From contig CAIUMP010000056.1 in NCBI GenBank assembly GCA_903900335.1, forward strand, positions 157,020 through 221,019: a stretch of DNA of 64,000 nt. The letters are read 5' to 3'. Source of the stretch: an uncultured Ignavibacteriota bacterium (GTDB lineage Bacteria; Bacteroidota; Ignavibacteria; Palsa-1295). Each line of letters starts with the position of its first letter. Within the stretch, counting starts at the first letter, position 1. Shown here piece after piece: positions 1-64,000 of the stretch. The notes beneath the pieces were generated by a model, which was not told the origin of the DNA, ran no database searches, and saw nothing but the letters and a program-made list of their open reading frames with translations. The position numbers were made by a program, and so were the translations under genes.

Positions 1-297
1 CGTCACGGACTTGCTGATCTTTGCATCAAGCTGTTGGTATCTGCTCGCCGAGAAGCCAAGATAGCGCATCACCAATCCAGAGTCGCCAACCATCATTCCA
101 GTGTCGTTCGCGTGGTCGATCGTTCCAGCGAGGGCCGCGCCCCTGATCGTTAAGTGTGGTGGGTTAATGCGCGAGACCGATTGGGAATGCGCGGCCATTG
201 GCAAACGCAGCAGCGAAAGAAGGATCAGGATGACGCCGGGAATCAGAGAGAAAAACCGAGAAATCTGCCGACTTCGATCCCCATGTATGCTAGCCAT
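1..297 (-). CDS. partial CDS (N-terminal portion; the gene continues past the window's left edge): secreted hypothetical protein
   Basis: The minus-strand frame is open from the ATG (plus-strand 'cat' at 295-297) to position 1 with no stop (99 codons). The translation MASIHGDRSRQISRFFSLIPGVILILLSLLRLPMAAHSQ... has a basic n-region followed by a hydrophobic core, as expected for a signal peptide. It is absent from the ORF track because it has no in-window stop. Confidence 0.35.
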   Translation of the reverse strand, partial: MASIHGDRSRQISRFFSLIPGVILILLSLLRLPMAAHSQSVSRINPPHLTIRGAALAGTIDHANDTGMMVGDSGLVMRYLGFSASRYQQLDAKISKSVT

Positions 298-403
298 TAA
301 TCAGATCCTTACAGAATTTGAAACAACGTGACATCCCCGGCCTAGCGACCGGGGATGAGCCGTTTTCAATAACCAAACCGCCTACGAAGTACTGTACTGC
401 CCT

Positions 404-2674
404 TTACTTCTTTATGATCCTTATCTCGTGTGTCCCCTTTGCCGAACGTGCAACGACCGTGTACATCCCATCCGGAAGTTCGCTCGCGTTAAAGAACGCG
501 CTCCAACTTCCATCACCAAGCTGATGTGCAACGAGCGTAGCAACCTGACGACCCAATACATCGAAGGCTGTGAAACTCACTTCGCGTTCGTCGGGCGCGC
601 CTGGATAGTAGAGATCCGTCGTGCCATAAAATGGATTTTCGGACGCGGTCAGTTGTGCACTCTTTGGCGCTTCCGACGTGGCCACACCTTGTTGTGATCC
701 AAGCAACCAATCTATTGATCGCGCTGCGATGGTGGCTGCCAGCTTTTGGTCCGTGAACGCGTTGAGATTGAATCCTAAATATACCATCCTACCACCGGAC
801 TGCGGATGAGTATAACGGATTCCTGCTACTCGCGATGTGTTACTGTCGTAGTAGAAAATCGGACTGGAGTTGCTTCCCGGAGTAATAGAGAACGGGGCCG
901 AGTACTGACCACCAAATAACGTGGCGTTGATCCCACTTCCGATGGGATCCGACGTGCCCTGAACGTTGAAGTTGGAGAACTTTCCAGTATTCGTGTCAGC
1001 ACGATATTCCGTGAAGCGATACTTTATTCCCAACGTGTCCTCGAAGAACGACCGTGCATCGTCGGTCGATGCATACAGGTGATTCGGGTTGTTGGTGTCA
1101 TACTGCGCGGACATGGCATATTCTGATACATAGAAGACCGGCTTGCCAGCATTGAGCAAATTCTGAATTGCGTTCACAGTATTCGCTGGTGTTTGGAATA
1201 CTCCACCCATTGAAGGGTCGTTGTCAAAGATCGCGAAATTCATTTTCTCGATCGGCCATGCCAATATAGCATCTCCGATAAGTGGTATTGCTGCCGCACG
1301 AGATGCGAACTTATTCGGGAAAGCATGCTCTATGCTCGGGGTCAAGGCGAAGCCCGGAGTGTAATAGTACCCATATTGGGTATTATCTGAAAGGGCTGCG
1401 AGGAACACTTCAAAGTGGTGCGCATACGCTCCGGCCCGTTGCGGAATGGCGATGATGTACATAGCCGCGCAACCGGATTGATCAGGCGCAGTGATGGTCA
1501 CCTTGGCGTCAGTCGTGGTTCCGGGCCCGATGGTTATGGTCGATGGAGAGATAGCCGCGGACCACCCTTTAGGCATCCCATTGCTAGTATCCAATGATAA
1601 TCCGAGCGTCAGCGGTGCAGTGTTGTCGTTGTTCTGAAAGGTGATTGTCTCGCTGGTTTGTTGATTGCTCTTGACCGTGATATAATTGCCATCAGTAGGG
1701 AAGCCAAAGGCGTCAGCACCGATAACGGGAATCTTCGCTGCGGAAAGATGCGCCACTTCGGCATCGAACACCTGATTCATGGACGAATCCGTGGCGCTAT
1801 ACTCGTAGGCGATTCCAACGAGGCGAATATTATTTGGGTCGAGCGTGCTATCCGGAAGTACGAAGGTGAAGGTTTGCGAGTATTGTGCATCCGGCGCAAC
1901 CGTGGAGGGGATAACCCCTGCTTTGCCGCGGATCCCAGCCGGAGCTGTAAGGAAGACATACCGATGCTGCCAGCCATCGATCTTATACGGGGAGTTGTAA
2001 AATGGGTTGTTCGGCAGGTTCCCGCCAATGGGCTTGTCGGTCTTGGAATAATAATTTGTCTGATCGTAGCGTGTTCCCGCTGGGCCGCTCACGCTGTCTT
2101 CCGTTACCAGCAAGTTCATGCGAAAATCTCCACTCATCGCCTCGTGGAACGTGGTGGTGATCGTGGCGGAAACCTCATGTGTAGTCGGACTGAAAGTCAC
2201 ATTGCTTACACCGACCGTTGCGAGCGCCTTCGTGTTCAGCATGGTATCAACATATTGCGGATCCGACGCACTTCCGCCAAAGCCTGCCAAGTGCGTCCAG
2301 GTGCTAGGGTCAGCTGCCCACTTTGTATCACCCCAGAGCGATCGTTCAAGCCAACTTAGTGGGAAGCTGCTCACGGACTGCGCAACCACTTTTCCGTTAA
2401 TCAGCGAGTCCCCTTGGTTTGTACGCATCGGGTCGCCCGAGTGAAAGCAGACGACCGCCACCCGTCCCGGAAATCTCCGCTCCACCTCTTGGATCGCAAA
2501 ATTGCCGCGAACGCAGAACCCACACCACGAACCCGTGAACTCCTCAAGGTAACCACGGCGAACTTGAGCCTTCGCGCTCGAAATTGAACCTTCCGTGCTA
2601 AAAACACAAAGAATGGACAGGGTTAATAGCGCGGCGAAAACACGCCCTTTCAGGATTGAAGTAGTGTATTGCAT
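404..2674 (-). CDS. secreted protein with an N-terminal thioredoxin-fold-like module (WCGFC) and a C-terminal T9SS sorting domain
   Basis: ORF 404..2713. The signal peptide begins at the internal Met (MQYTTSILKGRVFAALLTLSILCVFS; ATG at 2674). A CxxC motif lies in 'EEFTGSWCGFCVRG'. The C-terminal ~80 aa (...FDVLGRQVATLV...GMYTVVARSAKGTHEIRIIKK) matches the Por/T9SS C-terminal-domain pattern. Confidence 0.6.
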   Translation of the reverse strand: MQYTTSILKGRVFAALLTLSILCVFSTEGSISSAKAQVRRGYLEEFTGSWCGFCVRGNFAIQEVERRFPGRVAVVCFHSGDPMRTNQGDSLINGKVVAQSVSSFPLSWLERSLWGDTKWAADPSTWTHLAGFGGSASDPQYVDTMLNTKALATVGVSNVTFSPTTHEVSATITTTFHEAMSGDFRMNLLVTEDSVSGPAGTRYDQTNYYSKTDKPIGGNLPNNPFYNSPYKIDGWQHRYVFLTAPAGIRGKAGVIPSTVAPDAQYSQTFTFVLPDSTLDPNNIRLVGIAYEYSATDSSMNQVFDAEVAHLSAAKIPVIGADAFGFPTDGNYITVKSNQQTSETITFQNNDNTAPLTLGLSLDTSNGMPKGWSAAISPSTITIGPGTTTDAKVTITAPDQSGCAAMYIIAIPQRAGAYAHHFEVFLAALSDNTQYGYYYTPGFALTPSIEHAFPNKFASRAAAIPLIGDAILAWPIEKMNFAIFDNDPSMGGVFQTPANTVNAIQNLLNAGKPVFYVSEYAMSAQYDTNNPNHLYASTDDARSFFEDTLGIKYRFTEYRADTNTGKFSNFNVQGTSDPIGSGINATLFGGQYSAPFSITPGSNSSPIFYYDSNTSRVAGIRYTHPQSGGRMVYLGFNLNAFTDQKLAATIAARSIDWLLGSQQGVATSEAPKSAQLTASENPFYGTTDLYYPGAPDEREVSFTAFDVLGRQVATLVAHQLGDGSWSAFFNASELPDGMYTVVARSAKGTHEIRIIKK

Positions 2675-3004
2675 TGCGAAGCTGAAGGAAATTGCCGCTC
2701 GCGACCTCGGCACATCTCCAATAATTGATTTTGGTTGTCACGCGTCCTACGTGGACACCGGACATATGACACCCGGACTTAAAGAGTGTGTGAATCCCCT
2801 TACGCGCGAATATACGCATTTTCTGCAACGACGGAATGAAAATCAGGAGCGCTCCCTGAAACGATCCTCTGGATTCCCCTGGACTACATCACGATCTCGG
2901 CGTCAAGATACTGTTATCTCTGAATCTTGATCGCGGCAACGCGGTTTAGCTTCGTCGAGCGTGCGCTCCTGCCTGACCTCCATCCTAACCAAGACTTATC
3001 ACTC

Positions 3005-3856
3005 ATGACCTTTCCCGTCTCCATCGTCGCTATTCTTCTCGGCATCGTCGAAGGACTCACGGAATTCCTTCCCGTCTCTTCAACCGGGCATCTCATCGTT
3101 GCGGATCATCTCCTCAAATTTCAAATGATGCTAGGCGATGCGGATAAGGCCGAGCTATTCGAAGTGGTGATTCAGCTTGGAGCGATCCTCGCCATTGGTG
3201 CCATTTACCGCAAGCGGCTTCTCGGCAGTCTCGGCGGGTTACTGGATATCGCCAGAACGCGCTCTACCCACAGCGCGGCTGGCAAGTTAGGCTTGAACAT
3301 CATACTTGCTTTCATGCCCGCCGGCGTTCTCGGCCTTGCTTTTCATCATATCATCAGTACCTACCTCTTCTCGCCGCTCACGGTCGGCATAACTCTCATT
3401 CTCGGTGGCGTCGCCATCATCATTATTGAAAAGCAAACTCGCGAAGATCTGCGCAGAATCACACTCGAAACCATGACTCCCGCAGATGCCCTTATCGTAG
3501 GCTTTGCTCAGGCGCTCTCGATGATACCCGGCACATCGCGTTCGGCGGCAACCATCATGGGCGGGATGCTGCGTGGCATCAAGCGTGCCTCAGCGACGGA
3601 GTTCTCATTCCTACTCGCATTTCCCACCATGCTCGCAGCCAGCGGATTCGAACTTCTCAAATATCGCCAGCTCCTTACCAGCGACATCCTCGGAATGATC
3701 GCCATCGGCTTCATCACCTCATTTGTGGTGGCGCTCGCCGTGGTGGCCTGGTTCATCCGCTACGTACAGCGGCATGAGTTCACCGGCTTCGGCATCTACC
3801 GCATCATCTTCGGCTGCTTGGTACTGGCGATGTGGGGAGCGCACTATTTGGGGTAG
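3005..3856 (+). CDS. uppP: undecaprenyl-diphosphate phosphatase (UppP/BacA)
   Basis: The translation MTFPVSIVAILLGIVEGLTEFLPVSSTGHLIVADHLL..., ~284 aa with multiple TM segments, has the conserved BacA/UppP motifs (EFLPVSSTGH and PGxSRSxxTI). The ORF-track frame 2927..3856 starts at an upstream TTG. The ATG of MTFPV is the more plausible start. Confidence 0.85.
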   Translation: MTFPVSIVAILLGIVEGLTEFLPVSSTGHLIVADHLLKFQMMLGDADKAELFEVVIQLGAILAIGAIYRKRLLGSLGGLLDIARTRSTHSAAGKLGLNIILAFMPAGVLGLAFHHIISTYLFSPLTVGITLILGGVAIIIIEKQTREDLRRITLETMTPADALIVGFAQALSMIPGTSRSAATIMGGMLRGIKRASATEFSFLLAFPTMLAASGFELLKYRQLLTSDILGMIAIGFITSFVVALAVVAWFIRYVQRHEFTGFGIYRIIFGCLVLAMWGAHYLG

Positions 3857-4165
3857 CCAGCGACTGCACAACGAGGCCACCGCTCCGGAGGCAACTTTTC
3901 ACTCTACTTCGGTCTTCCATTTTGAAATCCGAATTCAATTTGCAATGCGGAATAGTGCCCAATTCACGCTTCAATCGACAATTATGGCCGCTTCCCGCGT
4001 TGGCAGCCAATTTGTGGAATTGCTAATTCAGAAAGAGCTACTCACTCTCTAAAATGAGTCTTTTCTACAGGATGCTTATTCATCCAGGATCAGCTTCCAA
4101 CTTGAGATGGAAGCGGCCTCACCTTGACCTCCTACAGTCACATAAAGAACAGGGCGAGAGAACAG

Positions 4166-4203
4166 AAAGGCGAGTACTATTTTCAAAAATAGTAGTCGCC
4201 TTT
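4166..4203. repeat. 38-bp near-perfect palindrome (18-bp arms, 1 mismatch, 2-nt spacer) in a non-coding stretch
   Basis: The left arm aaaggcgagtactatttt and right arm aaaatagtagtcgccttt are reverse complements apart from one g/c mismatch. It lies in the ~690-nt ORF-poor gap between uppP and the AKR remnant. Confidence 0.5.
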
Positions 4204-4549
4204 CGCATTTCAGGACGGCAACTATTAGCCCACGCAACGACAAAGCCAATCCAGCAAACACCCCACTCTCTAAATCACCATTGTTTTGTGTGATGTAAAT
4301 TCGCGATTCATGAACTTCTCATATAAATCAACAACTTACAGCATTCTGTCTATAAGACAGAAAACGCTTTCCATAAATATTTTGCGGTTCCCGAACCCAC
4401 CAGCAATACGGTAGATCACCAAAGATTTCTCCCCGTCTTCCTCCCTGTGTAGCCCAGACTTTAGTCTGGGGCCCCGGAACGTCCTCGCAGACCGATGCAC
4501 AACCCGAGCCTACCGTCAGTCCCGGCATCCCTGCCCTACACCCCCCGGA

Positions 4550-4741
4550 GTGCCGTTAGGCACGAAGTACCCGCCGCCGAAGGTGCAGCTCGCGCTCGCC
4601 TGGGTACTCGCAAAAGGTGAAGACGTCATACCGATATCCCCGGCACCACGCGAGATCGAAGAGCTTGAGCGCGCCGTGCCTTACACCGAGGTCGTCGGCG
4701 AACGCTATGCCGCCGCGACGATGCGGACGGTGCAGGGGTAG
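4550..4741 (+). pseudogene. aldo/keto reductase 3'-terminal remnant (last ~55 codons, with an internal ~20-codon deletion)
   Basis: Its translation ...QLALAWVLAKGEDVIPIS-PAPREIEELERAVPYTEVVGERYAAATMRTVQG* aligns to the C-terminus of the AKR at 63677..64000 (...QLALAWVLAKGEDIIPIPGTKRRTYLEENAAAADVTLTPSEIEELERAVPHTEVVGERYAAATMRTVQG*). Nucleotide identity is roughly 85-90% by eye. There is no similarity upstream of ~4580 and no N-terminal AKR body. Confidence 0.6.
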
Positions 4742-4820
4742 GATGGTATCATGCGTGGGTCGGGCGTCCTCGCCCGACCCACCGCTTGAACTGTTTTTCA
4801 GCCGAACCGTTTTACATGAT

Positions 4821-5069
4821 ATGATTCAGACCCAGGTTAGCCTTTCCGAGAACACAGACGCACTTCTCGCCTCTTTTGCGCTTCGACAGGGCAAGAAAAA
4901 GGAAGAAATTATCGTCGAGGCTGTGGAGGCATTTGTCCATCCGCAGCTTACTCGCGAAGAGATTCTCGCGATGCGACGTCAGGCGCGCGGGATGTGGAAG
5001 GACCGGTCTGACTTGCCCGATTTCGACGCGTTGCGCCGGTCATCTGGAGAGGCACAATTCCGGTCCTAA
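4821..5069 (+). CDS. ribbon-helix-helix (CopG/Arc-like) antitoxin-like protein, 82 aa
   Basis: The only plausible part of track ORF 4617..5069 starts at the ATG at 4821: MIQTQVSLSENTDALLASFALRQGKKKEEIIVEAVEAFV... This is a short N-terminal beta-strand plus two helices, typical of RHH DNA-binding antitoxins. The C-terminal '...GMWKDRSDLPDFDALRRS' tail resembles VapB-type antitoxin tails as I recall them. The upstream 68 codons of the ORF overlap the AKR remnant in another frame. Confidence 0.45.
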   Translation: MIQTQVSLSENTDALLASFALRQGKKKEEIIVEAVEAFVHPQLTREEILAMRRQARGMWKDRSDLPDFDALRRSSGEAQFRS

Positions 5070-5134
5070 TTCGATCGAAATGTTTACCAGATTCTGAATG
5101 TCACTATGTGTCCAACAGCAGTCCCGACAACAAG

Positions 5135-6196
5135 ATGAGAAATTCTAAGAAGATATTTATTTGCTACTCACATCAGGATCAAAAGTGGCTCAAATGGCTT
5201 GATCCGATCTTAAAGCCACTCATCAGAGAGGGCACGGTTACTGAATGGAGTGACAGAAAAATCGATCCCGGCAAAAAGTGGAAGGAAGAGATTCGCGAGG
5301 CGCTTAGAACATCAGGAATTGCGATATTGATTATTAGCCAAGACTTCTTGGCATCGGATTTTATTTTCGAAAACGAACTCCCACCAATACTAGAGGCCGA
5401 GCAAGAGGAAGGATTAAGATTGCTTTGCATTTACGTTCGGCCCTGTGACATCGCTAGCTTCCCCCGTCTACTGGATTTTCAAGCTGTTAACGATCCCCAA
5501 AAACCTCTGGCTGAACTCGCCATCCCAGCGAGAGATCGAGTGGGCATTGTCATCGCAGAGAATATTAGGCAACATCAGACGTGGAAGACTGCGGGAGATC
5601 AAATTGAGAAGATATCGAAGGATGTCCCTGAAGGAACCGACGGGCTGGAGGATGATAAAGGCTTTTTAGAATACAAGGAGGACTCATTCGAGGCGATGAC
5701 AGAAATGAATGAGGTGATGGTTCGCATTGCGGAACTCACTTCGAAAGTCGGCCAAAAAGTAAATGTCCGTCAAGAGAGCCTCAATAGCATGATCACCAAG
5801 AAGGAAGATAACGTGAAATTGGCGATAAGTATTGTCAATGCTACCGCAATGGATGTTAACGAGTATTCGGAGCAACTTGAAAAGGAAGTCCCAATTCTGG
5901 AATCCAAAGCCGCGGCAATGCACGACAATCTCGTTCCATGGCTACGATGGAGACGAGAGGCAGGACACACAACCGACAATGACAGCTTTGGAAGTTCGGT
6001 GCTATCAATGATTCAAGCGGTCGAGCCTTCAATACTGCAAATGGAATCGTTTAGAGATTCAATGCTTGGGATGAAAGGAGCTTCGAAACCTTTGAATAAT
6101 GCCGTAGTTCGAGCGAGAATAATACTTGATCGCTTAATAGGTACCATGAAGAAGATTCAGACGGATTCGAAAGAGTATCTAACAATTCTAAATTAG
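5135..6196 (+). CDS. TIR-domain protein with an uncharacterised ~210-aa C-terminal domain
   Basis: The N-terminal ~140 aa hold a canonical bacterial TIR domain: KIFICYSHQDQKWLKWL...GTVTEWSDRKIDPGKKWKEEIREAL..SGIAILIISQDFLASDFIFENELPPILE. The rest (…DDKGFLEYKEDSFEAMTEMNEVMVRIAELTSK… to the end) is helix-rich with no motif I recognise. The track ORF starts at a GTG at 5108. The ATG at 5135 immediately precedes the TIR core. The gene is visibly AT-richer than the flanks. Confidence 0.8.
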   Translation: MRNSKKIFICYSHQDQKWLKWLDPILKPLIREGTVTEWSDRKIDPGKKWKEEIREALRTSGIAILIISQDFLASDFIFENELPPILEAEQEEGLRLLCIYVRPCDIASFPRLLDFQAVNDPQKPLAELAIPARDRVGIVIAENIRQHQTWKTAGDQIEKISKDVPEGTDGLEDDKGFLEYKEDSFEAMTEMNEVMVRIAELTSKVGQKVNVRQESLNSMITKKEDNVKLAISIVNATAMDVNEYSEQLEKEVPILESKAAAMHDNLVPWLRWRREAGHTTDNDSFGSSVLSMIQAVEPSILQMESFRDSMLGMKGASKPLNNAVVRARIILDRLIGTMKKIQTDSKEYLTILN

Positions 6197-6229
6197 CGAG
6201 TAGGCCACGCGTCCCCGCAAGTCTTCCTG

Positions 6230-7039
6230 CTATTCAATACTTACAGGGGCAAACGCCAATTCGAAACTACTAAACTTCCGAATTATTCGGAAAACATTTG
6301 GTCTCAATTTTCGAGCTCTAATTTTCTCGATCAGCACCGCCTCGTTTTCCTTACTTATACGCAATCCAAGAGTAACCGATTCTATAGTGTTTTCGGGTAT
6401 CGGAATAATTCTCTTAGCTCCATCGTGTAAGATCAACCTCCATTCTGACTCGTAGTCCCAATCGAGAAATTTGTGAGTGAAGGGCGCATAGTACCAATCC
6501 AGCGAAATATTGGGGTCGTAGGGATTTACCAAGGGACAGTCTGGACTGTAGACGATCCTCGGGAGAATTACATCTGCCTGCGTGCGGAGAAAGGAATAGA
6601 GAGGTGATGTTCGGTAACCAATGCAAAACCCTGTGTGATTCGCAGCATAATGTGACCACATAAGGATATTGCTCTCCTTCTCGGTTAAGGAAAATACGCC
6701 AGTCCTCTGTGACAGTTCCATTATCGCAGCCAGGTCTTCGGTTTGAGCTACTTGAAGATCCTTCGTTTGACCTATAAGCTCTAAATGCCGACTGCGGATT
6801 CGCTCCTCATCCCACGGCGGGTCGTTTACTTCGAGATTGCTCTTAAGCATATGCTCAAGAATCCTTTCGGACGACGCGCCACTGCTTCGGTACAGAATGG
6901 GGATTCCTGTATCAAATGGGTCATTAAACTCTGAGGGCGGCGAAAAATAAATCTCGTCTAGCGATTTTAAGCCGTAGCCAAGCTCATCGAAATGACGATA
7001 CTTGAACAGAATACGCGGAGGGTTTTTAGGATTGAACAT
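6230..7039 (-). CDS. DUF2971-family protein
   Basis: The Met-initiated product (ATG at 7039) is MFNPKNPPRILFKYRHFDELGYGLKSLDEIYFSPPSEFNDPFDTG… followed by …MWSHYAANHTGFCIGY…. These match the conserved N-terminal 'KYR…LYFS.P..FNDPFE' and 'WSHYA..H.G.C' signatures that I recall for DUF2971. It is convergent with the TIR gene and AT-rich. Confidence 0.6.
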   Translation of the reverse strand: MFNPKNPPRILFKYRHFDELGYGLKSLDEIYFSPPSEFNDPFDTGIPILYRSSGASSERILEHMLKSNLEVNDPPWDEERIRSRHLELIGQTKDLQVAQTEDLAAIMELSQRTGVFSLTEKESNILMWSHYAANHTGFCIGYRTSPLYSFLRTQADVILPRIVYSPDCPLVNPYDPNISLDWYYAPFTHKFLDWDYESEWRLILHDGAKRIIPIPENTIESVTLGLRISKENEAVLIEKIRARKLRPNVFRIIRKFSSFELAFAPVSIE

Positions 7040-7191
7040 TACTTGCAAAACCGGATGATTGCCGTTTTCGTCCCTTGCTGATTCTCGTGTATAGACTTGG
7101 TCATGAACGCAATCGTTCGATTCCCCCCGGCTCCATCCTCCCCGCACATTTGTTCACCTCCGCGCACATTCGAATGAGCAGATAAAACCCA

Positions 7192-9408
7192 GTGCCCAGA
7201 GTGATTATGCTAAAGACCGTTCTGTTTTCCCTCGTCCTCCTTGCCGCGATTGCCGGCATCATCGTTAATGCAAAAAGGCTGATCGACTTCCTGCGTCTCG
7301 GCTCATGGACCAACCGTTTCGACAAGCCCTCGCAGCGCGTCCGCCGCGTGCTGACGATCGCTATCGGTCAGACGAAGATCTTCCGCGATCCCGTCGCCGG
7401 CCCCATCCACGCGTTCATCTTCTGGGGCTTTATGGTGCTGCTCTTCGCGGTCATCGAGTCCATTGGCGAGGGACTCAGCGGTGGCAACTTCTCGCTCTCA
7501 TTTTTGGGGCCGGTCTATTCTGTCATGACCGTCTCGCAGGACATCTTCGTCGCGCTTATCGTCCTGAGCGTTATCATCTCTCTGTGGCGTCGCTTCGTCT
7601 CGCGAGTTAAGCGCTTGCAAGGTGATGTGCATGAGAAGACAGACGCGGCTGTTATTCTCGTTGCTATCGCGGTCATCGTTAGCTCGCTTACCATTGCGAA
7701 CGCATCGCGTATTGCCATGGGTGGTCGTTACGGCTGGGAAGTGCGCCCGCTGGCCTCGTGGCTCGCTGGAATGCTGAATGGTGGCGGTGCCTCTGTCGTG
7801 ACATCTGGTCTAACGTTACTCTATGAATCGACCTGGTGGATTCACATCACCTTCGTCCTCGGCTTCCTCAACTATCTCCCTTACTCGAAGCATCTGCATG
7901 TGATGACATCCCTTCCCAATGTCTATCTCGCTGATCTAAAGAAGAAGAATTATCTCAAGCCCATCGACTTCACCGACGAGACGATCACCAAGTATGGCGC
8001 GGCCGACATCCAGGACCTCTCCTGGAAGCAACTCCTCGATGGCGACACCTGCACGCACTGCGGACGCTGCACCTCCGTGTGTCCCGCGAATATCACCGGC
8101 AAGATTCTCGATCCGCGACAGATCATCATCGCCACGCGCAATCGTATGCTCGACAAAGCGCCGTATCTCACAGCGCAAGGTGCGTACGGATTCGATACAT
8201 GGATGGGCGAGATCGTCAAGGCCAAAGTTGCAACGACAGGCGACACCATCGTTGACGAAGTCGTAACGCCGGAAGACAAGAGTGTAAGTCATGCCGAAGG
8301 AATGCTGCTCTTCCAGAAGCCGAAGCTGACGCGCGAGGAGGTCGAAGCCAAGAAGTTCGTTGGTGATTACATCCCGGAAGAAATGCTGTGGCAATGCACA
8401 ACGTGTCAGGCGTGTATGCAGGAGTGCCCCGTAATGATCGAGCACGTTGATGAGATCGTCGATCTACGCCGCAACCTTGTGATGATGGAGTCCAGCTTCC
8501 CGCCGGAGTTGCAATCGGCCTTCAGCAGCATGGAGAATAACTTCTCGCCGTGGGCTTTTTCCCCAAGCGAGCGCGGCGATTGGGCCAATGGAATGGGCAT
8601 TCAAACGTTCGCAGAATATGCGGCATCACAAGTGGCTAATCCAACACCCGCAAATCAGACTCCACCAATTCTATTCTGGGTTGGCTGCGCTGGCTCGTTC
8701 GATCAACGCGCGAAGAAGATCACGCAGGCATTCGCGGAGTTGATGCAGTTATCGAACATCGACTTCCGCATTCTCGGCAACGAGGAAAAATGCACGGGCG
8801 ATCCCGCGCGGCGTATGGGCAATGAGTATCTCGCGCAGATGCTCATTCGCGAGAATGTCGAGACGCTCAATCGTTATCATGTGCAGAAGGTCGTGACGAC
8901 GTGTCCGCATTGCTTCAACGCGATCAAGAACGAGTGGAAGGATTTCGACGGACATTATGAGGTAGTGCATCACACGGAGTTCATCACCGAGCTGCTCAAC
9001 ACCGGCAAGATCAAACCGACGAAAGAATTGCTCGACCGCGTAACGTATCACGACTCCTGCTATCTCGGCCGCTCGAACAATATTTACGACGCACCCCGCG
9101 CCGCGCTCGAAGCGATACCCGGACTCGACATCGTCGAGATGGATCGTTCAAAATCAAAGGGGATGTGCTGCGGCGCTGGCGGCGGACAAATGTGGATGGA
9201 AGAGAAGCAAGGAAAGCGCATCAACATCGAGCGCACCGAGCAAGCGCTCGAAGCTCTCGGCCGCGGCGACATTCACGACGGCCAGACCGTCGCCTCCGCC
9301 TGCCCCTTCTGCATGACGATGATGTCCGATGGCGTCAAAGCCAAAGGCGAGGGCGATAACGTCCGCGTGCGCGATATTGCGGAGATCGTGCTGGAGGCGG
9401 TGCGGTAA
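7192..9408 (+). CDS. membrane-bound Fe-S oxidoreductase: an N-terminal polytopic (NarI/HdrE-like) domain fused to an HdrD/GlcF/GlpC-like 2x[4Fe-4S] + 2xCCG module
   Basis: The first ~230 aa have 5 predicted TM helices with conserved His residues. Two ferredoxin motifs follow ([12 protein letters not shown] and [12 protein letters not shown]). Two cysteine-rich CCG domains follow those ([10 protein letters not shown]…TTCPHCFN…HDSCYLGR…CCGAGGG). Confidence 0.8.
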
Positions 9409-9414
9409 GCTTCT

Positions 9415-10848
9415 TTAATTCAACTTCACGAATGACTTGAATAAATAGCCTTCGGATGTCCATAAACCAAGCACGAAAATTCCTGCATGAAGCTTGGACA
9501 AATCGACATCTCCCACCGTGCCGCGCGAGGAAATCAGTGGACATGCGTATGACGACCCCAGCACATCTATTGCCTCCACGCGCTCAATGGGCAGCGAACC
9601 AGCGACATCGAAATGAAGCACCGAACTTACGGGGTTAGGTGTAAGATCGATGTGAGATTGTGAAGCCTGGGAAGCGCTCCGCACGCTGGATACGGGAGGC
9701 CCGACATACCGCATCACGTAACCAGCGGTTGAATCGTGAAACGTTGTTCCAGTGACCGTGTCGTTTCCAACCGCCCAGCCATGCGAGGCATCGGTAAAGC
9801 AGAGTGCGTTGATGAGGAGACCCTTCGCGCTCACCGAATCAATCTTCCAATGCACTCCGTCGGTACTCATGGCGAGAAGGCTTGCCGGGTGTAGTGAAGT
9901 GAGTGTATCCCCGCTCGATATTGCGGCCCAAACAGCACCCCCTGCAGCTCCCATCGCTGCAATGCGACCCAGAAATATTGTAGAGCCCGTCCATGTCTCG
10001 CCCGTGTCCGTACTGAGGTAGTACGAGTTGGGGTATATCACATTCTGTCTAAAACCGTTTGTAATATAGGAGTGATAAAGCCAAATTCTCTTCGTTCCTA
10101 TCTCCGCCACGATCGGCCCAGTTGCGCTATAGTCGTTTTTGTTATTGGTATCAGGAAAAGGCTGGAAATGGTAAGCCCAATGGACTCCGCCATCGACCGT
10201 CTTAACAAAGCCAACGCCCGCGCTCGTGTCAGACTGCGACCCCCCCGGGCTGAGGCATGTTAAACTATCCAGCCAAAGTTCACCGAACGGTGCTGTTCCC
10301 GAGTTTGATTCAAAAGTACCATCTGATCGTTTCAGAGCAAAGGACTTCGCGCTGTCTTCTGTCTTGTAAATGTCCACATCGTTAGTCGAAAGGCCATAGC
10401 CGGACGAAGCCGAAAACATGTGAAGATGATCAAAGCTGGTAAGTTGGTATTTCCGATGAATCCACGTTGCACCAGAATCGAAGCTACACAAGTCGGAAGG
10501 GCTCATGTACACGACCTCGCGTGCAGGCGTAGAAATTTCAGGTCCAGATTGAAAAGTCGTAAAACTCGAATCAAGCACCGGGTCGATCTCATTCCATGAT
10601 TGCCCTGCGTCGAAAGTCCGAAAAAGGCGATAGTAGGCATACGGTTTTGAGGGAACGGGCCGAGAGAGGGAAATACCCCCGACATAACCCACCATACTGT
10701 CGACAAAGTGGACTTGCGTCGCAAGAAAATAATTTGCGATCTTCATTCTGCTCCACCCCGAGGATTGGGCGAGTGTATCGCCAAATCCCACAATGTTAAA
10801 GATTGAGATAATGATCGCAATTCGTTTGATACTTGTGTTCGGTCTCAT
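9415..10848 (-). CDS. secreted BNR/Asp-box (Ycf48-like) repeat protein with a T9SS C-terminal sorting domain
   Basis: It has an N-terminal signal peptide (MRPNTSIKRIAIIISIFNIVGF…AQS). BNR-like S/T-x-D-x-G-x-x-W motifs recur (DAGQSWNEI, DSGATWIH, DGGVHWAY, DTGETWTG, DGVHWKID). The C-terminus (…LTPNPVSSVLHFDV…VEAIDVLG…GIFVLGLW…KLN) fits the T9SS C-terminal domain. Confidence 0.65.
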   Translation of the reverse strand: MRPNTSIKRIAIIISIFNIVGFGDTLAQSSGWSRMKIANYFLATQVHFVDSMVGYVGGISLSRPVPSKPYAYYRLFRTFDAGQSWNEIDPVLDSSFTTFQSGPEISTPAREVVYMSPSDLCSFDSGATWIHRKYQLTSFDHLHMFSASSGYGLSTNDVDIYKTEDSAKSFALKRSDGTFESNSGTAPFGELWLDSLTCLSPGGSQSDTSAGVGFVKTVDGGVHWAYHFQPFPDTNNKNDYSATGPIVAEIGTKRIWLYHSYITNGFRQNVIYPNSYYLSTDTGETWTGSTIFLGRIAAMGAAGGAVWAAISSGDTLTSLHPASLLAMSTDGVHWKIDSVSAKGLLINALCFTDASHGWAVGNDTVTGTTFHDSTAGYVMRYVGPPVSSVRSASQASQSHIDLTPNPVSSVLHFDVAGSLPIERVEAIDVLGSSYACPLISSRGTVGDVDLSKLHAGIFVLGLWTSEGYLFKSFVKLN

Positions 10849-11436
10849 CTAATTTCCGCTCTCACAGCAATTCTTGTAACCACCCCCTCCATTTGGCACA
10901 TGCGATGGGTCGATGGTACAGCTACTACCATCATCGAACGTGATAGTCCAGAGGCACTTGGTGCAGGCGTGACAGAGCTCCGTCATGAACCATTCTCCCG
11001 TTGCAACTTCACCAGCGGTGGAAGTCGGATTAAATTCGACAGTAAACGCCGAAGTCGCATCGCCGCAACCGCCGAAAGCCAAATAATGTGATGTCCAGTT
11101 CGTATTGGTTCCGTTATAGCGGAGCGCGTAACAGATAGTATAGCTGCTGTCTGGCGGGGGAGTGCAGTCGATATCGATCTTCGATATCTTTTTTAGCGAA
11201 TATCGGTTCTGAAGTGAGTACTGCCTACAGCTCAAATTGGGCAGCGGGGGATCGCATACGCTCTGACAGGGAGACTCGTCGTTATGGCATTGAAAAATAA
11301 TCTGTTCGATCGGAAGCTGGGGAGGAGGAGGATCGGGCTGATTGACCGTACACGGAGTTTGTGCGTGCACGCTCTGAGTCATAGATACTGTGCTTAATAC
11401 GGCAAGGAGTATTGCAAAATACGCGGTTCGTTTCAT
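10849..11436 (-). CDS. secreted cysteine/proline-rich hypothetical protein
   Basis: It has a signal peptide (MKRTAYFAILLAVLSTVSMTQSVHAQ) and ~16 Cys in 170 mature residues. Its stop abuts the start of the downstream BNR/T9SS gene (10848/10849), so it is co-transcribed. Confidence 0.55.
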   Translation of the reverse strand: MKRTAYFAILLAVLSTVSMTQSVHAQTPCTVNQPDPPPPQLPIEQIIFQCHNDESPCQSVCDPPLPNLSCRQYSLQNRYSLKKISKIDIDCTPPPDSSYTICYALRYNGTNTNWTSHYLAFGGCGDATSAFTVEFNPTSTAGEVATGEWFMTELCHACTKCLWTITFDDGSSCTIDPSHVPNGGGGYKNCCESGN

Positions 11437-11461
11437 GGTGATTGTGTTTGAAATGTCCGAT

Positions 11462-12524
11462 TTAGAATGGAGTTAATTGCAGGAGTCCTTTATCCGTAGC
11501 TGCGAGTAGCCCGCCATCAGGTCGGTATTTCAGCGACCATACGTACCACCCGCCGAGAGTATCGATCCCTTTCCAGGAATTCCCTCGATCAAGTGATTCA
11601 TACATGCATGATTTACGCCTACCGTCATGGTTCGGACCAAAGTACCCAATGCAAATTCTTGAGGGATTCATTCGATCGATGTCAATCGCCCAGCCTGGGA
11701 ATCCATTCTTATGAGACGATAACCGCGTACTACCATACGAGAGATAGCAGTTCATACCGGTGGAATCGTAGGCGTCCGTTGTACATACAGCAAGTGTTCC
11801 GGCAACACCAGCTACTTTCGGAAGTTCTCTGCCATCGAGTCCTGTGCCACTTAGAATGGTTGTCCATGACCTCCCTGTATCATCGCTCGACAGGACGATT
11901 CCGGGTCTCGAACAACTTAAGACAAATTGCTGGCCGCGTTCTGATTCTCTGCAAATCAGTGAGCAAGCGTATGATTTGATCGCAGTGTCTGCTTTAGCTG
12001 TCGTATCCCAACTGTTACCATAGTCTTTCGACGATAGAAGACCCGGGGGATAAATGCTTGCGGCGTAAATCGTGTGACTACCTTCCTCGAAATTTAGAAT
12101 TTCACCGCCGCCAGTCCCCGTGAATACTTTGGCGAAATGATAACCTGAATCACAGCTAAGAAATAAACTTCCCATGTGACCGTTCCAGCCCGCTACGAGA
12201 ATGCTGCCGTTAGGGAGAGGTACAATTTGCTTAATAACGTGACCATTTTCTATTGTTCCAAGCGGATGCCACGTGTCCGAAGCACTATTTCTAAAGTAGA
12301 GTGTGATTCGGCTGGATGCATAGATCGGCCACTGAGCTCGTTCGTTAACCGAGAAGAAAGATTCACAATGGCGAGGAAATAGCAACTCTTGCTTGTAACC
12401 ACCCGACGCGGAAGGAGAGCGGTAACCACTGAACGAAGCTAATAGGGCGAAGCAAAAAATTGCCCCCCCCCCATCGGTGGCGGAAACTCAATAACACACG
12501 ATCAATAGAGCGACGAAACCGCAT
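11462..12524 (-). CDS. secreted BNR/Asp-box repeat protein; the 5' end is interrupted by a frameshift in a G10 (plus-strand C10) homopolymer
   Basis: The track ORF 11462..12385 starts at a TTG and lacks a signal peptide. 35 codons upstream in the same frame still encode a hydrophobic core (…GGAIFCFALLASFSG…) but hit a stop with no start. An ATG at 12524 in the +1 frame encodes MRFRRSIDRVLLSFRHRW…, a signal-peptide n-region. The two frames join inside the homopolymer at 12463..12472. The body has BNR motifs (GNSWDTT, DTGRSWTT, DRGNSWKG). Confidence 0.55.
12463..12472. repeat. C10/G10 homopolymer tract at the signal-peptide junction of the BNR gene
   Basis: It reads tgcccccccccc atcgg on the plus strand. 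Removing one G restores a continuous ORF from the ATG at 12524 through the BNR body. Confidence 0.55.
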
Positions 12525-12842
12525 GGCGACAGTCCTCAGAGCTTAGAGCATTTCTTTAACTCGTAACAATATAACACAATTTTTGACAGGCATGGTAAAA
12601 ACAACCACCCTCCCCCATATAGGAAGGGCGGCCCCCCACGGCCGCCCCACTTTGTCGAATGATGGTGCGTCACCTTTCGGAGGCGCACCCTGACAACTCC
12701 CTGCTTTCGCAAACCTTTAGTCCCTCCCCTGTGCTGGGCCGAGGAGGGACTGAGAAAGAGATCATACCGTCACCCACTGTTACCGCCCAACTGGTTTCCC
12801 GGGCAACAATCGTTCGTGGGTTGGCTGGTCATTATTCCAAAT

Positions 12843-14981
12843 TTATCTCCCTGGATTGATAATGGTGTATCCAATTCTGATCTTGTCCGACGTGCTGTAG
12901 TTGGTCACGTTCGTTGCCGTCGGAATCATCCCGACACGAATATCGAACGCGCCCGACGTTCGGTTATCGACATCGACAAAGTACTCCGCTTGTTTGGCAT
13001 CCGGCAAAATGCCGTCATCTATCTTCGACAAAACGCTCACGATGACAATGCTCGATGCCGACGTATAGCGGTTGTTGATCGTGAGCGTGCCGAGGTTCTG
13101 GAATGTCCCCGCAGTCGGTGCCGCTGTAACAAGATTTCCAGTCGCGCCAAGCGTCAGTTCTATAACGCCGCTCGGTCCTTCGGCAGAGTATGATGTTCCC
13201 GCCGTTGCACCTTCGACGACTGCTCCCACACTTGGGCTTTGCGTCGTGCGTCCCATCGCGAACTCGCCGTCGTTCAGTTGCAGCGCCACGTTCGTCTGTC
13301 CTGCGGTGGTGTTGCCGTTACCAGTTGCCAGCACACCGATCGTGCCGGTGTTCGATGAGTTGGTATTCGTCGCCGTACCCCACACCCCTACCGCTTGGTT
13401 TGCAGTACTTCCGTTTGCGTTCGCATAGACCGCGGCAACTTCGTCCGTCGTACCCGTATAGAGCGAGTGAAATTGGTGCGTTGTAGTGGTCGTGTTCACT
13501 GCCACTTGACCGCTGGAGAGTATGCGCATTCTCTCCGTATTGTTCGTACGAAAGACCAGGGCCTGTGCATCGATCGTGCCGAGATAATTCGTAGAAGAGC
13601 TCGTGCCAGTATTACCCAAGGTACTCCAATAGAGATTGGACGTCGACGTCCAAACCGGTGCAGTGGCAGAGCCCGTTGAAGCCAGCACATAGCCTGATGT
13701 TCCCGCATTACCAGCAGGCATCAAAGCGCCGGAGAAGCGAAGATTACCTACAATATCAAGCGCTTCGGCAGGAGTTTGGGTACCGATACCCACCTTCGTT
13801 CCACCGCCGGAGTTGTAATAGACAACCGAGTTGTCTTGCGTAACTGTCGCTCCGACACCAAAGGCAAGGGAGTAATTGCCTGTCACGGTATTCGTATTAC
13901 CGCCGAGGATCGTTGAATAATTACCACACGCAGTGTTATTACTTCCACCGACCACAACGGAATAGGATCCGCACGCACTATTGAATTGGCCCGCGCAAAC
14001 TGCGGAGTAAGATCCCGTTGCCGAGTTGCTGGTGCCTCCGCCAACGCTGCTGTAATCACCACTTGCCGTATCTGAGGTGCCTCCGGCCACGACAGAGGCA
14101 TAACCCGTTGCGCGATCGAACTCGCCCCACGCCACCGAACCTGCCCCGGAGGCAAGGTTGCTAAGACCATCCGTTATGGAATAGGCACCAGAGGCCGTAC
14201 AGTTCGAGCCAACGCCAACAAGAGCAAACGTACCGCTACCGCGTTTCCACAAAGTATCGACACCGCCACCCCCGACAAAGCCGAACCCCTTCCAGGAGAG
14301 ATTGCCAGATCCGTCCGTGCAAAGGACGTAGTCTGTACCATTTCCATCCTGGGGAGGAAGGATATATGTTACGCTTGCCGTTTGGACGCCAGCTTTGAAT
14401 CCCGTGTATGTCGAACCAGACCCCGAGGGCTCATAGAATCGGAGCTCCTCCGCGTTGTTGGTCGTATTCGTGAGACCCACATTTCCTCCGGCATATACGC
14501 GCATGTGTTCTGTATTATTCGTGCGAATCACGAAATCGACCGAGTCCTTTGTACCAAGAAAATTGGTGCTTGCGTTTGTACCGGAGTTTCCAAGAATAAG
14601 CCAGCCAGAGCCAAGGAATGGCACCCAAGCCGTTCCGTTATAATAATAGAACGTGGAGGGATTCGAAGCATTTACGGAGTCCGTGCAATAGACAAGAAGA
14701 CCGGTCGCCGGAGATGCGATCGCGCTGCGTTGGGATTGCGTCATTCGTGGAACCAGCAGTCCACGCGACAAACTGGTAAGATCCAAGAGTGCGCTCGCGT
14801 CCGGCGAAACGGTACCGATGCCGACGTTACCTTGCGCGTGAACTGCGGGCACCAGCGAAGCAGTAAGGGCAGCCAATAGGATGAACGTGCAGGATAACCT
14901 TCGCAAGCATCGCACGCGTGCGCCCCGTGCCGCTCGCCGACGTGGCTCCATCATTTGTTGTTTGAAACGTGTGTATTGCAT
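12843..14981 (-). CDS. large secreted repeat protein, paralog type 1 (copy A): tail-fibre-like N-terminal module, YadA-head-like G/S/N repeats, conserved C-terminal domain
   Basis: It has a signal peptide (…CTFILLAALTASLVPAVHAQ). Next comes QGNVGIGTVSPDASALLDLTS…GLLVPRMTQSQRSAIASPATGLLVYCTDS…FYYYNGTAWVPFLGSGW, and this module recurs at ~aa 390 (KVGIGTQTPAEALDIVGN…). A 14-residue-period Gly/Ser/Asn repeat block follows (ASGDYSSVGGGTSNSATGSYSAVCAGQFNSACGSYSVVVGGSNNTACGNYSTILGG). The C-terminus is …YFVDVDNRTSGAFDIRVGMIPTATNVTNYSTSDKIRIGYTIINPGR. It is ~75% identical to copy C. Confidence 0.75.
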   Translation of the reverse strand: MQYTRFKQQMMEPRRRAARGARVRCLRRLSCTFILLAALTASLVPAVHAQGNVGIGTVSPDASALLDLTSLSRGLLVPRMTQSQRSAIASPATGLLVYCTDSVNASNPSTFYYYNGTAWVPFLGSGWLILGNSGTNASTNFLGTKDSVDFVIRTNNTEHMRVYAGGNVGLTNTTNNAEELRFYEPSGSGSTYTGFKAGVQTASVTYILPPQDGNGTDYVLCTDGSGNLSWKGFGFVGGGGVDTLWKRGSGTFALVGVGSNCTASGAYSITDGLSNLASGAGSVAWGEFDRATGYASVVAGGTSDTASGDYSSVGGGTSNSATGSYSAVCAGQFNSACGSYSVVVGGSNNTACGNYSTILGGNTNTVTGNYSLAFGVGATVTQDNSVVYYNSGGGTKVGIGTQTPAEALDIVGNLRFSGALMPAGNAGTSGYVLASTGSATAPVWTSTSNLYWSTLGNTGTSSSTNYLGTIDAQALVFRTNNTERMRILSSGQVAVNTTTTTHQFHSLYTGTTDEVAAVYANANGSTANQAVGVWGTATNTNSSNTGTIGVLATGNGNTTAGQTNVALQLNDGEFAMGRTTQSPSVGAVVEGATAGTSYSAEGPSGVIELTLGATGNLVTAAPTAGTFQNLGTLTINNRYTSASSIVIVSVLSKIDDGILPDAKQAEYFVDVDNRTSGAFDIRVGMIPTATNVTNYSTSDKIRIGYTIINPGR

Positions 14982-14986
14982 TCGGG

Positions 14987-17158
14987 CTACCTTCCTGCAT
15001 TAATGACGACATACCCAACCTGGATATTGTCCGATCCCTGATATCCCCCAGCATCGGTCACGAACGGGATCATCCCGATTCGCACCGTGCACGACCCTGC
15101 CGTTCGGCTTTCGACATTCACCTTATAGATGGAGTTCTTGGGGTCAGGAGAACCACCACCATTTATTTTGCCGACCACTCCAATCTGGATGATACTACTG
15201 GAAGTGATGTAGCGATTGTTGATCGTGACTGTGCCCAGATCCTGGAACACACCCGCCGTCGGGGGATTGGAAGAAAGATCCGTTTGAAGCGAAAGCTGAA
15301 TCACTCCCGATGGTCCCTGCTGTGAATAGAGCGTTCCTGCGGCTGCAGATCCCGTGACCGTACCGGCCGATGGTGCTTCCGTTGTTCTACCCATTGCGAA
15401 TTCACCCTGGCTGATCTGCAAAGCAACGTTGGTTGTCCCAGTTGTTACATTCCCGTTGCCCGTCGCGAGTACGGCAACGGTGCCAGTGTTCGATGTGCTT
15501 GTGTTATCGGCTCTGCCCCATATGCCAACCGACTGCGAGGCTGTGCTACCCGATGCAACGCCATAGATCGCTGCTGATTCATCCACAGTGCCAGTATACA
15601 GTGACGAGACCTGATGCGTAGTTGATGTGGTATTAATACCGAGGAGACCGGAGGAGCCGATGCGCGCACGCCCTGTGGCGGTCGTACGGATTGCGAAGTC
15701 CTGCGCGTCCGTCGTTCCAATGAAGTTCGTTACTGGGTTGCTCCCGAACGTGCCCGTAAGACCCCAGTTCGTCGATGGAATAGCAATCGTCCCCCACGTC
15801 GGCGGACTCCCACTCCCGGCTGATTTGAGATATTGCCCCGAACTTCCCCCGGAGCCATTTGGCTTGATCGCAAGGGAAAAACGTAAGTTACCAACGACAT
15901 CCGTCGCCTCTGCTGGGCTCGCTGTCATGATTCCCATTTTCACGGTGGGTGGAGTCGGAGGAAAAAAAATGAGCTGATTGCTTCCAGCAGGATGGAGATT
16001 CGCACCAAAGATCAGGTTATCCTGACCAGCCGTGCTGTTGTTTGCTCCGTTAATGATCACCGCCTCCGAGCCGCTGATGCTGTTTGAGCTACCATTCAGA
16101 ACCGTCGCATTGGTCCCTGAAGTAGAGTTGCTCGATCCACCGCCTACATAGGAGTTGTTGCCTGAAGAGTTATTCAGCCGCCCCCCTCGTACAGCACCGC
16201 TCTGCGAAGAGACCGTATTGTTGGAGCCTCCGGAGATTGTGCCGTCCTTGCCACTGGTTCGATTGCTATCACCGAACGCTACTGAACCTTGACCTGATGC
16301 CGTGCAATACTCCGTCGCAGAAATGGCATACTTTCCGCTGCTCTTGTTGCCAATACCATCACCTTCGAGTGCGTCTGATCCGCTTCCGCGATTCCACAAC
16401 GTTACCGAGCCGCCACCACCGATCGTTGCGAACGTGTGCCAGCTCATCGTGCCAAGGCTATCGACAAGCGCGGCGTTCGGGCTACCATCTCCTGGAGGAA
16501 GCAGGTAGTGAATAGTCGAGGTCTGTACACCTGCTTTGAATCCGGCAAAGAGAGAGCCGAGGCCCGAAGCTTCATAAAAGCGGAGTGCACCTGCTACATT
16601 TTGTGTGTTGGTAAGACCAATATCACCTCCATTAAAGAAGCGCATGCGCTCATACCCATTCGTCTTCTGCACAACATCCTGCGCATCCTTCGTGCCGAGA
16701 AAATTTGTGGAGGCGCTCGTTCCTGCGTCACCCGTCAGCGACCAACCCGAACCGACAAGTGGCGTCCAGATCGAACCGTTGTAATAGTAGAAATTGGTGT
16801 AGGTATTATCAAAGACGAAGTCACTGGTAGCCGGGGTGGTGATCGCCTGCATCTGTGCATCGGTCACGCGTGGCATGAGGAAGCCTTGCGTGGTTGACTC
16901 TAAATGCAAGAGCGCAGAGTTGTTCGCTGCGGCAGTTCCGATGGAGACATTTTGGGCACGTATTCCGGATGGGCACGTAAGTACCCACAGGAGAAGGCTA
17001 ACAACGATAATTGCCGATCCGAATCGTGCACGAGCAAATCGACACAACGGTTCGGGCACTGCTGAGTCAGTGCAATTACATTTGGATGACGGATCACCCA
17101 CGAATGCATCCAGAGCAATGGATGGCATGACGTATCCTGATGATGTTTTGGCAAACAA
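14987..17158 (-). CDS. large secreted repeat protein, paralog type 2 (copy B)
   Basis: It has a signal peptide (…FGSAIIVVSLLLWVLTCPSGIRAQ). Then come NVSIGTAAANNSALLHLESTTQGFLMPRVTDAQMQAITTPATSDFVFDNTYTNFYYYNGSIWTPLVGSGWSLTGDAGTSASTNFLGTKD, G/S/N-rich beta-roll-like repeats, and a C-terminus …YKVNVESRTAGSCTVRIGMIPFVTDAGGYQGSDNIQVGYVVINAGR. Its stop lies 5 nt from the start of copy A. Confidence 0.75.
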   Translation of the reverse strand: MFAKTSSGYVMPSIALDAFVGDPSSKCNCTDSAVPEPLCRFARARFGSAIIVVSLLLWVLTCPSGIRAQNVSIGTAAANNSALLHLESTTQGFLMPRVTDAQMQAITTPATSDFVFDNTYTNFYYYNGSIWTPLVGSGWSLTGDAGTSASTNFLGTKDAQDVVQKTNGYERMRFFNGGDIGLTNTQNVAGALRFYEASGLGSLFAGFKAGVQTSTIHYLLPPGDGSPNAALVDSLGTMSWHTFATIGGGGSVTLWNRGSGSDALEGDGIGNKSSGKYAISATEYCTASGQGSVAFGDSNRTSGKDGTISGGSNNTVSSQSGAVRGGRLNNSSGNNSYVGGGSSNSTSGTNATVLNGSSNSISGSEAVIINGANNSTAGQDNLIFGANLHPAGSNQLIFFPPTPPTVKMGIMTASPAEATDVVGNLRFSLAIKPNGSGGSSGQYLKSAGSGSPPTWGTIAIPSTNWGLTGTFGSNPVTNFIGTTDAQDFAIRTTATGRARIGSSGLLGINTTSTTHQVSSLYTGTVDESAAIYGVASGSTASQSVGIWGRADNTSTSNTGTVAVLATGNGNVTTGTTNVALQISQGEFAMGRTTEAPSAGTVTGSAAAGTLYSQQGPSGVIQLSLQTDLSSNPPTAGVFQDLGTVTINNRYITSSSIIQIGVVGKINGGGSPDPKNSIYKVNVESRTAGSCTVRIGMIPFVTDAGGYQGSDNIQVGYVVINAGR

Positions 17159-17541
17159 GATTGGTTCTGTAAACCAATCACAATAATTGAAGTCCGGTGG
17201 GGTTAAAGCGATACTAAGCGCGGAGTGGGGACCGGGCTCGCCTTATCGGACGTTGCAAACTATGAGCTATGTATAAGACAAGTCCAGCGGCAGAATTAGT
17301 GCTAGTGAGCTTGTTACGAATGAAGATTTCGGAAGAATTATTAAGTTTCATAGCGACACCAGTCCGCCATTGTTCCACATCTGTACACTCACATTGCAAA
17401 GTGGAATCCTTCTGTGCCACAGGAGCGCCGGGGCGAGAGGTTATCAGACACAGTCCATCATCGAAGTGGGTCTGATCAAACTCTCAGAAAGTATCTCTAA
17501 CAGGGTTCTGAACTAATCGCACGCACTCGCCTTGCCTCGAT

Positions 17542-19653
17542 CTATCTACCCGCATTGATGATCGTGTATCCGATCCTGATTTTGTCAGAGGTAGTATAGT
17601 TGGATACGTTCGTGGTCGTAGGAATCATCCCGACTCGAATGTCGAACGAACCCGTCGTTCGATTATCCACATCGACAAAGTATGTCGCTTGTTTGCAATC
17701 GGGCGCGACACCGTCATCCGTTTTCGTGAGCACGCTGACGATCACAATACTCGTCGAGGAAGTGTAGCGGTTGTTGATGGTAAGCGTGCCTAGATTTTGA
17801 AAGACACCAGATGTTGGTGCTGCTGTGACGAGGTTACCAGTCGCACCAAGCGTGAGTTCGATCACGCCACTTGGTCCTTGTGCGGAGTATGCTGTCCCTG
17901 CTGTTGCTCCTTCGACGACCGTGCCGACACTCGGCGTCTCGGTTGTGCGGCCCATTGCAAACTCACCATCGTTGATTTGTAACGCAACGTTCGTTTGTCC
18001 CGCGGTTGTGTTTCCATTACCTGTCGCAAGCACGCCTATCGTTCCAGTGTTCGTCGCTCCTGTGTTAGAAGCGGATCCCCACAACCCAATGACTTGATTG
18101 GTCGAAGCCGCATTCGCGTTCCCATAGATCGCTGCAACCTCGTCAGTTGTACCGGTATAGACCGAGTGCAATTGATGAGAAGTCGTCGTCGTGTTGATCG
18201 CAACTTGACCTGTTGAAAGTATTCGGAGACGCTCAGTATTGTTCGTTCGAAAGACCAGCGGTTGTGCGTCCGAGGTACCGAGATAATTCGTAGCAGGGGC
18301 CGTCCCGGTGTTACCGAGGATCGTCCAATACAGGTTCGATGGTTGCACCCAACTCGGTGCACTACTTGCTCCGGTTGATGCTAGCACATACCCAGATGTC
18401 CCGGCGAGGTTATTCGGCATCAAAGCACCGGTGAATTTTACATTGCCCGAGACATCCAGCGCTTCAGTCGGAGTTGTCTGCCCAATTCCCAAACGTGTCG
18501 AACCCGTGGAGTGGTAGAAAACGATGCTGTTATCCTGTGTAACCGTTGCGCCGACACCAAAGACACAATCGTATGTACCGGATGCCGTGTTTGTGTTTCC
18601 TCCGAGGATCACGGAATAATCACCCGATGCCGAGTTAGAATACCCTCCGGCAACGATAGCATACATCCCGCACGCTCGATTATTCTTTCCCCCACTGACG
18701 ACCGAGTAATCTCCGCACGCATCATTTTGAAGTCCGCCAGCACAAACACTGTATGAGCCTGTTGCCGAGTCCTGCTGCCCGCCAGAGACCGTTGCACCAG
18801 AATCAGAAGCGAAGCTCTGATTTCCCCACGCGATGGAGAAGGCGCCGGATGCAGTGCTGTGATATCCACCAGCCATTCCATAATTGCCGGATGCCGTATT
18901 GCCTGTCCCGACTCCTTCAAGCGCATACAGTCCGCTGCCACGCCGCCACAACGTGTCAACACCACCACCACCCGACGTTCCAAATGATTTCCATTCCAGG
19001 TTACCGAATCCATCTGTGCAGAGAACCTGCGAACTCGTACCATCGGAGATCGGCAGTGTGTACGTCACATTTCCTGCCTGGACACCTGCTTTGAACCCTG
19101 TGTAATTCGTACCAGAAGAGGAAGGCTCGTAGAACCGTAACTCTTCGGCAGTGTTGTTGGAATTTATCAGGCCTACATTGCCTGCGGCGTACACTCGAAG
19201 TCGCTCTGTATTGTTAGTTCGGACCACAAAATCCTGCGAGTCTTTTGTACCAAGAAAATTGGTACTCGCCGTCGTTCCAGAATTCCCTGTTAACAACCAA
19301 CCGGAACCAAGGAACGGCACCCACGCTGAGCCGGTGTAATAATAGAATGTGGATGGATACGAGGAGCTGACCGAATCCGTACAGAAGACAAGTAATCCCG
19401 TTGCGGGTGTGGAGATCGCATTTCGTTGCGTCTGTGTCATGCGTGGAACCAGCAACCCGCGTGAAACACTGGTGAGGTCCAGGAGTGCGCTCGCATCCGG
19501 CGCTGTAGTGCCGATACCAACGTTACCTTGGGCAAACGCGGAATGTACACCGAACAGGTTGAGATTGAAAATGAAGACAATCGATGCTATCGCAATCGTG
19601 AATCGCATCGGATTCACCCGCCAAATCGCCTTGATGTTGAATAGATAATTCAT
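17542..19653 (-). CDS. large secreted repeat protein, paralog type 1 (copy C)
   Basis: It is near-collinear with copy A (QGNVGIGTTAPDASALLDLTSVSRGLLVPRMTQTQRNAISTPATGLLVFCTDS… to …YFVDVDNRTTGSFDIRVGMIPTTTNVSNYTTSDKIRIGYTIINAGR). The probable start is the internal Met at ~19608 (MRFTIAIASIVFIFNLNLFGVHSAFAQ). Confidence 0.75.
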   Translation of the reverse strand: MNYLFNIKAIWRVNPMRFTIAIASIVFIFNLNLFGVHSAFAQGNVGIGTTAPDASALLDLTSVSRGLLVPRMTQTQRNAISTPATGLLVFCTDSVSSSYPSTFYYYTGSAWVPFLGSGWLLTGNSGTTASTNFLGTKDSQDFVVRTNNTERLRVYAAGNVGLINSNNTAEELRFYEPSSSGTNYTGFKAGVQAGNVTYTLPISDGTSSQVLCTDGFGNLEWKSFGTSGGGGVDTLWRRGSGLYALEGVGTGNTASGNYGMAGGYHSTASGAFSIAWGNQSFASDSGATVSGGQQDSATGSYSVCAGGLQNDACGDYSVVSGGKNNRACGMYAIVAGGYSNSASGDYSVILGGNTNTASGTYDCVFGVGATVTQDNSIVFYHSTGSTRLGIGQTTPTEALDVSGNVKFTGALMPNNLAGTSGYVLASTGASSAPSWVQPSNLYWTILGNTGTAPATNYLGTSDAQPLVFRTNNTERLRILSTGQVAINTTTTSHQLHSVYTGTTDEVAAIYGNANAASTNQVIGLWGSASNTGATNTGTIGVLATGNGNTTAGQTNVALQINDGEFAMGRTTETPSVGTVVEGATAGTAYSAQGPSGVIELTLGATGNLVTAAPTSGVFQNLGTLTINNRYTSSTSIVIVSVLTKTDDGVAPDCKQATYFVDVDNRTTGSFDIRVGMIPTTTNVSNYTTSDKIRIGYTIINAGR

Positions 19654-19662
19654 GATGGATCG

Positions 19663-21756
19663 TCAGCGGCCAGGATTGAGAATGACATAGGCAAGTCGAA
19701 TATAATCGGATCCCTGATACGCGCTAAGATCCGTAACAAATGGGATCATGCCGATACGAAGTACACAGGAGCCAACCGAACGGCTATCGACATCCACCTT
19801 ATAGACCGAATTTTTGGGATCAGGCGAGCCCCCGCCATTCGTTTTCGCGACAATACCTGCAACGATAATGCTGCTCGCAGTAATGTAGCGGTTATTGATC
19901 GTCACGGTGCCCAAATTTTGAAAAACGCCGATTGTCGGGGCAACCGCGCTGAGATCCGTTTGTAACGAAAGCTGGATCACACCAGACGGCCCCTGTGCTG
20001 TGTACAGCGTCCCTGCAGTTGCTGACTCGAGCACAGTACCGACCGACGGTGTCTGAGTGGTGCGGCCCATCGTAAGCTCGCCTTGTGAGATTTGAGCCGC
20101 AGCGTTCGTCGTACCCGTGGTCGCATTTCCATTTCCGGTTGCAAGCACAGCAACCGTGCCCGTGTTCGTCGCTCCGGTGTTACCAACCCTTCCCCACGCC
20201 CCAATGGCTTGTGTCGCAGTCGAACCAGATGCGTTTCCATAGGCTCCCGCCGTTTCATCTGTTGTTGTTGTAATGATGGAAGAGAGTTGAGCCGTCGATA
20301 TGCTTGTATTGACCCCAATCTGACCGGCAGAAAGAATCCGACACCGAACGGAGGCGTTCGTTCGAACCACCAGATCTTGCGCGTCCGTCGTGCCGACAAA
20401 ATTGGTGGCCGGGTTCATCCCAGAAGTGCCCGTCAAACCCCAATTGTTAGAGGAGAACGTTGCTGAGCCCCATGTAGGCACAACGCCAGAGCCTGCAGAC
20501 AAGAGATATTGTCCACTTGAGCCTCCCGCATTGTTCGGCTTCAGCGAACCAGAGAATCGAAGGTTACCCGCAACATCGAGCATCTGCGAGGGAGCTTGCG
20601 TCCCAATTCCAAATCGAGTGGTGTTCGTCCCCGGCGTTTTGAAGACAATAAACTTCTGCGTACCGACCGAGATGCCAGAGCCATAGCACATCTCATAATT
20701 TCCACCGATCGAGTTTGTCGTTCCGCCAAGAATGGTGCAGTTTGTTGCGCTGATCGAATTCCCGTTGCCACCAAGGATAGCGGAATAATCTCCCTGCGGA
20801 GAATTTGATTTGCCACCGTTTGCATTCGTGGCGGTGGCCTGCACTGAGTTATTCTGCCCACCACCCGTGACATCGTCATTACCGGTTGAGGAATTCGAGC
20901 TACCCCCCGAAACGGTACCGGCTGTTCCGGAAACGGAAATGGAGTTACCGAACCCTATATCATAATTGCCCGTAACGCTTGAGCTAATACCCGCCGCGAT
21001 GGCATACGGCGCCGATGAACTATTACTGGCTCCAACACCATTCTCTCCTCCCGCCGCAGAGCCACGCGACCACAAAGTTGTTGATCCACCTCCACCAAAT
21101 GTGGAATAGATATGCCAGCTGAGGTTAGCTGTTCCATCCGTGATCATCGCAGCATTTGTCGTACCGTCCGCTGTTGGAAGGACATAGTGGACGTTGCCCG
21201 CTTGAGGACCGGCCTTTATGGCTGTGTAATATGTGCCAGAGCCAGATGGCTCATAAAAGAGAAGCCGCCCCGCTGTGTTTGTACTGTTGGTAAGACCGAT
21301 GTCGCCGGCACTGTAAAATCTCAACCGCTCTATGGCATTGGTCCTCTGCACGACATCAACAGCGTCTTTGCTGCCTAGAAAGTTGGTGGATGGGCTCGTG
21401 CCAGCATCACCTGTTAACGACCAACCACTGCCGACCATTGGGGTCCAATAAGACCCTGTGTAGTAGTAGAAATTGGTGTAGGTGCTGTCATAAACCAAGT
21501 CTCCGGTAGCAGGTGTGGTGATTGTCCGCATTTGCGCGTCGGTCATGCGCGGTATGAGAAGACCCATGGCTGTCGACCCAAGATGCAGGAGCGCTGAACT
21601 CGCCGCGCTGGTCGTGCCGATCGATACATTTTGCGCACGCAGATCGATAGTCCATACTCCTGGTGAAAGGAGTAGGATCAAAGCGATTCTGATGGCGACA
21701 CAGCGCCCAAGAAGCCGCCTTCTCTCCCGTGGGGAGGGCAGAAGGGTAGTGTTCAT
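19663..21756 (-). CDS. large secreted repeat protein, paralog type 2 (copy D)
   Basis: It is collinear with copy B (QNVSIGTTSAASSALLHLGSTAMGLLIPRMTDAQMRTITTPATGDLVYDSTYTNFYYYTGSYWTPMVGSGWSLTGDAGTSPSTNFLGSKD… to …YKVDVDSRSVGSCVLRIGMIPFVTDLSAYQGSDYIRLAYVILNPGR). Its stop lies 9 nt from the start of copy C. Confidence 0.75.
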   Translation of the reverse strand: MNTTLLPSPRERRRLLGRCVAIRIALILLLSPGVWTIDLRAQNVSIGTTSAASSALLHLGSTAMGLLIPRMTDAQMRTITTPATGDLVYDSTYTNFYYYTGSYWTPMVGSGWSLTGDAGTSPSTNFLGSKDAVDVVQRTNAIERLRFYSAGDIGLTNSTNTAGRLLFYEPSGSGTYYTAIKAGPQAGNVHYVLPTADGTTNAAMITDGTANLSWHIYSTFGGGGSTTLWSRGSAAGGENGVGASNSSSAPYAIAAGISSSVTGNYDIGFGNSISVSGTAGTVSGGSSNSSTGNDDVTGGGQNNSVQATATNANGGKSNSPQGDYSAILGGNGNSISATNCTILGGTTNSIGGNYEMCYGSGISVGTQKFIVFKTPGTNTTRFGIGTQAPSQMLDVAGNLRFSGSLKPNNAGGSSGQYLLSAGSGVVPTWGSATFSSNNWGLTGTSGMNPATNFVGTTDAQDLVVRTNASVRCRILSAGQIGVNTSISTAQLSSIITTTTDETAGAYGNASGSTATQAIGAWGRVGNTGATNTGTVAVLATGNGNATTGTTNAAAQISQGELTMGRTTQTPSVGTVLESATAGTLYTAQGPSGVIQLSLQTDLSAVAPTIGVFQNLGTVTINNRYITASSIIVAGIVAKTNGGGSPDPKNSVYKVDVDSRSVGSCVLRIGMIPFVTDLSAYQGSDYIRLAYVILNPGR

Positions 21757-22111
21757 TGTTGATTCCTTGGCAAACCGATCTCGAAACTTCTAGCCGGGCT
21801 TGGGAAAAGCATCGGAAATAGAAGTACGGGATTACGATAAGCAAATGGGGGGCGAATGAACGTTAGTTCTTAAGAACCGCTCATCCCTAAAGCAAACTAA
21901 TCCCCCTACGAAATAGCCATTCAAATATAGATCAACGGGGAGCAAAAGTCAAGCAATTCTGCAATAATTCTGCTGCCACTCCAAACAAAATATCTGTCTC
22001 CAGCCCTCGCAAACACTCGTCGCCCTATTATAGTACGATTAGGTTCTCAATATCAGACACAATTGACCACCAAAAACAGACAGCCATTCATTATGAAATG
22101 TGGGACGACGA

Positions 22112-23803
22112 CTACCTATTCACTACGAAACTCTCCCTCATTCTCATGCCGCCCGAAAGTAGTACCACGCTGTAGTTACCAGAGGCCAGATGTGAAGCAC
22201 TGTAGCTGATCGTATGAACCCCAGCCGCGAGATTTTCATCCACGAGCTTCTCCACCAATCTCCCACTGACGTCGTACAGCCCAGCCGAGACATAAGCGTC
22301 CGTTGGCATACCAAATTCAATGTGAGCTGTCTCAACGGCCGGATTTGGATAGATCGAAATCGTGAGCGAGCCAGGTATTGCCTTCTCGCTGTAGTCTACA
22401 GTTTGCGAAGCAGCATGCGTTCGGATCCCATTTCGGTCAATTTGATAGAGGTCGTACACGTACCGACCCGTTGCCAAATGTGCGTCGTCGGTTGTTTCAT
22501 AATTCGCACCCCACGGAGATTTTGCTTGCAATGCGGTATCGCTCTCGAAGCTCCTAATCAGCACGGGTGCAGCCACAGTTTCAGCATCCGTTAATGACAG
22601 GACGGGATGTCGCTCGATCTCGAATCCAAGGTTCTGAATTTCGCTATAAGTATTCCAGTTCAACTTAACCGTGTTACCCACTTGACGAGCTGTGAACTTA
22701 CCCATCTCAACCGGCAGAGAGTTGTCCGAAGTCGTTGAAGCTAGCGTGAATGGTCGGTTGATGATCGAGGTGCCATACTTAGCAGATACCACGGTTGCCG
22801 ATTCGATCCATCCTGAGTTGTACGTCGCACCGGGCGACAACGCGCTGACGCCGGCCGTCACCCACGCGGGGGTTGGTCCAGGTACAACAGGGGCAAGTGT
22901 ATCCCATCGGCCAACTACCAGGCCGGAAGGGGTTGGCATCCATGCAGGCACATAATCTCCCGGAATCCAATAAAGGCGTAGGATCGCATCAGCACCACCA
23001 GAGACGATGTCCGCGTGCCAGTATTGTATTGTGCTCACGGCCACAAGCGGCGTCTGGATGCTCGTGGTGTTCACATACTTGGAGCAGAAGTACTGAGTGC
23101 GATAGGTCGTCGCCGCAGAGCTTGAAGGGGTGATAGCACACGTGTTCCCACGGCTTGCCTTACCGACGGGAAACCAGAAGCGGTTCGTCGAATTCATGTC
23201 CTTCTCGCACGGCCCATCCACATAGCTGATCGCGGGCGAAACGGGAAGCCCAGCATTGTTGACCCAATTGCCATTCGTCGTGAAGTTCAGCACGTTGGTC
23301 TGTGTAGTGTAGCAAACGCCATTTGTGAAATAGCAATTGCTGTCAACGATCTCCTTCTGTGTCAGCGTCTTCGTCCCGCCATTAGTAAATTGCAGATCGT
23401 AGAAAGTCGTGACGACCGCCCCGCCCACGTTTTGATTCGATGCGCCATTGAGATTGACGGTCCCCGTCTTGCGAACGAACGTACCATCGTTCGTAAAATT
23501 GCCACCGATGTTGTACCACCCCGAGCCTCCGGCCGTTGCAGCGCTATTGTTCGTGAAGTCTGTGGTTATCGTTACCGTGCCAGAGTCGTCGATCGAGCCT
23601 GTTTGATTCTGATACGCACCGTTGACCTGCGTGTAAGAGCCGACCTTTGTGACGATGGTTGCTCCCTTGTTGATCATGAGCTGTGCATGTGCCGTGGACT
23701 CGGTTAGGGCGAGCATAGTAAGCAACGCAAAAACTGCCAAACGAGAAGCTCGTTCAGCACCACGAAAAACGTGGAGCGCATGCAATGAGAACATCGCCGG
23801 CAA
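22112..23803 (-). CDS. secreted protein with a T9SS C-terminal sorting domain
   Basis: It has a signal peptide (…RLAVFALLTMLALTESTAHAQ). The C-terminus …LTISIYPNPAVETAHIEFGMPTDAYVSAGLYDVSGRLVEKLV…GNYSVVLLSGGMRMRESFVVNR is a textbook Por_Secre_tail pattern. Its C-terminal half shares motifs (GFEIERH…YDLYQID) with the next gene. Confidence 0.65.
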   Translation of the reverse strand: MPAMFSLHALHVFRGAERASRLAVFALLTMLALTESTAHAQLMINKGATIVTKVGSYTQVNGAYQNQTGSIDDSGTVTITTDFTNNSAATAGGSGWYNIGGNFTNDGTFVRKTGTVNLNGASNQNVGGAVVTTFYDLQFTNGGTKTLTQKEIVDSNCYFTNGVCYTTQTNVLNFTTNGNWVNNAGLPVSPAISYVDGPCEKDMNSTNRFWFPVGKASRGNTCAITPSSSAATTYRTQYFCSKYVNTTSIQTPLVAVSTIQYWHADIVSGGADAILRLYWIPGDYVPAWMPTPSGLVVGRWDTLAPVVPGPTPAWVTAGVSALSPGATYNSGWIESATVVSAKYGTSIINRPFTLASTTSDNSLPVEMGKFTARQVGNTVKLNWNTYSEIQNLGFEIERHPVLSLTDAETVAAPVLIRSFESDTALQAKSPWGANYETTDDAHLATGRYVYDLYQIDRNGIRTHAASQTVDYSEKAIPGSLTISIYPNPAVETAHIEFGMPTDAYVSAGLYDVSGRLVEKLVDENLAAGVHTISYSASHLASGNYSVVLLSGGMRMRESFVVNR

Positions 23804-23997
23804 TCAGGCAAATACGTACGAGCACTTTCCTCAGGCACGCATGGCAAAATGCGTGTACACCTGGGCAATACTCTGGCGCCGGCTACATCAGGATTTTGGC
23901 AAAAACTGTGGGGATGAATCATCATCCCTGGTGGGCCGGCAAACTAAACTTGACAAAGCAACCGGGGGCGGCGAAGGAAAGTTCACGTGCCGGAAGC

Positions 23998-26025
23998 TCA
24001 CTCTCCGACCCATAGCTTCCGGCTTAACCGCCCGCCATTCCACTCTATCCGAACCCAATAGACACCGGGAAGCAGGCCGGGATTACAAGCGATCTGCTTT
24101 TCGAATTTCCGATCCAGGATCTGTCGACCAACGGCATCCGTTACGATCATTCGGGCGCTGGTGGTTGCCGTTCCGATAATGGACCCCTTTAGTATTCCCG
24201 CAAAATAATCAACTCTCCCTACCGAAGACGTAGCTGTATCCGAATTTGCAGATACGACCCTAGAACCGAGCAATGTGTGGACCCCGTCCCCGGACACCTC
24301 ATAAAGGTCATACTGGGATGTCCCGGCGGTGGGAGCATTGTCATTGAAACCGTATTCAGCACCATACCGCGAATGCCCAAGCAGGGCGCTATCCTGAAGG
24401 TAGCTAGCAATTAGTTTTTCTGAATCTGTACAATGCCGCTTGATCTCAAATCCTAGGAGATTCGATTCAGAGGCTGTTTGCCAGGAGATCCTCACCGCAT
24501 TCGTTATCCGTTGGGCGATAAGACTCTGGAGTTCAATGGGATTCGGGGAATCCGTATACCCTCCAGACAACATCCAATAAAATCCGCCACTGTCATTCGG
24601 AAATCCCAGACATGTTGTGTCCCAGGTGTAGGACAGACTTTGAGGCGATACGTTCGTAATACCGCTGAACGACCACGAGCGACCACGATTGCGCGAGCGC
24701 CAAAAATGCTGTTCGCCGGGATCGGCAGCATTAAGCTCTGTGCAGTGCAGCTGGAATGTCATCTCATTGGGATCCCCTTGTTGCGGACCAGCACCAGGCG
24801 TGATCTGAAAATATCGAAGAGCCGGATTGTTCTCCGGTTTTGCGCCCGGTGGCATATATCCGTTCGTACGGACGACACGTGTCCGCCCTAGATAAGGATT
24901 CGTCCCGCTCCGGATACTGAGACCCAGGCCGTAGAAATCGTCGGAAGGATTCGAGCCATCGAGCGTGCGAGCAAACTCCGAATAAACTCGGCCTATCAGA
25001 TGTCCGCCGCACGGCATACCTTCCTCAACCAGTCGGGTAAGAACATCGAGAGAGTCACACACACTATCAGAAATGAATCGAACGCTTAGCGTAGAACCGT
25101 TAGGAATGATCACTGTCCCGAGTTGTGATGGACCTGTCCAGTGACTTACGAATCCTGGATTTGATGCGCCATTGAATATCCAGTGATCCGTACCAAGCGA
25201 CTGCATTCCACATCCGCGCAACCCGGCCCCCGGCCCGCCTGATTCACCTTGATTTTCATTGATGACATCACCTGAGATTGTGATCACCTGCGGATCGTAT
25301 CCCCTCACTCCGCTGACTCTTGCGCTCGGAAGTATACTCGACCCAAACCCTATGCGAAGCGTGCCCCGAACACCAACCGGATTTGATCGAAATGATGCGT
25401 CAACATTTGTTAACGTGAGATTCCCGTAGGTGTGAGTGAGCAGATTATTCGCGAGGTAGGACACATCGATGAGGTCGGCGTTCGCAGAATAGTATTCGAA
25501 CGTGCTTTGAAGGTTGCACACAAAAAGCGGTGCGTGGAGTGAATCGAAGAGGCTATCAGCGACAACAGGCAGTAGTGCTTTGGTTCGAAAGAGCGCTCCA
25601 CTATCAAGTTCAATCATCCGCCTCTTTGAGAGCCTGTCACTGAAGACAAACCAACCCGACCCTGCATCAAGCGCGCCACGGATGCTGATTGCAGTATCCA
25701 CACTATTCGTATCTCCAACGAGATAGATGATATTCGTATCAACAGCGAGTCTTCCTTCCACAAATAGCTTCGCCAAAGGTGCTGTGGATGTATCGAGAAA
25801 AACTGAGTCTTGTTGAGAGATGATGACGGTGTCGCCAGCTTTGGGGATTATGCCATCTTGCCAAACGAGTGTGTCACTCCATTTGCCACTAGCGATGGTT
25901 CTGCGCTGCGCGAAGATATTGGATGCGAAGAGGGTACTCCCAAGTGTCAGGAGTATCGCTACGGAACAAAAAATCCTCTTGTAGTTGATTTCTCGCACGA
26001 GTAGGCAAACGAGTGCGAAGGGCAA
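23998..26025 (-). CDS. secreted protein, probable T9SS cargo
   Basis: It has a signal peptide (…FCSVAILLTLGSTLFASNIFAQ). It shares the 'LLGFEIKRH…YDLYEVSGDG' module with 22112..23803. The C-terminal …DAVGRQILDRKF…LPGVYWVRIEWNGGRLSRKLWVGE loosely fits a T9SS C-terminal domain. Confidence 0.5.
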   Translation of the reverse strand: MPFALVCLLVREINYKRIFCSVAILLTLGSTLFASNIFAQRRTIASGKWSDTLVWQDGIIPKAGDTVIISQQDSVFLDTSTAPLAKLFVEGRLAVDTNIIYLVGDTNSVDTAISIRGALDAGSGWFVFSDRLSKRRMIELDSGALFRTKALLPVVADSLFDSLHAPLFVCNLQSTFEYYSANADLIDVSYLANNLLTHTYGNLTLTNVDASFRSNPVGVRGTLRIGFGSSILPSARVSGVRGYDPQVITISGDVINENQGESGGPGAGLRGCGMQSLGTDHWIFNGASNPGFVSHWTGPSQLGTVIIPNGSTLSVRFISDSVCDSLDVLTRLVEEGMPCGGHLIGRVYSEFARTLDGSNPSDDFYGLGLSIRSGTNPYLGRTRVVRTNGYMPPGAKPENNPALRYFQITPGAGPQQGDPNEMTFQLHCTELNAADPGEQHFWRSRNRGRSWSFSGITNVSPQSLSYTWDTTCLGFPNDSGGFYWMLSGGYTDSPNPIELQSLIAQRITNAVRISWQTASESNLLGFEIKRHCTDSEKLIASYLQDSALLGHSRYGAEYGFNDNAPTAGTSQYDLYEVSGDGVHTLLGSRVVSANSDTATSSVGRVDYFAGILKGSIIGTATTSARMIVTDAVGRQILDRKFEKQIACNPGLLPGVYWVRIEWNGGRLSRKLWVGE

Positions 26026-26073
26026 ACTATCACACTCAACAGGAGAACTTCAGGCGGGCGGGCAGAAATTCCC

Positions 26074-27381
26074 CTACCGCCTGCCAATCCCGTAATAGGT
26101 AAACCCATACTCCCGCATGCGCTCGGGATCGTAGATATTGCGGCCATCGAAGACGACCTTATCTCGCAATTTCGACGAGATCGACTCAAAGTTCGGGTTG
26201 CGGAATTCATTCCACTCTGTAACCACGACAAGCGCGTCACTGTCTTCGAGCGCATCCATGTTCTTGCGGTAGTACTTCAAATTGGCACTCTCTGGTAGAA
26301 CCGTTTTCATTGGTGTGATCGCCGCAGGGTCACTTGCGTGAATGATGGCTCCGCGTGCTATGAGCCCAGTAATGATCTCTATCGCTGGTGCCTCACGAAT
26401 ATCATCTGTGCGTGGCTTAAAGGAGAGTCCCCAGACTGTGAATACCTTACCGGAAACATTGCCTTCGTAGTGGGCTAAGATCTTATCCAGCAGCTTTGTC
26501 TTTTGTCTGTCGTTGACATCCTGCACAGCACGGAGAATGGAGAAATCATGACCAAACTCGGCCGCGGTCGAAATAAGCGCCTTGATGTCCTTCGGGAAGC
26601 AACTTCCACCGAATCCAACACCAGGAAAGAGAAACTGCGGACCGATGCGTCCATCCGAACCAATACCTACGCGCACACTATCGACATCGGCGCCGACGAG
26701 ATCGCAGAGATTTGCAATCTCATTCATAAAACTGATCTTCGTTGCGAGCATCGAGTTCGCAGCATACTTCGTGAGCTCCGAACTGCGCTCGTCCATGATG
26801 AAGATCGGATTTCCTGTGCGAACGAACGGCTCATACAGCTCCTTCATCGTCTCGATCGCACCCGCATCACGCGAGCCAACCACGATGCGATCCGGCTTCA
26901 TAAAATCCTGAACGGCAGCGCCTTCTTTGAGAAATTCCGGATTGGATACGACCTGAACCGGGATCTTCGTCTCCGCTTCGAAAATGGCTCGAACACGGTC
27001 CGCCGTACCAACCGGCACCGTGGATTTATTGACAACAACCTTCGGCGTCGTCATGATCTTGGCGATCTGCTTCGAGGTTTCGAGGACCATTGAGAGATCA
27101 GCAGCGCCATCCATGCCGGGTGGAGTGGGCAAGGCCAGGAAGATCACTTCAGCGCTATCAACGGCCTCTTTGAGATCGAGCGTAAAACGAAGGCGTCCCT
27201 CGGCAACGTTGAACTTCACGATCTCTTCCAGACCTGGCTCGAAAATTGGGATGATACCCTTTCGAAGATTTTCGATCTTCTCGGGCACAATATCCATGCA
27301 GAGGACCTGATTCCCCGTTTCGGCAAATCCGGCTCCGGTAACGAGACCTACGTAGCCTGTTCCAATAATTGCTATGTTCAC
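26074..27381 (-). CDS. ugd: UDP-glucose 6-dehydrogenase (nucleotide-sugar dehydrogenase family)
   Basis: The N-terminal Rossmann motif is MNIAIIGTGYVGLVTGAGFAETG. The catalytic-region motif GGSCFPKDI and the 435-aa length are typical of Ugd and relatives. Confidence 0.8.
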   Translation of the reverse strand: MNIAIIGTGYVGLVTGAGFAETGNQVLCMDIVPEKIENLRKGIIPIFEPGLEEIVKFNVAEGRLRFTLDLKEAVDSAEVIFLALPTPPGMDGAADLSMVLETSKQIAKIMTTPKVVVNKSTVPVGTADRVRAIFEAETKIPVQVVSNPEFLKEGAAVQDFMKPDRIVVGSRDAGAIETMKELYEPFVRTGNPIFIMDERSSELTKYAANSMLATKISFMNEIANLCDLVGADVDSVRVGIGSDGRIGPQFLFPGVGFGGSCFPKDIKALISTAAEFGHDFSILRAVQDVNDRQKTKLLDKILAHYEGNVSGKVFTVWGLSFKPRTDDIREAPAIEIITGLIARGAIIHASDPAAITPMKTVLPESANLKYYRKNMDALEDSDALVVVTEWNEFRNPNFESISSKLRDKVVFDGRNIYDPERMREYGFTYYGIGRR

Positions 27382-27543
27382 GCTGTGGCTTAAAAAGAGG
27401 TTTTGATTCGTTGAGTCACGCAGCTTAGAAGTTGCGAGTACGAGCCCTGTAAAACATCACGAACGAAGTATTGCTCCCCGTTAGGTGCCCGTCAGTCAAG
27501 ATTCATGAGCATTCAGAATTCTCCACGCGCTTCTCTTCTATGC

Positions 27544-27782
27544 TTCTTTTTAAATAGAGATTTAAATACTAATAATTGATTTAAAGGGTGTGGACATGTG
27601 GAGAACACAAACCTCGTTCACGAATCACCGTGATAGACCGCATCTCGCTTCGCGTTCACATCTTATCCATCTGTTGGCTAACATGTGGCTAACTGGTGTT
27701 AGACGAACAGTCCACATATCCCTCCACAGTCTTCCTGTGGTCTGGCTTCCTCTATCCACAGCTTGTGATTTCTTATCCAGAC
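27544..27782. other. predicted chromosomal replication origin (oriC): AT-rich DNA-unwinding element plus a DnaA-box cluster
   Basis: A ~43-nt AT-rich stretch (ttctttttaaatagagatttaaatactaataattgatttaaag) lies in an otherwise GC-rich genome. It is followed within ~200 nt by at least 5 sites with 8/9 match to TTATCCACA in either orientation. These are tgtggagaa, TTATCCATC at 27663, tgtggctaa at 27685, CTATCCACA at 27752 and TTATCCAGA at 27772. Weaker sites lie among them. The region is ~120 nt from the duplicated dnaA 3' end. Confidence 0.6.
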
Positions 27783-27842
27783 GTTAGTGAGGAAAGGTTT
27801 TTGAAGTGGCGAGTTATCATGCAGAGTATGGTATAACTATTT

Positions 27843-27875
27843 AAAACTAAAAAGCCGCGGTACTCCAGCGGCTTT
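27843..27875 (-). terminator. intrinsic terminator (minus strand), probably the original dnaA terminator
   Basis: The minus strand reads AAAGCCGC-tggagtacc-GCGGCTTT followed by TTAGTTTTAAA. This is an 8-bp GC-rich stem with a 9-nt loop and a T-rich tail. It lies immediately downstream of the dnaA 3'-end duplicate at 27902..28023. Confidence 0.55.
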
Positions 27876-27901
27876 CGTTAGGTATTCGAGCTGTTATTGT
27901 G

Positions 27902-28023
27902 TCACTGCATCATATCAAACTGCCTCCGCAGCTCATCTATCTTCGTCAGCAGCGCCGGGTTGTGCTTCATGTCGTCGAGCACGGTTTGCACGGCGTGGAT
28001 GACGGTGGATTGGTCGCGTCCGC
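27902..28023 (-). pseudogene. duplicated 3' end of dnaA (last ~40 codons plus stop), copy 1 of a ~120-nt diverged direct repeat
   Basis: Its minus-strand translation …SGRDQSTVIHAVQTVLDDMKHNPALLTKIDELRRQFDMMQ* is identical over the last 36 residues to the true dnaA C-terminus at 28767... There are ~8 nucleotide differences versus copy 2 (28764..28885). There is no upstream gene body, and it abuts the stop of the DUF5615 gene. Confidence 0.65.
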
Positions 28024-28359
28024 TCAAATGAACTCAACCCTTCCCCTCATCTCCTCCACCGAATTGTTGCCATGAACGGATGCGCATTCCATGATGATTG
28101 CGCCGAGAGAATGTCCTTCCTGTTTGCAGTAGATTAAGCCGGGATGATCCGGGTTGCGAGAGGCGATGCGGAGGAAATCGTCATCGTGGGTAATGAGCAC
28201 ACGGCCTTCTCTCGTTGCATATTCCCACTGTTTCTCATCTGGCGTACCTCGCAGTTTGACTGCTTTAGAAACAGTAATATCAATTCCCATCGCTTCGAGT
28301 GCTTTGGCGATTCGGGAATTTACACTCTCATCCAGGTGGAATCGAATCTTCTCGCTCAT
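28024..28359 (-). CDS. DUF5615-family (PIN-like, toxin-like) protein
   Basis: The 111-aa product is MSEKIRFHLDESVNSRIAKALEAMGIDITV…VLITHDDDFLRIASRNPDHPGLIYCKQ…. This is the typical partner of DUF433 proteins. It is AT-rich relative to the flanks. Confidence 0.6.
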   Translation of the reverse strand: MSEKIRFHLDESVNSRIAKALEAMGIDITVSKAVKLRGTPDEKQWEYATREGRVLITHDDDFLRIASRNPDHPGLIYCKQEGHSLGAIIMECASVHGNNSVEEMRGRVEFI

Positions 28360-28364
28360 GCGAC

Positions 28365-28661
28365 TTACGCAACGTATTTCCGATTGTCGGTTGCTTCGTA
28401 CTGCTTCCGGAATTCTGCAACAAAGCGAGCATCATCATCTATACCCTGATCTATCTCGGTCTTATGATCGTAATAGTATGTCATGGCAGCATAGACATCG
28501 GCGAGAGATAAGTCGAAATCGCCCGCGATGAGTTCAAGCTCCATTCCATTGCGCAGGTGTTTGATCACAACATCTTTCACAGTGATTCGTGTACCGGCAA
28601 TGCGAGGTCGTCCAAAGGCGATCTCCTTGTCGGTGACAATATGTTGCAGCGATGATTGCAT
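28365..28661 (-). CDS. DUF433-domain protein (antitoxin-like partner of DUF5615)
   Basis: The Met-initiated product (ATG at 28661) is MQSSLQHIVTDKEIAFGRPRIAGTRITVKDVVIKHLRNGMELELIAGDFDLSLADVYAAMTYYYDH…, which carries the DUF433 signature. It lies 5 nt upstream of the DUF5615 gene. The longer track ORF start (28739) runs into the dnaA repeat. Confidence 0.65.
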   Translation of the reverse strand: MQSSLQHIVTDKEIAFGRPRIAGTRITVKDVVIKHLRNGMELELIAGDFDLSLADVYAAMTYYYDHKTEIDQGIDDDARFVAEFRKQYEATDNRKYVA

Positions 28662-28763
28662 GTAATTGTAACGCCCTCGTGTAACGGAAAGTTTTGGCTT
28701 AACGTAATGTCGAGCGAGGACGCTCGACCTACAATTCACAAGAAGCAGTCGGCTCGTGATTCG

Positions 28764-28885
28764 ATCTCACTGCATCATATCAAACTGCCTCCGCAACTCA
28801 TCGATCTTCGTGAGCAGCGCCGGGTTGTGCTTCATGTCGTCGAGGACGGTTTGCACGGCGTGGATGACGGTGGAGTGATCGCGGC
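28764..28885. repeat. copy 2 of the ~120-nt dnaA-3' direct repeat (this copy is the functional end of dnaA)
   Basis: tcactgcatcatatcaaactgcctccgca[a/g]ctcatc[g/t]atcttcgt[g/c]agcagcgccgggttgtgcttcatgtcgtcgag[g/c]acggtttgcacggcgtggatgacggtgga… matches 27902..28023. Both copies start exactly at the dnaA stop codon. Confidence 0.65.
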
Positions 28886-30629
28886 CACCGAAGTGAATAC
28901 CGATGGTCTTGAGCGAGTTGTTGGTCAGCTCCTTCGCGAGGAACATGGCCACCTGCCGGGCTTCCACTACTTCCTGCTTGCGCGTCTTGGCGCGAAGCAG
29001 ATCTTCTTCAATGCCAAACTTGCGCGAGACGGTCCGCTGTATCGTTTCGATAGTTAGGATCGGCGCCGAGCGTTTCGCAACCTTACGGAGCACTTCCTTT
29101 GCTATCTCCAGTGTCGGTGCGTTGCCCTCAAGCGATGCTGTGGCCAACAGAGAGATCAGGCATCCTTCGAGTTCGCGGATGTTCGTCGTGATGTTCGTCG
29201 CGATGAATTCGATCACGTCGCTGGAAAGCTCGATGCCGTCGGAGATGGCTTTGTGACGGAGAATTGCAATACGCGTTTCTAAGTCCGGTGCGCCGATGTC
29301 TGCTGTTAGGCCCCACTGCAAGCGGTTCAGTAGGCGGTCGTCAATGTCCTTCAGCTCTTTCGGTGCGCGGTCGCAGGTCAGAATTATCTGCTTGCCAAGT
29401 TCGCGAAGCGCATTGAACGTGTGGAAGAAAATATCCTGCGTCTTCTCCTTGCCGGCAAAGAACTGCACGTCATCAATGATGAGGACATCAATAGAGCGAT
29501 AGAGACTCTGGAATTCATTGATCCGGTCGTTCTGAATGGCATCCACGAATTCGACAGTGAATCTGTCGCTGGATGTATAAAGGACTCTGGCTCCGGAGAA
29601 CTTCTGCAGCACGGCATTTCCCACTGCCTGGATCACGTGTGTTTTTCCGAGACCCACATTGCCGTAGATTACCAGCGGATTGTAGCGCGTTCCACCAGGA
29701 TTATTTGCAACTGCCATCGCTGCAGCATAGGCAAGCTTGTTCGATTCACCTCGGATGAAGGTGTCGAAGGTGTATCGCGGATTCAGATTGGGCTCGATCG
29801 GCTGGCGCTTTTGCTGGGAGGCGGAAGCGCCATTCTGCTGTGGCTGCTGCGGTACAGCGCGTGATGCGAACGGCGAAGGTATCGCAGGCGCATAGGGCGA
29901 AGGCTGCGAACCAAACGAAGGAGAGTTGAATGGCTGCGCACCCGTGCGTTGTGAATGATGCGGCGAAGAAGCGAGAACGTTTGTCGGTCGTTCAGTCACG
30001 ACCGGAGCAGCAGATGGAACCGGCACAACTGGCGAAGGCGCGGCCTCCAGTTTCGTGTTCACCGATTGGATCTCGCTCGCGCTATCAAAGCGGAACTGGG
30101 CGGCGGCACCAAGAACATCCTGCAGTGCCTTTTCGAGTAACGACTGGTAATGCTCGGTGATCCACTCGCAGAAGAAATTGCTGGGCACACGAAGCGTGAT
30201 CTCCGAGCCTTCCAAGGCCGTGGCTTCCAGCGGTTCGAACCACGTGCGCATCGTCTGCGCGCTGAGTTGAGGGCGAATAAGCTCCAGGCATCGCTTCCAG
30301 ATCCGTTCGGCAGCAAGGCGCAAGTCAGATGTCGATCGATCGCTTTCCGCGACGACCGACGATTCCTCTTTTCCAGTCAAAGGGCTGGGCCTCTGCAGTT
30401 CACTTTCCACGTTGCTTTCTTCAGGCTCGAACATCGCGCCGGTCTTTGGTATGGCATTCGTTGTGCGATGCCCAATGCGATTGCCACTCGAACGACTGAG
30501 CGCAGGGCTTGGTGCAAGCGATTGCTCCATTCCTCGTCCGCTCAGGCGTGTTATCGGCGACTCTGCGATTTCAATTTCAAGTTCGGAGAACTCTGTTCTC
30601 GTCATAATTTCTGACAAACGGAAGAACAC
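28767..30629 (-). CDS. dnaA: chromosomal replication initiator DnaA
   Basis: It has the AAA+ Walker A motif GNVGLGKTHV, the box VII/sensor regions, and the C-terminal DNA-binding domain …VVEARQVAMFLAKELTNNSLKTIGIHFGGRDHSTVIHAV…. The N-terminal domain I (ERIWKRCLELIRPQL…) begins ~100 aa after the first ATG. The true start may be an internal Met (aa 9, 34 or 66). A long Pro/Gln-rich domain II linker is present. Confidence 0.9.
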   Translation of the reverse strand: MFFRLSEIMTRTEFSELEIEIAESPITRLSGRGMEQSLAPSPALSRSSGNRIGHRTTNAIPKTGAMFEPEESNVESELQRPSPLTGKEESSVVAESDRSTSDLRLAAERIWKRCLELIRPQLSAQTMRTWFEPLEATALEGSEITLRVPSNFFCEWITEHYQSLLEKALQDVLGAAAQFRFDSASEIQSVNTKLEAAPSPVVPVPSAAPVVTERPTNVLASSPHHSQRTGAQPFNSPSFGSQPSPYAPAIPSPFASRAVPQQPQQNGASASQQKRQPIEPNLNPRYTFDTFIRGESNKLAYAAAMAVANNPGGTRYNPLVIYGNVGLGKTHVIQAVGNAVLQKFSGARVLYTSSDRFTVEFVDAIQNDRINEFQSLYRSIDVLIIDDVQFFAGKEKTQDIFFHTFNALRELGKQIILTCDRAPKELKDIDDRLLNRLQWGLTADIGAPDLETRIAILRHKAISDGIELSSDVIEFIATNITTNIRELEGCLISLLATASLEGNAPTLEIAKEVLRKVAKRSAPILTIETIQRTVSRKFGIEEDLLRAKTRKQEVVEARQVAMFLAKELTNNSLKTIGIHFGGRDHSTVIHAVQTVLDDMKHNPALLTKIDELRRQFDMMQ

Positions 30630-30929
30630 CCGCCGTGACGAGTCACGTTCGGTGGTAAAAAATACGATTCAGGTTTCAGGACAACAGTGCGCATGCTCAG
30701 TGTTCGCGGATCGTGATCCCAGAAAGTGTGGTGGCGATGATCGCATTCATGCGCGCCAGCTCTGCTTTCCTTTCGCCGCGAATTCCGAGGTTTCGCTTCG
30801 TCACAAAGATGCACACACCGTGGGCTAACTACTACACCTAGCGTACGTGTTCGTTATGCATTAAAAGCACAACGGTAGTTCAAAACATTTTGGATTACGT
30901 TCCAGGTCGCGAAGTAGAATCAAAATTAC

Positions 30930-30938
30930 TTATCCACA
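30930..30938 (+). promoter_or_regulatory. perfect DnaA box (TTATCCACA) in the dnaA upstream region
   Basis: It is an exact 9/9 consensus match ~300 nt upstream of the dnaA start, consistent with dnaA autoregulation and/or a second box cluster. Confidence 0.5.
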
Positions 30939-31072
30939 TTCTGCAAACAGGATTTCTCATCGCACTCGTGTTGCAGTATAACACATTCCAAATTCGAAAG
31001 CAAGAGCTAAAGTGAAATTTTTGTATGGAATATTTTCGCATAGCGCGAACGGAAATTGCAACTCGTGAAAAT

Positions 31073-32242
31073 TCAACGCATTCCAATACTATGACTACCC
31101 AAAATTATTTTTCGTGACGCTCCTGTCGTCAGAGGTAAATGTATGGGCATCTCCTCAAGAAAGGCTTTACCGAAAAACGCGAATGCGATAGCTTCCTTTG
31201 CGTTAGCCGGAATACCACAGAAATCGGACGAAACAACGCGAGCCTTTGGTGCATTGATCCTAATTCGATCCAGAAGGTAGGAGTTCCGGGCACCCCCGCC
31301 GCTCACGATGATTTCTAGTGATGACATATCCGTTTGAACGAGAGTTGTCGCGCCTGTGATTGTCAGAGCTGTAAGCTCCGCCAGCGTTGCGAGAGCATCA
31401 TAAGCGGAGAGCTCGGAATTATCAATTGCCTCGATCACCGGGTGAAGAAACGCCTCGCCGAATAATTCACGTCCCGTTGATTTTGGCGGATTCATTGCGA
31501 AGTATGGATGTGCAAGCAGTCGATGAAGTAGCCTGTTGTCAATGCTGCCAATGCTTGCATGCTCACCACCTCGATCATAGGGTTGGGCAAAGTACTTCCC
31601 GCAAATAAAATCAAGTAACATGTTGCCAGGACCGCAATCGAAAGCAATAACTTGCTCAGGCTCAGCATTGCGCTTGAGCCAGGTCACATTTGCTATGCCG
31701 CCGATATTGACAACGAGACGATCAACATCATGGCTGCAAAGAAACTCGTAATCGAACATCGGCACGAGCGGCGCACCTTGTCCGCCAAGTGCGACATCGC
31801 CTGAGCGGAAATCGCTAACGACATCGATCCCCGTTAGCGCGGCAAGTGCGTTGCCGGAGCCAAGTTGATATGTTGCTGCGATGGGGTCCAGTCCTCGAAC
31901 AGATTCTGGTTTCGGAAGATGGCGAATGGTTTGTCCGTGCAACGCGATTGCGCGAACATCACTCTTTTCAATGTTCGATTGAGTCAGCGTTTGTTCAACC
32001 GCATTCGCATACTCCCTCGCAAGAAGAAAATTAGTGCGAGCGAGCAAGTCCATCGACACCAACTCCGCGGTTGCAAGCTCCATTAGTATCTCGCGCATTG
32101 CTGCGGGCCACTCCACGGAGTGAAATGCGAGAAGCTCTACATTCTTACCATTAAAGCGACACGCACCGACATCGATCGCATCGAGGCTGGTGCCCGTCAT
32201 GATGCCGAGATAAATATCGGCGGAGAGATTCTGCGCGCTCAT
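31073..32242 (-). CDS. anmK: anhydro-N-acetylmuramic acid kinase
   Basis: The product from the ATG at 32242 is MSAQNLSADIYLGIMTGTSLDAIDVGACRF…, the hallmark AnmK N-terminus (G-x-MSGTS-x-DG-ID), followed by an ASKHA-fold body (…NIGGIANVTWL…). The 130-codon upstream extension in the track ORF is Arg-rich and not credible. Confidence 0.8.
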   Translation of the reverse strand: MSAQNLSADIYLGIMTGTSLDAIDVGACRFNGKNVELLAFHSVEWPAAMREILMELATAELVSMDLLARTNFLLAREYANAVEQTLTQSNIEKSDVRAIALHGQTIRHLPKPESVRGLDPIAATYQLGSGNALAALTGIDVVSDFRSGDVALGGQGAPLVPMFDYEFLCSHDVDRLVVNIGGIANVTWLKRNAEPEQVIAFDCGPGNMLLDFICGKYFAQPYDRGGEHASIGSIDNRLLHRLLAHPYFAMNPPKSTGRELFGEAFLHPVIEAIDNSELSAYDALATLAELTALTITGATTLVQTDMSSLEIIVSGGGARNSYLLDRIRINAPKARVVSSDFCGIPANAKEAIAFAFFGKAFLEEMPIHLPLTTGASRKIILGSHSIGMR

Positions 32243-32555
32243 TTCGAATGCGGGACTACGTGCATTGTGTCCTCGGTGCTGTCCGGTGCGAGGCCGGTCG
32301 GGATCTTTCGTTCTGTCACTTTCAAGAATAGGAAGAAGATGGCGCTCATCATCAGAAAGATGACGAGTCGGGAGAGAAGAGAGTCTGTGCGGAGCATTCC
32401 TGCAAGTCCGCCGGGTCTGTCGTCTGCGTAATCGCCTGCTTTTGAGCGACGGAAGAGTCCGAGCATGTGGTAGTTGATGAGGCAGGAGCTTGAAACCTGC
32501 GCGTTGAAAGTTCAGCGTATCGAAATCGTATATTTGCGCTGAATAATTCATTCGG

Positions 32556-33053
32556 ATGACAATGAACACACACCCAGAAGTCCGCACACGCTCCGCATTC
32601 AAGCTCATCGGCGTTGAACGCTACACCTCGAACGGCATCGCGTCTATACAGGAGGCCTGGGCGGAGTTCACGAGACGAGCGACGGAGATCCCCCATCAGA
32701 CGAACCCAAATGTCTGCTATGGTTTTGAAGATTACTCTCGCGATTTCATCATGGAGCCTGATGCCTTTCCGAAATACTACTATATATCCTCCGTGGAGGT
32801 GGATCGGATGGAGGATATTCCCGAGGGGATGGTTGGCAAGGAGGTTAGTGAATCGGACTACGCGGTCTTCACCTATCGGGGTTCGCTAGCTGGTCTTCCT
32901 AAGTTCTTTCAATTCATCTACGGGGACTGGCTCCCAACCTCTGGTTACAAGATGAACCCGACCTTGGCCTGCGACTTCGAACGCTACCCGGAGCCCGTCA
33001 AGGATATGGAAAATGCCTTGGTCGAGATATGGGTGGCGGTGGTGAAGAACTAG
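32556..33053 (+). CDS. GyrI-like small-molecule-binding domain protein
   Basis: The 165-aa product carries the GyrI-like/AraC effector-domain pattern …YGFEDYSRDF…FTYRGSLAGLPKFFQFIYGDWLPTSGYKMNPTLACDFERYPE…. It lacks a DNA-binding domain. Confidence 0.6.
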   Translation: MTMNTHPEVRTRSAFKLIGVERYTSNGIASIQEAWAEFTRRATEIPHQTNPNVCYGFEDYSRDFIMEPDAFPKYYYISSVEVDRMEDIPEGMVGKEVSESDYAVFTYRGSLAGLPKFFQFIYGDWLPTSGYKMNPTLACDFERYPEPVKDMENALVEIWVAVVKN

Positions 33054-33180
33054 GTAGGGATCCGTCTCGGGTCGTTGGAAGGTTGTCGTCTGTTGAATCA
33101 CTCCGCGGTGTAGGAACGGGCCAAACAAGCAGGTAGTTAGAGAATCAAGGTCACTCGTCAGGGCCGCCTTTCGAACCGCA

Positions 33181-36100
33181 TTGCCTCAAGAACTCTATCA
33201 CGAACTGCTATCGCGACTCGCGCGGCTCCGGCATCGCCGGGAGTCGGTCGCGCTGTGGAGTGGAGTTTGCAATGGGATGGCTTCGGCGCTCGTCATCTCG
33301 CTCGGCGCGATTCTCGCGGAAATGATCGGCCATCTCTCGATCGATGGACGAACCTGGCTTTTCTGGATTGCATTCCTCTTGTCCCTCGGTGCGATTGGCG
33401 GCTTCGCTGTTCCACCACTGCTTGTCCGACTCGGAATCCGTCCGCGAGCGACGGATGACGAACTTGCTTCTTCGGTCGGGCACCACTTCCCTATCGTTAG
33501 CGACCGACTTGTTAACACGCTTCAACTAACGCGGCCGCTCTTCGCGGAGTCCAGCACCTTGATCGGCTCGCCCGCCTTTGCGATGGCTGCGTTTCAGAGC
33601 GCCTACTCATCGGTTCGCGATGTAGATTTCAACGCGATCGTCGAGGAGCGCCCAGTCAAGCGTTCTGCGCTGATCTTCTTCTTCAGCCTTATGCTTGGGC
33701 TTGCACTCTTCGTCAGTGCAAAGGAGGAAATGCTCGGGGCATCGGGTCGCCTGATACATCACCGTACGTTCTACCAGAAGCCAGCGCCCTTTACGTTCGT
33801 TGTCTCGCCAGGAGACAAGCGCGTAATGCGCGGTGACTCCGTTCGCCTCGTGATCGTGACCCGCGGGGAGCAGCTTCCCCAGATCCATATCCGATTGCGC
33901 GAAGAAGGACAGAAGGACTTCGATGTGCTGACTGTCGCCAGTTCTCCGATGGATTCCTCCTTCACTCGACAAGGCTTTCATTCTGGCTTTGTCTATACCA
34001 TCCACGCGCAGCACCCGGTCGAGTACTTTGCGGAATCGCGGGAGATCGAGTCCGATCATTTCAGGATCTCCGTGTTGGATCATCCCATCGTCCGGTCGTT
34101 GAACGTCGAAGTTGAACCGCCTGCTTACACGCACCAGAAGTCATCGAAGCTTTCGGAGAACATCGGCGATGTTGCTGGAGTCGCAGGGACGAAAGGCGTC
34201 TTCCGAGTGGTGGCCTCATCGCCGCTGATGAAGGCGACGCTTGTCTTCAGCACCACGGACACGGCCGGACATCACTCAGATTCCGCAAAATCTACGTACT
34301 CCTACCCACTCACGATTTCGGACTCCATCGCCACAGGTGCGGTCGGTTTCATGCGCTCGGGCAGTTATCATATTGACCTTCTCGACCGCGACTCCGTTGC
34401 CAGTGAGCACCCCATCGAATACACGGTCACCGTCACAAAAGACGAGCCGCCTCAGATCGTCATCATTGAACCAGGTGGACATGCCGAGCTGCCGAGCGAC
34501 ATGCGTCTCGATATGCTCGCTCGCATTCATGATGATTTCGGATTCCGCGGCGTGCGGCTCGGCTACAAGCTAACGCATTCGAAATACTTGCCGCCAGACA
34601 CGGGATTCAAGTGGATGACAGTGCCACTTTCGAATTACAACGCGCAAGATCTGGATGTGCCCTACATCTGGAACATGACACCGCTCTCCATCGGCCCTGA
34701 AGATGAGATGACCTATCTCATGGAAGTAACGGATAATGATGCGGTCACCGGGCCAAAGTCGACACGGACACCCGAGTTCACTGTGCGTGTGCCCTCCGTT
34801 CAGGAAATCTTCAAGCGCGCCGATGAAGAGGCGAATAAAGCGCAGGAGAACATGAACGCCATCAAGCAGGATGCGCAGGAGTTACAGAAGAAAGTCAACG
34901 AGGCGCTGAATGAAATGCGCCAGATGAAGTCCTCTGACATTGCAAAAGGCTCCCAGGATTTCTCCAAGCAGAAGGACATGCAGCAAATGCTCGAGCGGCA
35001 GAAGCAGCTGAACGACCGCATCGATCAAGTCGCGAAAGACCTGCAGCAGATGACCCATGCCATGGAGCAGCAGAATGTGCTCTCACCAGAGACGATGCAG
35101 AAGTATCAGGAGTTGCAGGAGCTCTTCAAGCAAATTGATTCTCCAGAGCTGAAGAAGGCGATGGACGATCTGCAAAAGGCGATGCAGAAGAACATCGACC
35201 CCAAAAAGCTGCAGGACGCCATGCAGAACATGAAGCAGAACGAGGAGAACTTCCGTAAGTCCATCGAGCGCACCGCCAATATCCTGAAGAAGATCCAGGC
35301 GGAGCAGAAGATTGACGAACTGATGAAATCCGCGAGCCAACTTGCAAAGCAAGAGCAGCAGTCTGCCGATAGCGCTCACTCCCGCATGGATCAAGGTAAG
35401 CCGCCAACGCAGGATCAGAAGGCCGCCGAGGCACGCAAGCAACAGGATGCACAGAAGGAGCTCGACCGCATGCGCGAGGTCATGAAGGATGTCGCGGAGC
35501 AGATGAAGAAGCTGCCGGAGAAGATGCAGTCACCGCAGGAGATGAAGGCCGCAGTTGAGGCACTCGCCGATCCTTCTGCTGATAAGGACATGCAGATGGC
35601 AGAAGATGCAGCGCAAAAGGGCGACGAGCAGCGTGCCGCGCAGAACGCACAGTCCGCAGCGAAGAAGATGAAGGACGCGCAAAAGAAGCTCGCGGATCTT
35701 AAGAAGAAGATGTCTGAAAGCGAGAAGGCACGGACCATCCGCGAGATGAAGCAGCTGCGCGACGAACTCAATCGTTTGTCAAAAGAGGAAGAAGCGATCA
35801 AGACCAAAGCGCACGATGCCGCGCAGAACTCCAACGTCTTCCGCGACTTAGCAGAGCAGCAATCGCAGAAGAAGGACCAACTAGGTCAAACGGCTTCGAA
35901 AGCGATGCAGCTCGCGCAGAAATCCACCAAGGTGACTCCGGAAATGGGCCGCCAGATGGGTAAGGCCTTCGGCGAGATGCAGAAAGGCGAAGAGGCGATG
36001 ACCGAGCGCAACCAGCAGGGTGCTGAGCAAAGTTCGCAGGCCGCGATGACGGCACTCAACAAAGCATCTCAGGAAATGCAGCAAGCGATGCAGGCCATGC

Positions 36101-36804
36101 AGAAGCAGGGCCAGGGCCAATCCGGCGGTGGAAGTGGTGGCGAAGGCTCCGAGGGTCAGGACGGAGAAGGTGGCGAAGGCGAAGGTAGCTCACCCGGTGA
36201 GAGTGGCCAAAGCGGACAAGGCGGCTCTGGTGGCGCAATGCAGCAGTTTATCAGCCAGATCAACAAAATGGCACAGCAGCAGCAGGCGCTCAACAACCAG
36301 ATGGCAGGCATGGCCCAGGGCCAGGGTGGAAATCAGGGTGCCCAGAAAGAGATGATGCGTCAGCAGGCAATGATGAGCAAGCTTTCTGCTCAGCAGGAAG
36401 CTGTGAAAAAATCTATCGAGCAATTGGCGGATGAACAGCGGCAGTCCAAGACAGGAGTTCACCAGGCAGTGGATGATCTTCGTAAGATCGCTGACGAGAT
36501 GCAGCAGACCGTTGGCGACATGCGGTCCAACGGCGTTCGACCCGAGACGATCCAGCGCCAGGAGCGGATCCTCTCGCGCCTATTGCAAGCGCAGCGCTCT
36601 GTCCACGAGCGCGATAAGGACCAAGAGCGTGAATCCAAACCAGGTGAAGATGTTACACGTGAGTCCCCCCGCGATCTCAACATCCAATCCCCAGCTGCAC
36701 AGAAGGAGCTGCAAGATGAAATGCTCCATTCGCGTCAAACAGGTTACACACCAGACTACAACGCGCTTATTCGAAAGTACTTCGAGTCCTTGGAGAAGAA
36801 GTAG
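33181..36804 (+). CDS. 1207-aa membrane-anchored protein with a ~600-aa Q/K/E/M/A-rich coiled-coil low-complexity tail (possibly DUF4175-like)
   Basis: Two to three N-terminal TM helices are present (…ALVISLGAILAEMIG…WLFWIAFLLSLGAIGGFAV…). A ~500-aa structured middle region follows. From ~aa 560 onward come heptad-like Gln/Lys/Glu/Met-rich repeats (…QELQKKVNEALNEMRQMK… and …KKMKDAQKKLADLKKKMSESEK…) and an acidic Gly/Ser spacer (GGGSGGEGSEGQDGEGGEGEGSSPGESGQSGQGGSGG). The antisense ORFs on the track in this interval are low-complexity artefacts. Confidence 0.7.
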   Translation: MPQELYHELLSRLARLRHRRESVALWSGVCNGMASALVISLGAILAEMIGHLSIDGRTWLFWIAFLLSLGAIGGFAVPPLLVRLGIRPRATDDELASSVGHHFPIVSDRLVNTLQLTRPLFAESSTLIGSPAFAMAAFQSAYSSVRDVDFNAIVEERPVKRSALIFFFSLMLGLALFVSAKEEMLGASGRLIHHRTFYQKPAPFTFVVSPGDKRVMRGDSVRLVIVTRGEQLPQIHIRLREEGQKDFDVLTVASSPMDSSFTRQGFHSGFVYTIHAQHPVEYFAESREIESDHFRISVLDHPIVRSLNVEVEPPAYTHQKSSKLSENIGDVAGVAGTKGVFRVVASSPLMKATLVFSTTDTAGHHSDSAKSTYSYPLTISDSIATGAVGFMRSGSYHIDLLDRDSVASEHPIEYTVTVTKDEPPQIVIIEPGGHAELPSDMRLDMLARIHDDFGFRGVRLGYKLTHSKYLPPDTGFKWMTVPLSNYNAQDLDVPYIWNMTPLSIGPEDEMTYLMEVTDNDAVTGPKSTRTPEFTVRVPSVQEIFKRADEEANKAQENMNAIKQDAQELQKKVNEALNEMRQMKSSDIAKGSQDFSKQKDMQQMLERQKQLNDRIDQVAKDLQQMTHAMEQQNVLSPETMQKYQELQELFKQIDSPELKKAMDDLQKAMQKNIDPKKLQDAMQNMKQNEENFRKSIERTANILKKIQAEQKIDELMKSASQLAKQEQQSADSAHSRMDQGKPPTQDQKAAEARKQQDAQKELDRMREVMKDVAEQMKKLPEKMQSPQEMKAAVEALADPSADKDMQMAEDAAQKGDEQRAAQNAQSAAKKMKDAQKKLADLKKKMSESEKARTIREMKQLRDELNRLSKEEEAIKTKAHDAAQNSNVFRDLAEQQSQKKDQLGQTASKAMQLAQKSTKVTPEMGRQMGKAFGEMQKGEEAMTERNQQGAEQSSQAAMTALNKASQEMQQAMQAMQKQGQGQSGGGSGGEGSEGQDGEGGEGEGSSPGESGQSGQGGSGGAMQQFISQINKMAQQQQALNNQMAGMAQGQGGNQGAQKEMMRQQAMMSKLSAQQEAVKKSIEQLADEQRQSKTGVHQAVDDLRKIADEMQQTVGDMRSNGVRPETIQRQERILSRLLQAQRSVHERDKDQERESKPGEDVTRESPRDLNIQSPAAQKELQDEMLHSRQTGYTPDYNALIRKYFESLEKK

Positions 36805-36858
36805 TCACATCGGACAGATGATCTTCTTACTCGTCGAAGTGTGAGGAGGAAGATCCTC

Positions 36859-37794
36859 CTAGTTGTTTCTCCGCAGCCTTGATCTCACTAGGACTGCCGA
36901 GAGGTTCAGCATAAAAGTCAGGATCAGGAGCACCATCGTGGTGGTGTACTGAAGAGGAATGGTCTTGTCGACGTTGGCAGACTGTGTTGCCAGAACGTAG
37001 ATATGGTACCCGAGATGCATGAACTGGTCGGTCAATGCATGTGGCGTGTGTGGCAGGAAGAAGGCGGCTCCTGTAAAGAGAATAGGTGCCACTTCGCCAG
37101 CACCACGGCTAACCGCGAGTATCATGCCAGTGAGTATTCCTGAAATCGATCCAGGAAGGACGATCTTCCAAATGGTTTGAAGTCGAGTAGCTCCGAGCGC
37201 AATAGATGCCTCGCGGTTCTCGCGCGGCACATTCCGGATCGCCTCTTCAACGGAGACGATCACTACAGGTAACGTGAGAAAGCCCATTGTCATGGAAGCC
37301 CAGAGGATATTCGGTTGACCCCAAGTGAGGTGGCCTCCGAAAAGTGCTCCATCAATGCCTTTGCCGATGAACTGCACAAAGAATCCGAGTCCGAACAATC
37401 CGAAGACGATTGCTGGCACGCTTGCAAGCGTGTTGACCGCAAAGCGAATGATCCGCGCGAAGATGGAGTCAGGGCTGGCATACTCGGAGAGATAGATTGC
37501 CGTGATCGTCCCCAAGGGCACCGCCATGATAGACATGAGCAACGTCATGTAAACTGTGCCAATGATGGCCGGGAAGATCCCGCCTTTGGTCATTCCCTCT
37601 TCGGGTGCCTGCGTGAGGAATTCCCAGGTAAAGTGCTCCTTGCCACCGTTGAAAATAGAAACGATGACGATCGCAATGATCGCAAGAATGAAAAAGGCAG
37701 CAGCGCCGGTGAGTGTGGCCGCCAGTTTATCCGCTGCGCCTCTGCGGCCCTTCGCCGAAGGAAGAAATGTGGGTGTGGAAATAGCGTTAGTCAT
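36859..37794 (-). CDS. pstA: phosphate ABC transporter permease PstA
   Basis: It has 6 TM segments and the ABC-permease EAA-like region (…AIRNVPRENREASIALGATRLQTIWKIVLP…). It lies immediately downstream of pstC with 0-nt spacing. Confidence 0.85.
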   Translation of the reverse strand: MTNAISTPTFLPSAKGRRGAADKLAATLTGAAAFFILAIIAIVIVSIFNGGKEHFTWEFLTQAPEEGMTKGGIFPAIIGTVYMTLLMSIMAVPLGTITAIYLSEYASPDSIFARIIRFAVNTLASVPAIVFGLFGLGFFVQFIGKGIDGALFGGHLTWGQPNILWASMTMGFLTLPVVIVSVEEAIRNVPRENREASIALGATRLQTIWKIVLPGSISGILTGMILAVSRGAGEVAPILFTGAAFFLPHTPHALTDQFMHLGYHIYVLATQSANVDKTIPLQYTTTMVLLILTFMLNLSAVLVRSRLRRNN

Positions 37795-39303
37795 TTACTT
37801 TCCTTGAATCCTCCGGATGAGACGCTTGCGTACCCAAAACTCCACGAAGCAATTCATCGAAAAAGTGAAGATGAAGAGGAGTGAGCCGATGAAAAAGAGA
37901 ACGTTATAATGTTGATCGCCGAACACCACTTCCGCCATCTCTGCGCCGATGGTTGCCGCGAAGGTGCGAACAGGCTCCAGGAAATTGGCGCTGCTGAGTG
38001 GCGCGTTGCCAGTGGCCATGAGGGCTATCATCGTCTCGCCGAATGCACGACCGAATCCGAGAACGAGCGCGGCGAAGACTCCAGGAATTGCCGCTGGCAG
38101 AACCACGCGGAAAGCTGTCTGCCATTTAGCTGCACCGAGAGCGTCGCTTGCTTCTTTCAGTGAGTGCGGTACGGCAACGAGTGCGTCTTCCGAGATGGTG
38201 AAGATGATCGGTATGACAGCGAAGCTCATCGCAATTCCACCCAGGAAGGAGTTTAGCCGGTATTGATAATCGAAGAAGTTCTGAAATACCGTTGCCATGA
38301 CGATGAGCGCGAAGAAGCCGATGACAACGCTGGGAAACCCCGCGAGAAGCTCAATGGCGGGCTTGATGAGCTCCCGTGACCACTTCGGTGCGAATGTGCT
38401 CGTGAACAACGCGGCGAGAATACCGAGTGGACCACCGAATAGGATCGATATCAGCGTTACCTTGAGCGTACCGATAAATAGAGGCGTAAGTCCGAATTTT
38501 GGTACGGTTGAAACAGGCTGCCACGTTAGCTGCGCCAGATGGGGGATGTCCGTGGCGTGCGCTCGATCGTAGTTCTCGGAAAGTTCTTTTGTGCGAAGAC
38601 TGTCGATCTGTTTCCGGGCTTGGCGGAGTGCTGCGGAATCTACCGCTTCTACAGCTGGTGTCAATTGGGCCAGCGGTTTCGCAACTGTGTCGGATCGCTT
38701 TGCTTTCGCAGGGGTAGCCGCCACTATCTTTGTGGATGGTTCGGACTTCACCTTCTTTGTCGAAGCTGAGTCCACTTTGGAGGTGGTAGTGGCTATTTTC
38801 TTCTCTACCTTTGCTGGCTCTTCCTTCTTTGGGGGTGCGGGGGTGTCGTCGGCCAGAGGATCATAGACTTCCTGCTCAACATTTCCACCTTCCTTCGTTA
38901 CCTTGACTTGCTTGCCACTGGCATCCGTCTTCGTTTCAACTTTTGTTGCGGCTTTGAATTTCGCCTTGGATGCGATGTCCGCTTTCTCGGATGCTGTCCC
39001 TGGGCTGGTGGTGTTTGGTGAGAGCTCGCGGGCGAGCGCTAGTACTGCCGCCGACGATGTATCGACCGCCGTGCGGTTTTCCGGATGCGAGGTGAACATC
39101 GGCCACGCCTCGCGGAAGACGAATACGAAGATCAGGATGATCGCCGCGAAGCATGAAAATGCGAGCGCTTTGATACCGAATTCAATGACGGCCGTGAAGG
39201 GTCGGCTCTTGCGGTTCGCCGTAAGAGGTCCCCACTTCGAGGCAACCGTTCGCCGGTGCTCGTCAGGTTTTGTTGTCTCTTGCGTCTTGTCGTTTTCGTT
39301 CAC
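37795..39303 (-). CDS. pstC: phosphate ABC transporter permease PstC with a ~140-aa Lys/Ala/Thr-rich insertion after TM1
   Basis: TM1 …FSCFAAIILIFVFVFREAWPMF… is followed by …ASKAKFKAATKVETKTDASGKQVKVTKEGG…KKEEPAKVEKKIATTTSKVDSASTKKVKSEPSTKIVAATPAKAKRSDTVAKP…. The canonical PstC core then follows (…LFGGPLGILAALF…EASDALGAAKWQTAFRVVLP…). At 502 aa it is well above the ~300 aa typical of PstC. Confidence 0.8.
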   Translation of the reverse strand: MNENDKTQETTKPDEHRRTVASKWGPLTANRKSRPFTAVIEFGIKALAFSCFAAIILIFVFVFREAWPMFTSHPENRTAVDTSSAAVLALARELSPNTTSPGTASEKADIASKAKFKAATKVETKTDASGKQVKVTKEGGNVEQEVYDPLADDTPAPPKKEEPAKVEKKIATTTSKVDSASTKKVKSEPSTKIVAATPAKAKRSDTVAKPLAQLTPAVEAVDSAALRQARKQIDSLRTKELSENYDRAHATDIPHLAQLTWQPVSTVPKFGLTPLFIGTLKVTLISILFGGPLGILAALFTSTFAPKWSRELIKPAIELLAGFPSVVIGFFALIVMATVFQNFFDYQYRLNSFLGGIAMSFAVIPIIFTISEDALVAVPHSLKEASDALGAAKWQTAFRVVLPAAIPGVFAALVLGFGRAFGETMIALMATGNAPLSSANFLEPVRTFAATIGAEMAEVVFGDQHYNVLFFIGSLLFIFTFSMNCFVEFWVRKRLIRRIQGK

Positions 39304-39392
39304 GTTCGATGAGTAGGCTGATTGTCATAACATGGAAAGGCGCGGACCAGTCCCTGCTGTGTCCACGCCTTTTCCATTTCGTAATCACACTA

Positions 39393-40229
39393 TTACTTCA
39401 CAGGGAAGAAGCCTTCGTTGACGACGACTTGCTGACCCTCTGCACCAAGTACCCACTTGATGAAATCCTTCGTTGCTCCATCCGGCTTTGCGCGGAGGTA
39501 GAAATAAAGGTAGCGGGTGATCGGGTAGCTGCCATTGGCTACGTTCTCCGCTGAAGGAAGATATGCTGCATCGGCATTGCCATGACGAACGGCACACTCC
39601 TTGACTTCCTTAGCATAGCCTGCTCCACCAAATCCGATTCCGGCTGGGTCGCGCTTTACTGCGTTTACGACAGCAGCGGTTCCCGGAAGCGCCTGCATGG
39701 TGTTCGCATAATCCTCGTTCAGGAGGACGTTCTCCTTAAGGAACGAGTACGTACCGCTGGAATTTTCACGACCGTAAAGGATAATGTCCTTATCATCGCC
39801 GCCGACTTCCTTCCAGTTCTTGATCTTGCCAGTGTAGATGCCGCGAATCTGTTCGAAGCTGAGCTCCTTAAGTGGGTTGGCTTGATTGAGGAAGATCGTG
39901 AGCCCGTCCTTGGCGGTGCGGACCTCAATGCCCGTTGTGCCGAAACGATCGCGGAGCTTCAGTTTCTCCGCGTCCTTCATGGGGCGGGAGGCGGTGCAGA
40001 TGTCGGTCGTTCCATTGATGAGCGCGCTGATGCCCGTACCCGAGCCGCCGCCGTTCACCTGGATCTGAACTCCGCTGTTCTGCTTCATGTACTTCTCAGC
40101 CCAGCGTTGAGCGAGCTGTACCATCGTGTCGGAACCCTTGATGGTGATGACGTCCATCGGTGTGAACGCCGCGACGGTCGCCGCAACAAGTGCGAGTGCC
40201 GCAAGTTTGAGTGATAGTGATTTTAACAT
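39393..40229 (-). CDS. pstS: phosphate-binding protein PstS (periplasmic or lipoprotein)
   Basis: It has a signal peptide (MLKSLSLKLAALALVAATVAAF). PstS-family motifs are present (…GSDTMVQLAQRWAEKY…VNGGGSGTGISAL…DICTASRPMK…). Confidence 0.8.
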   Translation of the reverse strand: MLKSLSLKLAALALVAATVAAFTPMDVITIKGSDTMVQLAQRWAEKYMKQNSGVQIQVNGGGSGTGISALINGTTDICTASRPMKDAEKLKLRDRFGTTGIEVRTAKDGLTIFLNQANPLKELSFEQIRGIYTGKIKNWKEVGGDDKDIILYGRENSSGTYSFLKENVLLNEDYANTMQALPGTAAVVNAVKRDPAGIGFGGAGYAKEVKECAVRHGNADAAYLPSAENVANGSYPITRYLYFYLRAKPDGATKDFIKWVLGAEGQQVVVNEGFFPVK

Positions 40230-40385
40230 GGTAGTCGTAATTCTATGAGTTGATGCCGATGTTGATCGGCTATAGTGTTGTTTTGACGGTGTGTTCTGTG
40301 CTACTCTAACGCAGAAGCGGGCCGAATAGCCGTTACGGCCCGCTTACCATTGCGTTATTAAACCATTCGTGAGAAAACGGTTGTC

Positions 40386-42065
40386 TTAGAACTTGTACTG
40401 CATACGGAAGGTGAAGCGGTCGTCCTTCGGATCGCTTTGGGTAATGGTGTTGCCGCTAACCACGCGTGTATAGTCCTCATTCTTCACCATGTCATAGTCG
40501 AACATGAGGCGGACCGCACCAGAGACGAAGACGTTCGCATCGATTGTCAGTGTGGACTGCATCAAGTCCTGAGCAAAACCGGTGTTGGTCGTAATGCCTC
40601 TCTGGCTAGCGAGCGTAGCGAAATCCGTACCAGTGAACTTGGTGTTCGGATCATACACATCATAACGAATGCCGAGTTGGAACATGTCGGTGATGTTCTG
40701 TACGAGCATCGCATAGAATCCCATAACGTTTTTGAGGATGGTGACGGGACGCGGTGCGCCAAAGAGCGAAGAGTCTTCATGTGTGAAGAGAGCCGAAGTA
40801 CCGTAGAATGGCACCTGACCGGTGTACAATTCGGCCTTGATGATGCTTCCGCCAATTGGCAACACACTAAGGTAGAACTGTGCGTCGAAACCGAAAACCG
40901 AGCGGTTGCTCGAAAGGAACCCGCCGGACTCAGCCGTTGCGGCCTTCGGGTTGAATGTTCCGGAGGCACCGTGTCCGGCGCGGCTGCTGGCTGATCCGCC
41001 GTTAGCAGCGTTGTCAAACTTCGAACCATCGGAAATAACGAGAACGCCATTTGTACCGCTGTATTGTCCGATAAGATCGGTCGGTTCGTTGATACCGCCG
41101 ATGCTCCAGGAGCCGCCGACATCAAAGCTGAAATCATCCGACAGAAGGAACGGCAGACGAATGTGCCCGATAAGCTCGCGGCCGTCTTGACGGAAGCCAC
41201 CACCTGCGTTGTCAAAGAGTGCAAGATCACCTGCTGTCGTCATGTTTGCATTGATCTTGTTGAAAAGGAGCGTATCCGCGGCAGTCTTCGCAGTGGCGAG
41301 GGATTTGAGCGCGATACCACCAATAGCCGCTCCATTCGCGAAATACGACCCGTTGGTTGCGGGGGTGTTCGTGTTTCCACCGGCTCCGCCATTGGCCACA
41401 GGGCTACCAAAGCTGCCGGAGTTGAACAGGACTGGTCCCTTCGCGAAGTTGTCCGAACCGTTGAAGATACCGACTTCAAGCAATGGATGCATGGTGCCCA
41501 GGGTCGGTGTCACCGCCAACTGAATACCGAGATCGCGCTCGCCATTGAACAGGCGATTTTCTGCGAGCGAACGTTCTGTGACTTCGCGAGCCGAAGAAGA
41601 GTAGGCAATTTCATATCCGAATGGGCGATTCATTGCACCCATCGAGAGATCGAATGTTGGTGTGATCTTCCAGCCAGCATAGACCTCCTTCATGATGACT
41701 CCGCTCTCGCTGATGTCAGGGTAGAGCGTGTAATACACATTATCGGTCGTATGTTGGAATTTGATACGGCCTCGGCGGATCGTGAAGAAGTTGCGGTTGT
41801 TTTGCTCATTGGCCGCGTTCGGTGTGCCAAAAGTATCGATATTGACCCACTGCCACTGTGGCTGTACATAGCCCGAGATCTTGAGCTGTGCCATTTTGGC
41901 GACGGTCGCCTCAAGCGTAGTCACGCGCTCATCGCCAGCGGCGACTTTTCCTTCGAGCGTGGTGACCTTCTCCTCTGTCGTCTGTGCGCTTGCTTTCTGG
42001 GTGCCGAAGAAGGTGAAGAGGCCCAACATTACTGCAAGGCTTAAGCGAGAACAAATTTTCTGCAT
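40386..42065 (-). CDS. outer-membrane beta-barrel porin, probably phosphate-selective (OprO/OprP-like), with an N-terminal coiled-coil segment
   Basis: It has a signal peptide (…AVMLGLFTFFGTQKASAQ). An ~40-aa heptad region follows (TTEEKVTTLEGKVAAGDERVTTLEATVAKMAQL). The rest is an aromatic-rich beta-strand body ending …RFTFRMQYKF with a C-terminal Phe. It lies directly upstream of pstSCA. Confidence 0.55.
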   Translation of the reverse strand: MQKICSRLSLAVMLGLFTFFGTQKASAQTTEEKVTTLEGKVAAGDERVTTLEATVAKMAQLKISGYVQPQWQWVNIDTFGTPNAANEQNNRNFFTIRRGRIKFQHTTDNVYYTLYPDISESGVIMKEVYAGWKITPTFDLSMGAMNRPFGYEIAYSSSAREVTERSLAENRLFNGERDLGIQLAVTPTLGTMHPLLEVGIFNGSDNFAKGPVLFNSGSFGSPVANGGAGGNTNTPATNGSYFANGAAIGGIALKSLATAKTAADTLLFNKINANMTTAGDLALFDNAGGGFRQDGRELIGHIRLPFLLSDDFSFDVGGSWSIGGINEPTDLIGQYSGTNGVLVISDGSKFDNAANGGSASSRAGHGASGTFNPKAATAESGGFLSSNRSVFGFDAQFYLSVLPIGGSIIKAELYTGQVPFYGTSALFTHEDSSLFGAPRPVTILKNVMGFYAMLVQNITDMFQLGIRYDVYDPNTKFTGTDFATLASQRGITTNTGFAQDLMQSTLTIDANVFVSGAVRLMFDYDMVKNEDYTRVVSGNTITQSDPKDDRFTFRMQYKF

Positions 42066-42278
42066 TTCGATTGAATTTGATAGTTATTTCAGACGCCGGC
42101 CCCGAATCCGGGCGAGACTAGTCCGTGTTGCTTAGGATGACTCATCATCCACGATGCAAAATTACGGGTTGGGCATTATTCTCAGTTTACCGTACCGTTA
42201 CCGAACGGTTAATTGTAAGGTAATGATTTGGTAATACAGGGGGCTATCCTGTTGCAACTCTCGAAGGATGACGCGGGC

Positions 42279-42713
42279 CTATCGCGGTATCCGATGCGTG
42301 GCCGGCGACTCTGCGATGATCGAGATAGAGTTGATCTCCCTGGCCAGGACCGTCCTTCGAACGTGATCATGAAGGTCATACCCGGTCCACATTCCGTCCG
42401 GGCCGTAGATGCCGCCGCCGGAGTTGTCGGTTGTGATGGTGCGCAGATAGAACTTGTATTCTTCACCAAGAATGCTTTTGATGAGGACTTTGGTCTTGTC
42501 GGTGACTTCCAGCCAATAGAGGGTACCACCATCATCTGCAACCGGGATCTGGCTGATGCTGCTTCCAGAGTACTTCCACTTTAGGGAGTCCGGAGCGATG
42601 GCACGCACTTCCGATTCTTTCGGGAAGTGGTAGAAATAAGTGGGTTGGCATGATGCCAAGGCCAGGATAAGGAGTAGTCCCGCGAGAGATAGTATCTTCA
42701 TCAGCATTGTCAT
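42279..42713 (-). CDS. small lipoprotein, hypothetical
   Basis: The internal start gives MTMLMKILSLAGLLLILALASCQ…, a signal peptide with a lipobox LASC. The ~120-aa mature protein has no recognisable domain. Confidence 0.45.
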   Translation of the reverse strand: MTMLMKILSLAGLLLILALASCQPTYFYHFPKESEVRAIAPDSLKWKYSGSSISQIPVADDGGTLYWLEVTDKTKVLIKSILGEEYKFYLRTITTDNSGGGIYGPDGMWTGYDLHDHVRRTVLAREINSISIIAESPATHRIPR

Positions 42714-42854
42714 GTGTTCTTGTAAGCGAAAGGAAATCCCTTCATGGGAGGTTTCCGCGTGGGCTGTTCTTAACAATTTGATAACTCGTTTAAGTCATTC
42801 GCTTATGTCGTATCAACAGTCCAGTTGGGAGTACAAGGGCTGCCCCGCAGTTGA

Positions 42855-44105
42855 TCACTCTACAAGAATGATCTTTGTGACGCGCATTCCATCCCCACAA
42901 ATAGCAGTCGCAATGAACGAGCCGCATCGAACTGCTTTACCATCCAGCGGAATTATGCTCTCCCCAGCTTCAAAAGGCCTCGCCCCAAGTTCGAGCATCT
43001 TGACCCCGAGAAGATTATAAATTGTGATCGCCACAGCCTGAGCTTCGGGCAAAACAAGTCTCAACCGAGCACCCACACCGACTGATTGCGCGGTCAGATC
43101 AAATTCGCTGGATATGTTGAGACCGCCTTTCACAGAACGAATCGGCAGGTCGCCTATTCGCATGATTCTGCCATTCAATGTTCCAGCATATGTCAGCCCG
43201 CTTTCCGTTGAGGTGACGGATAACATGACCGAAGAGCTGTCTGGAATACCGAGGTTGTAGAAGCCCCAATGAAATCCGTCATCGTACGAAAGCAGCATCC
43301 CATGGTCGGCGCTCCCGGCAAAGATCGAGTCTGATCGTACCGCCATGCAGTTGAATGCTATGCTTATGGGTCCCGGAATGATCTCCTGCCAGGAGTCTCC
43401 GCCGTCGAAGCCTCGAAGAAAGCGGCCCAACTTGGTCCCAGCGAAGATATTGTGCATGGAGTCGCACCCGAGTGCTGTCACTCTGTCGAAACTTGAAAGT
43501 GACTCGGTAGTGTCCCATCGCTCTCCCAAATTTGTTGAACGAGCAATATAACCGTTTATTCCGGCATAGATATCACCGTTCATTGCGGCCGCGAGTGACC
43601 ATACCCCCTTATGTGGTAAGCCGTTGTTGCGCTGATTCCAGGAGACCCCGTCGTCGGATGAGTAGAATACACCAAGACTCATATCTCCCGCGTAGTAGTG
43701 TCCGGTGCGATCCCATGCGAAACAATCAACGTGAGTATTCTCCGTGAGTCCTTTGGTTACCGCCCAATTGTGACCAGTGTCTGTCGAGCGAAATATCCCA
43801 CCCTCGGTGCTAGCGAGTAGTGTTCCGCTGGAACAGATCGTTACGGCGAAAACCTGCTTAGGAAAAAGTCCGTTACTTGCGGCGCCCCAGTGTTTGCCGT
43901 CGTCAGTGCTAAGAAATACACCGCTGTCGGTCGCAGCAAAGACGTTACCTGGTGCGTCGGCCGCTAAACCGGAGACCCTTCCACTCCCCAATTCGAAGAC
44001 TGGTTGCCAAGTTTGGGCCACCCCGGCTTTTGTCCGAGTAAGGCCAGCGAGGATGATCAGCCCAAGGATGAGATGATATAGACGAGAGGTTACGTGCCGG
44101 TTCAT
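42855..44105 (-). CDS. secreted BNR/Asp-box repeat protein with a T9SS C-terminal sorting domain
   Basis: From the ATG at 44105 the product is MNRHVTSRLYHLILGLIILAGLTRTKAGVAQ…. Six BNR motifs are present (DDGKHWGA, DTGHNWAV, DDGVSWNQ, NLGERWDT, DGGDSWQE, DDGFHWGF). The C-terminus …AITIYNLLGVKMLELG…GMRVTKIILVE fits a T9SS C-terminal domain. Confidence 0.65.
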   Translation of the reverse strand: MNRHVTSRLYHLILGLIILAGLTRTKAGVAQTWQPVFELGSGRVSGLAADAPGNVFAATDSGVFLSTDDGKHWGAASNGLFPKQVFAVTICSSGTLLASTEGGIFRSTDTGHNWAVTKGLTENTHVDCFAWDRTGHYYAGDMSLGVFYSSDDGVSWNQRNNGLPHKGVWSLAAAMNGDIYAGINGYIARSTNLGERWDTTESLSSFDRVTALGCDSMHNIFAGTKLGRFLRGFDGGDSWQEIIPGPISIAFNCMAVRSDSIFAGSADHGMLLSYDDGFHWGFYNLGIPDSSSVMLSVTSTESGLTYAGTLNGRIMRIGDLPIRSVKGGLNISSEFDLTAQSVGVGARLRLVLPEAQAVAITIYNLLGVKMLELGARPFEAGESIIPLDGKAVRCGSFIATAICGDGMRVTKIILVE

Positions 44106-44248
44106 ACAATTCAAATTTAGCACAATACTCATCGCCGGGCACGAAACCGCCGTGGGGGGAATTGTCACATTCCTGAGCCTGACTCCGATCACCTTGGAGT
44201 GAGAAACAGGTTCATTCTGACTGACACCGCCTGCTGCGATCTGAATTC

Positions 44249-46348
44249 GTGAGCATCAAAAGTCGTACATATAATAACAGTAGAACCTTCGTGCCCAGCC
44301 TTACAGACGTTTCCACGATGATTGCCCCGACCGAGGTACAGCCAGCCAGCAAGGAGTTCTGGCTGCGTGTAGCGCGTACCGTACTTACTTCACGCGCCAT
44401 CGATCGCATCGAAGAGCAGGAGATGACCCCGAAGGGTCTCGTAACGTACCAATTCTCCGCTCGGGGTCACGATCTTGCACAGGCCATTCTCAGCGAGATG
44501 ATAACCCATCCGCATGATGGCGCAACCTGCTACTACCGCTCCCGCCCCTTCGTGCTAGGACAGGGACTTACAGCGGAGGAAGCATTTCGCGGCTCGCTCG
44601 CTCGTTCTGGTGGAATGACCGACGGACGAGACATCGGCGTGGTGCACTTGCTTCGTCGCCGTGAACGTGGGACGGTGCTTCCGGCTTCCGGCGATGTGGG
44701 AGCGCAGTATTCACCAGGCGCAGGTTGGGCGCAGTCCGTTCAGTATTATGCAAAGACGCTCAGCGACAAAAATTATGAGGGGGCGATATCGGTTGCACTT
44801 GGCGGTGATGGCTCGACTGCCACGAATGGCTTCTGGGCAGCTCTGAATATCGCAACAACACTCGAATTGCCGATGCTCTTCTTCATCGAAGACAATGGCT
44901 TCGGCATCTCGACTGTAAGCGACTTCCAAACACCGGGCAAGAACATCGCGAAGAATCTTGCTGCGTTTACAAATCTCGAACTGTTCGAGTGCAAGGGCTA
45001 CGAGCCAGTTGATGCAGAGAAGAATATCCGCGCGGCTGTTGAGTACGTCCGCACATGGCAGGGTCCTGCGCTAATTCGTTTGGAGGTCCCGCGTTTATCC
45101 GGGCATTCGTTCGTCGATACACAGAGTTACAAATCTCCCGAGCTTCGCAAGACAGAGGAGTCGCACGACCCACTTCCCAAGTTGGAGGCGTTCCTGACCA
45201 AGAATCTGATCAGTGCGACCGAGTGGTCCGTGTTGGTTGACGAGGTGGAGTCGCAGGTGCGTGGTGCTTCCGATAGAGCATTGGCAGCGCCGATTCCCGA
45301 CACATCGATCGTAACCAAGCATGTATTTTCTCCCGAGGTCCAGAGTTCGGAGGAAGGTCCGCGCTCCTCAGCGCCGGGGCCGAGGATGAACTTGCAGGAC
45401 GCAGTCCGAAAGGTGCTTGAAGTTGAGCTTGAAGCAAATCCGAAGCTGCTCATCTTCGGCGAAGACGTTGGCGCGAAGGGCGGTGTACATGGTGCGACGG
45501 TGGATCTACAAATTCGCTATGGTGCGGATCGTGTTTTCGATACCTCGCTAAGCGAAGAGGGTATCATTGGTCGTTCCGTTGGTATGGCGATATCTGGGCT
45601 GAAGCCCGTGCCGGAAATTCAATTCCGAAAGTATGCAGATCCGGCAACTGAGCAAATAAACGATTGCGGCACGATGCGATGGAGAACGCTCTCGAAGTTT
45701 TCTGCACCGATGGTCGTTCGCATACCGGTTGGTTTTGGGAAAAAGACTGGCGATCCATGGCATTCTGTGTCCGGTGAAGCTGTCTTCGCTCACACGATCG
45801 GCTGGCGCATCGCATATCCATCGAACACGGATGACGCCGTCGGACTTCTCCGCACCGCACTACGTGGCGATGATCCCACGTTCTTCTTCGAGCATCGCGC
45901 TTTGCTCGATACGTCCCAAGCACGTTCGAATTATCCCGGTGATGAATTTACCTTACCGTTTGGCAAGGCGCGCTTGCACCGCGAAGGGACAAGAGCAACG
46001 GTAGTTACATGGGGCGCGATGGTTGACCGGGCAGCACAGGCAGCCGAGGGACTGGATGTGGAAATTCTTGACATGAGAACCATCGTCCCATGGGATAAGG
46101 AAGCTGTTCTCAAGTCCGTTAAGAAGACTAACCGGGTGCTCGTCCTCCATGAGGACAACTGGACATGCGGCTTGGGTGGTGAGATCGCGGCGACAATTAG
46201 TCAGGAAGCCTTCACTTGTTTAGATGCACCAGTTGAACGGCTTGCGACTGCGGATTGCCCAGTGCCGTATAATACGACGCTGATGGATGTTGTGGTGCCG
46301 ACGGTCCAGAGAATTCGCGAGAAGCTTGAGCAGCTTGTAGTATTCTAG
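44249..46348 (+). CDS. 2-oxoacid dehydrogenase E1 component, fused alpha (TPP-binding) and beta (transketolase-like) subunits
   Basis: The N-terminal half has the E1-alpha TPP motif region (…GGDGSTATNGFWAALNIATTLELPMLFFIEDNGFGIST…). The C-terminal half is E1-beta-like (…LIFGEDVGAKGGVHGAT…IPVGFGKKTGDPWHS…). The 699-aa length is as expected for a fused protein. Confidence 0.8.
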   Translation: MSIKSRTYNNSRTFVPSLTDVSTMIAPTEVQPASKEFWLRVARTVLTSRAIDRIEEQEMTPKGLVTYQFSARGHDLAQAILSEMITHPHDGATCYYRSRPFVLGQGLTAEEAFRGSLARSGGMTDGRDIGVVHLLRRRERGTVLPASGDVGAQYSPGAGWAQSVQYYAKTLSDKNYEGAISVALGGDGSTATNGFWAALNIATTLELPMLFFIEDNGFGISTVSDFQTPGKNIAKNLAAFTNLELFECKGYEPVDAEKNIRAAVEYVRTWQGPALIRLEVPRLSGHSFVDTQSYKSPELRKTEESHDPLPKLEAFLTKNLISATEWSVLVDEVESQVRGASDRALAAPIPDTSIVTKHVFSPEVQSSEEGPRSSAPGPRMNLQDAVRKVLEVELEANPKLLIFGEDVGAKGGVHGATVDLQIRYGADRVFDTSLSEEGIIGRSVGMAISGLKPVPEIQFRKYADPATEQINDCGTMRWRTLSKFSAPMVVRIPVGFGKKTGDPWHSVSGEAVFAHTIGWRIAYPSNTDDAVGLLRTALRGDDPTFFFEHRALLDTSQARSNYPGDEFTLPFGKARLHREGTRATVVTWGAMVDRAAQAAEGLDVEILDMRTIVPWDKEAVLKSVKKTNRVLVLHEDNWTCGLGGEIAATISQEAFTCLDAPVERLATADCPVPYNTTLMDVVVPTVQRIREKLEQLVVF

Positions 46349-47922
46349 CGCGCGCTAGGACTTTCTCCCGTAACACTGGAATACTCGCGGTAAATATAGC
46401 ATCGCTTCAAAACGGTGTCGAGATGGTATCGCTGAAGGAGAAGCTCCCGAAAGCCCGGTAGATCGAGCATGACTGGCAAGGTTGTCACCGAGTCCGGCAC
46501 GAAAGGATTCAGTCGCAGAGCTTGAAGGACGACGAGCTTCGGCCGTTCCCTCCGAATTGTCTCCACAAATTCCGATCGCCACTCTCGTTGATAGGATGTG
46601 AACTCTCCATTTCTTTGTGGAGTGACAAGAGGAAACATCGTAGTGAATCGCGTAACCGGTCTTGCGCGAAGCCGCCACTTAATTGCCGCAGAGTAGGACG
46701 CAAATTCCACCTTGTCCGAACCGGATGTTTGTCCGTTGATATACTTCGCCACTTCTTGCTCCGGTATTTCGCCTAGATTGGGGTCGCCGGCGTTTGCGGA
46801 GTTCGTGTTCGCGGCCTTGGGAGGTCCAATGAGAAAATGTTGAGCGAGTTTCACTGGGCCAGAAACAATTGCGACTGTACCGATAATAAGAGCAAGAAGG
46901 ATAGATCTCCATGTCACACCACTGGAGGCCCAATCAACAAGCAATGTTGTTAGAACGGGTATGAGCAGAGCGAAGACAACAATGAAATGGTAGCCATAGA
47001 ATTTGCGCATGACGATGATACCGATAATGGCGCTGGCGACGGAAAGCACGATGTACCACCGCTCGGATACTCGCGAAGGAGCCTGTGCGATGTGCCGATT
47101 GCGTACTCGATTCAGGAGAACTACACCACTCCAGAATAGAATAAATGCAAGAAGAACATAGGCGCGGTTTGCGACGAGTGAGCGCTCAAACATGCCACCA
47201 TACACGTCCAGGTTAAAACGAATGACGGTGAGGTAGAGCTGGCGTAGTCCATCGGTCGTAGTGGCGTAGGGCAGTATGACGATCCCTAGCGTCAGTAAGA
47301 ACCCCGCCACAACGGCAACAAAACTCTTTCGGCCTGTCGATGTGCGGATGTCCGCGACGGACAGGAACGGTGGAAAGAGAAAGAGCGCAAATGTGGGACG
47401 TATGACCGCGGCGCATCCCAGGACGATTCCTGCGCTCGCAAAGCGAAGCATCCCACGCGTGTCAAGAGTATGGCTTTCCGCCGCTCGAGAACTGTCGATG
47501 ATAAGATAGGTATATAGCAGGAGGATGGGTGTCGCGAATCCCTCCCGCTGACCCATCAGCAAGATGGGACCGGAGACATACTGCGCGGCATATAAGATAC
47601 ACGAAAGCAAAGACGTGGCGGGAGAGAGCCAAAGTCGGCAAACCCGATACAATGCGAGGACGCATCCTACCTGGACAAGGTACTCGATCAAGCGGAATCC
47701 GGATTCAGAATTTCCGAATAGCTCGATCGCTGCGGCGTGGAAGAGGATGATTCCAGGAAAATTCTGATCCCAACTGGCTAAGTAAGGGAGCCCATGGTAC
47801 CGCACAAGAACCACCGCCATTGATTGGTATGTGTGGTTGTCGCCGTGGAAGGGATACAGCAGAATGACCGGTAGGATCAGAACCGCAATGAGGGACAAAC
47901 CTACGAACGGGTGGATACGCAT
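46345..47922 (-). CDS. polytopic membrane glycosyltransferase, GT39/ArnT-PMT-like
   Basis: It has ~11 TM helices. The N-terminal loop has an Asp/His-containing motif (…LYPFHGDNHTYQSMAVVLVRYHGLPY…) as in GT-C mannosyl/arabinosyl transferases. Its start codon overlaps the stop of the upstream acyl-CoA dehydrogenase by 1 nt. Confidence 0.55.
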   Translation of the reverse strand: MRIHPFVGLSLIAVLILPVILLYPFHGDNHTYQSMAVVLVRYHGLPYLASWDQNFPGIILFHAAAIELFGNSESGFRLIEYLVQVGCVLALYRVCRLWLSPATSLLSCILYAAQYVSGPILLMGQREGFATPILLLYTYLIIDSSRAAESHTLDTRGMLRFASAGIVLGCAAVIRPTFALFLFPPFLSVADIRTSTGRKSFVAVVAGFLLTLGIVILPYATTTDGLRQLYLTVIRFNLDVYGGMFERSLVANRAYVLLAFILFWSGVVLLNRVRNRHIAQAPSRVSERWYIVLSVASAIIGIIVMRKFYGYHFIVVFALLIPVLTTLLVDWASSGVTWRSILLALIIGTVAIVSGPVKLAQHFLIGPPKAANTNSANAGDPNLGEIPEQEVAKYINGQTSGSDKVEFASYSAAIKWRLRARPVTRFTTMFPLVTPQRNGEFTSYQREWRSEFVETIRRERPKLVVLQALRLNPFVPDSVTTLPVMLDLPGFRELLLQRYHLDTVLKRCYIYREYSSVTGESPSAR

Positions 47923-49094
47923 TATGAGCGGGTTTCCTTCCCAATCACCTCCCGAGCAATGACGATCTTCTGAATGTGTGCTGTTCCTTCGTAAATCTGT
48001 AGTCCCTTGATATCGCGATAATACCTCTCCACAGGATACTCATTCGAGTAACCTCGTCCACCATGGAGCAAGACAGCATCGGATGCTGCCTTGCAAGCGG
48101 CCTCCGTCGCGAAATACTTGGCGACGGATGTTTCCGACTTTGACGGCAGCCCCTGATCCTTCGTCCAAGCAGCGCGATAGACGAGGAGCCGCGAGGCATC
48201 GAGCGAAGCTTTCATCTCCGCGATGCTTGACTGCACCATTTCGAAATCGCCGATGCGTTGTCCGAATTGCTTGCGCTTGCGAACAAAATCGACTGACGCA
48301 TCCAGGCACGCCTGATGCACACCCAGCGCGCCTGCGGCAACACCAAGTCTGCCGTGATCGAGCGCGGACATCGCGACTTTGAAGCCTTTTCCTTCGCCGC
48401 CGAGCACCATCTCGCTGCTTACGAAGCAATCTTTAAAGACAATATGTGCGTGGTCGCTCGCGCGGTGACCTAACTCTTGTCCCGGCATGGGGACGCGCTG
48501 CACACCTTCTGATTCTAACGGGACCAAGAACGCCGTGATGCGCTCGTGTGGCTTCTTTGCTTCGAACTCAGGAGCAACGAGTTTTGCAAAGACGATGGCA
48601 AGTCGAGCGATGTTGCCGTTGGTAATCCAGATCTTTTCGCCGTCAAGTATGTAGCCGCCGTTAACCTTTCTCGCTCGCGTACTGATGCTTGCCGCATCAC
48701 TACCTGCTTCTGGCTCCGTGAGCGCATAACATCCAATTTCACTGCCGCTCGCAAGCATCGGTAGGAATTTTGTCCTCTGCTCCTCGCTGCCCCAATGATT
48801 AATGCACTGCATCACCAGCGAGGAATGCACTGTCATGAATCCCCGCACACTCGAACAGGCACGGCCAAGCTCTTCATAGATGAGCGCGAGGGAGAGGTGA
48901 TCTATCTCACTTCCGCCTAACTCCTTCGGCAGCGTTGCGCCGAGCAGACCAAGCTCCGCCATTTCGGTGACGAGTGAGAGAGGCATCTCGCCAGTCTCAT
49001 CCATTTCGCGGGCTATCGGTGCGACGCGGTTTTGCGCAAAGTCCCGCGCGACGCGCTGCCAGTGCTGCTGTTGCTCGTTGAGTGTGAAATCCAT
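47922..49094 (-). CDS. acyl-CoA dehydrogenase (glutaryl/short-chain type)
   Basis: Acyl-CoA dehydrogenase signatures are present: …CYALTEPEAGSDAASI…GEKIWITNG… and the C-terminal …YEGTAHIQKIVIAREVIG. The length is 390 aa. Confidence 0.85.
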   Translation of the reverse strand: MDFTLNEQQQHWQRVARDFAQNRVAPIAREMDETGEMPLSLVTEMAELGLLGATLPKELGGSEIDHLSLALIYEELGRACSSVRGFMTVHSSLVMQCINHWGSEEQRTKFLPMLASGSEIGCYALTEPEAGSDAASISTRARKVNGGYILDGEKIWITNGNIARLAIVFAKLVAPEFEAKKPHERITAFLVPLESEGVQRVPMPGQELGHRASDHAHIVFKDCFVSSEMVLGGEGKGFKVAMSALDHGRLGVAAGALGVHQACLDASVDFVRKRKQFGQRIGDFEMVQSSIAEMKASLDASRLLVYRAAWTKDQGLPSKSETSVAKYFATEAACKAASDAVLLHGGRGYSNEYPVERYYRDIKGLQIYEGTAHIQKIVIAREVIGKETRS

Positions 49095-49495
49095 TAGTCG
49101 TTAATTACAGCGATGCCTTCGATCTCGATAAGCGCACCATCCTCGAAGAGCGACGCGACCTGTACGAGAGACATCGCCGGAAAATGCTTCCCGAAATATT
49201 GGCGATACACCCCGCCGATCTCTCTTAGCTTTGCTTGATAATCGTTCTTGTCCTTCACGAAGATGAGCAATCGTACGATGTCCGTTAACTCACCGCCAGC
49301 AGCTCGCATCGTAATTTGAAGATTCTGCATCGCTCGTTCGAACTGCGCGACAAGATCATTCTCGCCAACGATAGCGCCGCGATCATCGAAGGCTACTTGA
49401 CCAGCGAGATAGATCGTGCGTCCGCCGCGTGTTTCGACAGCGTGGGAATAGCCGACGGGCTTGACGAGGGATTCGGGGTTGATGATTCTGTTCAT
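49094..49495 (-). CDS. RidA/YjgF family reactive-intermediate deaminase
   Basis: The 133-aa product has …AGQVAFDDRGAIVGEND…QNLQITMRAAGGELTDIVRLLIFV…, the RidA pattern. It overlaps the stop and start of its neighbours by 1-4 nt. Confidence 0.8.
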   Translation of the reverse strand: MNRIINPESLVKPVGYSHAVETRGGRTIYLAGQVAFDDRGAIVGENDLVAQFERAMQNLQITMRAAGGELTDIVRLLIFVKDKNDYQAKLREIGGVYRQYFGKHFPAMSLVQVASLFEDGALIEIEGIAVIND

Positions 49496-50037
49496 GAGCC
49501 TGTGCTAACATTGCGAGCGACCTGTTGAGGTACCACGGATTGCCTCGCGAGCACGAGCGTGCCGGCGATCATATCGTGCATGGCCTGCTTCTTGGGGGTG
49601 AAGCCCGCCATAATGTAGCCGATCCCCAGAACGATGCCAGACAGGAACTTCGACAAGTTGCGCCCGACCGCACGCCCGAATGTGATGCGGTTCCCGATTT
49701 CGTCTGTGACGCAGAGCCCAAGTGCTAACTTGCCGAGCGTGCCCTGGCGCTCTGAGCTTTCCATGAGAGGACCATACAATACCCCTGCAAGAAGAAGGAG
49801 AAAATACATCATCACAAAGATACCGGCTGCAAAAGGACGCTCGCCGTGTTCAACAGGAGCAAAGCCACCTGTGACGAGGAGCATGATCAGCATGAGGATT
49901 ACAGTTGCAACCCAAACAACTACAGCATCGATAACAGACGCCCAGAACCGCTTCCAAAATCCTGCGTACTCTACGAGCGTGGCTTCCGGTGCCGAGTCCG
50001 GCAGTGGGGAACTCATCGAATATTCCATGGAATTCAT
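49492..50037 (-). CDS. RDD-family membrane protein
   Basis: An N-terminal YAGFWKRFWASVIDAVVVWV… segment is followed by 3 TM helices and an R-D-D-like region. It overlaps the RidA start with an ATGA-type overlap. Confidence 0.6.
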   Translation of the reverse strand: MNSMEYSMSSPLPDSAPEATLVEYAGFWKRFWASVIDAVVVWVATVILMLIMLLVTGGFAPVEHGERPFAAGIFVMMYFLLLLAGVLYGPLMESSERQGTLGKLALGLCVTDEIGNRITFGRAVGRNLSKFLSGIVLGIGYIMAGFTPKKQAMHDMIAGTLVLARQSVVPQQVARNVSTGS

Positions 50038-50114
50038 TGATTTGTTGAAGGACAGAGAACAAAGATACGAACAGCCGTCGATAACAATTCAGACACCGCT
50101 CAAAGGACGCGACA

Positions 50115-50909
50115 TTATCTTCCCTCAAACTTCGGCTTCCGCTTCTCGACGAACGAAGCGTGAAACTCCTTGTGATCGTAGGATTGCAACATCAGCGCCT
50201 GCGCGGTGGCTTCCTGCTCGATGGCGGATGTTAGATCCATGTTCCATTCATTGTTGATGAGGCGCTTGGTCAGACCAAGAGCCATCGTCGCGCTGGAGGC
50301 GAGACGCTCGCTGAGTGCGAGTGCAGTTGATTCTAACTCCGCGAGTTCAACCACCTTGTTCGCTAAGCCGATGCGATAGGCCTCCTCCGAAGTGATAGAA
50401 TCACCCAGCATCAGCATCTCCGTCGCGCGCGCGAGGCCGACGACTTTCGGAAGCAAAAATACGGCGCCCATATCGGCGGCGGTCAATCCGACCTTCTGGA
50501 AGAGGAATGCGATCTTCGCTTCCTTCGCAAAAATACGGAAATCGCTTGCAAGCGCGATGACTGCTCCGGCACCAGCCGCAATTCCATTAATCGCGGAGAC
50601 GATGGGCTTTTCCAGCAACCGCATATTCGTGATTAGCTCGCCAGTCATTCGTGTGAAATCCAACAAACCCTTGACATCGCGCTTCATCAATTCGCCGATG
50701 ATCTCATGCACATCGCCTCCAGAGCAGAAGCCGCGACCGTTGCCTTCAATCAGCACGGCGCGAACAGCGTCGTTCGTGCGAAGCGCATACATGAGGTCGG
50801 TAAGATCGCGATAGACTTTGAACGTCAGCGAGTTCAGCGTATCAGGCCGCGCGAACCGCACGCGGGCGATGCCGTCTTGTTCAGAATAATGGAAGGAATT
50901 AGTTTGCAT
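50115..50909 (-). CDS. enoyl-CoA hydratase/isomerase (crotonase superfamily)
   Basis: From the ATG at 50909 the product is MQTNSFHYSEQDGIARVRFARPDTLNSLTF…AVLIEGNGRGFCSGGDV…. This includes the crotonase oxyanion-hole motifs. The upstream 56 codons of the track ORF are unlikely to be translated. Confidence 0.8.
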   Translation of the reverse strand: MQTNSFHYSEQDGIARVRFARPDTLNSLTFKVYRDLTDLMYALRTNDAVRAVLIEGNGRGFCSGGDVHEIIGELMKRDVKGLLDFTRMTGELITNMRLLEKPIVSAINGIAAGAGAVIALASDFRIFAKEAKIAFLFQKVGLTAADMGAVFLLPKVVGLARATEMLMLGDSITSEEAYRIGLANKVVELAELESTALALSERLASSATMALGLTKRLINNEWNMDLTSAIEQEATAQALMLQSYDHKEFHASFVEKRKPKFEGR

Positions 50910-51064
50910 GGGAATCGGATTGGGGCGATGGCGAATGCCGGCTTTTTCTTGACTTGCTACAATCGTAAAGCCGCTCATCCGGTTTCCGGGAAGCGCGGCT
51001 ACTAAACGCGGGGCGCGATTGTTCTGCGCGTTCGGCATTCTCGCGGGCTGGCTTTTCTTGCCTT

Positions 51065-53386
51065 GTGACGCGACCAATCACGACCTCTGCACTCAACTCA
51101 TCCATAGTCTTGAATATCCCGACGCACAACCCGACCGACAGCCTCATCACACCGAAGGTTACCATTCCCATACCTACGCTTGATGATCTTCCGCAGCCAT
51201 TGCCAAAGCCTATCGCACGGCTTGAGGAGGTTGCGCGGAATTTGTGGTGGAGTTGGTCGCCTGAGGCACGCGCGGTCTTTCGAGCAATCTCCGTCTCGCT
51301 TTGGCGCGCGACGGATCATAACCCCGTGAAGATGCTGCGGCAGGTCAAGCCTGAGAGGCTTGAACTTCTCGCAAATGACAAGGGCTTTCTTCGGAAGTAT
51401 CATGCGCTCATCAAGTCGTTCGATGAGTACATGGATCGGGTTCCGGGTGCCGGGTCTCGGGTATCCGGGGGAAGTAAGTCGAAATCGCGCGCGGCGAAGG
51501 CAAGCCCGAAGATCGCGTATTTCTCCGCTGAGTATGGATTGCATGGAAGCCTTCCGATCTATTCCGGCGGCCTCGGGATTCTCTCCGGCGATCATTGCAA
51601 AACGGCAAGCGATCTTGCTCTTGATTTCACGGCGCTCGGATTCATGTACCCGCGCGGATACTTCGAGCAGGAGATTTCGGCTGACGGCGAGCAAATCCCT
51701 AATTATCATGACATCGACATCCCGGATGTTGCGATTGAGCGCGCATATCTCAAGAGCGGCGAGCCACTCATCGTCGCACTGCCGCTGCAATCGCCGGATG
51801 ATCTGCTGTATCTGCAAGTGTGGCTTGTTCGCTGCGGACGCGTGAAGATCTATCTGATGGATTCGAATCTGGAGATCAATCCGCCCGCGAGCCGCGAGAT
51901 TTCGAGAAGACTGTACGGTGGGGACAGAGAGTATCGTTTGCAGCAAGAGATCGCGCTTGGCATCGGTGGTGTGCGCGTGCTTCATGCGCTTGGACTTGAA
52001 CCGGATGTGTGGCATGCGAACGAAGGACACGTCGCATTCATGATGCTCGAACGCTTACGCTTGGCGGTCAAGGATGGCATGTCATTCGAGGATGCGAAAG
52101 CGTTCGTTCGCAAATCATCAATCTTCACAACGCACACCCCGGTGCCCGCCGGTCATGATGCGTTCTCGTTTGAACTCATCGAACAGTACTTCTCCCATTT
52201 CTGGCGAGAGCTTGGTATCGACAAAGAGCAGTTCTTCGATCTCGGTCGCCACAAGGAGGCGTGGGGCGAGAACTTCAACATGACGGCGCTCTCGATGAAC
52301 TTGTCCTCTCAGCGGAATGCCGTTAGCAAGAAGCATGAAGAGGTGACGGCAGAGATGTGGCCGGAGTATGTGGGAAGTGCTCCGTCGAACGTGCTGAGTG
52401 CAAAGTCGGGCTCAGCGCAGTCATCAATGCTAACCAGCGTTACCAATGGGGTTCACACCCGTACCTGGCTCGCGCCGGAGACGGAGAGCATGTTCACACG
52501 TGAGTTGGGCAAGGACTGGCCCAAGCACTTAGATGATCCGGCGTTTTGGGAAGCAGTGCGTGATATTCCCGACGAGACATTCTGGCGCACGCGCAATGAG
52601 CTCAAGACCAGTCTTTTCAGCTTTATCACCGGGCGGGCGCGACGCAAATGGCAGACCGTAGCAGGTATGGGAAATACGGCCCCTTCTCCTGATACCCGAT
52701 TTCTCATCCCAAGTGGAATGCTGCTCGACCCAAGCATTCTCACCATCGGTTTCGCACGCCGCTTCGCAACATACAAACGCGCCACCCTTCTCTTCAAAGA
52801 CATCGAACGCTTGAAGAAATTACTTAGCGATCCACTTCGTCCTGTTCAATTCATCTTTAGCGGCAAGGCTCATCCCGCCGATGAAGGCGGCAAAGCGATG
52901 ATACGCGAACTGTGGGAGATCGCCTCCGACCCCGCGTTCGGTGGTCGCATTGCTTTCATCGAAAACTACAGCATGCACGTTGCGAAGTATCTCGTGCGCG
53001 GTGTGGATGTATGGATGAATAATCCGAAAGCACCGCTCGAAGCATCCGGCACCAGCGGCATGAAGGCCGCGATCAATGGCGTGCCGAATTTCTCCATTCT
53101 CGATGGTTGGTGGATGGAAGGATGGAACGGCGCGAATGGCTGGGGCATCGATGGCGCGACATCTGGCTCCGAGGAAGAGCAGGATCATATGGATGCAACC
53201 AACATGTACGATGTTCTATCGAAGGAGATCATTCCGCTCTATTACGATAAGGCATCAGATGGCATCCCGCACGAATGGCTGAAGGTTGCGAAGGAGTCTA
53301 TCGCGACGCTGGTGCCAGCGTTCTCGACTGAGCGGATGCTGCGGGAGTATGTTGAGAAGCTATACATTCCGGCGGCAAAGAAGTAG
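51065..53386 (+). CDS. alpha-glucan phosphorylase (GT35; maltodextrin/glycogen phosphorylase family with a DUF3417-type N-terminus)
   Basis: The N-terminus has …LEEVARNLWWSWSPEA…. The body has …IAYFSAEYGLHGSLPIYSGGLGILSGDHCKTASDL… and the PLP-site region …FSGKAHPADEGGK…. Confidence 0.85.
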   Translation: MTRPITTSALNSSIVLNIPTHNPTDSLITPKVTIPIPTLDDLPQPLPKPIARLEEVARNLWWSWSPEARAVFRAISVSLWRATDHNPVKMLRQVKPERLELLANDKGFLRKYHALIKSFDEYMDRVPGAGSRVSGGSKSKSRAAKASPKIAYFSAEYGLHGSLPIYSGGLGILSGDHCKTASDLALDFTALGFMYPRGYFEQEISADGEQIPNYHDIDIPDVAIERAYLKSGEPLIVALPLQSPDDLLYLQVWLVRCGRVKIYLMDSNLEINPPASREISRRLYGGDREYRLQQEIALGIGGVRVLHALGLEPDVWHANEGHVAFMMLERLRLAVKDGMSFEDAKAFVRKSSIFTTHTPVPAGHDAFSFELIEQYFSHFWRELGIDKEQFFDLGRHKEAWGENFNMTALSMNLSSQRNAVSKKHEEVTAEMWPEYVGSAPSNVLSAKSGSAQSSMLTSVTNGVHTRTWLAPETESMFTRELGKDWPKHLDDPAFWEAVRDIPDETFWRTRNELKTSLFSFITGRARRKWQTVAGMGNTAPSPDTRFLIPSGMLLDPSILTIGFARRFATYKRATLLFKDIERLKKLLSDPLRPVQFIFSGKAHPADEGGKAMIRELWEIASDPAFGGRIAFIENYSMHVAKYLVRGVDVWMNNPKAPLEASGTSGMKAAINGVPNFSILDGWWMEGWNGANGWGIDGATSGSEEEQDHMDATNMYDVLSKEIIPLYYDKASDGIPHEWLKVAKESIATLVPAFSTERMLREYVEKLYIPAAKK

Positions 53387-53423
53387 CGGACGGCTTCTCT
53401 GCTGCCGCTTTCCTGGCCGTGGG

Positions 53424-54032
53424 CTAACGAGGGTCGCGATTCTCGAGCTTCTTAAGCGCTCCTTGCTTCTTAAGCGCCCCTTGCTTTTTATTAGCAGGTT
53501 TGCTGGTCAGAATAAGTCCTGCGCGTTTGCCGCGTGTGGCCTTAGGCTCCTGCATCAGCGTCACCTTTTCGCGGAAGTGCGCGCCGACATGCTGGTACTT
53601 TGCTGCGGGAGCTTTCTCGAACTCCCACCGGGACTGTGCGTTACCTGGTGTGCTTCCTGTCAGGACATACCAGGTCCCTGACTTGCTACGATGGATCGTC
53701 CCTTCGAGATCGGATTGATACATATTCGGGTCGAGCGGCTGCCGCTTCAGATCAAGCCGCTCGATGACTTTCACAATGTCCCCGATCATACAAATCGACG
53801 CAGTGCCCTTCATATGCTCGACGGACAGCCGGGTGGTCAGCCCCTCGACATGCAGCGGATGAATCATCGCTGTATCGCCGAAGAGTTCATATTGTTTGCC
53901 ATCAGCAGAGGCGAGGAACCAGCAGCCACCTTCGAGATTCGAGTGATGCATCGTGCCGGATATGGTGAAGGTCTGGGCCTGTGCAGCGCAGGTGGAGGTG
54001 AGGAAGAGAACGGTGAATAATACTGTTTTCAT
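53424..54032 (-). CDS. secreted hypothetical protein with a C-terminal KKQGAL tandem repeat
   Basis: It has a signal peptide (MKTVLFTVLFLTSTCAAQAQ). It ends …KPANKKQGALKKQGALKKLENRDPR. The 18-nt unit is duplicated at ~53447..53482 (aagcgctccttgcttctt / aagcgccccttgcttttt). Confidence 0.5.
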   Translation of the reverse strand: MKTVLFTVLFLTSTCAAQAQTFTISGTMHHSNLEGGCWFLASADGKQYELFGDTAMIHPLHVEGLTTRLSVEHMKGTASICMIGDIVKVIERLDLKRQPLDPNMYQSDLEGTIHRSKSGTWYVLTGSTPGNAQSRWEFEKAPAAKYQHVGAHFREKVTLMQEPKATRGKRAGLILTSKPANKKQGALKKQGALKKLENRDPR

Positions 54033-54151
54033 AAGCTTGTGATTGAACAGCTCTGGTTCTTTACGGGGCTCGATGTGAGAAGTTTTGAACTTTCCTTACT
54101 TTGAACGCCTTAAAACGGTGACAATTTCCATTATTCCGTATTTGTTGTCCG

Positions 54152-55786
54152 ATGTCCTACGAGAAATTCCTGAATGAACTGCCCCCCATCGAGGATTGGG
54201 GTGAACGTGTTTATAGCCGCCCAGAACTGCAATACCCTGCGGAGCTAAATGCCGCCGCTGAGTTGCTCGACCGCAATGTTGCCGAGGGTCGTGGTGAGCG
54301 GCCTGCCATTTATTACAAAGATGAGGTACTCACCTATAACGAGCTTCTGAAGCGCGTTAACAAGATGGGTAACGTGCTGTTGCAGCTTGGTATTGTAAAG
54401 GGTGACCGTGTGATGATGCGCTTTCCGAACACGCCGACAGCGGTGGCCGTGTGGCTTGCGTGTCTGAAGATCGGCGGTGTTGCCGTGATGATCATGCCGA
54501 TGCTGCGCAGCCGTGAGATCAGCTACCGCGCCAATGACGCGGAGTGCAAGATCGTGCTCTGTGATGCCGCCTCCATCGATGAGGTGCGAAAGGCGGAGCC
54601 AGCCATGGACTCCGTGGAGAAGATCCTGATCTGCGACGGGACCGACTCCGACTACACCAGCTTTGAATCCCTTTGGCAAACTGCTTCGGATACGTTAGCA
54701 CCGGCCCGTCTTACGCGGTACGATCTCTCGCTCATTGGCTACACCTCCGGCTCAACGGGCGATGCCAAAGGCACGGTGCACTTCCAGGATGATGTGCTCG
54801 CGATCGCCGATGGCTATGCGCGCAATATACTCTCGCCGACGGAGAACGATATTTTTACTGGACATCCATCGCTTGCATTTACATTCGGATTAGGCGGCCT
54901 GCTTGTTTTCCCATTCCGGTTCGGCGCGAGTACGGTGCTGCTCGATCAGTTCACCCCGGAGAATATGTTGAAGACCATCGTGCGATACAAGAGTACGATC
55001 AGCTTCTGCGCGCCGACCTGCTACAACATGATGATGCGCCTTGACGAGAGCGGTGAGTATGACCTATCTCATCTCCGGCTTGGCGTGAGTGCCGGCGAGA
55101 CTCTTCCAAAACAGATCTACGAGAAGTGGAAAGCGAAGTACGGTATTGACATCCTCGACGGCATCGGCTCAACCGAGATGTTGCACATCTTCGTTACGAA
55201 TCGCCCCGGAGATGTCAAGGGTGGTGCCACAGGTAAACCGGTGCCGGGATACGAAGCGAAGATCGTAGATGAATCGGGTAACCTACTGCCGCCAAAGACC
55301 CCCGGATTGCTTGCGATCAAAGGACCCACAGGCTGCCGTTATTGGAAGAAGCCAGAACGCCAAAAGGGCTACGTGATGAATGGCTGGAATGTGCCCGGCG
55401 ATGTCTTCATGATGGATGAAGATGGCTACTTCTACTATCAGTGCCGCAATGATGATCTCATCATCACAGGTGGCTATAATGTCTCGCCGCCGGAGCTTGA
55501 GTCAGTCATCAACGAGCACCCTGCTGTGCGCGAATGTGCGACCGTTCCGAAGCCGGACGATCTGCGCGGCGCGATCGTCAAAGCGTATGTCGTGCTACAA
55601 CCTGGAGAGCAAGGCAGCACCGAACTTGTCAAGGATATTCAAGACTTCGTGAAGCGCGAACTTGCGCCGTATAAGTATCCTCGCGAGATCGAATTCATCG
55701 ATGCTTTGCCACGCACGGATACGGGGAAAGTTCAGCGCTTCGTCCTTCGCGAACGCGCTGAGAAAGAGGTTGCCGTCAACGTGTAA
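54152..55786 (+). CDS. AMP-dependent synthetase/ligase (benzoate/aryl-CoA ligase-like acyl-CoA synthetase)
   Basis: It has the AMP-binding motif YTSGSTGDAKGTVH, the …GYGSTE…-like region (DGIGSTEMLHIF), and the C-terminal …PRTDTGKVQR motif (hinge Lys). Confidence 0.8.
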   Translation: MSYEKFLNELPPIEDWGERVYSRPELQYPAELNAAAELLDRNVAEGRGERPAIYYKDEVLTYNELLKRVNKMGNVLLQLGIVKGDRVMMRFPNTPTAVAVWLACLKIGGVAVMIMPMLRSREISYRANDAECKIVLCDAASIDEVRKAEPAMDSVEKILICDGTDSDYTSFESLWQTASDTLAPARLTRYDLSLIGYTSGSTGDAKGTVHFQDDVLAIADGYARNILSPTENDIFTGHPSLAFTFGLGGLLVFPFRFGASTVLLDQFTPENMLKTIVRYKSTISFCAPTCYNMMMRLDESGEYDLSHLRLGVSAGETLPKQIYEKWKAKYGIDILDGIGSTEMLHIFVTNRPGDVKGGATGKPVPGYEAKIVDESGNLLPPKTPGLLAIKGPTGCRYWKKPERQKGYVMNGWNVPGDVFMMDEDGYFYYQCRNDDLIITGGYNVSPPELESVINEHPAVRECATVPKPDDLRGAIVKAYVVLQPGEQGSTELVKDIQDFVKRELAPYKYPREIEFIDALPRTDTGKVQRFVLRERAEKEVAVNV

Positions 55787-55797
55787 GCATCGCTTTT

Positions 55798-58700
55798 TTA
55801 CTTCCAGAGAATTGCCTTCGCAGTGAGAAGGCCCAAGGGCGTCCGGATACGTAAGTACCGGATGCCTTCTTGCTTCTGGCTACCACGTGCGTCAAACTGT
55901 CCGAGATCGACGGAGAGCGTAATCTTGTGCTGCTCTTCGCCATTTTCCCCAAATGTCAGGGGCATTTCGCCAAGATGCGTCCCAAGTACATCGTATACCT
56001 CAAGCATGGCGCTGTTGGGATAGCCACTTGGGACGTCGAATTCCAGGTTGGCAACGCCCGTGGTTGGATTGGGCGAGATGCGGTCGAGGATGAGCCGCCC
56101 AGCTCCTAAGTAAGCTGCGAGCGTAGAATCCGAACAACGCCTATCAAGAGAGAAGCTGGCAGTGCTGTCCGATATTGTCTGCGTAGTAAAACATTGCGAG
56201 TTGTTCTGGCTGTTGTCAAAGCTGGTACGGCCCAGCACAATGGAAGTTGAAAGTTGGGACGCCACATAGGCCTCGCATTCGATTTCGCAGAGTTCGCCCT
56301 TAGCCAGTGCAATGTCCGAGGGATAGGAAAGATGAACCGTAAGGCTGTCCTGCATCAGTGTGAATGTGGGAGCAGCATTGCCAAAAGAGCCTTGTCCACC
56401 CACGATCTTGAGAGGCGTCAACAGATCGGTATTCAATCGCACACCAAATTCGAAGCTGTTGACATTGACCACGCTGCCCGTCAGAGCGTTGATCGGGATT
56501 CTCACGTGACCAAGTGGCAATGCGGTGAAGTGCGCAGTTGTCACTGCTACTTTGATAGGCGGTACACCGATGCCGGTTGCCAAGATTGCGATCGTAGTGT
56601 CGAAGGTTGTTCCATTGGCTTTGCGGATCGTCAGTGTCACATTCGCATTTCGCGCCAGAGAGTCCTGCGGACTGAACAGCCCGGTAACTTTATGCTTCTC
56701 ACCCACATGTAACCAAAAACCGATAGGTGTGTCAAGGGAGAAGTCCTGCGAAGAGACGCCGCCGAGCACGAAGCCCATCACACGGATCGAGTCACAGGTC
56801 GTGTTCGAGATCTCAAAGGAGAACGGGACGGTCTGGCAGGTATAAGTACTGATATTCGGCGAGACCGCAAGCGAGATGTTGCCTGGGTCGCTTGTCACAT
56901 TGACTTTGCAGGCAACCGTCTTTGTCCCCGCACTCGTATTGAGAACGAGATTCGTTGTTTGTACACCAGTGGTGCTCCCTGGTTGGAAGCGGAGGATCAC
57001 CGTGTCCGAGGTGCCTTTCGCGATCACACTCGCTGGACGGCGAATAATGGAAAAGCCGTTCGATGCATCGAGCGTGCTTGAAACGGTAACGTCGCCGCAG
57101 CCTGTACCTCTTAGGACAAGTGTGTCCTGCGCAGAAGCGCAGATCGAGACCGATCCGAGATCGAGCGTGGTCATTGAAAGTGCGACATCCGGCTTACCGC
57201 TGGTACCTGTCGCAACAATAGTGATCGTCGTGTCGTAAGACTTCGTCGAGCCCTCGTATCCAACACTTATGTGCACCTGGTCTAACACTGTTACCTGGCT
57301 CGTCGGCACGAACATCAACGGAATGTCGGTGCTTTCGCCTTGGCGCAGTGAGTCGATTGCCGGCAACACCCCGACGCGTAGCGGAGTGTTTGTGGTGACG
57401 GAGAGGATCTTGAACGGTGTGCAAGCGGTGTTGCGGAGATGGATGGAGAACGCAGCAGAATCGCACAGCGATGAGAAGACAGAATCATACTGGATGGAGA
57501 GCGTCTGGTTAGGAGCATAGCCAGCGCCGCCGAGCAGCACCTGATCCGATCCGCTAGAATGCTTGACGATCAGCGAGCCCGATTCCACCTTTGTTGCGGA
57601 TGGCTGATAGTGCAGCAGGAATGTCCGCGATGTACCCGCGCTCAGTGTGAAGGGCTTGAAGCTCGATAGGAGCGAGAATCCAGAGCCGTTGGTCTGCATG
57701 GACTCAATGGAAAGGTCGCTGCATCCCGTATTCATCAGCGTTACCTTGTGATCAGCGTCTGCGCAGAGGCTCACCGCACCAAAGTCGATAGAATCCGTAA
57801 CCGTAGTGCCGGAGAATATAAGCGGATCGATCTTGGGATTGGTACCATTGAGCAGGATGCTGATGAGCGTGTCTTCAAGGTAACCGTCTGGCTGTCGAAG
57901 CGTGAGCTTCACATGAACCGTCCAGCTCTCTTGCCGCGTTGGCTTGTAAAGTATCCGCAGGGTATCCAAACGCGATGAGGAAAACGTCAGGGCGTTGTTC
58001 GCATAGGCTGGGAAGCTGAGTTCGTGACCGGTGTCGTTCAAGAACTGGACGCGCACGACTTGCGAATAGTCGCAAGCTGTATATCCCAGTAGGATAGGGA
58101 TATAGGCGCTGTCACACACCGAAACGGCATAGCATCCGTTCGAGGTGTTTGCATTAAGCTGTGTCAGTGAAACATTGCCGATAGTTGAAGGCGAGAGTGT
58201 TCCGTCGCCTCCGTTCGTCGTTCTCCACACACCGCCAGTGGGGTCACCTGCGAAGACAGCGGCACCGCGGCCGGTTACACCAAAACGTGTGTCGTTGGCA
58301 TTCATTGGTCCGCTAACGGCAACCCAACTGGTGCCGCCATCGGTCGTGCGCAGTAGGCCGTGTGGTCCGTTCGTCGCAGCTGACCAACCCTGAATGTACA
58401 CCACCGATTTACACGCGTGCGCACCGTTGACGCCGCCTGTGAGACCGGAGTCTTGAAACGTCTTCATCGGCGTCTCGGTCGGGTTAACGATCGGCGTTTT
58501 GAACACCGCAGTCTCAATGGCGTTGCCGAGATGCCAGTGCTCACTTGAAATGAAGAATGACTTAAGAACAGGGTCGGCAAAGACGGACCACGTCTCCGCA
58601 TTCTCGACAAGCGGATTCCACGTCTTGCCGCTGTCGGTCGTCATCAGGTGGAGGCCATCAGCATTGCCAAGCGTCGAGGCCATACCTGTCGCATCATCAA

Positions 58701-59250
58701 TGAAATCAATACCGAGCGGTGCCGCGGTGTTGCCTACGGTTTTCCAGGTGACTCCTTGATCGCTGGAAAATGCGATGTGGCCAGACCCCGCTGTGCCGCC
58801 AGTGCGATCTGTGTAAAACACGCCACGCTTTGTCTCTCGAATGCCAGCCGCAAACGCGGCGGGCACAACGAAGCGCCATGTAACGCCGCCGTCTGTGCTG
58901 TGGTAGACGCCACCAAAGCCCTTGGTGTAGCTCTCCGCGATCGTCGCCCATCCATGCAAGCGATCGCGAAAGTAGATGTCGGTGACCTGTCCGATAATGT
59001 TGGGATTTGGCAATGTTGCCAGCAGCCATGTTGCACCGCCATCGTTCGTATAATAGATAGCGGCGATCGTGTTGCTCTTGAAATAGGAAGAGCCCGTGCC
59101 GATCAAACCCTCCGTCGCATTAAAGAAGAAAGCACTTGACGCATACGTATTCTGGAGCTGCAATACCCGTGTCCACTGCGACCGACTATCCGCGTGAAGC
59201 ATCAACAGCATACTTATCGCGACGACAAAACTGACAGCGAACTTCTTCAT
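55798..59250 (-). CDS. 1150-aa secreted protein: N-terminal BNR/Asp-box beta-propeller, multiple Ig-like beta-sandwich repeats, C-terminal T9SS sorting domain
   Basis: It has a signal peptide (MKKFAVSFVVAISMLLMLHA). BNR motifs are present (DGGATWLL, DGGVTWRF, DQGVTWKT, DSGKTWNP, DGGTSWVA). Cys-containing ~100-aa repeats follow (…TGCSDLSIES…, …TGCGDVTVSS…). The C-terminus …ISPNPTTGVANLEFDV…LEVYDVLGTHL…LTAKAILWK is a T9SS C-terminal domain. Confidence 0.7.
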   Translation of the reverse strand: MKKFAVSFVVAISMLLMLHADSRSQWTRVLQLQNTYASSAFFFNATEGLIGTGSSYFKSNTIAAIYYTNDGGATWLLATLPNPNIIGQVTDIYFRDRLHGWATIAESYTKGFGGVYHSTDGGVTWRFVVPAAFAAGIRETKRGVFYTDRTGGTAGSGHIAFSSDQGVTWKTVGNTAAPLGIDFIDDATGMASTLGNADGLHLMTTDSGKTWNPLVENAETWSVFADPVLKSFFISSEHWHLGNAIETAVFKTPIVNPTETPMKTFQDSGLTGGVNGAHACKSVVYIQGWSAATNGPHGLLRTTDGGTSWVAVSGPMNANDTRFGVTGRGAAVFAGDPTGGVWRTTNGGDGTLSPSTIGNVSLTQLNANTSNGCYAVSVCDSAYIPILLGYTACDYSQVVRVQFLNDTGHELSFPAYANNALTFSSSRLDTLRILYKPTRQESWTVHVKLTLRQPDGYLEDTLISILLNGTNPKIDPLIFSGTTVTDSIDFGAVSLCADADHKVTLMNTGCSDLSIESMQTNGSGFSLLSSFKPFTLSAGTSRTFLLHYQPSATKVESGSLIVKHSSGSDQVLLGGAGYAPNQTLSIQYDSVFSSLCDSAAFSIHLRNTACTPFKILSVTTNTPLRVGVLPAIDSLRQGESTDIPLMFVPTSQVTVLDQVHISVGYEGSTKSYDTTITIVATGTSGKPDVALSMTTLDLGSVSICASAQDTLVLRGTGCGDVTVSSTLDASNGFSIIRRPASVIAKGTSDTVILRFQPGSTTGVQTTNLVLNTSAGTKTVACKVNVTSDPGNISLAVSPNISTYTCQTVPFSFEISNTTCDSIRVMGFVLGGVSSQDFSLDTPIGFWLHVGEKHKVTGLFSPQDSLARNANVTLTIRKANGTTFDTTIAILATGIGVPPIKVAVTTAHFTALPLGHVRIPINALTGSVVNVNSFEFGVRLNTDLLTPLKIVGGQGSFGNAAPTFTLMQDSLTVHLSYPSDIALAKGELCEIECEAYVASQLSTSIVLGRTSFDNSQNNSQCFTTQTISDSTASFSLDRRCSDSTLAAYLGAGRLILDRISPNPTTGVANLEFDVPSGYPNSAMLEVYDVLGTHLGEMPLTFGENGEEQHKITLSVDLGQFDARGSQKQEGIRYLRIRTPLGLLTAKAILWK

Positions 59251-61116
59251 TTAGTGTTGTATCAGAACTCGAGTAATGCGTGACTGACCAATGCGTGCGG
59301 TATACATACCATTCGGAAGGCCCGTAACATCGAAGTGATCTTCCCCAATGGTCTGGTCCGCATGTAGGACGCTTCTTCCTAAAATGTCAACGAGATCAAA
59401 AGAGGCTGGAGAGATTGTATTTCGCAAAAATAGCATACTCGAAGCCGGATTCGGATAGAGTAGCTCATGCTCTGCTTCTGGGTTCGCCGGGACACTATTG
59501 ACTTCCTTCACGCCTGCACCATCGATCTCGATAAACCTGTGACCCGCGTTTGTACCAATTTCTATAGATTCAATGATATCACCAACGAGATGCGGCATGA
59601 ACGTTAGGCGGATCTTGATCCCACTATCCCGCTTCACCACGGCGGGAAGCGGAGGCGATGAAGCAAGAATCAGCGCTGGATTGCTTGTCAGTACCGAATC
59701 CACGCGAAGCGGTGAGCAGCCACTGTTTGTGAGCGTAAGTGTCAGCGTCTTTGCTGAATCGACATGGACCTTGCCGAAGTCCACGGAGTTAGCGACTTCT
59801 AAGAATGGCGGAAGCGTTGTCACCATTGCGATCATAGCAATATCGTGGTGCTCCCGAACGCCCCACTCCAATGAGTGAAACCACACACGCAAGACCGAGG
59901 AATCCAGTCCAGCAACAAGCGGTGTATAGGTGAGCGGGAGAGAAACACTACTGCCGGTCAGAATTGGCGCGGTGAATTTCGTGGCGATCTTGCCAGCCGA
60001 ATGAATTACACTGATCGAGTCTATTCGAATGGCTGTGCAAAAGGAAGAGGTAATGTGCACAGCAAATGCTTGCGCTGAAGCGGAACACAACGTGTCGGAC
60101 ACAGAATCGGCGGACATATCGAGCGCCAGCTTCACGGAATCAGTGAGGAGTCCGTTGAGGCCGTCTCGGCTGACGGAACAGGTACCGTTGATGTCCCACC
60201 AGTACGCAAGTGATCCCCGATCGAAAGCCCAGCCTTTTTGGATCGTCCCAGCACCGAAGGGAAATTGCTCACAATCCTCGAAACGTTGAGCTTGAGATTG
60301 GCTCCGAAGCACAGATGTGCCATGACTATAGCCATTGGATATGTACAGAGTACCCGTGCAATCGTGTGCTCCGAAGACTTGGCCATCTAACTCGTGAAAG
60401 GAGGTCAACTCCGGCGGCGCGTACACGACAGTCCACGTCCTGCCACTATCCGTGGACATTCGGAGTTCGTCTCCGCCAGTATAGACAATGTGATGCACAC
60501 GATCAGCAAATACGCTTGCCGCACCAACGAGCCCGTTCTTGCCGAGCGTCCAGACGGTCCCGCCATCGAAGGAGCAATAGACTCCTGTTCGTGTGACCGC
60601 AAAGAGCACTTCGTTTGTGAAGTAGTCCATTGCCACAACGGCATCGCTTACGGGGATGCCCGTGGCAGCAGTAAACACGGAGCCATCGATCGTCCAGGAG
60701 AACTGAGGTGAGGCCGTCGAAGACAAAAACACTCGTGATGGCGATGCTCCGACGAGCGTTTGGTCGGTGCGCACCGAAGTGTTCACCCAATTCGTCCAAT
60801 TCTTGTCACCATGATAGAGCCCTTTGTTATTGACCGTAGCCCAGGCAATATTGGAATCTTGAATGACGATTCCGCTGATGACATCAGGTGCCGCCCAGAT
60901 GCCTGCAAAAGAGGAATCATTGATCCGCATCAGTGCATGGGTCGGATCAGCAAAGGCGATCAGCCCTAAGTGTGCGTTATAGAAATCGATGGCAGCTACG
61001 CTGCGGTTATCTAGGCGATTCCATGTCGCATTGGTCTGCGTGGGTGCGCAGAAAAGGAGAAGTACGAGGAAGAGTGTTGTGGGACGCATTGCCGTTCTGA
61101 ACGCCGGGAGTGCCAT
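59251..61116 (-). CDS. secreted BNR-like protein with a T9SS C-terminal sorting domain
   Basis: From the ATG at 61116 the product is MALPAFRTAMRPTTLFLVLLLFCAPTQTNA…. The C-terminus …LLYPNPASSMLFL…FDLVDILGRSV…LPNGMYTARIGQSRITRVLIQH is a T9SS C-terminal domain. Its stop abuts the start of the downstream 1150-aa gene. Confidence 0.65.
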   Translation of the reverse strand: MALPAFRTAMRPTTLFLVLLLFCAPTQTNATWNRLDNRSVAAIDFYNAHLGLIAFADPTHALMRINDSSFAGIWAAPDVISGIVIQDSNIAWATVNNKGLYHGDKNWTNWVNTSVRTDQTLVGASPSRVFLSSTASPQFSWTIDGSVFTAATGIPVSDAVVAMDYFTNEVLFAVTRTGVYCSFDGGTVWTLGKNGLVGAASVFADRVHHIVYTGGDELRMSTDSGRTWTVVYAPPELTSFHELDGQVFGAHDCTGTLYISNGYSHGTSVLRSQSQAQRFEDCEQFPFGAGTIQKGWAFDRGSLAYWWDINGTCSVSRDGLNGLLTDSVKLALDMSADSVSDTLCSASAQAFAVHITSSFCTAIRIDSISVIHSAGKIATKFTAPILTGSSVSLPLTYTPLVAGLDSSVLRVWFHSLEWGVREHHDIAMIAMVTTLPPFLEVANSVDFGKVHVDSAKTLTLTLTNSGCSPLRVDSVLTSNPALILASSPPLPAVVKRDSGIKIRLTFMPHLVGDIIESIEIGTNAGHRFIEIDGAGVKEVNSVPANPEAEHELLYPNPASSMLFLRNTISPASFDLVDILGRSVLHADQTIGEDHFDVTGLPNGMYTARIGQSRITRVLIQH

Positions 61117-61501
61117 GGACAGTTCACGGTAGCATCTTGGCCGTTTACGTCGGGAGTTCGTTCGCGACTCGCTGGCGTAGGCGCACTTTGCGTGAGCAAA
61201 CAACCAGCGCCTTTCATACGGCACACCAAAATAGTCTGAGACTTCTCTTGCAATGGCGTGAGAGATTGATTATATTTGTGCATCTAGTTTGCTTCGGATG
61301 AGACCCAACATTTGCGATCTTATCCGTTCGGTACACTGCTCGGTACCTGTCATCTGCTCTATTTGATGATGCCCCCACGCATCACTCTTCGCCTTGTTAT
61401 GAGGCGTTGCTGTGATACACACCCTGCCGGTGTATTGATTTTGCCACCTCTGCTATCGGAGCACTTGACCGTGCACGCGCGCAGATATTGCCATCACAAC
61501 A

Positions 61502-63616
61502 ATGAAAAAGCTCAACGTTTGCCTCTTCGCAGCGTACATCGCGTTGTTCCCGATACATTCTGTTCTTTGCCAAACTTCGCAGCACGATCTCTCGGTCGCG
61601 AAACCATATCAAATTAGTTATCAGGGGCTCTTACACCTTGGGGTTGGGAATGCCCCCGATGGCCCACAGGTCATTACTGTGCGCTTATACGCAGATGCTG
61701 GCGGTAAGCAGTTGGTGTGGGAAGATGATTTCAACACGACGCTTCAAAACGGAGTATTCAATCTTTCGCTTGGCTCCGGGCGACCACTTCCTGAAGCATC
61801 GAAACTTACCTCCCCACTATGGCTTGCTACTTCGGTTGCCAATGGTGAAGAGCTACGACCGCTGACGCAGCTTTCTGCTTCGCCCTATGCGCTTAGCGTT
61901 GCGGATGGCTCGATCACATCGGCGAAGATGGGGACGGATTTTGTTGGCTCCATTTCCATCAATGGTCAGCGTGTTGGAGGACGGGGTACGGATGTAAACT
62001 TCGTTGCGGGCAGCGGGCTGACACTCGCGTTCGATCCCGGAAGCAATGCCGTGATGCTCGGAAGCGCAGCACCCGCATCGAACGGCAAGGGGGCCAGCGC
62101 CCAGGATGGTGACGACGACATTAATATGCACGGTCACAAGATCGTGGATGCATCTGTCATCCAGATCGGGGATCCCTCAGCGACGACGGGTTCGCTTCGG
62201 CTGTACAACAGCGCGAATAGCCACTACGCCACACTTCAAGCCGCTTCTCAAAGCAGCAACCGCACCTACACCATCCCGGATGTTGGGGCGAACTCTGCAT
62301 TCGTGATGCTAGCCGGCGCGCAGACCATCACTGGTGCCAAGACCTTTTCTGCGGGTGCAGCAATGGGTAATCCGTTGGATATGTCCGGCAACCAGATTAA
62401 TAACCTTGCAACACCAACTGCATCCACGGATGCAGCAACAAAAGGGTATGTCGATAATCTCGGCTCGAATGTCTCCCCAGCGATAGCAAACGAAATTGCG
62501 AATCGTCAGGCCGCAGTCTCCGCAGAAGCTGCTGCACGAGCTGCCGGTGATGCGACCTTAACCGCAAACCTTACCGGTGAGGTATCTCGCGCAGAGGCAG
62601 CGGAGGGTGCCCTAAGTGCGAACATTAACACGGAAAATTCAAACCTTCAGGCAGCTATTGCTGCTGAAGCTGCTTCGCGCGCCACAGCGGATAATACATT
62701 AACGACCAGCATAAACAATGAAACTGCCAGCCGGCAAGCTGCCGTCACGGGAGAAGCCGCCTCACGCGCCGCTGCCGACAATACGTTGACGACAAACCTC
62801 AACAATGAGATCGCTAACCGCCAAGCGGCCATAACAGCAGAGGCCAACACACGAGGCGCTGCCATTAATGCGTTAAGTGCAGGGCTCAATAATGAAGTTA
62901 CTCGCGCTACGGCAGCAGAGAGTGATCTTCAAGCACAGATCAGCACGAGCGCATCACCAACGTTCGCTGGGCTGACGTTGAACGGCTCGCCGTTTATCAA
63001 TTATGGCAACTTTTATCAAGCTGCGCCATCCTTCTTTTACAGCGATGTGACAGTCTATGCGGGAGAGTCTATCGGTGGTACGCTTGACATGAATTTCAAT
63101 CCGATAGTGGATGTCCCGGATCCCACGAACGCATCGGATGCCGTAGACAAGAATTATGTAGATGTGTTGTTTGGCCAACTGAGTAGCTCGCTCACGACGG
63201 TCAACAACGTGACGGTTGACTACAGTGGCAATCCTAGCGGGACGTATTCGGGTCACACGGTTACGGTCAGCGGATCGACCGCAAACGTGGTTGATCTTGT
63301 CGGTTACAACTCGTTCGTCTCTGGATCCGATGATCAGAACATCGGCATAAAGGCGACGGGTGAAGGTTCAGGCGGTGGAAACTCGATTGGCGGTGACTTC
63401 ACTGGTCATAATACATCCGGCGGTGGCTATGCAATCGGCGGACGCTTTGCTGCAACAGGTGCAACGAACAACATCGCCGTGCAAGCGACCAGCGGTGCGA
63501 TACAAGTGCAGACCGCCGGTGAGGGTATCATTCTCAAATCACCGAACGGGACATGCTATAAGCTGACCGTGGCAAACAACGGTACGCTGACGACGACCGC
63601 CGTTGCCTGCCCATAA
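61502..63616 (+). CDS. secreted phage-tail-fibre-like protein with ~29-residue Ala/Asn/Thr-rich tandem repeats
   Basis: It has a signal peptide (MKKLNVCLFAAYIALFPIHSVLCQ). Two '…N.I.N/D...P...(T/S)DA..K.YVD' motifs (…GNQINNLATPTASTDAATKGYVDN… and …FNPIVDVPDPTNASDAVDKNYVDV…) resemble the conserved motif of phage tail fibres. A central repeat block starts with NNE(I/T)A(N/S)RQAA(V/I)(T/S)(A/G)EA(A/N)(S/T)RAAADNTLTT(N/S)(L/I). Confidence 0.6.
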   Translation: MKKLNVCLFAAYIALFPIHSVLCQTSQHDLSVAKPYQISYQGLLHLGVGNAPDGPQVITVRLYADAGGKQLVWEDDFNTTLQNGVFNLSLGSGRPLPEASKLTSPLWLATSVANGEELRPLTQLSASPYALSVADGSITSAKMGTDFVGSISINGQRVGGRGTDVNFVAGSGLTLAFDPGSNAVMLGSAAPASNGKGASAQDGDDDINMHGHKIVDASVIQIGDPSATTGSLRLYNSANSHYATLQAASQSSNRTYTIPDVGANSAFVMLAGAQTITGAKTFSAGAAMGNPLDMSGNQINNLATPTASTDAATKGYVDNLGSNVSPAIANEIANRQAAVSAEAAARAAGDATLTANLTGEVSRAEAAEGALSANINTENSNLQAAIAAEAASRATADNTLTTSINNETASRQAAVTGEAASRAAADNTLTTNLNNEIANRQAAITAEANTRGAAINALSAGLNNEVTRATAAESDLQAQISTSASPTFAGLTLNGSPFINYGNFYQAAPSFFYSDVTVYAGESIGGTLDMNFNPIVDVPDPTNASDAVDKNYVDVLFGQLSSSLTTVNNVTVDYSGNPSGTYSGHTVTVSGSTANVVDLVGYNSFVSGSDDQNIGIKATGEGSGGGNSIGGDFTGHNTSGGGYAIGGRFAATGATNNIAVQATSGAIQVQTAGEGIILKSPNGTCYKLTVANNGTLTTTAVACP
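62485..62945 (+). repeat. in-frame tandem repeats (~87-nt / 29-aa unit, ~5 copies) inside the tail-fibre-like gene
   Basis: The copies are ANEIANRQAAVSAEAAARAAGDATLTANL / NTENSNLQAAIAAEAASRATADNTLTTSI / NNETASRQAAVTGEAASRAAADNTLTTNL / NNEIANRQAAITAEANTRGAAINALSAGL / NNEVTRATAAESDLQAQIS. Confidence 0.6.
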
Positions 63617-63676
63617 TAGAACCTCCATAGCACATTGCAACCGCACTTGTGGTTGCAGTGTGCGGTGGATCCTACC

Positions 63677-64000
63677 TCACCCTTGAACCGTTCGCATCGT
63701 TGCAGCGGCATAGCGTTCGCCGACTACCTCGGTGTGAGGCACAGCGCGCTCAAGCTCCTCTATCTCGCTCGGTGTTAGTGTGACATCAGCAGCGGCGGCG
63801 TTCTCTTCGAGATAGGTGCGCCGCTTGGTGCCGGGAATCGGTATGATGTCTTCACCCTTTGCGAGCACCCACGCAAGCGCGAGTTGTCCCGCTGTGATGC
63901 CCTTCTTGTGGGCAATCGCGCGCACGCGTTCGACGAGCGCGAGATTCTTGTCGAACGCTTCACCCATGAAACGCGGGAATCGCATCGTGCGCGAATCTTT
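63677..64000 (-). CDS. aldo/keto reductase, C-terminal part (the gene continues past the window's right edge)
   Basis: The translation …FDKNLALVERVRAIAHKKGITAGQLALAWVLAKGEDIIPIPGTKRRTYLEENAAAADVTLTPSEIEELERAVP…* is the conserved AKR C-terminal region (IPGT.K…LEEN). The frame is open to the window end. Confidence 0.75.
   Translation of the reverse strand, partial: KDSRTMRFPRFMGEAFDKNLALVERVRAIAHKKGITAGQLALAWVLAKGEDIIPIPGTKRRTYLEENAAAADVTLTPSEIEELERAVPHTEVVGERYAAATMRTVQG

Follow-up and report, generated by a model that had tools for sequence, protein, structure and literature searches.

A low-GC islet between uppP and an Fe-S oxidoreductase gene encodes a TIR protein with a portable four-helix-bundle domain and a convergent DUF2971 protein

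The DNA analysed here, a stretch of 64,000 nucleotides from an uncultured Ignavibacteriota bacterium (the window), contains a group of accessory genes between two housekeeping genes, uppP/BacA (Pfam BacA, E=1.6e-83) and a gene for a CCG/4Fe-4S oxidoreductase (Pfam CCG, 4e-33), which is where the original prediction had located it. The region comprises the following features:

2927..3856 (+), uppP/BacA, left housekeeping flank
3857..4585 (no strand), AT-rich non-coding spacer with 48% GC, part of the non-syntenic DNA, with a hairpin of 19-nt arms at 4165-4204
4586..4741 (+), 3' remnant of an aldo/keto reductase (AKR) gene within the ORF 4550-4741; a GC hairpin of its own comes next, at 4755-4782
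4821..5069 (+), ribbon-helix-helix (RHH) antitoxin-like gene, 82 aa
5135..6196 (+), TIR-4HB protein, 353 aa
5150..5554 (+), TIR domain of this protein, about aa 6-140, with the codon of the putative catalytic Glu81 at 5375-5377
5663..6190 (+), C-terminal four-helix-bundle (4HB) domain of this protein, aa 177-352
6230..7042 (-), DUF2971 protein of the PDC-S31/Aristaios type, 270 aa, with the ExE motif E198/E200 at 6443-6451
7192..9408 (+), CCG/4Fe-4S oxidoreductase, right housekeeping flank

Orthologues of the Fe-S oxidoreductase in Kapaibacterium/Ignavibacteriota MAGs share 67-77% identity, and in three related Kapaibacterium genomes the Fe-S gene lies directly downstream of uppP, with a gap of only 80-160 bp. 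This adjacency indicates that about 3.3 kb have been inserted in the window, i.e. that foreign DNA resides between the two genes in a Kapaibacterium-like genome. The non-syntenic DNA spans positions 3857-7191 and thus exceeds the range initially proposed (4550-7150). When GC content was computed in 2-kb windows, the 64 kb gave a mean of 53.2% (sd 1.9%), and the section harbouring the TIR and DUF2971 genes (5070-7100) reached only 45.2% (z = -4.2); no 2-kb stretch of the window is lower. The deviation that had been judged by eye is therefore strong, but it does not begin at 4550, as neither the AKR remnant (65% GC) nor the RHH gene (55%) is AT-rich, and the surroundings have 53-56% GC rather than the roughly 58% assumed. 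Third codon positions follow the same pattern, with a GC3 of 0.47-0.48 for the islet genes versus 0.67-0.71 for the flanking genes. The TIR-4HB gene (44.6% GC) and the DUF2971 gene (45.3%) are 33 bp apart, a constellation compatible with joint acquisition. GC content below that of the flanks is also found for every 4HB-family gene and every DUF2971 orthologue examined. Hallmarks of mobile elements, namely a tRNA, an Rfam family, flanking direct repeats or an integrase, were not found at the islet. Taken together, the insertion relative to related genomes and the low GC content support the view of an accessory, defence-flavoured islet that was acquired horizontally.

The left part of the inserted DNA has a different character. 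Its non-coding spacer (48% GC over 3857-4549) is a second AT-rich section, separate from the core. A small ORF in the spacer (4054-4293) has no PADLOC match, and its Pfam match is at chance level. The AKR remnant aligns with residues 254-319 of the 337 residues of perakine reductase in a search of PDB sequences (E=8e-6). It had been regarded as an insertion scar, and a remnant is indeed present; however, disruption of an AKR gene in place by the TIR/DUF2971 DNA is not evident. Instead, the fragment is a partial copy, with 88% nucleotide identity and an internal deletion of 54 nt, of the AKR 3' end at 63677 to >64000 (-) of the same window, where the gene is apparently intact. The predicted 82-aa RHH-like ORF exists as well. 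A phmmer search against the PDB revealed a match of its residues 4-60 to the Bacillus subtilis antitoxin EndoAI (4me7_E, E=6.8e-4), which is a weak assignment; no match was found in Pfam, PADLOC, NCBIfam or PHROG, and no homologues were found on plasmids. A MazF/PemK toxin gene is absent directly downstream, where the TIR-4HB gene follows, so the RHH gene, with its host-like GC content, is an orphan without a cognate toxin. The RHH gene and the AKR fragment are best explained as GC-normal bystanders left by earlier rearrangements.

As predicted, the 353-aa protein begins with a canonical TIR domain (Pfam TIR_2, E=1.4e-14). The Glu noticed at the position of the NADase catalytic residue is Glu81, which aligns with the catalytic Glu of the 'DEL' motif in the plant TIR NADases 3jrn and 7xoz and is invariant among TIR-4HB proteins. 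The best PADLOC model is ThsB1 (PDLC00420, 1.3e-18), which covers profile positions 3-148 of 319 and thereby the TIR part only. An identical protein is recorded on five contigs. A search of 5.8 billion clusters yielded a single full-length orthologue (P0002, 70% identity); the TIR-4HB lineage of the window is thus tiny.

The C-terminal domain forms a four-helix bundle (aa 177-221, 227-276, 282-311 and 318-352) that is predicted with confidence (AF2 model, pLDDT 93.9, pTM 0.86). Conserved motifs are GFL(D/E) at its start and FRD..L.G.S..LN.A..R....LD around the turn between H3 and H4. The assessment of this helix-rich region as lying outside known families holds, as the 4HB domain has no match in Pfam (2025), PADLOC (2.0) or NCBIfam (20). 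Likewise, the fold comparison that had been suggested uncovered no housekeeping fold: the PDB returned generic helical-bundle matches only, and BFVD returned no match.

Through an exhaustive HMMER search we detected at least 147 protein clusters related to the 4HB domain (E<=1e-3); the family alignment (A3) holds 41 sequences. The outcome varied with the type of search. A word-indexed search with the 4HB profile returned one protein, and a pattern scan with the close-subfamily alignment gave nothing in metagenomes or viral contigs; a scan with the alignment of the NDT-like+4HB subfamily was productive. In nearly all of the 147 relatives the bundle is C-terminal (in 11 of them more than 40 aa still follow it), and the domain preceding it differs. 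DUF4062 is the head in about a third of the family (33 by Pfam, within a BLAST cluster of 45), and NDT-like (NDT/TIR-like) heads are nearly as frequent (29 by Pfam, cluster of 39). Rarer heads are TIR (n=5), PIN_8 (n=2) and OLD-like, SEFIR and kinase domains in one protein each. In another 25 members the bundle is preceded by fewer than 50 aa; these are headless or fragments at contig ends. The 4HB domain is therefore a portable module behind interchangeable heads (DUF4062, NDT/TIR-like, TIR, SEFIR, PIN and OLD nuclease). The genes themselves are solitary and of low GC content, and no conserved neighbour emerged when 19 metagenome loci were compared along with five further contexts. Some of them reside inside hsdM-hsdS-[gene]-hsdR, between hsdR and mcrBC, alongside an integrase and T5orf172, or alongside an IS element and an RHH-PIN pair; this association with defence islands derives from a handful of contexts, most contigs being short.

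The convergent gene encodes, in line with the original prediction, a 270-aa DUF2971 protein (Pfam, E=1.5e-8), and the chosen start agrees with the lengths of its homologues (267-271 aa). DUF2971 proteins have been recognised as DarT-like ADP-ribosyltransferases (ARTs) (PMC12522546), and the window protein has a confidently predicted DarT/Tpt1-like ART fold. Across 72 homologues, the columns of its ExE motif, Tyr and His show no variation. The protein matches the PADLOC model PDC-S31 over its full length (PDLC04994, 6.9e-48, positions 10-267 of 273). In addition, a lone DUF2971 gene of lactococcal plasmids, Aristaios, has been validated as an anti-phage system (PMC11381338). The association of such proteins with defence, as put forward in the original prediction, thus proved correct. 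Relatives are present on 252 viral contigs and 305 plasmids, and the plasmid and phage homologues found share 27-30% identity with the window protein. Orthologous genes are solitary in four other housekeeping contexts, in which the neighbours are all different. The window protein is an ordinary Kapaibacterium member of a known family.

Whether the genes belong together was assessed by comparing neighbourhoods. RHH, TIR and DUF2971 had been proposed as one module, or TIR and DUF2971 at least as a system architecture, but RHH and DUF2971 genes are both missing next to the only full-length TIR-4HB orthologue (P0002). Conversely, TIR is absent from the four other orthologous DUF2971 contexts, and none of the 80 viral DUF2971 loci (790 kb) contains a TIR, 4HB, DUF4062 or NDT-like gene. 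No DUF2971 gene occurs in 21 further 4HB-family loci, two of them with the TIR orthologue and 19 from the metagenome scan. RHH and DUF2971 are thus not conserved neighbours of TIR homologues, the outcome that the prediction itself had named as speaking against it, and the three-gene module was rejected on these grounds.

The AT-rich core at 5070-7100 probably represents two convergent and independent single-gene defence-type modules of the abortive-infection type. In TIR-4HB, the TIR head with its catalytic Glu81 would be a NADase held inactive by the 4HB domain. A phage component would trigger the bundle, whereupon the TIR domains could assemble into active NADase oligomers, and the ensuing depletion of NAD+ would lead to abortive infection. 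This logic is modelled on the experimentally shown DUF4062+AUX systems Swarozyc and Evangelion. The DUF2971 protein, as a presumed NAD+-dependent ADP-ribosyltransferase of the DarT/Tpt1-like PDC-S31/Aristaios family, would modify a nucleic-acid or protein target upon infection and thereby abort phage growth. What the analysis demonstrates is the insertion, the composition, the identities and folds of the domains, the preserved catalytic residues, the exchange of heads and the absence of conserved partners; enzymatic activity, trigger and defence phenotype are what we infer.

It is unlikely that the islet is inert or non-defence cargo, i.e. that its genes are decaying or used differently, for example as inter-bacterial toxins or regulators, and play no anti-phage role here. 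About 18% of DUF2971 proteins are predicted secreted effectors (PMC12522546), the 4HB fold offers no functional clue, and the adjacent AKR fragment shows that debris accumulates at the site. However, both ORFs are full length and have kept all catalytic or invariant residues, both proteins have confident predicted folds, the TIR protein recurs identically on several contigs, and R-M and McrBC loci are among the family contexts.

Alternatively, the RHH and TIR-4HB genes could form a pair resembling a type II toxin-antitoxin system, in which the EndoAI/MazE-like RHH protein represses or neutralises the TIR NADase. The RHH gene lies only 65 nt upstream of the TIR gene on the same strand, it resembles an antitoxin, and no MazF-type toxin follows it. 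Nevertheless, this scenario is quite improbable, as the arrangement does not recur elsewhere. Upstream of the orthologous TIR gene stands an unrelated ORF of 187 aa, and upstream of a TIR-4HB gene of another lineage a radical-SAM gene; these two upstream genes are not homologous to each other. Other 4HB-family genes lack an upstream RHH gene as well; the sole RHH gene seen pairs with a PIN gene about 1.8 kb away. In addition, the two genes of the window differ in GC content (55% vs 45%), and the RHH assignment itself is weak.

It is highly unlikely that TIR-4HB is a Thoeris-type ThsB sensor, whose ADPR-derived signal would be addressed to a ThsA-like effector with its gene at another site of the genome. 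ThsB1 is its best PADLOC match, and a related TIR-4HB protein (P0281) matches the same model at 9e-61. Yet the match of the window protein ends with the TIR part, and ThsA, SIR2, SLOG and Macro genes are absent from the neighbourhoods of the window gene and its orthologue. Moreover, the other heads joined to the 4HB domain include PIN and OLD nuclease, which kill directly, and DUF4062 NADases, an arrangement that points to the head as the effector.

Least of all do we expect a single cooperative NAD+-centred defence or toxin system of all three genes, or of TIR-4HB and DUF2971, in which for example the ART acts on or with the TIR product and the RHH protein is a regulator or antitoxin: the genes are adjacent, with a short gap and low GC and GC3 common to TIR and DUF2971, both products would be NAD+-using enzymes, and on one metagenome contig an NDT-like gene truncated by the contig end is immediately preceded by a divergent DUF2971-like gene, but the TIR and DUF2971 genes are convergent and thus not one operon, the neighbourhood comparisons speak against any partnership, DUF2971 is sufficient alone in Aristaios (PMC11381338), and the RHH gene is host-like in GC content and not conserved with the TIR gene. 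The bolder variant, in which TIR and DarT-like ART were co-acquired and cooperate through NAD+ chemistry, appears just as improbable.

Returning to two independent modules, we tentatively suggest that the 4HB domain may be an undescribed portable module for trigger sensing or assembly, which would define a new single-gene abortive-infection family with a freely exchanged killing head; the window gene would be its canonical-TIR version. If the bundle is the sensor, evolution has paired one sensing domain with effector heads of six or more kinds. The family would then offer a natural head-swap series in which to study how a sensor passes its activation on, to TIR-like NADases in some members and to nucleases in others. 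The DUF4062+AUX class (Swarozyc, Evangelion) would moreover come to include canonical TIR heads, together with a defined AUX family that Pfam 2025, PADLOC 2.0 and NCBIfam 20 have missed.

Among known systems, the TIR effectors of CBASS, Pycsar and SPARTA (TIR-SAVED, TIR-STING, PycTIR, TIR-APAZ) resemble TIR-4HB in that a TIR head, in our case a putative NADase, is coupled to a partner domain with a regulatory or oligomerising role. Their models gave weak PADLOC matches to the TIR part only; TIR-4HB has no SAVED, STING, cNMP-binding or APAZ domain, and no cyclase or Argonaute gene is nearby. With ThsB of Thoeris it has the TIR domain in common, whereas its C-terminal half lies outside the ThsB1 match, and no ThsA partner (SIR2/SLOG, Macro-TM or other) is found beside the gene in the window or at the orthologous locus. 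The DUF2971 protein differs from DarT of DarTG, a ssDNA thymidine ADP-ribosyltransferase, by a sequence identity of 7-15% and by large helical inserts, and no DarG macrodomain antitoxin is among its neighbours. It agrees with PDC-S31/Aristaios in the full-length profile match, in the ART fold with conserved Tyr and ExE, and in being a solitary gene with no conserved partner in four other contexts and no TIR-like neighbour in 80 viral loci. It stems from a Kapaibacterium-like chromosome and shares only 27-30% identity with the plasmid and phage homologues found; its likeness to Aristaios is one at the family level.

The closest architectural counterparts of TIR-4HB are Swarozyc (KpSwz) and Evangelion (Eva01), single-gene systems in which a DUF4062 TIR-like NADase is followed by an essential C-terminal AUX sensor and NAD+ is depleted (10.64898/2026.05.01.722283; 10.64898/2026.06.25.731849). 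Like them, TIR-4HB is one polypeptide from a solitary, horizontally mobile gene, with an N-terminal TIR-superfamily head that would act as a NADase through its catalytic Glu and a C-terminal auxiliary domain of no recognised family; judged by domain order and gene solitude, it has the same single-gene architecture. The DUF4062 head recurs in the 4HB family at large, but the window protein has a TIR_2/TIR head and no DUF4062 match. The AUX of KpSwz, which recognises the phage portal by binding and has an HTH/winged fold (10.64898/2026.05.01.722283), differs from the predicted four-helix bundle when the described folds are compared. Homology of the 4HB domain to the Eva01 AUX was rejected, as no significant similarity was detected (hhalign probability 4%). 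The plasmid homologues of Eva01 are all near-identical Staphylococcus copies, and no Eva01 profile could be built for that reason. On the best reading, TIR-4HB resembles the Swarozyc/Evangelion architecture, with a different head and a different putative sensor.

The DNA between uppP and the Fe-S oxidoreductase gene carries all the genes that the original prediction had listed, in the following order:

2927-3856, uppP/BacA (Pfam, 1.6e-83), left flank
3857-4585, AT-rich non-coding spacer
4550-4741, 63-codon ORF, 3' fragment of an aldo/keto reductase (AKR) gene (AKR-matching part 4586-4741, plus strand)
4821-5069, 82-aa ORF
5135-6196, TIR protein, 353 aa
6230-7042, minus strand, convergent DUF2971 protein, 270 aa
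7192-9408, CCG/4Fe-4S oxidoreductase, right flank

These genes had been proposed to form a joint RHH, TIR and DUF2971 module. We arrive at a different view, in which the islet consists of two independent single-gene modules, i.e. the TIR and the DUF2971 gene, and bystander debris. The locus of P0002, the full-length orthologue of the TIR protein, contains neither an RHH nor a DUF2971 gene, and no TIR gene is found among the convergent neighbours of DUF2971 orthologues in any of four contexts.

The AT-rich islet is confirmed, although 4550 is not its start. Positions 5070-7100 have a GC content of 45.2% (z = -4.2), the lowest of any 2-kb stretch in the 64 kb, compared with 53.2% for the entire window (sd 1.9% among 2-kb windows); the surroundings, previously estimated at ~58%, measure 53-56%. 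The TIR and DUF2971 genes have GC contents of 44.6% and 45.3% and GC3 values of 0.47-0.48 versus 0.67-0.71 in uppP and the Fe-S gene, whereas the AKR fragment (65%) and the 82-aa gene (55%) lie outside the AT-rich DNA. Orthologues of the Fe-S protein (67-77% identity) occur in Candidatus Kapaibacterium/Ignavibacteriota MAGs. Since the gap from the end of uppP to the Fe-S gene spans 80-160 bp in three of these loci (L020-L022), 1.4 kb in another (L018) and 3.3 kb in the window, and the DNA upstream of the Fe-S gene differs yet again in further relatives, synteny is broken over 3857-7191. Searches of the insert for a tRNA, an Rfam family, an integrase and direct repeats at its flanks were negative. 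Within the spacer that follows uppP lies a near-perfect hairpin (4165-4204; 19-nt arms, 2-nt loop) without an Rfam match. Downstream of the Fe-S gene lie three genes lacking Pfam and PADLOC matches (9415-12385), followed, ~6 kb from the islet, by two large tandem PTL_trimer (Pfam) genes (12843-14981, minus strand, and the next gene).

The AKR fragment, which resembles residues 254-319 of perakine reductase (E = 8e-6), had been taken as an insertion scar at the left edge. It is indeed a 3' fragment, but it matches the 3' end of an AKR gene at 63677-64000 (minus strand), apparently intact and extending past the right end of the window, with 88% nucleotide identity and a 54-nt internal deletion. 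This homology stops at the stop codon; the fragment is therefore paralogue debris and no marker of the edge of the AT-rich DNA; such a partial copy points to a paralogous AKR fragment that was moved or duplicated ~59 kb away in inverted orientation. For the 82-aa gene, the designation as RHH antitoxin-like is plausible but tenuous: the one significant match is EndoAI, an RHH antitoxin of B. subtilis (4me7_E, E = 6.8e-4); Pfam, PADLOC, NCBIfam and PHROGs returned no match and no MazF-type toxin gene follows. Homologues were likewise absent among plasmids.

The DUF2971 gene adds an ordinary member to a known single-gene family. Its product matches the candidate single-gene system PDC-S31 of PADLOC over the entire model length (6.9e-48) as well as phrog_1762 (7e-36). 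DUF2971 is predicted to be a HYE-clade ADP-ribosyltransferase close to DarT and AbiGi (PMC12522546), and the experimentally validated lactococcal single-gene system Aristaios is a 316-aa DUF2971 protein (PMC11381338). In an alignment of 72 homologues, W129, H131, Y132, H136, Y165, K191, E198, E200 and R202 are invariant, and thus the ExE motif (E198, E200) is retained. Orthologues with 52-74% identity reside in four different housekeeping contexts with mutually unrelated convergent neighbours (SHMT; T5orf172 plus a CopG/BrnT pair; a hypothetical protein; Mrr_cat). Two of the four neighbours are defence-like (T5orf172/MUG113 with CopG-BrnT in L005/L006, Mrr_cat in L008); the gene tends to occupy mini defence islets with changing company, the window included. 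More distant relatives (27-30% identity) are present on 305 plasmids, mostly ~106-110-kb Enterobacteriaceae plasmids (e.g. the S. Typhi CT18 plasmid), in four phage records (including Salmonella phage SSU5) and on 252 IMG/VR viral contigs, i.e. the family is often phage-borne. No TIR, 4HB, DUF4062 or NDT-like gene was detected within 6 kb of viral DUF2971 genes in 80 loci (790 kb). The sole other DUF2971/TIR-like adjacency seen is in contig L100, where a divergent DUF2971-like gene (1213-2214; local profile E = 9.5e-7, no Pfam match) directly precedes an NDT-like gene on the same strand (2367-2892), in whose acidic linker the contig ends.

The TIR protein bears a canonical TIR domain, as predicted (Pfam TIR_2, 1.4e-14; PADLOC ThsB1, 1.3e-18), and its remaining above-noise PADLOC matches are likewise confined to residues ~4-160. 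Glu81, invariant in four TIR-4HB proteins, corresponds in alignment to the 'DEL'-motif Glu of two plant TIR domains, 3jrn and 7xoz, of which 7xoz was deposited as an ADP-ribosyl cyclase/cyclic ADP-ribose hydrolase. This Glu is well established as the catalytic residue, and Glu81 is its putative counterpart. Among 5.8 billion clusters, P0002 from a Kapabacteria MAG (70% identity) is the one full-length orthologue, all other matches covering the TIR domain only (35-51% query coverage).

Residues 143-353 served as the query for an exhaustive HMMER search of 1.84 billion representatives, which retrieved 147 proteins at E <= 1e-3. The ~180 matched residues form the C-terminal end in nearly all of them (an extra tail >40 aa in 11 of 147), and align cleanly with the conserved motifs GFL(D/E) and FRD..L.G.S..LN.A..R....LD. 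AF2 predicts a four-helix bundle (4HB; pLDDT 93.9, pTM 0.86). The domain is real and widespread. As in the original reading, it could not be assigned to a family, with no match in Pfam, PADLOC, NCBIfam or PHROGs and no significant one in BFVD; a PDB profile search yielded designed bundles, spike HR1 and SNAREs only. Pfam typing of the heads covered 120 members with lengths of 255 aa or more plus representatives; BLAST clustering covered the N-terminal parts of all 147:

DUF4062: 33 by Pfam, BLAST cluster of 45; N-terminus similar to PADLOC PDC-S60 (1e-51)
NDT/TIR-like: 29 by Pfam, cluster of 39; similar to PADLOC CBASS 'Effector TIR' model PDLC00733
canonical TIR: 5
PIN_8: 2
OLD-type AAA_21 + TOPRIM nuclease, SEFIR, protein kinase: 1 each
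HTH: a few
bundle preceded by fewer than 50 aa: 25, headless or cut by a contig end

The 4HB is an uncatalogued module that also occurs with several other effector heads.

No neighbour is common to the 19 4HB-carrying metagenome loci found in a scan with the NDT-like+4HB subfamily. The P0002 gene has a ribonucleotide reductase gene on one side and a weak YafQ-like pair on the other, with an unrelated 187-aa ORF upstream. The neighbours of another TIR-4HB gene are a radical-SAM gene and an incomplete short ORF (weak Ribosomal_L28 match, E = 0.004). NDT-like+4HB genes sit inside a type I R-M operon (hsdM-hsdS-[gene]-hsdR; L098, 3771-4853) and between hsdR and mcrB-mcrC (L096, 4986-6086). Elsewhere, a 4HB-family gene adjoins an integrase and a T5orf172 gene (L099), a DUF4062-4HB gene adjoins an IS630-type transposase and an RHH-PIN pair, and a PIN_8+4HB gene (L166, 6001-7563) separates a pair of methylmalonyl-CoA mutase genes, which looks like an insertion into a housekeeping operon. 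GC content was compared with the flanks for eight 4HB-family genes and four DUF2971 orthologues, and in every case it was lower, by 4.5-28 points. Context and low GC of the 4HB family are the signature of solitary, mobile genes of the defence-island type.

As to known systems, TIR-4HB is not Thoeris, because no ThsA gene is present in the neighbourhood here or at the orthologue, nor an effector of CBASS, Pycsar or SPARTA, since it has neither a signal-binding domain nor a partner nearby. A closer likeness is offered by the anti-phage systems of two 2026 preprints, in which a single gene joins a DUF4062 (TIR-like NADase) head to an essential, unannotated C-terminal auxiliary region (AUX) (10.64898/2026.05.01.722283; 10.64898/2026.06.25.731849). 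In Swarozyc, the AUX binds the phage portal and thereby activates NAD+ hydrolysis, leading to abortive infection (10.64898/2026.05.01.722283); in Evangelion, defence requires the AUX, and the mutations by which phages escape map to their recombination proteins (10.64898/2026.06.25.731849). The Swarozyc (KpSwz) AUX has an HTH/winged fold, in contrast to the predicted four-helix bundle. Comparison of the 4HB with the AUX of Eva01 from pMW2 gave an hhalign probability of only 4% for this single Eva01 sequence; the last 37 residues of Eva01 (L161, 3863-4837), KNYKATLVDIKGLNKHFYKECDRCLKAYNIFIEGINK, align with the longer 4HB motif. TIR-4HB, whose function and trigger we infer, shares this head-plus-AUX logic, here with a canonical TIR head and an AUX of another type, and represents a variant of this recently recognised single-gene kind.

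Follow-up and report, generated by a model that had tools for sequence, protein, structure and literature searches.

A 64,000-nucleotide stretch of contig CAIUMP010000056.1 from an uncultured Ignavibacteriota bacterium (the window) carries on its minus strand a gene for a predicted secreted BNR protein that is split near its 5' end by a run of G. The ATG at 12524-12522 opens MRFRRSIDRVLLSFRHRW, after which exactly ten G follow. Read from 12472, the codons of the body frame give GGGAIFCFALLASFSGYRSPSASGGYKQELLFPRHCES... and remain open until the stop at 11464-11462. The signal-peptide core and the propeller body are in the +1 frame relative to the frame of ATG 12524. The sequence-only reading had described an n-region at this ATG, then the G10 run, then a body in the neighbouring frame, and this arrangement was reproduced when we checked the frames and coordinates. 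The tract and the reading frames around it are as follows:

12473 to 12524, minus strand: ATG 12524 plus 17 codons, MRFRRSIDRVLLSFRHRW, an Arg-rich n-region that joins the body frame only at G9 or G12
12463 to 12472, minus strand: G10 homopolymer (C10 on the plus strand), which sets the frame and encodes a Gly run at the boundary between the n-region and the hydrophobic core of the signal peptide
12363 to 12524, minus strand: off-state ORF of the sequenced G10 form, which runs 53 codons from ATG 12524 to TGA 12365-12363
12472 to 12474, minus strand: second ATG, sharing its G with the first position of the run; joins the body at G8 or G11
11462 to 12472, minus strand: body frame with the core AIFCFALLASFSG, a linker and a predicted seven-bladed BNR/Asp-box beta-propeller; 336 codons and stop
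11462 to 12175, minus strand: P0001, the truncated 237-aa gene call in public records, which misses the first 99 body-frame residues

In the body frame, no ATG, GTG or TTG was found ahead of TTG 12385. Outside the tract, the gene is open for 342 codons from stop to stop and a second lesion is absent. We tabulated in silico the products expected at different tract lengths. A single-base change in the tract brings back one reading frame. From ATG 12524, G9 gives 353 aa, with ..HRWGGAIF.. at the junction, and G12 gives 354 aa. The earlier claim that deletion of one G fuses the two frames holds, but the product length of 354 aa given with it belongs to G12 and not to G9. The second ATG at 12474, which lies at the tract itself and had been missed, gives 336 and 337 aa (MGG(G)AIFCF...) at G8 and G11, respectively. 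G7, G10 and G13 are off for both ATGs. Two of the three tract-length classes yield a product bearing the hydrophobic core. Phase-variable loci are recognised by a mononucleotide tract of at least about 8-9 in an ORF or promoter, and by a one-unit change that toggles between full-length and truncated product. Here the ten G lie within the 5' coding region, and in the length table a change of one G has this toggling effect.

The sequences flanking the gene on the same strand contain these elements:

12533 to 12537, minus strand: GAGGA, 8 nt ahead of ATG 12524, a weakly indicative Shine-Dalgarno-like motif
12567 to 12582, minus strand: promoter-like block AAATTGTGTTATATTG, which includes TATATTGT and is common to homologous loci
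12603 to 12633, minus strand: terminator-like hairpin followed by GTTTTT, which ends an upstream 712-aa gene
10849 to 11436, minus strand: second gene, a 195-aa Cys-rich protein, predicted to be secreted, starting 25 nt past the propeller stop
9415 to 10848, minus strand: third gene, a 477-aa BNR-like protein, predicted to be secreted, abutting the second gene; its BNR match is below the Pfam threshold

Of 16 further ORFs with an ATG start examined in the window, about 5 had a motif like GAGGA within 20 nt upstream. The counterparts of the promoter-like block are AAATTGTGTATATTGG in L001, TATATTTG in L084 and TATTTTTG in L089. Compared by eye, AAATTGTGTTATATTG resembles what we take to be the Bacteroidota TAnnTTTG -7 element. 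A consensus scan found no sigma-70 promoter upstream, and no known RNA element was found in or around the leader in Rfam. Because the terminator-like hairpin closes the upstream 712-aa gene, the propeller gene appears to have its own promoter. Homologous loci keep the order of propeller, a protein of roughly 200 aa and a large BNR/T9SS protein, and the counterparts of the third gene at these loci bear a Por_Secre_tail domain (T9SS sorting domain). From this layout, the propeller gene probably heads a tight three-gene operon of secreted proteins. The DnaA encoded in the window shares 66-73% identity with DnaA proteins of Ignavibacteriota and Candidatus Kapaibacterium MAGs.

A full HMMER search with the gene product found 158 homologues. 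The AlphaFold2 model built from a 22-sequence alignment was all-beta with a pLDDT of 88.7 and showed a complete propeller, in which residues 1-21 are disordered and the first strand is formed by residues 26-32. The best Foldseek matches of this model were GH74 propeller domains and the seven-bladed YCF48 (E 1e-12 to 1e-10). The body contains three canonical S-x-D-x-G-x-x-W boxes, SKDYGNSW, SDDTGRSW and SLDRGNSW, and a family HMM made from 11 intact members matches the body frame from 12451 onward. By this modelling, the gene product is a BNR/Asp-box seven-bladed propeller, in keeping with the BNR protein proposed from the letters. All matches to Pfam BNR-type models and NCBIfam models were below threshold; the F510_1955 model scored 33.6 against a cut-off of 175. 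Membership in the YCF48 or GH74 family was rejected on the scores of PSII_BNR (18 against a cut-off of 27 bits) and PRK13684 (14.7 against 326) and on the presence of a single propeller. The predicted seven-bladed BNR/Asp-box fold is common to YCF48/HCF136 and to single propeller domains of GH74 xyloglucanases, but the sequence identity is 11-17%, there is one propeller rather than the two of GH74, and the context is non-photosynthetic.

The segment past the tract had been read as a signal-peptide core, and in the family alignment AIFCFALLASFSG indeed aligns with the signal-peptide hydrophobic cores of intact homologues. In P0006, P0007, P0009, P0012, P0013, P0016, P0017, P0031, P0046 and others, a signal peptide is followed by H[CV]E[SAG]F. 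This is the ancestral architecture of the family; because intact homologues bear an N-terminal signal peptide, the split arrangement is not the native one. The homologue n-regions are between 1 and about 20 residues long. In the window, neighbouring secreted proteins commonly have long Arg-rich n-regions, which also occur in the homologues P0009, P0016 and P0026. Because of these two observations, ATG 12524 is a credible native start. The homologue signal peptides, the disordered residues 1-21 and the putative operon with T9SS-type proteins all point to a secreted product. No Shine-Dalgarno-like motif is present upstream of the second ATG at 12474, which also has no charged n-region; it might nevertheless be used as a start. 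Two internal starts were rejected. TTG 12385 corresponds to residue 30, inside the first strand, so that a product from it would be without the signal peptide and truncated in its fold, and ATG 12175 gives neither the signal peptide nor the first 99 body-frame residues. A Tat signal was also rejected, because the NCBIfam scan found no Tat family at E up to 0.1 and F-R-R-S-I-D fits S/T-R-R-x-F-L-K poorly. A lipoprotein signal was set aside by eye because AIFC is not a lipobox.

We then asked how unusual the tract is. It is the sole run of at least nine of any base within the 64-kb window. The next-longest runs are A8 at 15962-15969 and C7 at 10240-10246, and both are in frame within intact ORFs. 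The expected number of G/C runs of at least ten per 64 kb is 0.01-0.04 (analytic, Markov orders 1-5, tract masked). With a cruder and more permissive dinucleotide shuffle, 10 of the 100 shuffled sequences had at least two G9 matches. No G/C run of at least nine was present across 292 kb of related loci. Scaled to a genome of a few Mb (the size being assumed), roughly 0.5-2 such runs would arise from composition alone. The tract is a genuine but moderate outlier, and chance could account for one such run per genome. The window contains no further G/C tract of at least nine and, apart from the tract, no simple repeat of the kind typical of contingency loci. Two candidates for a second frameshifted gene in the window were rejected: a split signal peptide is absent at 17214-17483 (upstream of 14987-17158), and 28024-28766 comprises two real small genes, DUF433 and DUF5615. 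No other split genes were seen, and the assembly of the window is otherwise clean.

The locus was compared with public records. The same 5 contigs (NCBI, ENA, Logan) carry P0001 and each of five neighbouring proteins, and 5 of 5 contig records of the locus show the truncated 237-aa call. These records may all share the same underlying reads. Among the roughly 15 billion proteins of one collection, an exact look-up found none of the G8, G9, G11 and G12 forms and no TTG-12385 form; the 53-aa off-state product was also absent from that collection. The records of the locus appear to carry the broken gene throughout. Scanning genome and metagenome contigs with a two-sequence alignment gave no relatives, a pattern search of metagenomes with the exact flanks and a tract of variable length gave no match, and exact-product look-ups with P0001 and two neighbouring proteins found no second copy.

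Only one orthologue has a readable 5' end, namely L001, which encodes P0002 (54% identity). It starts with MRSLLLFALISSSS... and contains neither the tract nor the 19-residue segment FRRSIDRVLLSFRHRWGGG that holds the tract. The sequence-only reading had stated that orthologues lacking the tract and starting at a different Met would speak against a switch. L001 does lack it and starts at a Met without a long n-region, but this shows that the tract is lineage-specific and does not show an error. The tract did not recur among orthologues, a weak test with one sequence at 54% identity. To survey interruptions in the family, we searched the HMM of the 11 intact members against three-frame translations of the family loci and added direct reading and tblastn. 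The members with interruptions or missing ends are the following:

L001 (P0002): the body is out of frame with the signal peptide to HCESF; the break falls within nt 343-364, where a homopolymer is absent
L090 (P0020): clear frameshift around nt 271-295; each half is matched by the family HMM, at E 4e-27 and 2e-66
L086 and L087 (P0011): two assemblies have an in-frame TAG where a Leu is conserved
P0005: both ends are absent from the call, although it is internal to its contig
L082-L084 (P0008, Ca. Kapaibacterium): a body-frame stop lies 8 codons ahead of the ATG, leaving no room for a signal peptide
L082-L084 (P0008): a signal-like 18-codon ORF lies in a different frame, with the junction at a C5 run

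Three other family members were interrupted at non-repeat sites. L088 (P0018) and L089 (P0027), which at first seemed to be truncated at the N-terminus, are in fact intact with mis-called starts. The direction of the break is -1 in L001 and L082-L084 versus +1 at the G10 locus. Because the breaks differ in position and direction, there is no conserved recoding signal, and a programmed frameshift conserved family-wide was rejected on these differences, on the tract-less orthologue and on the absence of a known RNA element.

We tentatively favour the reading that the ten G are real DNA and form a slipped-strand on/off tract in the signal-peptide coding region, sequenced in its off state, and we hold it to be quite possible though short of probable. 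According to this proposal, replication slippage by the polymerase would add or remove one G, and tract length would vary within the population. At G9 or G12, translation from ATG 12524 would proceed through Gly-Gly(-Gly) into AIFCFALLASFSG, and a precursor of 353 or 354 aa would be exported, cleaved and folded as a seven-bladed BNR propeller. At G10, ribosomes from ATG 12524 would halt after 53 codons, the exportable propeller would not be made, and the propeller body would be left without any start that includes the signal peptide. The long untranslated stretch may also reduce the expression of the two downstream genes by polarity. At G8 or G11, ATG 12474 could yield a weaker product without the n-region. 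Such switching would presumably be adaptive.

Several observations led us to favour this slipped-strand tract. A G/C run of this length is rare, with the 0.01-0.04 expected per 64 kb. It lies at the boundary of n-region and core, a place tolerant of length, and within the lineage-specific 19-residue insertion. The gene is otherwise intact and has a confident model of a complete propeller. The internal starts either cut the first strand or drop 99 residues, and in intact homologues the native N-terminus is a signal peptide with H[CV]E[SAG]F after it. The window is cleanly assembled, with no other split gene and with A8 and C7 in frame. The public records are consistent, as the truncated call is on all 5 contigs and the tested forms are absent. 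The family is often found inactivated elsewhere, and contingency loci evolve where selection on a secreted protein fluctuates. A published analogue is provided by the pilin G-tracts of Bifidobacterium breve (PMC9187656). Against these stand the tract-less state of the only orthologue with a readable 5' end, the absence of a second copy of the locus in the contig scans, and the fact that one G10 per genome is within chance. The 64 kb give no sign of a genome-wide 'phasome', as the tract is alone there and no other simple-repeat candidates are present.

The same pattern would result if the true length is G9 (or G12) and the gene is intact, one G having been miscounted by the assembler or the chemistry. 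We consider this unlikely, if still quite conceivable. The single frameshift of the window sits exactly on its longest homopolymer, and a change of one base gives back a complete secreted protein that is predicted to fold well. Long-read chemistry miscounts long homopolymers, and among the close public relatives of the lineage are MAGs assembled from long reads, with contigs of Mb size; Illumina reads, too, are disturbed by G-tracts. In B. breve, the G-tract length in RefSeq was shown to mismatch that of the main population (PMC9187656). On the other hand, the five contig records (NCBI, ENA, Logan) agree on the truncated call, though they may share reads; the in-frame forms tested are absent from the protein collection, and the A8 and C7 runs elsewhere in the window stay in frame. 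A real disruption here is also not unexpected, since family members are genuinely interrupted at non-homopolymer sites. With a true length of G9, too, the tract would be a hot spot of slippage.

The sequence-only reading had left the cause undecided between a phase-variation switch and a sequencing error. A third explanation, which it missed, is plain decay, in which a dispensable gene of an often-broken family has suffered a real and fixed loss of function at a slippery tract, with no adaptive switching. Since other family members are broken without a repeat, simple decay accounts for the frameshift equally well. Several members are broken at non-repeat sites (L001/P0002, L090/P0020, L086/L087/P0011, P0005 and P0008), the orthologue is tract-less and the window has no further tracts. 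We nevertheless regard decay as rather unlikely. The apparent frequency of broken members is inflated, because 50%-identity cluster representatives include a disproportionate share of truncated products. No second lesion has accumulated across the 342 codons outside the tract, and a run of at least nine G is hard to explain as neutral on an otherwise tract-free background. G10 tracts revert at high rates in known systems, and a loss that is strictly fixed is therefore unlikely.

RNA polymerase and ribosomes are both known to slip on homopolymer runs, and ten G permit +1 re-pairing at every codon. Even so, it is very improbable that the DNA is G10 and that a low constitutive level of full-length protein is made through RNA polymerase slippage or +1 ribosomal frameshifting on GGG-G, as neither a stimulatory element nor a known RNA family is present, RNA polymerase slippage is best documented on A/T runs, the homologue breaks are -1 (L001, L082-L084) and at other positions versus +1 here, and the orthologue is without the tract.

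The slipped-strand on/off tract was compared with known systems. In Neisseria, a poly-G tract in the signal-peptide region of pilC switches translation of a surface protein by slipped-strand mispairing. Campylobacter jejuni and Helicobacter pylori have poly-G/C contingency tracts, and CT repeats are found in the signal-sequence regions of oipA and hopZ. As at the present locus, genes for outer-membrane or secreted proteins carry the repeat in their 5' coding part, and the repeat number sets the frame. The genomes of these two species lack full mismatch repair and carry many tracts. For Neisseria hmbR and hpuAB, two published accounts describe poly-G tracts within the ORFs that switch translation of surface proteins (PMC3786947, PMC5953494). 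The present locus has in common with the Neisseria loci a poly-G tract inside the reading frame and, as in pilC, its position in the signal-peptide region. Unlike the dozens of Neisseria loci with measured rates in host-adapted pathogens, it is one tract in 64 kb from an uncultured environmental bacterium.

The closest likeness was found in the sortase-dependent pilin genes bbr_0113 and bbr_1889 of B. breve UCC2003, which are switched by replication slippage in an intragenic G-tract (PMC9187656). Mixtures of G11 and G12 were measured there by maximum-depth sequencing, and they disagree with the RefSeq length (PMC9187656). In both cases, the Sec signal and the body are in two ORFs with a G-tract of about 10-12 between them, the gene leads an operon and is annotated as broken in the reference, and the organism is a non-pathogen. 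The B. breve genes differ in having measured length heterogeneity and tracts that recur in several species, as compared to one tract-less orthologue here; they encode LPXTG pilins, whereas the present gene encodes a predicted BNR propeller in a different phylum. The mechanism is textbook and a near-identical gene layout has already been described. What is new is the lineage, the protein family and the interruptions across that family.

To our knowledge, almost all known simple-repeat phase variation is in pathogens and commensals. It is somewhat doubtful, in our view, that this uncultured, free-living bacterium, which is Kapabacteria-like (FCB group), has here a genuine contingency locus, in which a lineage-specific poly-G tract inserted between the n-region and the core of a signal peptide gates the first gene of a conserved operon. 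If it does, the gated operon would consist of the propeller, the small Cys-rich protein and a T9SS cargo, simple-repeat phase variation would reach beyond host-associated bacteria, and the repeated inactivation of propeller genes in environmental populations would point to strong fluctuating selection, for example by phage or predators. If the tract length is real and variable, the locus would exemplify simple-repeat phase variation in a lineage that is environmental and uncultured, and a conserved three-gene operon of secreted proteins would be marked as a target of fluctuating selection. If the length is a miscount, frameshifts at G/C runs of about nine or more in MAGs need read-level checks. 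As annotated at present, the 237-aa call from 12175 hides the signal peptide and the first 99 body-frame residues of this protein.

Several homologues of the propeller gene (the secreted BNR/Asp-box β-propeller gene) on public contigs are broken around the 5' third, at sites that are not repeats. The interruptions comprise two frameshifts, one nonsense codon and one possible split at a C5 run:

L001, 343-364: frameshift
L090, 271-295: frameshift
L086 and L087, 13-15: nonsense codon
L082-L084, 1436-1503: possible split at a C5 run

These breaks suggest that the propeller-gene family has been inactivated recurrently. Upstream of their propeller genes, distant members of the family share a conserved block that resembles a promoter, AAATTGTGT(T)ATATTG / TAnnTT(T)G. 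Its positions are:

Window 12567-12582
L001, 177-192
L084, about 1400-1422
L089, about 413-432

Other secreted-protein genes lie in the same window, together with a UDP-glucose dehydrogenase gene:

12843-21756, minus strand: a tandem array of four paralogues, each coding for a secreted protein of about 700 aa
26074-27381, minus strand: UDP-glucose dehydrogenase gene

The four paralogues (712, 723, 703 and 697 aa) have long, Arg-rich signal-peptide n-regions and share the C-terminus GMIP..T....Y..SD.I..GY.I.N.GR. No Pfam family was found for them, except a sub-threshold match of one to the ice-binding β-roll. The UDP-glucose dehydrogenase has relatives of at least 90% identity on other ENA contigs of up to 268 kb; no such relatives on other ENA contigs were found for the secreted-protein genes adjoining it. 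There may be a related genome without this surface-protein region, or with a diverged version of it.

The final 131 nt of dnaA are present twice in the window, the second copy lying 865 nt downstream with 92% identity, and two small genes lie between the copies:

28767-30629, minus strand: dnaA
27902-28032 and 28767-28897: direct repeat of the dnaA 3' end
28024-28739, minus strand: two-small-gene cassette
27400-27900: non-coding stretch past the dnaA-end duplicate

The small genes encode DUF433 (E 2e-17) and DUF5615/PIN-like (E 4e-17) proteins. The pair looks like a toxin-antitoxin-type cassette inserted into the dnaA 3' end, which appears to have supplied or duplicated a replacement dnaA end. 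Words resembling TGTGGATA and TTATCCACA occur several times in the non-coding stretch, which also has an AT-rich segment; by eye, the stretch looks like the replication origin.

What the first reader, a model, noticed from the sequence alone, without database searches (positions are those of the whole stretch)
12843..21756. Unusual composite architecture of the paralog family: tail-fibre-like 'NVGIGT' module (twice per protein), YadA-head-like 14-residue beta-roll repeats, and a conserved C-terminal domain that is not a T9SS tag
Each protein begins with QGNVGIGT…ALLDL…GLLVPRMT.QR.AI..PATGLLV…FYYYNG.AW.P, a motif family I associate with phage tail-fibre-like or Bacteroidetes 'tail fiber domain' proteins. 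The module repeats mid-protein (KVGIGTQTPAEALDIVGN…SNLYWS/TLGNTGT…NYLGT.DAQ.LVFRTNNTERMRI). The centre is built from G/S/N repeats of the YadA-head (Hep_Hag-like) type: …SGDYSSVGGGTSNSATGSYSAVCAGQFNSACGSYSVVVGGSNNTACGNYSTILGG…. All four end in a shared ~55-aa domain (…Y.V.V..R..GS…RIGMIP..T…Y..SD.I..GY.I.N.GR) rather than the T9SS C-terminal domain used by the neighbouring cargo genes. It is therefore unclear how they are exported and anchored. The C-terminal domain may be a new sorting or oligomerisation module.
Basis: partly seen in the sequence, partly recalled or inferred. Interest (0 to 1): 0.5.

Follow-up and report, generated by a model that had tools for sequence, protein, structure and literature searches.

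The report
Phage-like surface fibres with new cap
Four neighbouring genes of a Kapaibacteria-type bacterium encode long, probably three-stranded surface fibres built from phage-tail-fibre and adhesin parts and closed by a lineage-specific end domain that looks like a sugar-binding fibre tip rather than a secretion tag; how they reach the cell surface is unknown.

The parts
12843..14981 (-). Fibre gene A (type 1, 712 aa)
   Evidence: ORF; identical to database protein P0001, which carries PF26696.
14987..17158 (-). Fibre gene B (type 2, 723 aa as listed; the true start is probably further downstream)
   Evidence: It lies 5 nt upstream of A.
17542..19653 (-). Fibre gene C (type 1, 703 aa)
   Evidence: It is 72% identical to A.
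19663..21756 (-). Fibre gene D (type 2, 697 aa)
   Evidence: It lies 9 nt upstream of C and is 55% identical to B.
14835..14981 (-). Gene A signal peptide (residues 1-49), with predicted cleavage VHA|QGN
   Evidence: Read from the sequence. A-Q before NVGIGT is nearly invariant in the family alignment. Modelled as a helix at residues 24-41. The cleavage site is inferred.
14607..14834 (-). Gene A N1 module (residues 50-125), Pfam PTL_trimer. Copies in the other genes: C 19303-19533, D 21427-21630, B 16748-16951
   Evidence: pLDDT 72-91. The same module forms the C-terminal tip of phage tail proteins.
14277..14606 (-). Gene A N2 shaft module (residues 126-235; LGNSGT..TNFLGT.D..RTNN.ER.R)
   Evidence: The unit is reused many times in other family members.
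13806..14276 (-). Gene A YadA/UspA1-type head (residues 236-392, 15-residue beta-roll repeats). Copies: C 18508-18972, D 20629-21096, B 15962-16423
   Evidence: PDB 3pr7 at E=2e-16 and 2.3e-24 with a profile. Foldseek matches to CbpF, BpaC, UspA1 and BoaA. pLDDT 95-98. Period 15 residues.
13482..13805 (-). Gene A M1+M2 (residues 393-500): degenerate second copy of the N1 start plus the N2 start
   Evidence: Internal alignment 53-227 against 397-557, E=1e-16. M2 matches Bdellovibrio Bd3182 (8ojn) at E=5.8e-5.
13182..13481 (-). Gene A conserved neck before the cap (residues 501-600; TTDE.AA...NQ.IG.WG...NTGTIGVLATGNGNT..QTN.ALQ.NDGEF.MGRTTE)
   Evidence: Low confidence when modelled as a monomer. 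The profile matches the Bd2133 fibre 8ond at E=4.4e-4.
12846..13181 (-). Gene A C-terminal beta-sandwich cap (residues 601-712). The 142-aa cap query (A residues 571-712) maps in the other genes to C 17545-17970, D 19666-20085, B 14990-15409
22112..23803 (-). Conserved upstream neighbour: 563-aa secreted protein with a T9SS type-A C-terminal domain
   Evidence: Por_Secre_tail at E=3.6e-7. Orthologs sit directly upstream of the fibre genes in at least 10 genomes.
23998..26025 (-). Conserved upstream neighbour: G8-domain protein (675 aa)
   Evidence: synteny.
12603..12633 (-). Terminator-like hairpin (13 pairs, followed by a T-run) about 210 nt downstream of gene A
   Evidence: consensus scan only.

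Best explanation
The four genes encode cell-surface adhesive fibres of the 'mosaic adhesive trimer' (MAT) type, here in a Kapaibacteria-type genome (Bacteroidota/Ignavibacteriota-related). Proposed mechanism, step by step. (1) A Sec signal peptide is removed before a conserved Gln (the signal peptide is visible in the sequence; the cleavage is inferred). (2) The mature N-terminus is a roughly 75-aa PTL_trimer knob. The same module forms the distal tip of phage tail fibres. I infer that it binds a component of the cell envelope: in phages the host's envelope, and here the producer's own, so that it holds the fibre on the cell. (3) A modular shaft follows. Its N2/M2 units are homologous to the Bdellovibrio MAT shaft. 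Inserted in it is a YadA/UspA1-type beta-roll head, which is the most variable module and so the likeliest specificity determinant (inferred). (4) The fibre ends in a conserved roughly 210-aa block: a neck plus a six-to-seven-strand beta-sandwich. This block folds on its own, probably nucleates and registers the trimer from the C-terminus, and, being H-type-lectin-like, may bind a glycan at the distal end (inferred from fold resemblance and from the analogy with the non-S74 caps of MAT fibres). It is not a T9SS sorting tag. How the fibre crosses the outer membrane is unknown, as it is for the Bdellovibrio MAT fibres.
Confidence: 0.55

Rival explanations
1. Reverse polarity. The conserved C-terminal cap is the end nearest the cell: a lectin-like domain that binds the producer's own surface glycan or an outer-membrane protein and so anchors every fibre type of the lineage. 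The N-terminal PTL knob, a phage receptor-binding tip, would then be the distal adhesin, as the N-terminal head is distal in trimeric autotransporters.
For: The cap is the most conserved region, is shared by fibres with unrelated N-termini, is always terminal and is lineage-restricted. It is absent from viral contigs, whereas N1 and N2 are common there. N1 occupies the distal-tip position in phage tail proteins. In Bacteroidota, surface proteins are typically attached through their C-terminal end (established knowledge of T9SS cargo).
Against: The homologous MAT fibres expose their C-termini. S74-ending relatives in the same family imply that the C-terminus is the folding and distal end. N1 follows the signal peptide directly in nearly all cellular members, which is the pattern of a conserved base.
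Confidence: 0.15
2. The C-terminal block is a new class of secretion or sorting signal, for example a third type of T9SS C-terminal domain or the signal of an unknown pathway, that is recognised at the outer membrane and possibly removed.
For: It ends at the protein's last residue in every complete carrier, with a conserved tail ..(I/V)(I/V)N(P/K/A)(G/S)(R/K). The neighbours' real CTDs also end in a hydrophobic strand followed by a terminal R/K. It is a beta-sandwich of CTD-like size. It occurs in a T9SS-bearing lineage, in a conserved locus next to T9SS cargo genes. No other export signal is visible.
Confidence: 0.12
3. The genes are structural tail-fibre genes of a prophage, tailocin or contractile injection system rather than cellular adhesins.
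For: N1 and N2 modules are frequent in viral contigs. The cap resembles phage and pyocin fibre tips.
Against: All four proteins have signal peptides. There are no PHROG matches. There are no phage, sheath, tube or baseplate genes in 64 kb. The locus is chromosomal and syntenic between housekeeping genes in at least 10 genomes. The cap is absent from viral contigs.
Confidence: 0.03
4. They are classical trimeric autotransporter adhesins (type Vc secretion).
For: They have a YadA/UspA1-type head. JGI annotated one ortholog as 'trimeric autotransporter adhesin'.
Against: There is no YadA_anchor match. The C-terminus is modelled as a soluble beta-sandwich, not a four-strand barrel segment. No coiled-coil stalk is predicted; the only helices are the signal peptide and residues 82-86.
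Confidence: 0.01

Closest known systems
Bdellovibrio bacteriovorus MAT (mosaic adhesive trimer) fibres, e.g. Bd3182, Bd2133, Bd2439 (Caulton et al. 2024, PMC10769870)
   Same: Both have a signal peptide, then a conserved N-terminal domain, then a modular beta-rich shaft, then either an S74 domain or an independently folding non-S74 cap. The shaft unit GT.DA..L.F.TNNT.RM.I...G.V.V.TT.PT is sequence-homologous. In both, the C-terminal third runs beta-helix then beta-sandwich. In both, the way the fibre reaches and stays on the surface is unknown.
   Different: The phylum is different and no predatory lifestyle is known. A YadA-type head is inserted in the shaft. The cap is a different domain and is conserved rather than swapped. 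The N-terminal domain here is PTL_trimer, and its homology to the roughly 130-aa MAT N-domain is untested. The genes come as conserved type2->type1 pairs next to T9SS cargo genes.
Trimeric autotransporter adhesins (YadA, UspA1, BoaA, BpaC, CbpF)
   Same: The left-handed beta-roll head made of G/S/N-rich repeats is shared, with significant sequence and fold matches.
   Different: There is no C-terminal membrane anchor, no coiled-coil stalk or neck, and the head lies mid-protein.
Distal domains of phage tail fibres and tailspikes and of R-type pyocin fibres; H-type lectins (Helix pomatia agglutinin, discoidin I, SLL-2)
   Different: The cap has no sequence similarity to them. It has no relative in IMG/VR. 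The genes are cellular and encode signal peptides. Sugar binding is untested.
T9SS cargo proteins with type A (Por_Secre_tail) or type B C-terminal domains
   Same: Both have an N-terminal signal peptide and a C-terminal beta-sandwich that ends at the last residue with a basic terminus. The fibre genes sit in the same locus as real T9SS cargo.
   Different: No HMM or profile-profile match. The cap occurs only on fibre-like proteins and comes with a conserved neck.
Pfam PF26696 (PTL_trimer)
   Same: The precomputed annotation of protein A (P0001) and of nearly all relatives carries this family. It maps to N1, because fragments lacking N1 lack the hit.
   Different: The family covers only about 75 of the roughly 700 residues. 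The local Pfam copy does not contain it, and I found no publication that uses the name, so its curated description is unknown to me.

Membership tests
MAT (mosaic adhesive trimer) fibre superfamily | A signal peptide immediately followed by a conserved N-terminal beta-rich domain | tested here: inconclusive
   The layout is met: signal peptide, then N1/N2, with A-Q before NVGIGT nearly invariant. Homology of N1/N2 to the MAT N-domain could not be tested, because the attempt to fetch full-length Bd proteins failed.
MAT (mosaic adhesive trimer) fibre superfamily | A beta-helix/prism shaft homologous to those of Bd3182 and Bd2133 | tested here: met
   Profile against PDB sequences: 8ojn E=8.8e-6, 8ond E=4.4e-4. 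Single sequence: E=5.8e-5, with a clear shared motif.
MAT (mosaic adhesive trimer) fibre superfamily | A C-terminal S74 chaperone-protease, or an independently folding non-S74 cap | tested here: met
   No S74 domain. The cap is modelled confidently on its own (pLDDT 85-97). Relatives with S74 exist in the same family.
MAT (mosaic adhesive trimer) fibre superfamily | Trimeric assembly along the whole fibre, and display on the cell surface | not testable with these tools
   Only monomer predictions were possible. The low confidence of the shaft and neck as monomers is compatible with an intertwined oligomer but does not show it.
Trimeric autotransporter adhesin (type Vc) | YadA-like head repeats | tested here: met
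   Pfam YadA_head itself is below threshold.
Trimeric autotransporter adhesin (type Vc) | A C-terminal YadA_anchor beta-barrel segment preceded by a coiled coil | tested here: not met
   No Pfam match at E<=1. The C-terminus is modelled as a soluble sandwich, and no stalk helices are predicted.
T9SS cargo | Type A CTD (Por_Secre_tail / TIGR04183) | tested here: not met
   No Pfam or NCBIfam hit at E<=1. hhalign against the neighbours' CTDs gives 0.25% probability.
T9SS cargo | Type B CTD (TIGR04131 / CHU_C), usually with an adjacent PorP/SprF-like gene | tested here: not met
   No NCBIfam or Pfam hit. No PorP/SprF-like gene was found among the window's ORFs.
Phage tail fibre with intramolecular chaperone | Peptidase_S74 domain with the SDxxxK motif at the C-terminus, in a phage gene context | tested here: not met
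   No PF13884 hit. 'TSDKIRI' does not fit SDxxxK (sequence). No PHROG matches. The context is chromosomal.
H-type lectin | A six-stranded beta-sandwich that forms trimers and binds GalNAc/Gal at protomer interfaces | tested here: inconclusive
Pfam PF26696 PTL_trimer | A match to the family HMM | tested here: met
   Precomputed hit on P0001, which is identical to protein A, and on the paralogs P0012 and P0061 from the same contig. It could not be recomputed because the local Pfam copy lacks the model.

The most novel reading that the evidence does not exclude
The roughly 210-aa C-terminal block would be a previously unrecognised, Kapaibacteria-specific sorting and anchoring module. It would deliver trimeric fibres of any length (300 to about 4,000 aa) to the cell surface and hold them there, either by a new branch of T9SS recognition or by an unknown route. 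The N-terminal PTL knob would be a domesticated phage receptor-binding tip used as the distal adhesin. This would define a new class of surface-fibre export in a T9SS phylum.
Probability: 0.2. Interest if true: 0.7.

Novelty: new variant of a known kind. Interest (0 to 1): 0.4.

Why it matters
It extends the MAT type of surface fibre, so far described only in Bdellovibrio-like predators, to a Bacteroidota-related lineage. It also shows that such fibres are assembled from parts shared with phage tail fibres (the PTL knob and the shaft unit) and with trimeric autotransporters (the YadA-type head). It identifies a new, rare C-terminal domain family with no Pfam model. It gives a concrete and testable case of an unsolved problem: how CTD-less, anchor-less trimeric fibres cross and stay on the outer membrane. 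The finding that the same small knob sits at the tip of phage tail fibres and at the base of cellular fibres suggests a shared envelope ligand, and that ligand could be identified experimentally.

Tried and rejected
- **Curated libraries on all four proteins.** Pfam, NCBIfam and PHROGs gave only sub-threshold beta-roll hits (LbR_Ice_bind, YadA_head). An ice-binding function was rejected because this is just the shared beta-roll repeat.
- **Cap against the PDB.** A sequence-profile search found nothing.
- **The name 'PF26696' / 'PTL_trimer' / 'PTL'.** Literature searches found nothing.
- **AFDB50 fold search.** The library was not available.
- **MAT paper supplements.** Searched for Bacteroidota-type relatives; nothing found.
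- **Full-length Bdellovibrio MAT proteins.** An attempt to fetch them with a 56-aa Bd3182 fragment found no candidates, so homology of the N-domains stays untested.
- **Pfam on other cap carriers and on the alternative N-terminal domain of the giant fibres.** No families.
- **Antibody heavy-chain hits to the neck region.** E of 1e-3 to 1e-2. Judged chance resemblance of a ..TxEDTAVYYCAR..WGQGT-like string.
- **Prophage or tailocin origin.** Rejected on context.
- **Classical autotransporter.** Rejected because the anchor is missing.
- **Sigma-70 promoter scan.** Not above chance and not suited to this phylum.


Full report
**What is there.** The interval holds four same-strand (minus) ORFs: A 12843-14981, B 14987-17158, C 17542-19653 and D 19663-21756, of 697-723 aa. 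They align over their whole length. They fall into two types. A and C are 72% identical, B and D 55%, and cross-type pairs 48-52%. In transcription order they read D(type 2)-9 nt-C(type 1)-383 nt-B(type 2)-5 nt-A(type 1), which is a duplicated two-gene cassette. A strong terminator-like hairpin follows A at 12603-12633. None of the modules occurs elsewhere in the 64-kb window.

**Anatomy (numbering of A).**
- Residues 1-49 are a signal peptide ending VHA|QGN. An Ala-Gln junction before NVGIGT is nearly invariant in the family. This fits the known preference of Bacteroidota for Gln at the mature N-terminus, which is general knowledge and was not tested here.
- N1 (50-125) carries the GLLVPRMT...PATGLLV...FYYYNG..W motif.
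- N2 (126-235) carries LGNSGT..TNFLGT.D..RTNN.ER.R.
- Residues 236-392 are G/S/N-rich repeats.
- M1/M2 (393-500) restart with VGIGT and the N2 motif.
- Residues 501-600 form a conserved G/N/T-rich neck.
- Residues 601-712 are the terminal domain.

However, the PRMT...FYYYNG core is deleted in the second copy. The central repeats have a period of 15 residues. They are homologous to the solved head of the Moraxella adhesin UspA1, at E=2e-16 with one sequence and 2.3e-24 with a profile. The full-length AlphaFold model shows this head at pLDDT 95-98, and Foldseek returns the heads of CbpF, BpaC, UspA1 and BoaA.

**The N-terminal module.** Curated libraries available locally give nothing above threshold. 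The precomputed annotation of protein A (P0001) and of almost all of its 1,869 detected relatives carries Pfam PF26696, named PTL_trimer. Fragments that lack N1 lack this hit, so PF26696 corresponds to N1. I found no paper that uses the name.

A scan of IMG/VR found at least 172 stretches encoding the module. In many of them the roughly 70-aa module is the very C-terminus of a 300-2,000-aa ORF. The L051 ORF matches PHROG 'minor tail protein', 'tail protein' and 'tail fiber protein' families. The L082 ORF lies between major-tail and tail-fibre genes and a DNA polymerase.

**The C-terminal block.** The conserved unit is far larger than 55 aa. In 46 orthologs the last 223 residues are 68% identical per column on average, with invariant E, W, G, Q, G-R and G-P-S-G positions. 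AlphaFold folds the last roughly 110 residues into a six-to-seven-strand beta-sandwich at pLDDT 85-97, both in a 223-aa construct and in the full-length protein. The neck is uncertain as a monomer.

The block has no sequence relative in the PDB. It does not match T9SS type A or B domains, Peptidase_S74 or YadA_anchor. A profile-profile comparison with the real type-A CTDs of the adjacent cargo gene and its orthologs gives 0.25% probability.

- The C-terminal domains of several tailspikes.

No T9SS CTD appears among the 60 best hits. Against predicted viral structures the best hits are uncharacterised Caudovirales proteins (E about 1e-4) and tail-fibre C-terminal domains.

**Distribution of the cap.** A profile of the last 142 aa, searched against 1.84 billion representative proteins, finds only 70 clusters. 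In every complete hit the domain ends at the protein's last residue. Carriers range from about 300 to 3,989 aa. They include giant repetitive fibres with an unrelated N-terminal domain (AQ.P.TISYQG...), many N2 and YadA-type units, and the same neck plus cap ending ..(I/V)(I/V)N(P/K/A)(G/S)(R/K). None of those tested has a Pfam family, and none looks like an enzyme.

Among GTDB species representatives the cap occurs at 29 loci. All are in Kapaibacteria, Ignavibacteriota or 'Bacteroidetes' MAGs, apart from two bins labelled alphaproteobacterial. Several genomes have multiple loci. It has no relative in viral contigs. Within the fibres, the head is the most variable module (64% among type-1 orthologs, 35% between types). 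The neck and cap are the most conserved (73-74%).

**Context.** In at least ten genomes the order is: G8-domain protein, then a 531-567-aa protein with a T9SS type-A CTD, then (type-2 fibre, type-1 fibre) once or more, then on the other strand a Fer4/CCG protein. The window has the same order, with three extra genes (9415-12385) between A and the Fer4/CCG gene. The rest of the window is ordinary chromosome: dnaA, bacA, a pst transporter and fatty-acid metabolism. It contains no T9SS machinery, usher, barrel partner or phage genes.

**Relation to known systems.** The closest described system is the MAT superfamily of Bdellovibrio. These are signal-peptide proteins of about 600-1,000 aa with an invariant N-terminal domain proposed to sit at the cell surface, an intertwined trimeric shaft, and either an S74 chaperone-protease or an independently folding cap (TNF-like, C-type lectin, or new beta-sandwiches). 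Their C-termini were shown to be exposed on the predator surface (PMC10769870).

The resemblance is more than conceptual. The family profile matches Bd3182 (8ojn) at E=8.8e-6 and Bd2133 (8ond) at E=4.4e-4 in the M2/neck region. The single-sequence alignment shows the shared unit GT.DA..L.F.TNNT.RM.I...G.V.V.TT.PT. Other members of the PTL family end in Peptidase_S74, which mirrors the S74/non-S74 split. I could not test whether the MAT N-domain is homologous to N1/N2. In the searchable literature, MAT fibres are discussed only for Bdellovibrio-like predators.

**Most likely mechanism.** These are adhesive surface fibres. After Sec export, the N-terminal PTL knob forms the base, the shaft carries a variable YadA-type head that probably sets specificity, and the conserved neck-plus-sandwich closes the fibre. 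The cap probably nucleates trimer folding from the C-terminus, as C-terminal domains do in phage fibres. Being lectin-like, it may also bind a glycan. Because the same knob is the distal, receptor-side tip of phage tail fibres, I infer that it binds an envelope component. In the cellular fibres that binding would retain the fibre on the producer. This is the role the MAT authors proposed for their N-domain.

What is shown: the architecture, the homologies, the distribution, the fold prediction, and the negative tests for known tags. What is inferred: trimer formation, surface location, polarity, ligand binding and self-anchoring. The step across the outer membrane is unexplained.

**Rivals.** The cap is highly conserved, shared between different fibres, restricted to one lineage, absent from phages and strictly terminal. 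These properties also fit a cell-proximal anchor (reverse polarity, 0.15) or a new sorting signal (0.12). Against them stand its restriction to fibre-like proteins, its seamless fusion to a shaft-like neck, the lack of any CTD similarity, and the exposed C-termini of MAT fibres. Prophage/tailocin origin and classical autotransporter readings are effectively excluded.

**Verdict.** The composite architecture is a new variant of a recently described kind (MAT-like fibres) rather than something categorically new. The C-terminal domain is a new, rare family of uncertain role. Interest is moderate at 0.4.

Noticed in passing
L051:5346-8216, L082:3927-8228, L065, L069, L076, L092, L105, L113 (IMG/VR loci): The roughly 70-aa N1/PTL module (ASA.L...S.T.GFL.PRMT..QR.AI..PATGL.VYQTD...W) is the extreme C-terminus of large phage tail proteins. 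In other viral contigs it is internal, or it follows a signal peptide. This suggests a shared envelope ligand for phage tips and for the bases of cellular fibres.
   Followed up: partly
window 12843-21756; loci L001, L007-L013, L020, L021, L025: The fibre genes come as a conserved type-2 then type-1 pair, separated by 2-10 nt, directly after a T9SS-CTD gene. The window has the pair duplicated, and other genomes have three to five genes. Whether the two types form separate fibres or mixed trimers is unknown.
   Followed up: partly
P0134 (3989 aa), P0130 (3392 aa), P0136 (2532 aa) and others; loci L015-L018, L024: Giant repetitive fibres at other loci of the same lineage carry the same neck and cap. 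They start with an unrelated N-terminal domain (AQ.P.TISYQG...LYD...G.F...GS...PYAL) that has no Pfam family.
   Followed up: partly
window 27382-31072: dnaA (28767-30629, minus strand) lies beside the cumulative GC-skew minimum at about 26-28 kb. Four DnaA-box-like sites cluster within 185 bp (27597-27781), and a perfect box lies at 30930. The fibre locus therefore probably sits about 6-15 kb from the replication origin. The box count for the whole window is not above chance.
   Followed up: partly
window 5108-6196 (+) and 6230-7147 (-): A TIR-domain protein lies next to a DUF2971 protein. This may be a small defence-type gene pair.
   Followed up: no
window 9415-12385 (-): Three genes lie between fibre gene A and the Fer4/CCG gene: two BNR/Sortilin-like proteins, one ending in a T9SS-CTD-like tail, and a Cys-rich 195-aa secreted protein. 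Their homologs are not detected at that position in the syntenic loci of other genomes, which suggests a local insertion.
   Followed up: partly
L019 (CAYVVD010000003.1) and L027 (CAYVWR010000007.1): Two cap-bearing loci come from MAGs labelled Hyphomicrobiales and Alphaproteobacteria. L019 also has an N1 module and a distant match (28% identity) to the T9SS-CTD neighbour protein nearby, so mis-binning seems more likely than horizontal transfer.
   Followed up: no
window 13272-13670 (protein A residues about 490-560): The neck string TTDEVAAVYANA...VGVWGTAT draws weak hits (E 1e-3 to 1e-2) to antibody heavy-chain framework 3/4 (..EDTAVYYCAR..WGQGT). This is judged a chance resemblance.
   Followed up: no
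window 14987-17158 (gene B start): The listed TTG start gives a long, atypical N-terminal extension before the signal peptide. The true start is probably further downstream, and the 383-nt C-B spacer may hold a promoter.
   Followed up: no

Follow-up and report, generated by a model that had tools for sequence, protein, structure and literature searches.

The sequence that we analysed, referred to here as the window, is a continuous stretch of 64,000 nt that carries the initiator gene dnaA. On its minus strand, from high to low coordinates, lie anmK (31073 to ~32230), dnaA (28767-30605), a toxin-antitoxin gene pair, an orphan copy of the 3' end of dnaA, a terminator, a cluster of DnaA boxes with an AT-rich block, and ugd (26074-27381). 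The box cluster and the AT-rich block together occupy 27517-27830, between the terminator of dnaA and ugd. The DnaA protein shares 67-73% identity with those of metagenome-assembled genomes (MAGs) that carry the label Kapaibacterium or uncultured Bacteroidetes, and reaches 80% with that of one partial metagenomic contig. The host is an uncultured Candidatus Kapaibacterium-like bacterium (Bacteroidota). The preliminary description of this locus had predicted a chromosomal replication origin (oriC) next to dnaA in a GC-rich genome; with a G+C content of ~53%, the genome is GC-rich only to a moderate degree.

The dnaA gene encodes a protein with matches to the Pfam families DnaA_N, Bac_DnaA and Bac_DnaA_C. 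Its start was placed at the conserved MTRTEFS, in agreement with the gene call in locus L162. Domain IV could be aligned with those of E. coli (1J1V, a complex of domain IV with DNA) and B. subtilis (8BTG), including FGGRDHSTVIHA, and RDHSTVIHA was conserved. As this domain IV is canonical, DnaA boxes of the E. coli type are its expected ligand. At 612 aa the protein is unusually long: an extension of ~100 aa, counted from MTRTEFS, precedes domain I, and there is a long linker rich in P, Q and S. The extension before domain I is common to the relatives. We also noted that the codons for TVIHA, the DNA-reading motif, form a box-like 9-mer, TCATCCACG (7/9 matches), in both copies of the dnaA 3' end, and that the TVIHA codons of dnaA in L005 (at 7304) likewise form a box-like 9-mer, TTATCCACG (8/9). 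The 3' end of dnaA thus carries a weak box beside the putative origin.

The 3' end of dnaA is duplicated, as had been described earlier. The orphan copy (27902-28032, minus strand; the last ~120-131 nt of the gene) is 92% identical to 28767-28897, and the two 131-nt copies bracket an insert at 28024-28766. The insert encodes, on the minus strand, a DUF433 antitoxin (28365-28661) and a DUF5615/PIN-like toxin (28024-28359), both recognised by Pfam. Over 120 aligned nt the two dnaA 3' copies differ at seven positions; six of the seven differences are synonymous and the seventh is a third-position change. If about one-quarter of random changes are taken to be synonymous, at least six of seven would be expected with a P near 0.001 by rough estimate. 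This pattern implies that the copies diverged while both were coding, in different lineages, and that one of them came with the insert. The substitutions therefore indicate that one dnaA 3' copy is foreign and was acquired by recombination, and not by an in-place duplication followed by decay. The toxin-antitoxin pair came from outside and now parts dnaA from the origin. The arrangement is not an assembly artefact, since it recurs, with the same toxin-antitoxin gene calls, in two independent ENA assemblies that match each other at 100% across 12.3 kb.

A donor of the toxin-antitoxin pair together with a dnaA 3' end was not found among the closest toxin homologues; these (73-78% identical) lie between an epimerase gene and serS, and not at dnaA. 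We also considered an integron cassette, as GTTAAGC and an 8-bp hairpin were seen by eye between dnaA and the antitoxin gene. This was rejected, as neither a matching inverse core site nor an attC following the toxin gene was found. A scan of the 64-kb window for tRNA and tmRNA genes found none, so the window has no tRNA-type integration site, and an Rfam scan of 20-36 kb matched no RNA family. In L081 (5558-9500) we observed an Mrr-like ORF, a dissimilar-looking DUF5615/DUF433-like pair in the opposite orientation (both by eye) and a gene for a secreted protein of 655 aa. Of these, only the 655-aa protein has a homologue (657 aa) in L084 (2840-5314). The stretch that separates dnaA from the origin core thus resembles a hotspot of insertion and has repeatedly gained accessory genes, toxin-antitoxin pairs among them. 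The arrival of one such pair with a foreign copy of the dnaA 3' end is a small example of recombination beside an essential locus.

Beyond the orphan dnaA copy lies a predicted intrinsic terminator of the original dnaA transcript (27840-27877, minus strand), a GC-rich hairpin followed by UUUUUAGUUUU, which would separate the origin from dnaA. A similar hairpin with a T-tract follows dnaA in L002 and L099. Between the end of the box cluster and the stop codon in the orphan dnaA copy there are 120 nt, in line with the ~120 nt given in the preliminary description.

We scored DnaA boxes as matches to the consensus TTATCCACA. Four boxes with 8/9 matches and three with 7/9 were observed in 27519-27781, spread over ~260 nt of non-coding DNA. 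The 8/9 boxes are TTCTCCACA (27597-27605, minus strand), TTAGCCACA (27684-27692, minus; its CCAC(A/T) core is kept in the alignment with relatives), CTATCCACA (27752-27760, plus) and TTATCCAGA (27773-27781, plus); a GTGT-GGA-like block of the relatives aligns with the last two (27752-27781). Among the 7/9 boxes, ATGTCCACA (27589-27597, minus) overlaps TTCTCCACA by 1 nt, and the two form a tandem pair in an 8-nt register. The second, TTATCCATC (27663-27671, plus), belongs to the conserved block GGATAAnnTGTGA (see below), and the third, TTCTCCACG (27519-27527, plus), is the distal box, whose 3' end faces the AT-rich block from the ugd side. The 3' ends of the tandem boxes (27589-27605) face the same block across a short GC cluster. 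None of the cluster boxes is a perfect match to the consensus, which counts against an origin. Five 8/9 boxes had been counted earlier in 27544-27782; the number is four, with two 7/9 boxes. The occurrence of boxes in both orientations was borne out, and the limits needed correction: the unit reaches left to ~27517 and includes the inverted box beyond the AT-rich block.

Matches of 8/9 or better are not in overall excess in the 64 kb (12 observed, 9.8 expected); what is unusual is that four of them lie within 185 nt. In first-order Markov simulations, four 8/9 boxes within 200 nt never appeared (0/1000), three appeared in 4/1000, and seven matches of at least 7/9 within 300 nt appeared in 3/1000. 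Two other features of this segment were set aside. A 65-aa ORF over the boxes (27590-27787, plus strand) has no Pfam match, and the relatives carry non-triplet indels there, so we regard it as non-coding. A 22-nt inverted repeat, 86% complementary, between 27616-27637 and the antitoxin gene (28573-28594) is probably due to chance, as its arm at the origin is not kept in the relatives; by rough estimate, ~0.02 such repeats would be expected by chance in the 4.2 kb that were searched.

The AT-rich block, the proposed DNA unwinding element, occupies 27544-27586. This 43-nt segment, AT-rich as had been reported, is 86% A+T and is the most AT-rich 43-mer of the 64 kb; the runner-up has 74%, and only a fraction of 3e-5 of all 43-nt segments reaches 86%. 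Nearest-neighbour energies place the least stable 40-nt and 60-nt duplexes of the 64 kb at the same position. The most AT-rich 43-mer of the whole locus lies directly 3' of the tandem boxes in six of seven relatives also. Between the proximal box and the AT-rich DNA is a GC cluster of 3 nt, GGG (27586-27588; CCC in the dnaA sense), which reads (G/C)CC in eight of the nine loci, after ACAT.TCCAC(A). On the other side, between the distal box and the AT-rich block, there is a pyrimidine-rich tract (27528-27543; purine-rich in the dnaA sense), whose composition is kept in the alignment with relatives.

The preliminary description had named a lack of conservation of the box cluster at the dnaA locus of relatives as a refuting result. 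Eight further Kapabacteria-like loci were found to have the box cluster with its AT-rich block in the syntenic position. A core of ~150 nt is kept in the window and in L002, L003, L004, L083, L084, L085, L099 and L081, where it is cut by the end of the locus. In these eight Kapabacteria loci DnaA is 67-80% identical to that of the window, and the spacer flanking the core is unalignable. In every locus having the core motif, the core lies downstream of dnaA and on the dnaA-sense strand. The order anmK-dnaA-spacer-ugd recurs in L002, L003 and L004, and ugd is also downstream of dnaA in L084 and L099.

Read in the dnaA sense, the core consists of GGATAAnnTGTGAA, ~45 variable nt, the tandem boxes, (G/C)CC, the AT-rich block, the purine-rich tract and the inverted box. 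In the GGATAAnnTGTGAA block, the TTATCC half of a box is kept and the CACA half is not. The ACAT.TCCAC of the tandem boxes is invariant or nearly so across the nine loci. The inverted (distal) box, GTG(T/G)G(A/G)(A/G)GAA in the dnaA sense, is kept in seven of eight relatives. Eight species have both this box and the tandem pair, and in each of them the two are 60-61 nt apart. The conserved block GGATAAnnTGTGA occurs once in the window (27656-27668, minus strand) and is exact in 6 of 160 loci, all from Kapabacteria and all at the syntenic site; L004 and L084 have it with one mismatch or indel. An nhmmer profile of the core gave a single match in the window (27517-27668), and L081, held out of the profile, was recovered at E=8e-15.

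L001, from a complete chromosome and with a DnaA 68% identical to that of the window, has no core downstream of dnaA and has a different downstream gene, which counts against the origin reading. The core profile gave no significant match in L001 or in the more distant Ignavibacteria/Bacteroidota loci. In the latter, box clusters tend to be upstream of dnaA.

In nine species we also scored DnaA-trios to either side of the AT-rich block, with box and trios assigned to strands as in B. subtilis. The basal unwinding system (BUS) consists of a DnaA box, a spacer of up to 16 bp and at least three DnaA-trios (PMC8287927), and we accordingly looked for three or more NAN trios, which read NTN on the strand of the box, no farther than 16 bp from a box having at most two mismatches (PMC8287927). 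The window formally passes with TTA TTA GTA TTT at a spacer of 13, a result also obtained in 11% of shuffles of the same 60 nt (P=0.11). L002 has CTA TTA TTA CTA CTA at a spacer of 4, and L003 and L085 fell short of the definition (n=1). For the distal box, the tract at 27528-27543 may provide trio-like NTN repeats in certain species (six in L002) and not in all. On this scoring, DnaA-trios do not appear to be conserved in the clade and are clear only in L002. Trios define the best-understood unwinding module, and the absence of above-chance trios counts against an oriC. The succession of tandem boxes and a short GC-rich motif before the unwinding region is a feature of the BUS that is present here; the 1-nt overlap of the boxes is atypical.

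The position of the GC-skew minimum had been set beforehand as a refuting test of the origin prediction. The cumulative G-C curve of the 64-kb window is V-shaped, with its trough at 27.7-28.8 kb. Overlapping contigs from the same organism, 100% identical in the overlaps, lengthened the sequence by 7 kb on the left and by 9.6 kb on the right, to 80.6 kb in all, and left the minimum where it was; it is a local minimum, in a genome of several Mb. In 5-kb bins the skew is negative in five of six on the left and positive in seven of nine on the right. For the minus-strand genes taken alone, the plus-strand skew is -0.031 to the left of the site and +0.029 to the right, with the flip of sign between ugd (-0.083) and dnaA (+0.047). 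Since genes on one and the same strand differ in the sign of their skew on the two sides, the coding strand is not the cause of the switch. The amplitude is small (~+/-0.03) and there is a second dip at 68-73 kb, which count against an oriC. In all seven relatives for which both sides are available, the skew is <=0 before the core and >0 after it. With arms this short, and with the same orthologue next after the core in each relative, the support is weak.

All long ORFs between 9415 and 27381 are on the minus strand, as had been reported. The argument from strand bias that had been built on this run is sound for the left arm and does not extend to the right arm, where the minus strand again carries 10 of 16 long ORFs, which are thus not co-directional with a rightward fork; this counts against an origin. 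The genes gidA/mnmG and trmE/mnmE, classic genes of origin regions, lie ~45 kb to the right of the site. A search for parS (TGTTNCACGTGAAACA, up to three mismatches) gave no matches above chance.

Upstream of dnaA, the anmK-dnaA intergenic region (30606-31072) has one perfect DnaA box (30930-30938, plus strand; ~325 nt upstream of the dnaA start) and one 7/9 match. The perfect box is where it had been described. The 'second box' of that description exists as a lone conserved box at promoter-like sequence and not as part of a second cluster, which a bipartite origin needs and which was not found in 30606-31072. It recurs in the same orientation, in the context TGTTTGnAGAATGTGGATAA, in L001-L004, L083 and L085, and directly follows a conserved TGTTTGnAGAA; in some species it overlaps TAnnTTTG-like promoter elements, a promoter type of the Bacteroidetes. 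From this context, the box at 30930 is probably an autoregulatory site for dnaA transcription, and possibly a distal origin box. The intergenic region as the main origin was rejected, as it has one good box and no extreme AT-rich block. We also observed a 29-nt element, CCGAACGTGACTCGTCACGGCGGGTGTTC (30624-30652, minus strand), with the palindrome GTGACTCGTCAC, ending 19 nt upstream of the dnaA ATG. L001 and L083 share it in their nucleotide sequence, and translations of ORFs suggest its presence in L081 and L084. This element may be an operator or a leader element.

Taken together, the region 27517-27830 shows the features of a DnaA-dependent oriC: a box cluster, a flanking AT-rich element, cognate initiator and indicator genes, and conservation in relatives. 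The clustering of the boxes, the extreme of A+T content, the local skew minimum and the syntenic conservation support the origin predicted earlier, and both refuting tests named beforehand, GC skew (over the sequence covered) and conservation, favoured it. We consider it very likely, from these sequence features, that chromosome replication starts at 27517-27830, as the whole oriC or at least as the half that unwinds. We infer DnaA binding, melting of the AT-rich block and helicase loading as follows. ATP-DnaA, through its canonical domain IV, would occupy the 8/9 and 7/9 boxes over ~260 nt. The overlapping boxes at 27589-27605 would direct DnaA toward the 43-nt AT-rich block across the 3-nt GC cluster, and ATP-DnaA extending from these tandem boxes would melt 27544-27586. 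Across the block, at 60-61 nt, the conserved inverted box may be the anchor of another DnaA assembly. Helicases would then be loaded and forks would leave both ways. A more specific layout for Kapabacteria, distinct from the module of box and trios, in which the unwinding element is clamped at an invariant 60-61 bp by convergent boxes (the overlapping tandem pair and, opposite to it, the inverted box), the conserved non-box motif GGATAAnnTGTGAA serves a second factor and DnaA assembles inward, one assembly per strand, is a speculation to which we give little weight. If true, such a convergent clamp could place both helicases symmetrically without conserved DnaA-trios.

We considered whether the origin could be bipartite, with the downstream cluster as its unwinding half, comparable to incC of B. 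subtilis or oriC2 of H. pylori, and the box at 30930 as a working distal half that loops to it through DnaA. This reading would refine the best explanation and not replace it. Six relatives keep the upstream perfect box with the same position, orientation and context, L001 among them although it lacks the downstream core, and in B. subtilis a single distal box acts over hundreds of bp, in either orientation, by a loop (PMC6669920). However, upstream of dnaA there are only one good box and one 7/9 match, with no AT-rich block comparable to that downstream. A perfect box is lacking on the upstream side of dnaA in L081 and L084, the box at 30930 is now ~3.3 kb from the unwinding element, and its TGTTTGnAGAA and TAnnTTTG-like context fits simple autoregulation. 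We regard a bipartite origin as rather unlikely.

The origin might also lie elsewhere, and the present site be a locus of DnaA-binding control: titration or inactivation as at datA, reactivation as at DARS, or a DnaA-regulated promoter/terminator region of ugd and dnaA. Model bacteria do have DnaA-box clusters that are not part of oriC, the sequence examined covers ~80 kb, and L001 has a dnaA without an adjoining core. A control locus, however, has no need for the least stable duplex of the region, for the polarity of an R1-type box or for a fixed span of 60-61 nt, and it would not coincide with a flip in GC skew that is independent of the coding strand; we find this explanation improbable. 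Still less can be said for a chance build-up of box-like 9-mers in an AT-rich intergenic promoter region, with no DnaA-related function. The window-wide number of 8/9 boxes (12 against 9.8) agrees with it, but the local clustering of four such boxes was never reproduced in the 1000 simulations, and boxes and spacing are kept among relatives whose DnaA is 67-80% identical while the neighbouring spacer is unalignable. Chance is thus a very remote explanation.

As an origin, the site can be compared with those of model bacteria. In E. coli the R1 box points at the AT-rich unwinding element. As in E. coli oriC, the boxes here are of the TTATCCACA type and the proximal box faces the AT-rich unwinding element across a GC-rich spacer. 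Unlike E. coli oriC, which lies between gidA and mioC, the site is beside dnaA, and it has no 13-mer repeats, no GATC clusters and no sign of IHF-dependent left and right halves. The loci datA and DARS of E. coli are likewise clusters of DnaA boxes in non-coding DNA; to our knowledge, these have no adjoining extreme AT-rich element in R1 polarity and are not at a GC-skew switch, whereas the present site has both the AT-rich element and the switch.

The arrangement is also similar to that of B. subtilis. The succession from a proximal box through a GC-rich motif to the unwinding region has been described for the origins of B. subtilis and H. pylori (PMC8235120), and the unwinding region is downstream of dnaA, as in the incC/BUS of B. 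subtilis (PMC8287927, PMC6669920, PMC8235120). As with boxes 6 and 7 of that bacterium, the 3' ends of an adjacent pair of boxes point toward the unwinding region, and a short GC motif stands between the pair and the AT-rich DNA. More boxes are present upstream of this proximal pair, and box DNA is also found on the opposite side of dnaA. The differences are that the neighbouring gene here is ugd, whereas the B. subtilis unwinding region is in the dnaA-dnaN spacer; that the proximal boxes overlap by 1 nt, whereas those of B. subtilis are separated by up to 3 bp; that 5'-CTA-3' trios are clear only in L002; and that the upstream side of dnaA has one box and no cluster. Here, moreover, a conserved inverted box closes the far side of the AT-rich block at a fixed 60-61 nt; B. 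subtilis is not known to have such a box. The H. pylori origin (oriC1-dnaA-oriC2) also has its unwinding element downstream of dnaA, after two adjacent boxes and a GC motif, and boxes upstream (PMC8235120). Unlike the present locus, it has four boxes in oriC1, against one upstream of dnaA here, and a functional DnaA-trio, which is not demonstrable here; the box consensus of the present locus is of the E. coli type, matching the canonical domain IV.

A search of the literature on Kapabacteria or Kapaibacterium and oriC found no description of an origin, none of the top-ranked papers mentioning either name, and the papers that combine Bacteroidetes, oriC and DoriC include, by their titles and abstracts, none on an origin like the present one. 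The site is very probably an ordinary DnaA-dependent origin and not a new kind. The current understanding stands. A well-anchored origin for the uncultured Kapabacteria would help to orient and circularise MAGs, and would be of use in origin comparisons and in coverage-based estimates of growth rate, for which the position of the origin is required. The alignment of the clade also provides cases on the generality of DnaA-trios, with a fixed convergent span of 60-61 nt, overlapping proximal boxes and no conserved trios.

The arms that adjoin the site have some features of their own. A long run of secreted-protein genes, tandem paralogues of ~560-780 aa, extends over 12843-26025 (minus strand) of the window and over 1-9670 of L171, and several of these have a Por_Secre_tail signal (type IX secretion) or G8 or BNR/Sortilin-like matches. 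The tandem paralogues occupy most of the left replication arm adjoining the origin. To the right, at 33181-36804 (plus strand), there is an ORF of 1207 aa, rich in K, E, Q and A and of low complexity, which has a coiled-coil-like look and a local AT skew of up to 0.33. Farther right, shortly past the end of the window, L169 (16124-18605; ~68-70 kb in window coordinates) carries a HEPN/nucleotidyltransferase pair and a TIR-domain gene beside a TPR protein, followed by gidA and trmE. The HEPN/nucleotidyltransferase pair and the TIR-domain gene are probably defence or toxin-antitoxin genes.
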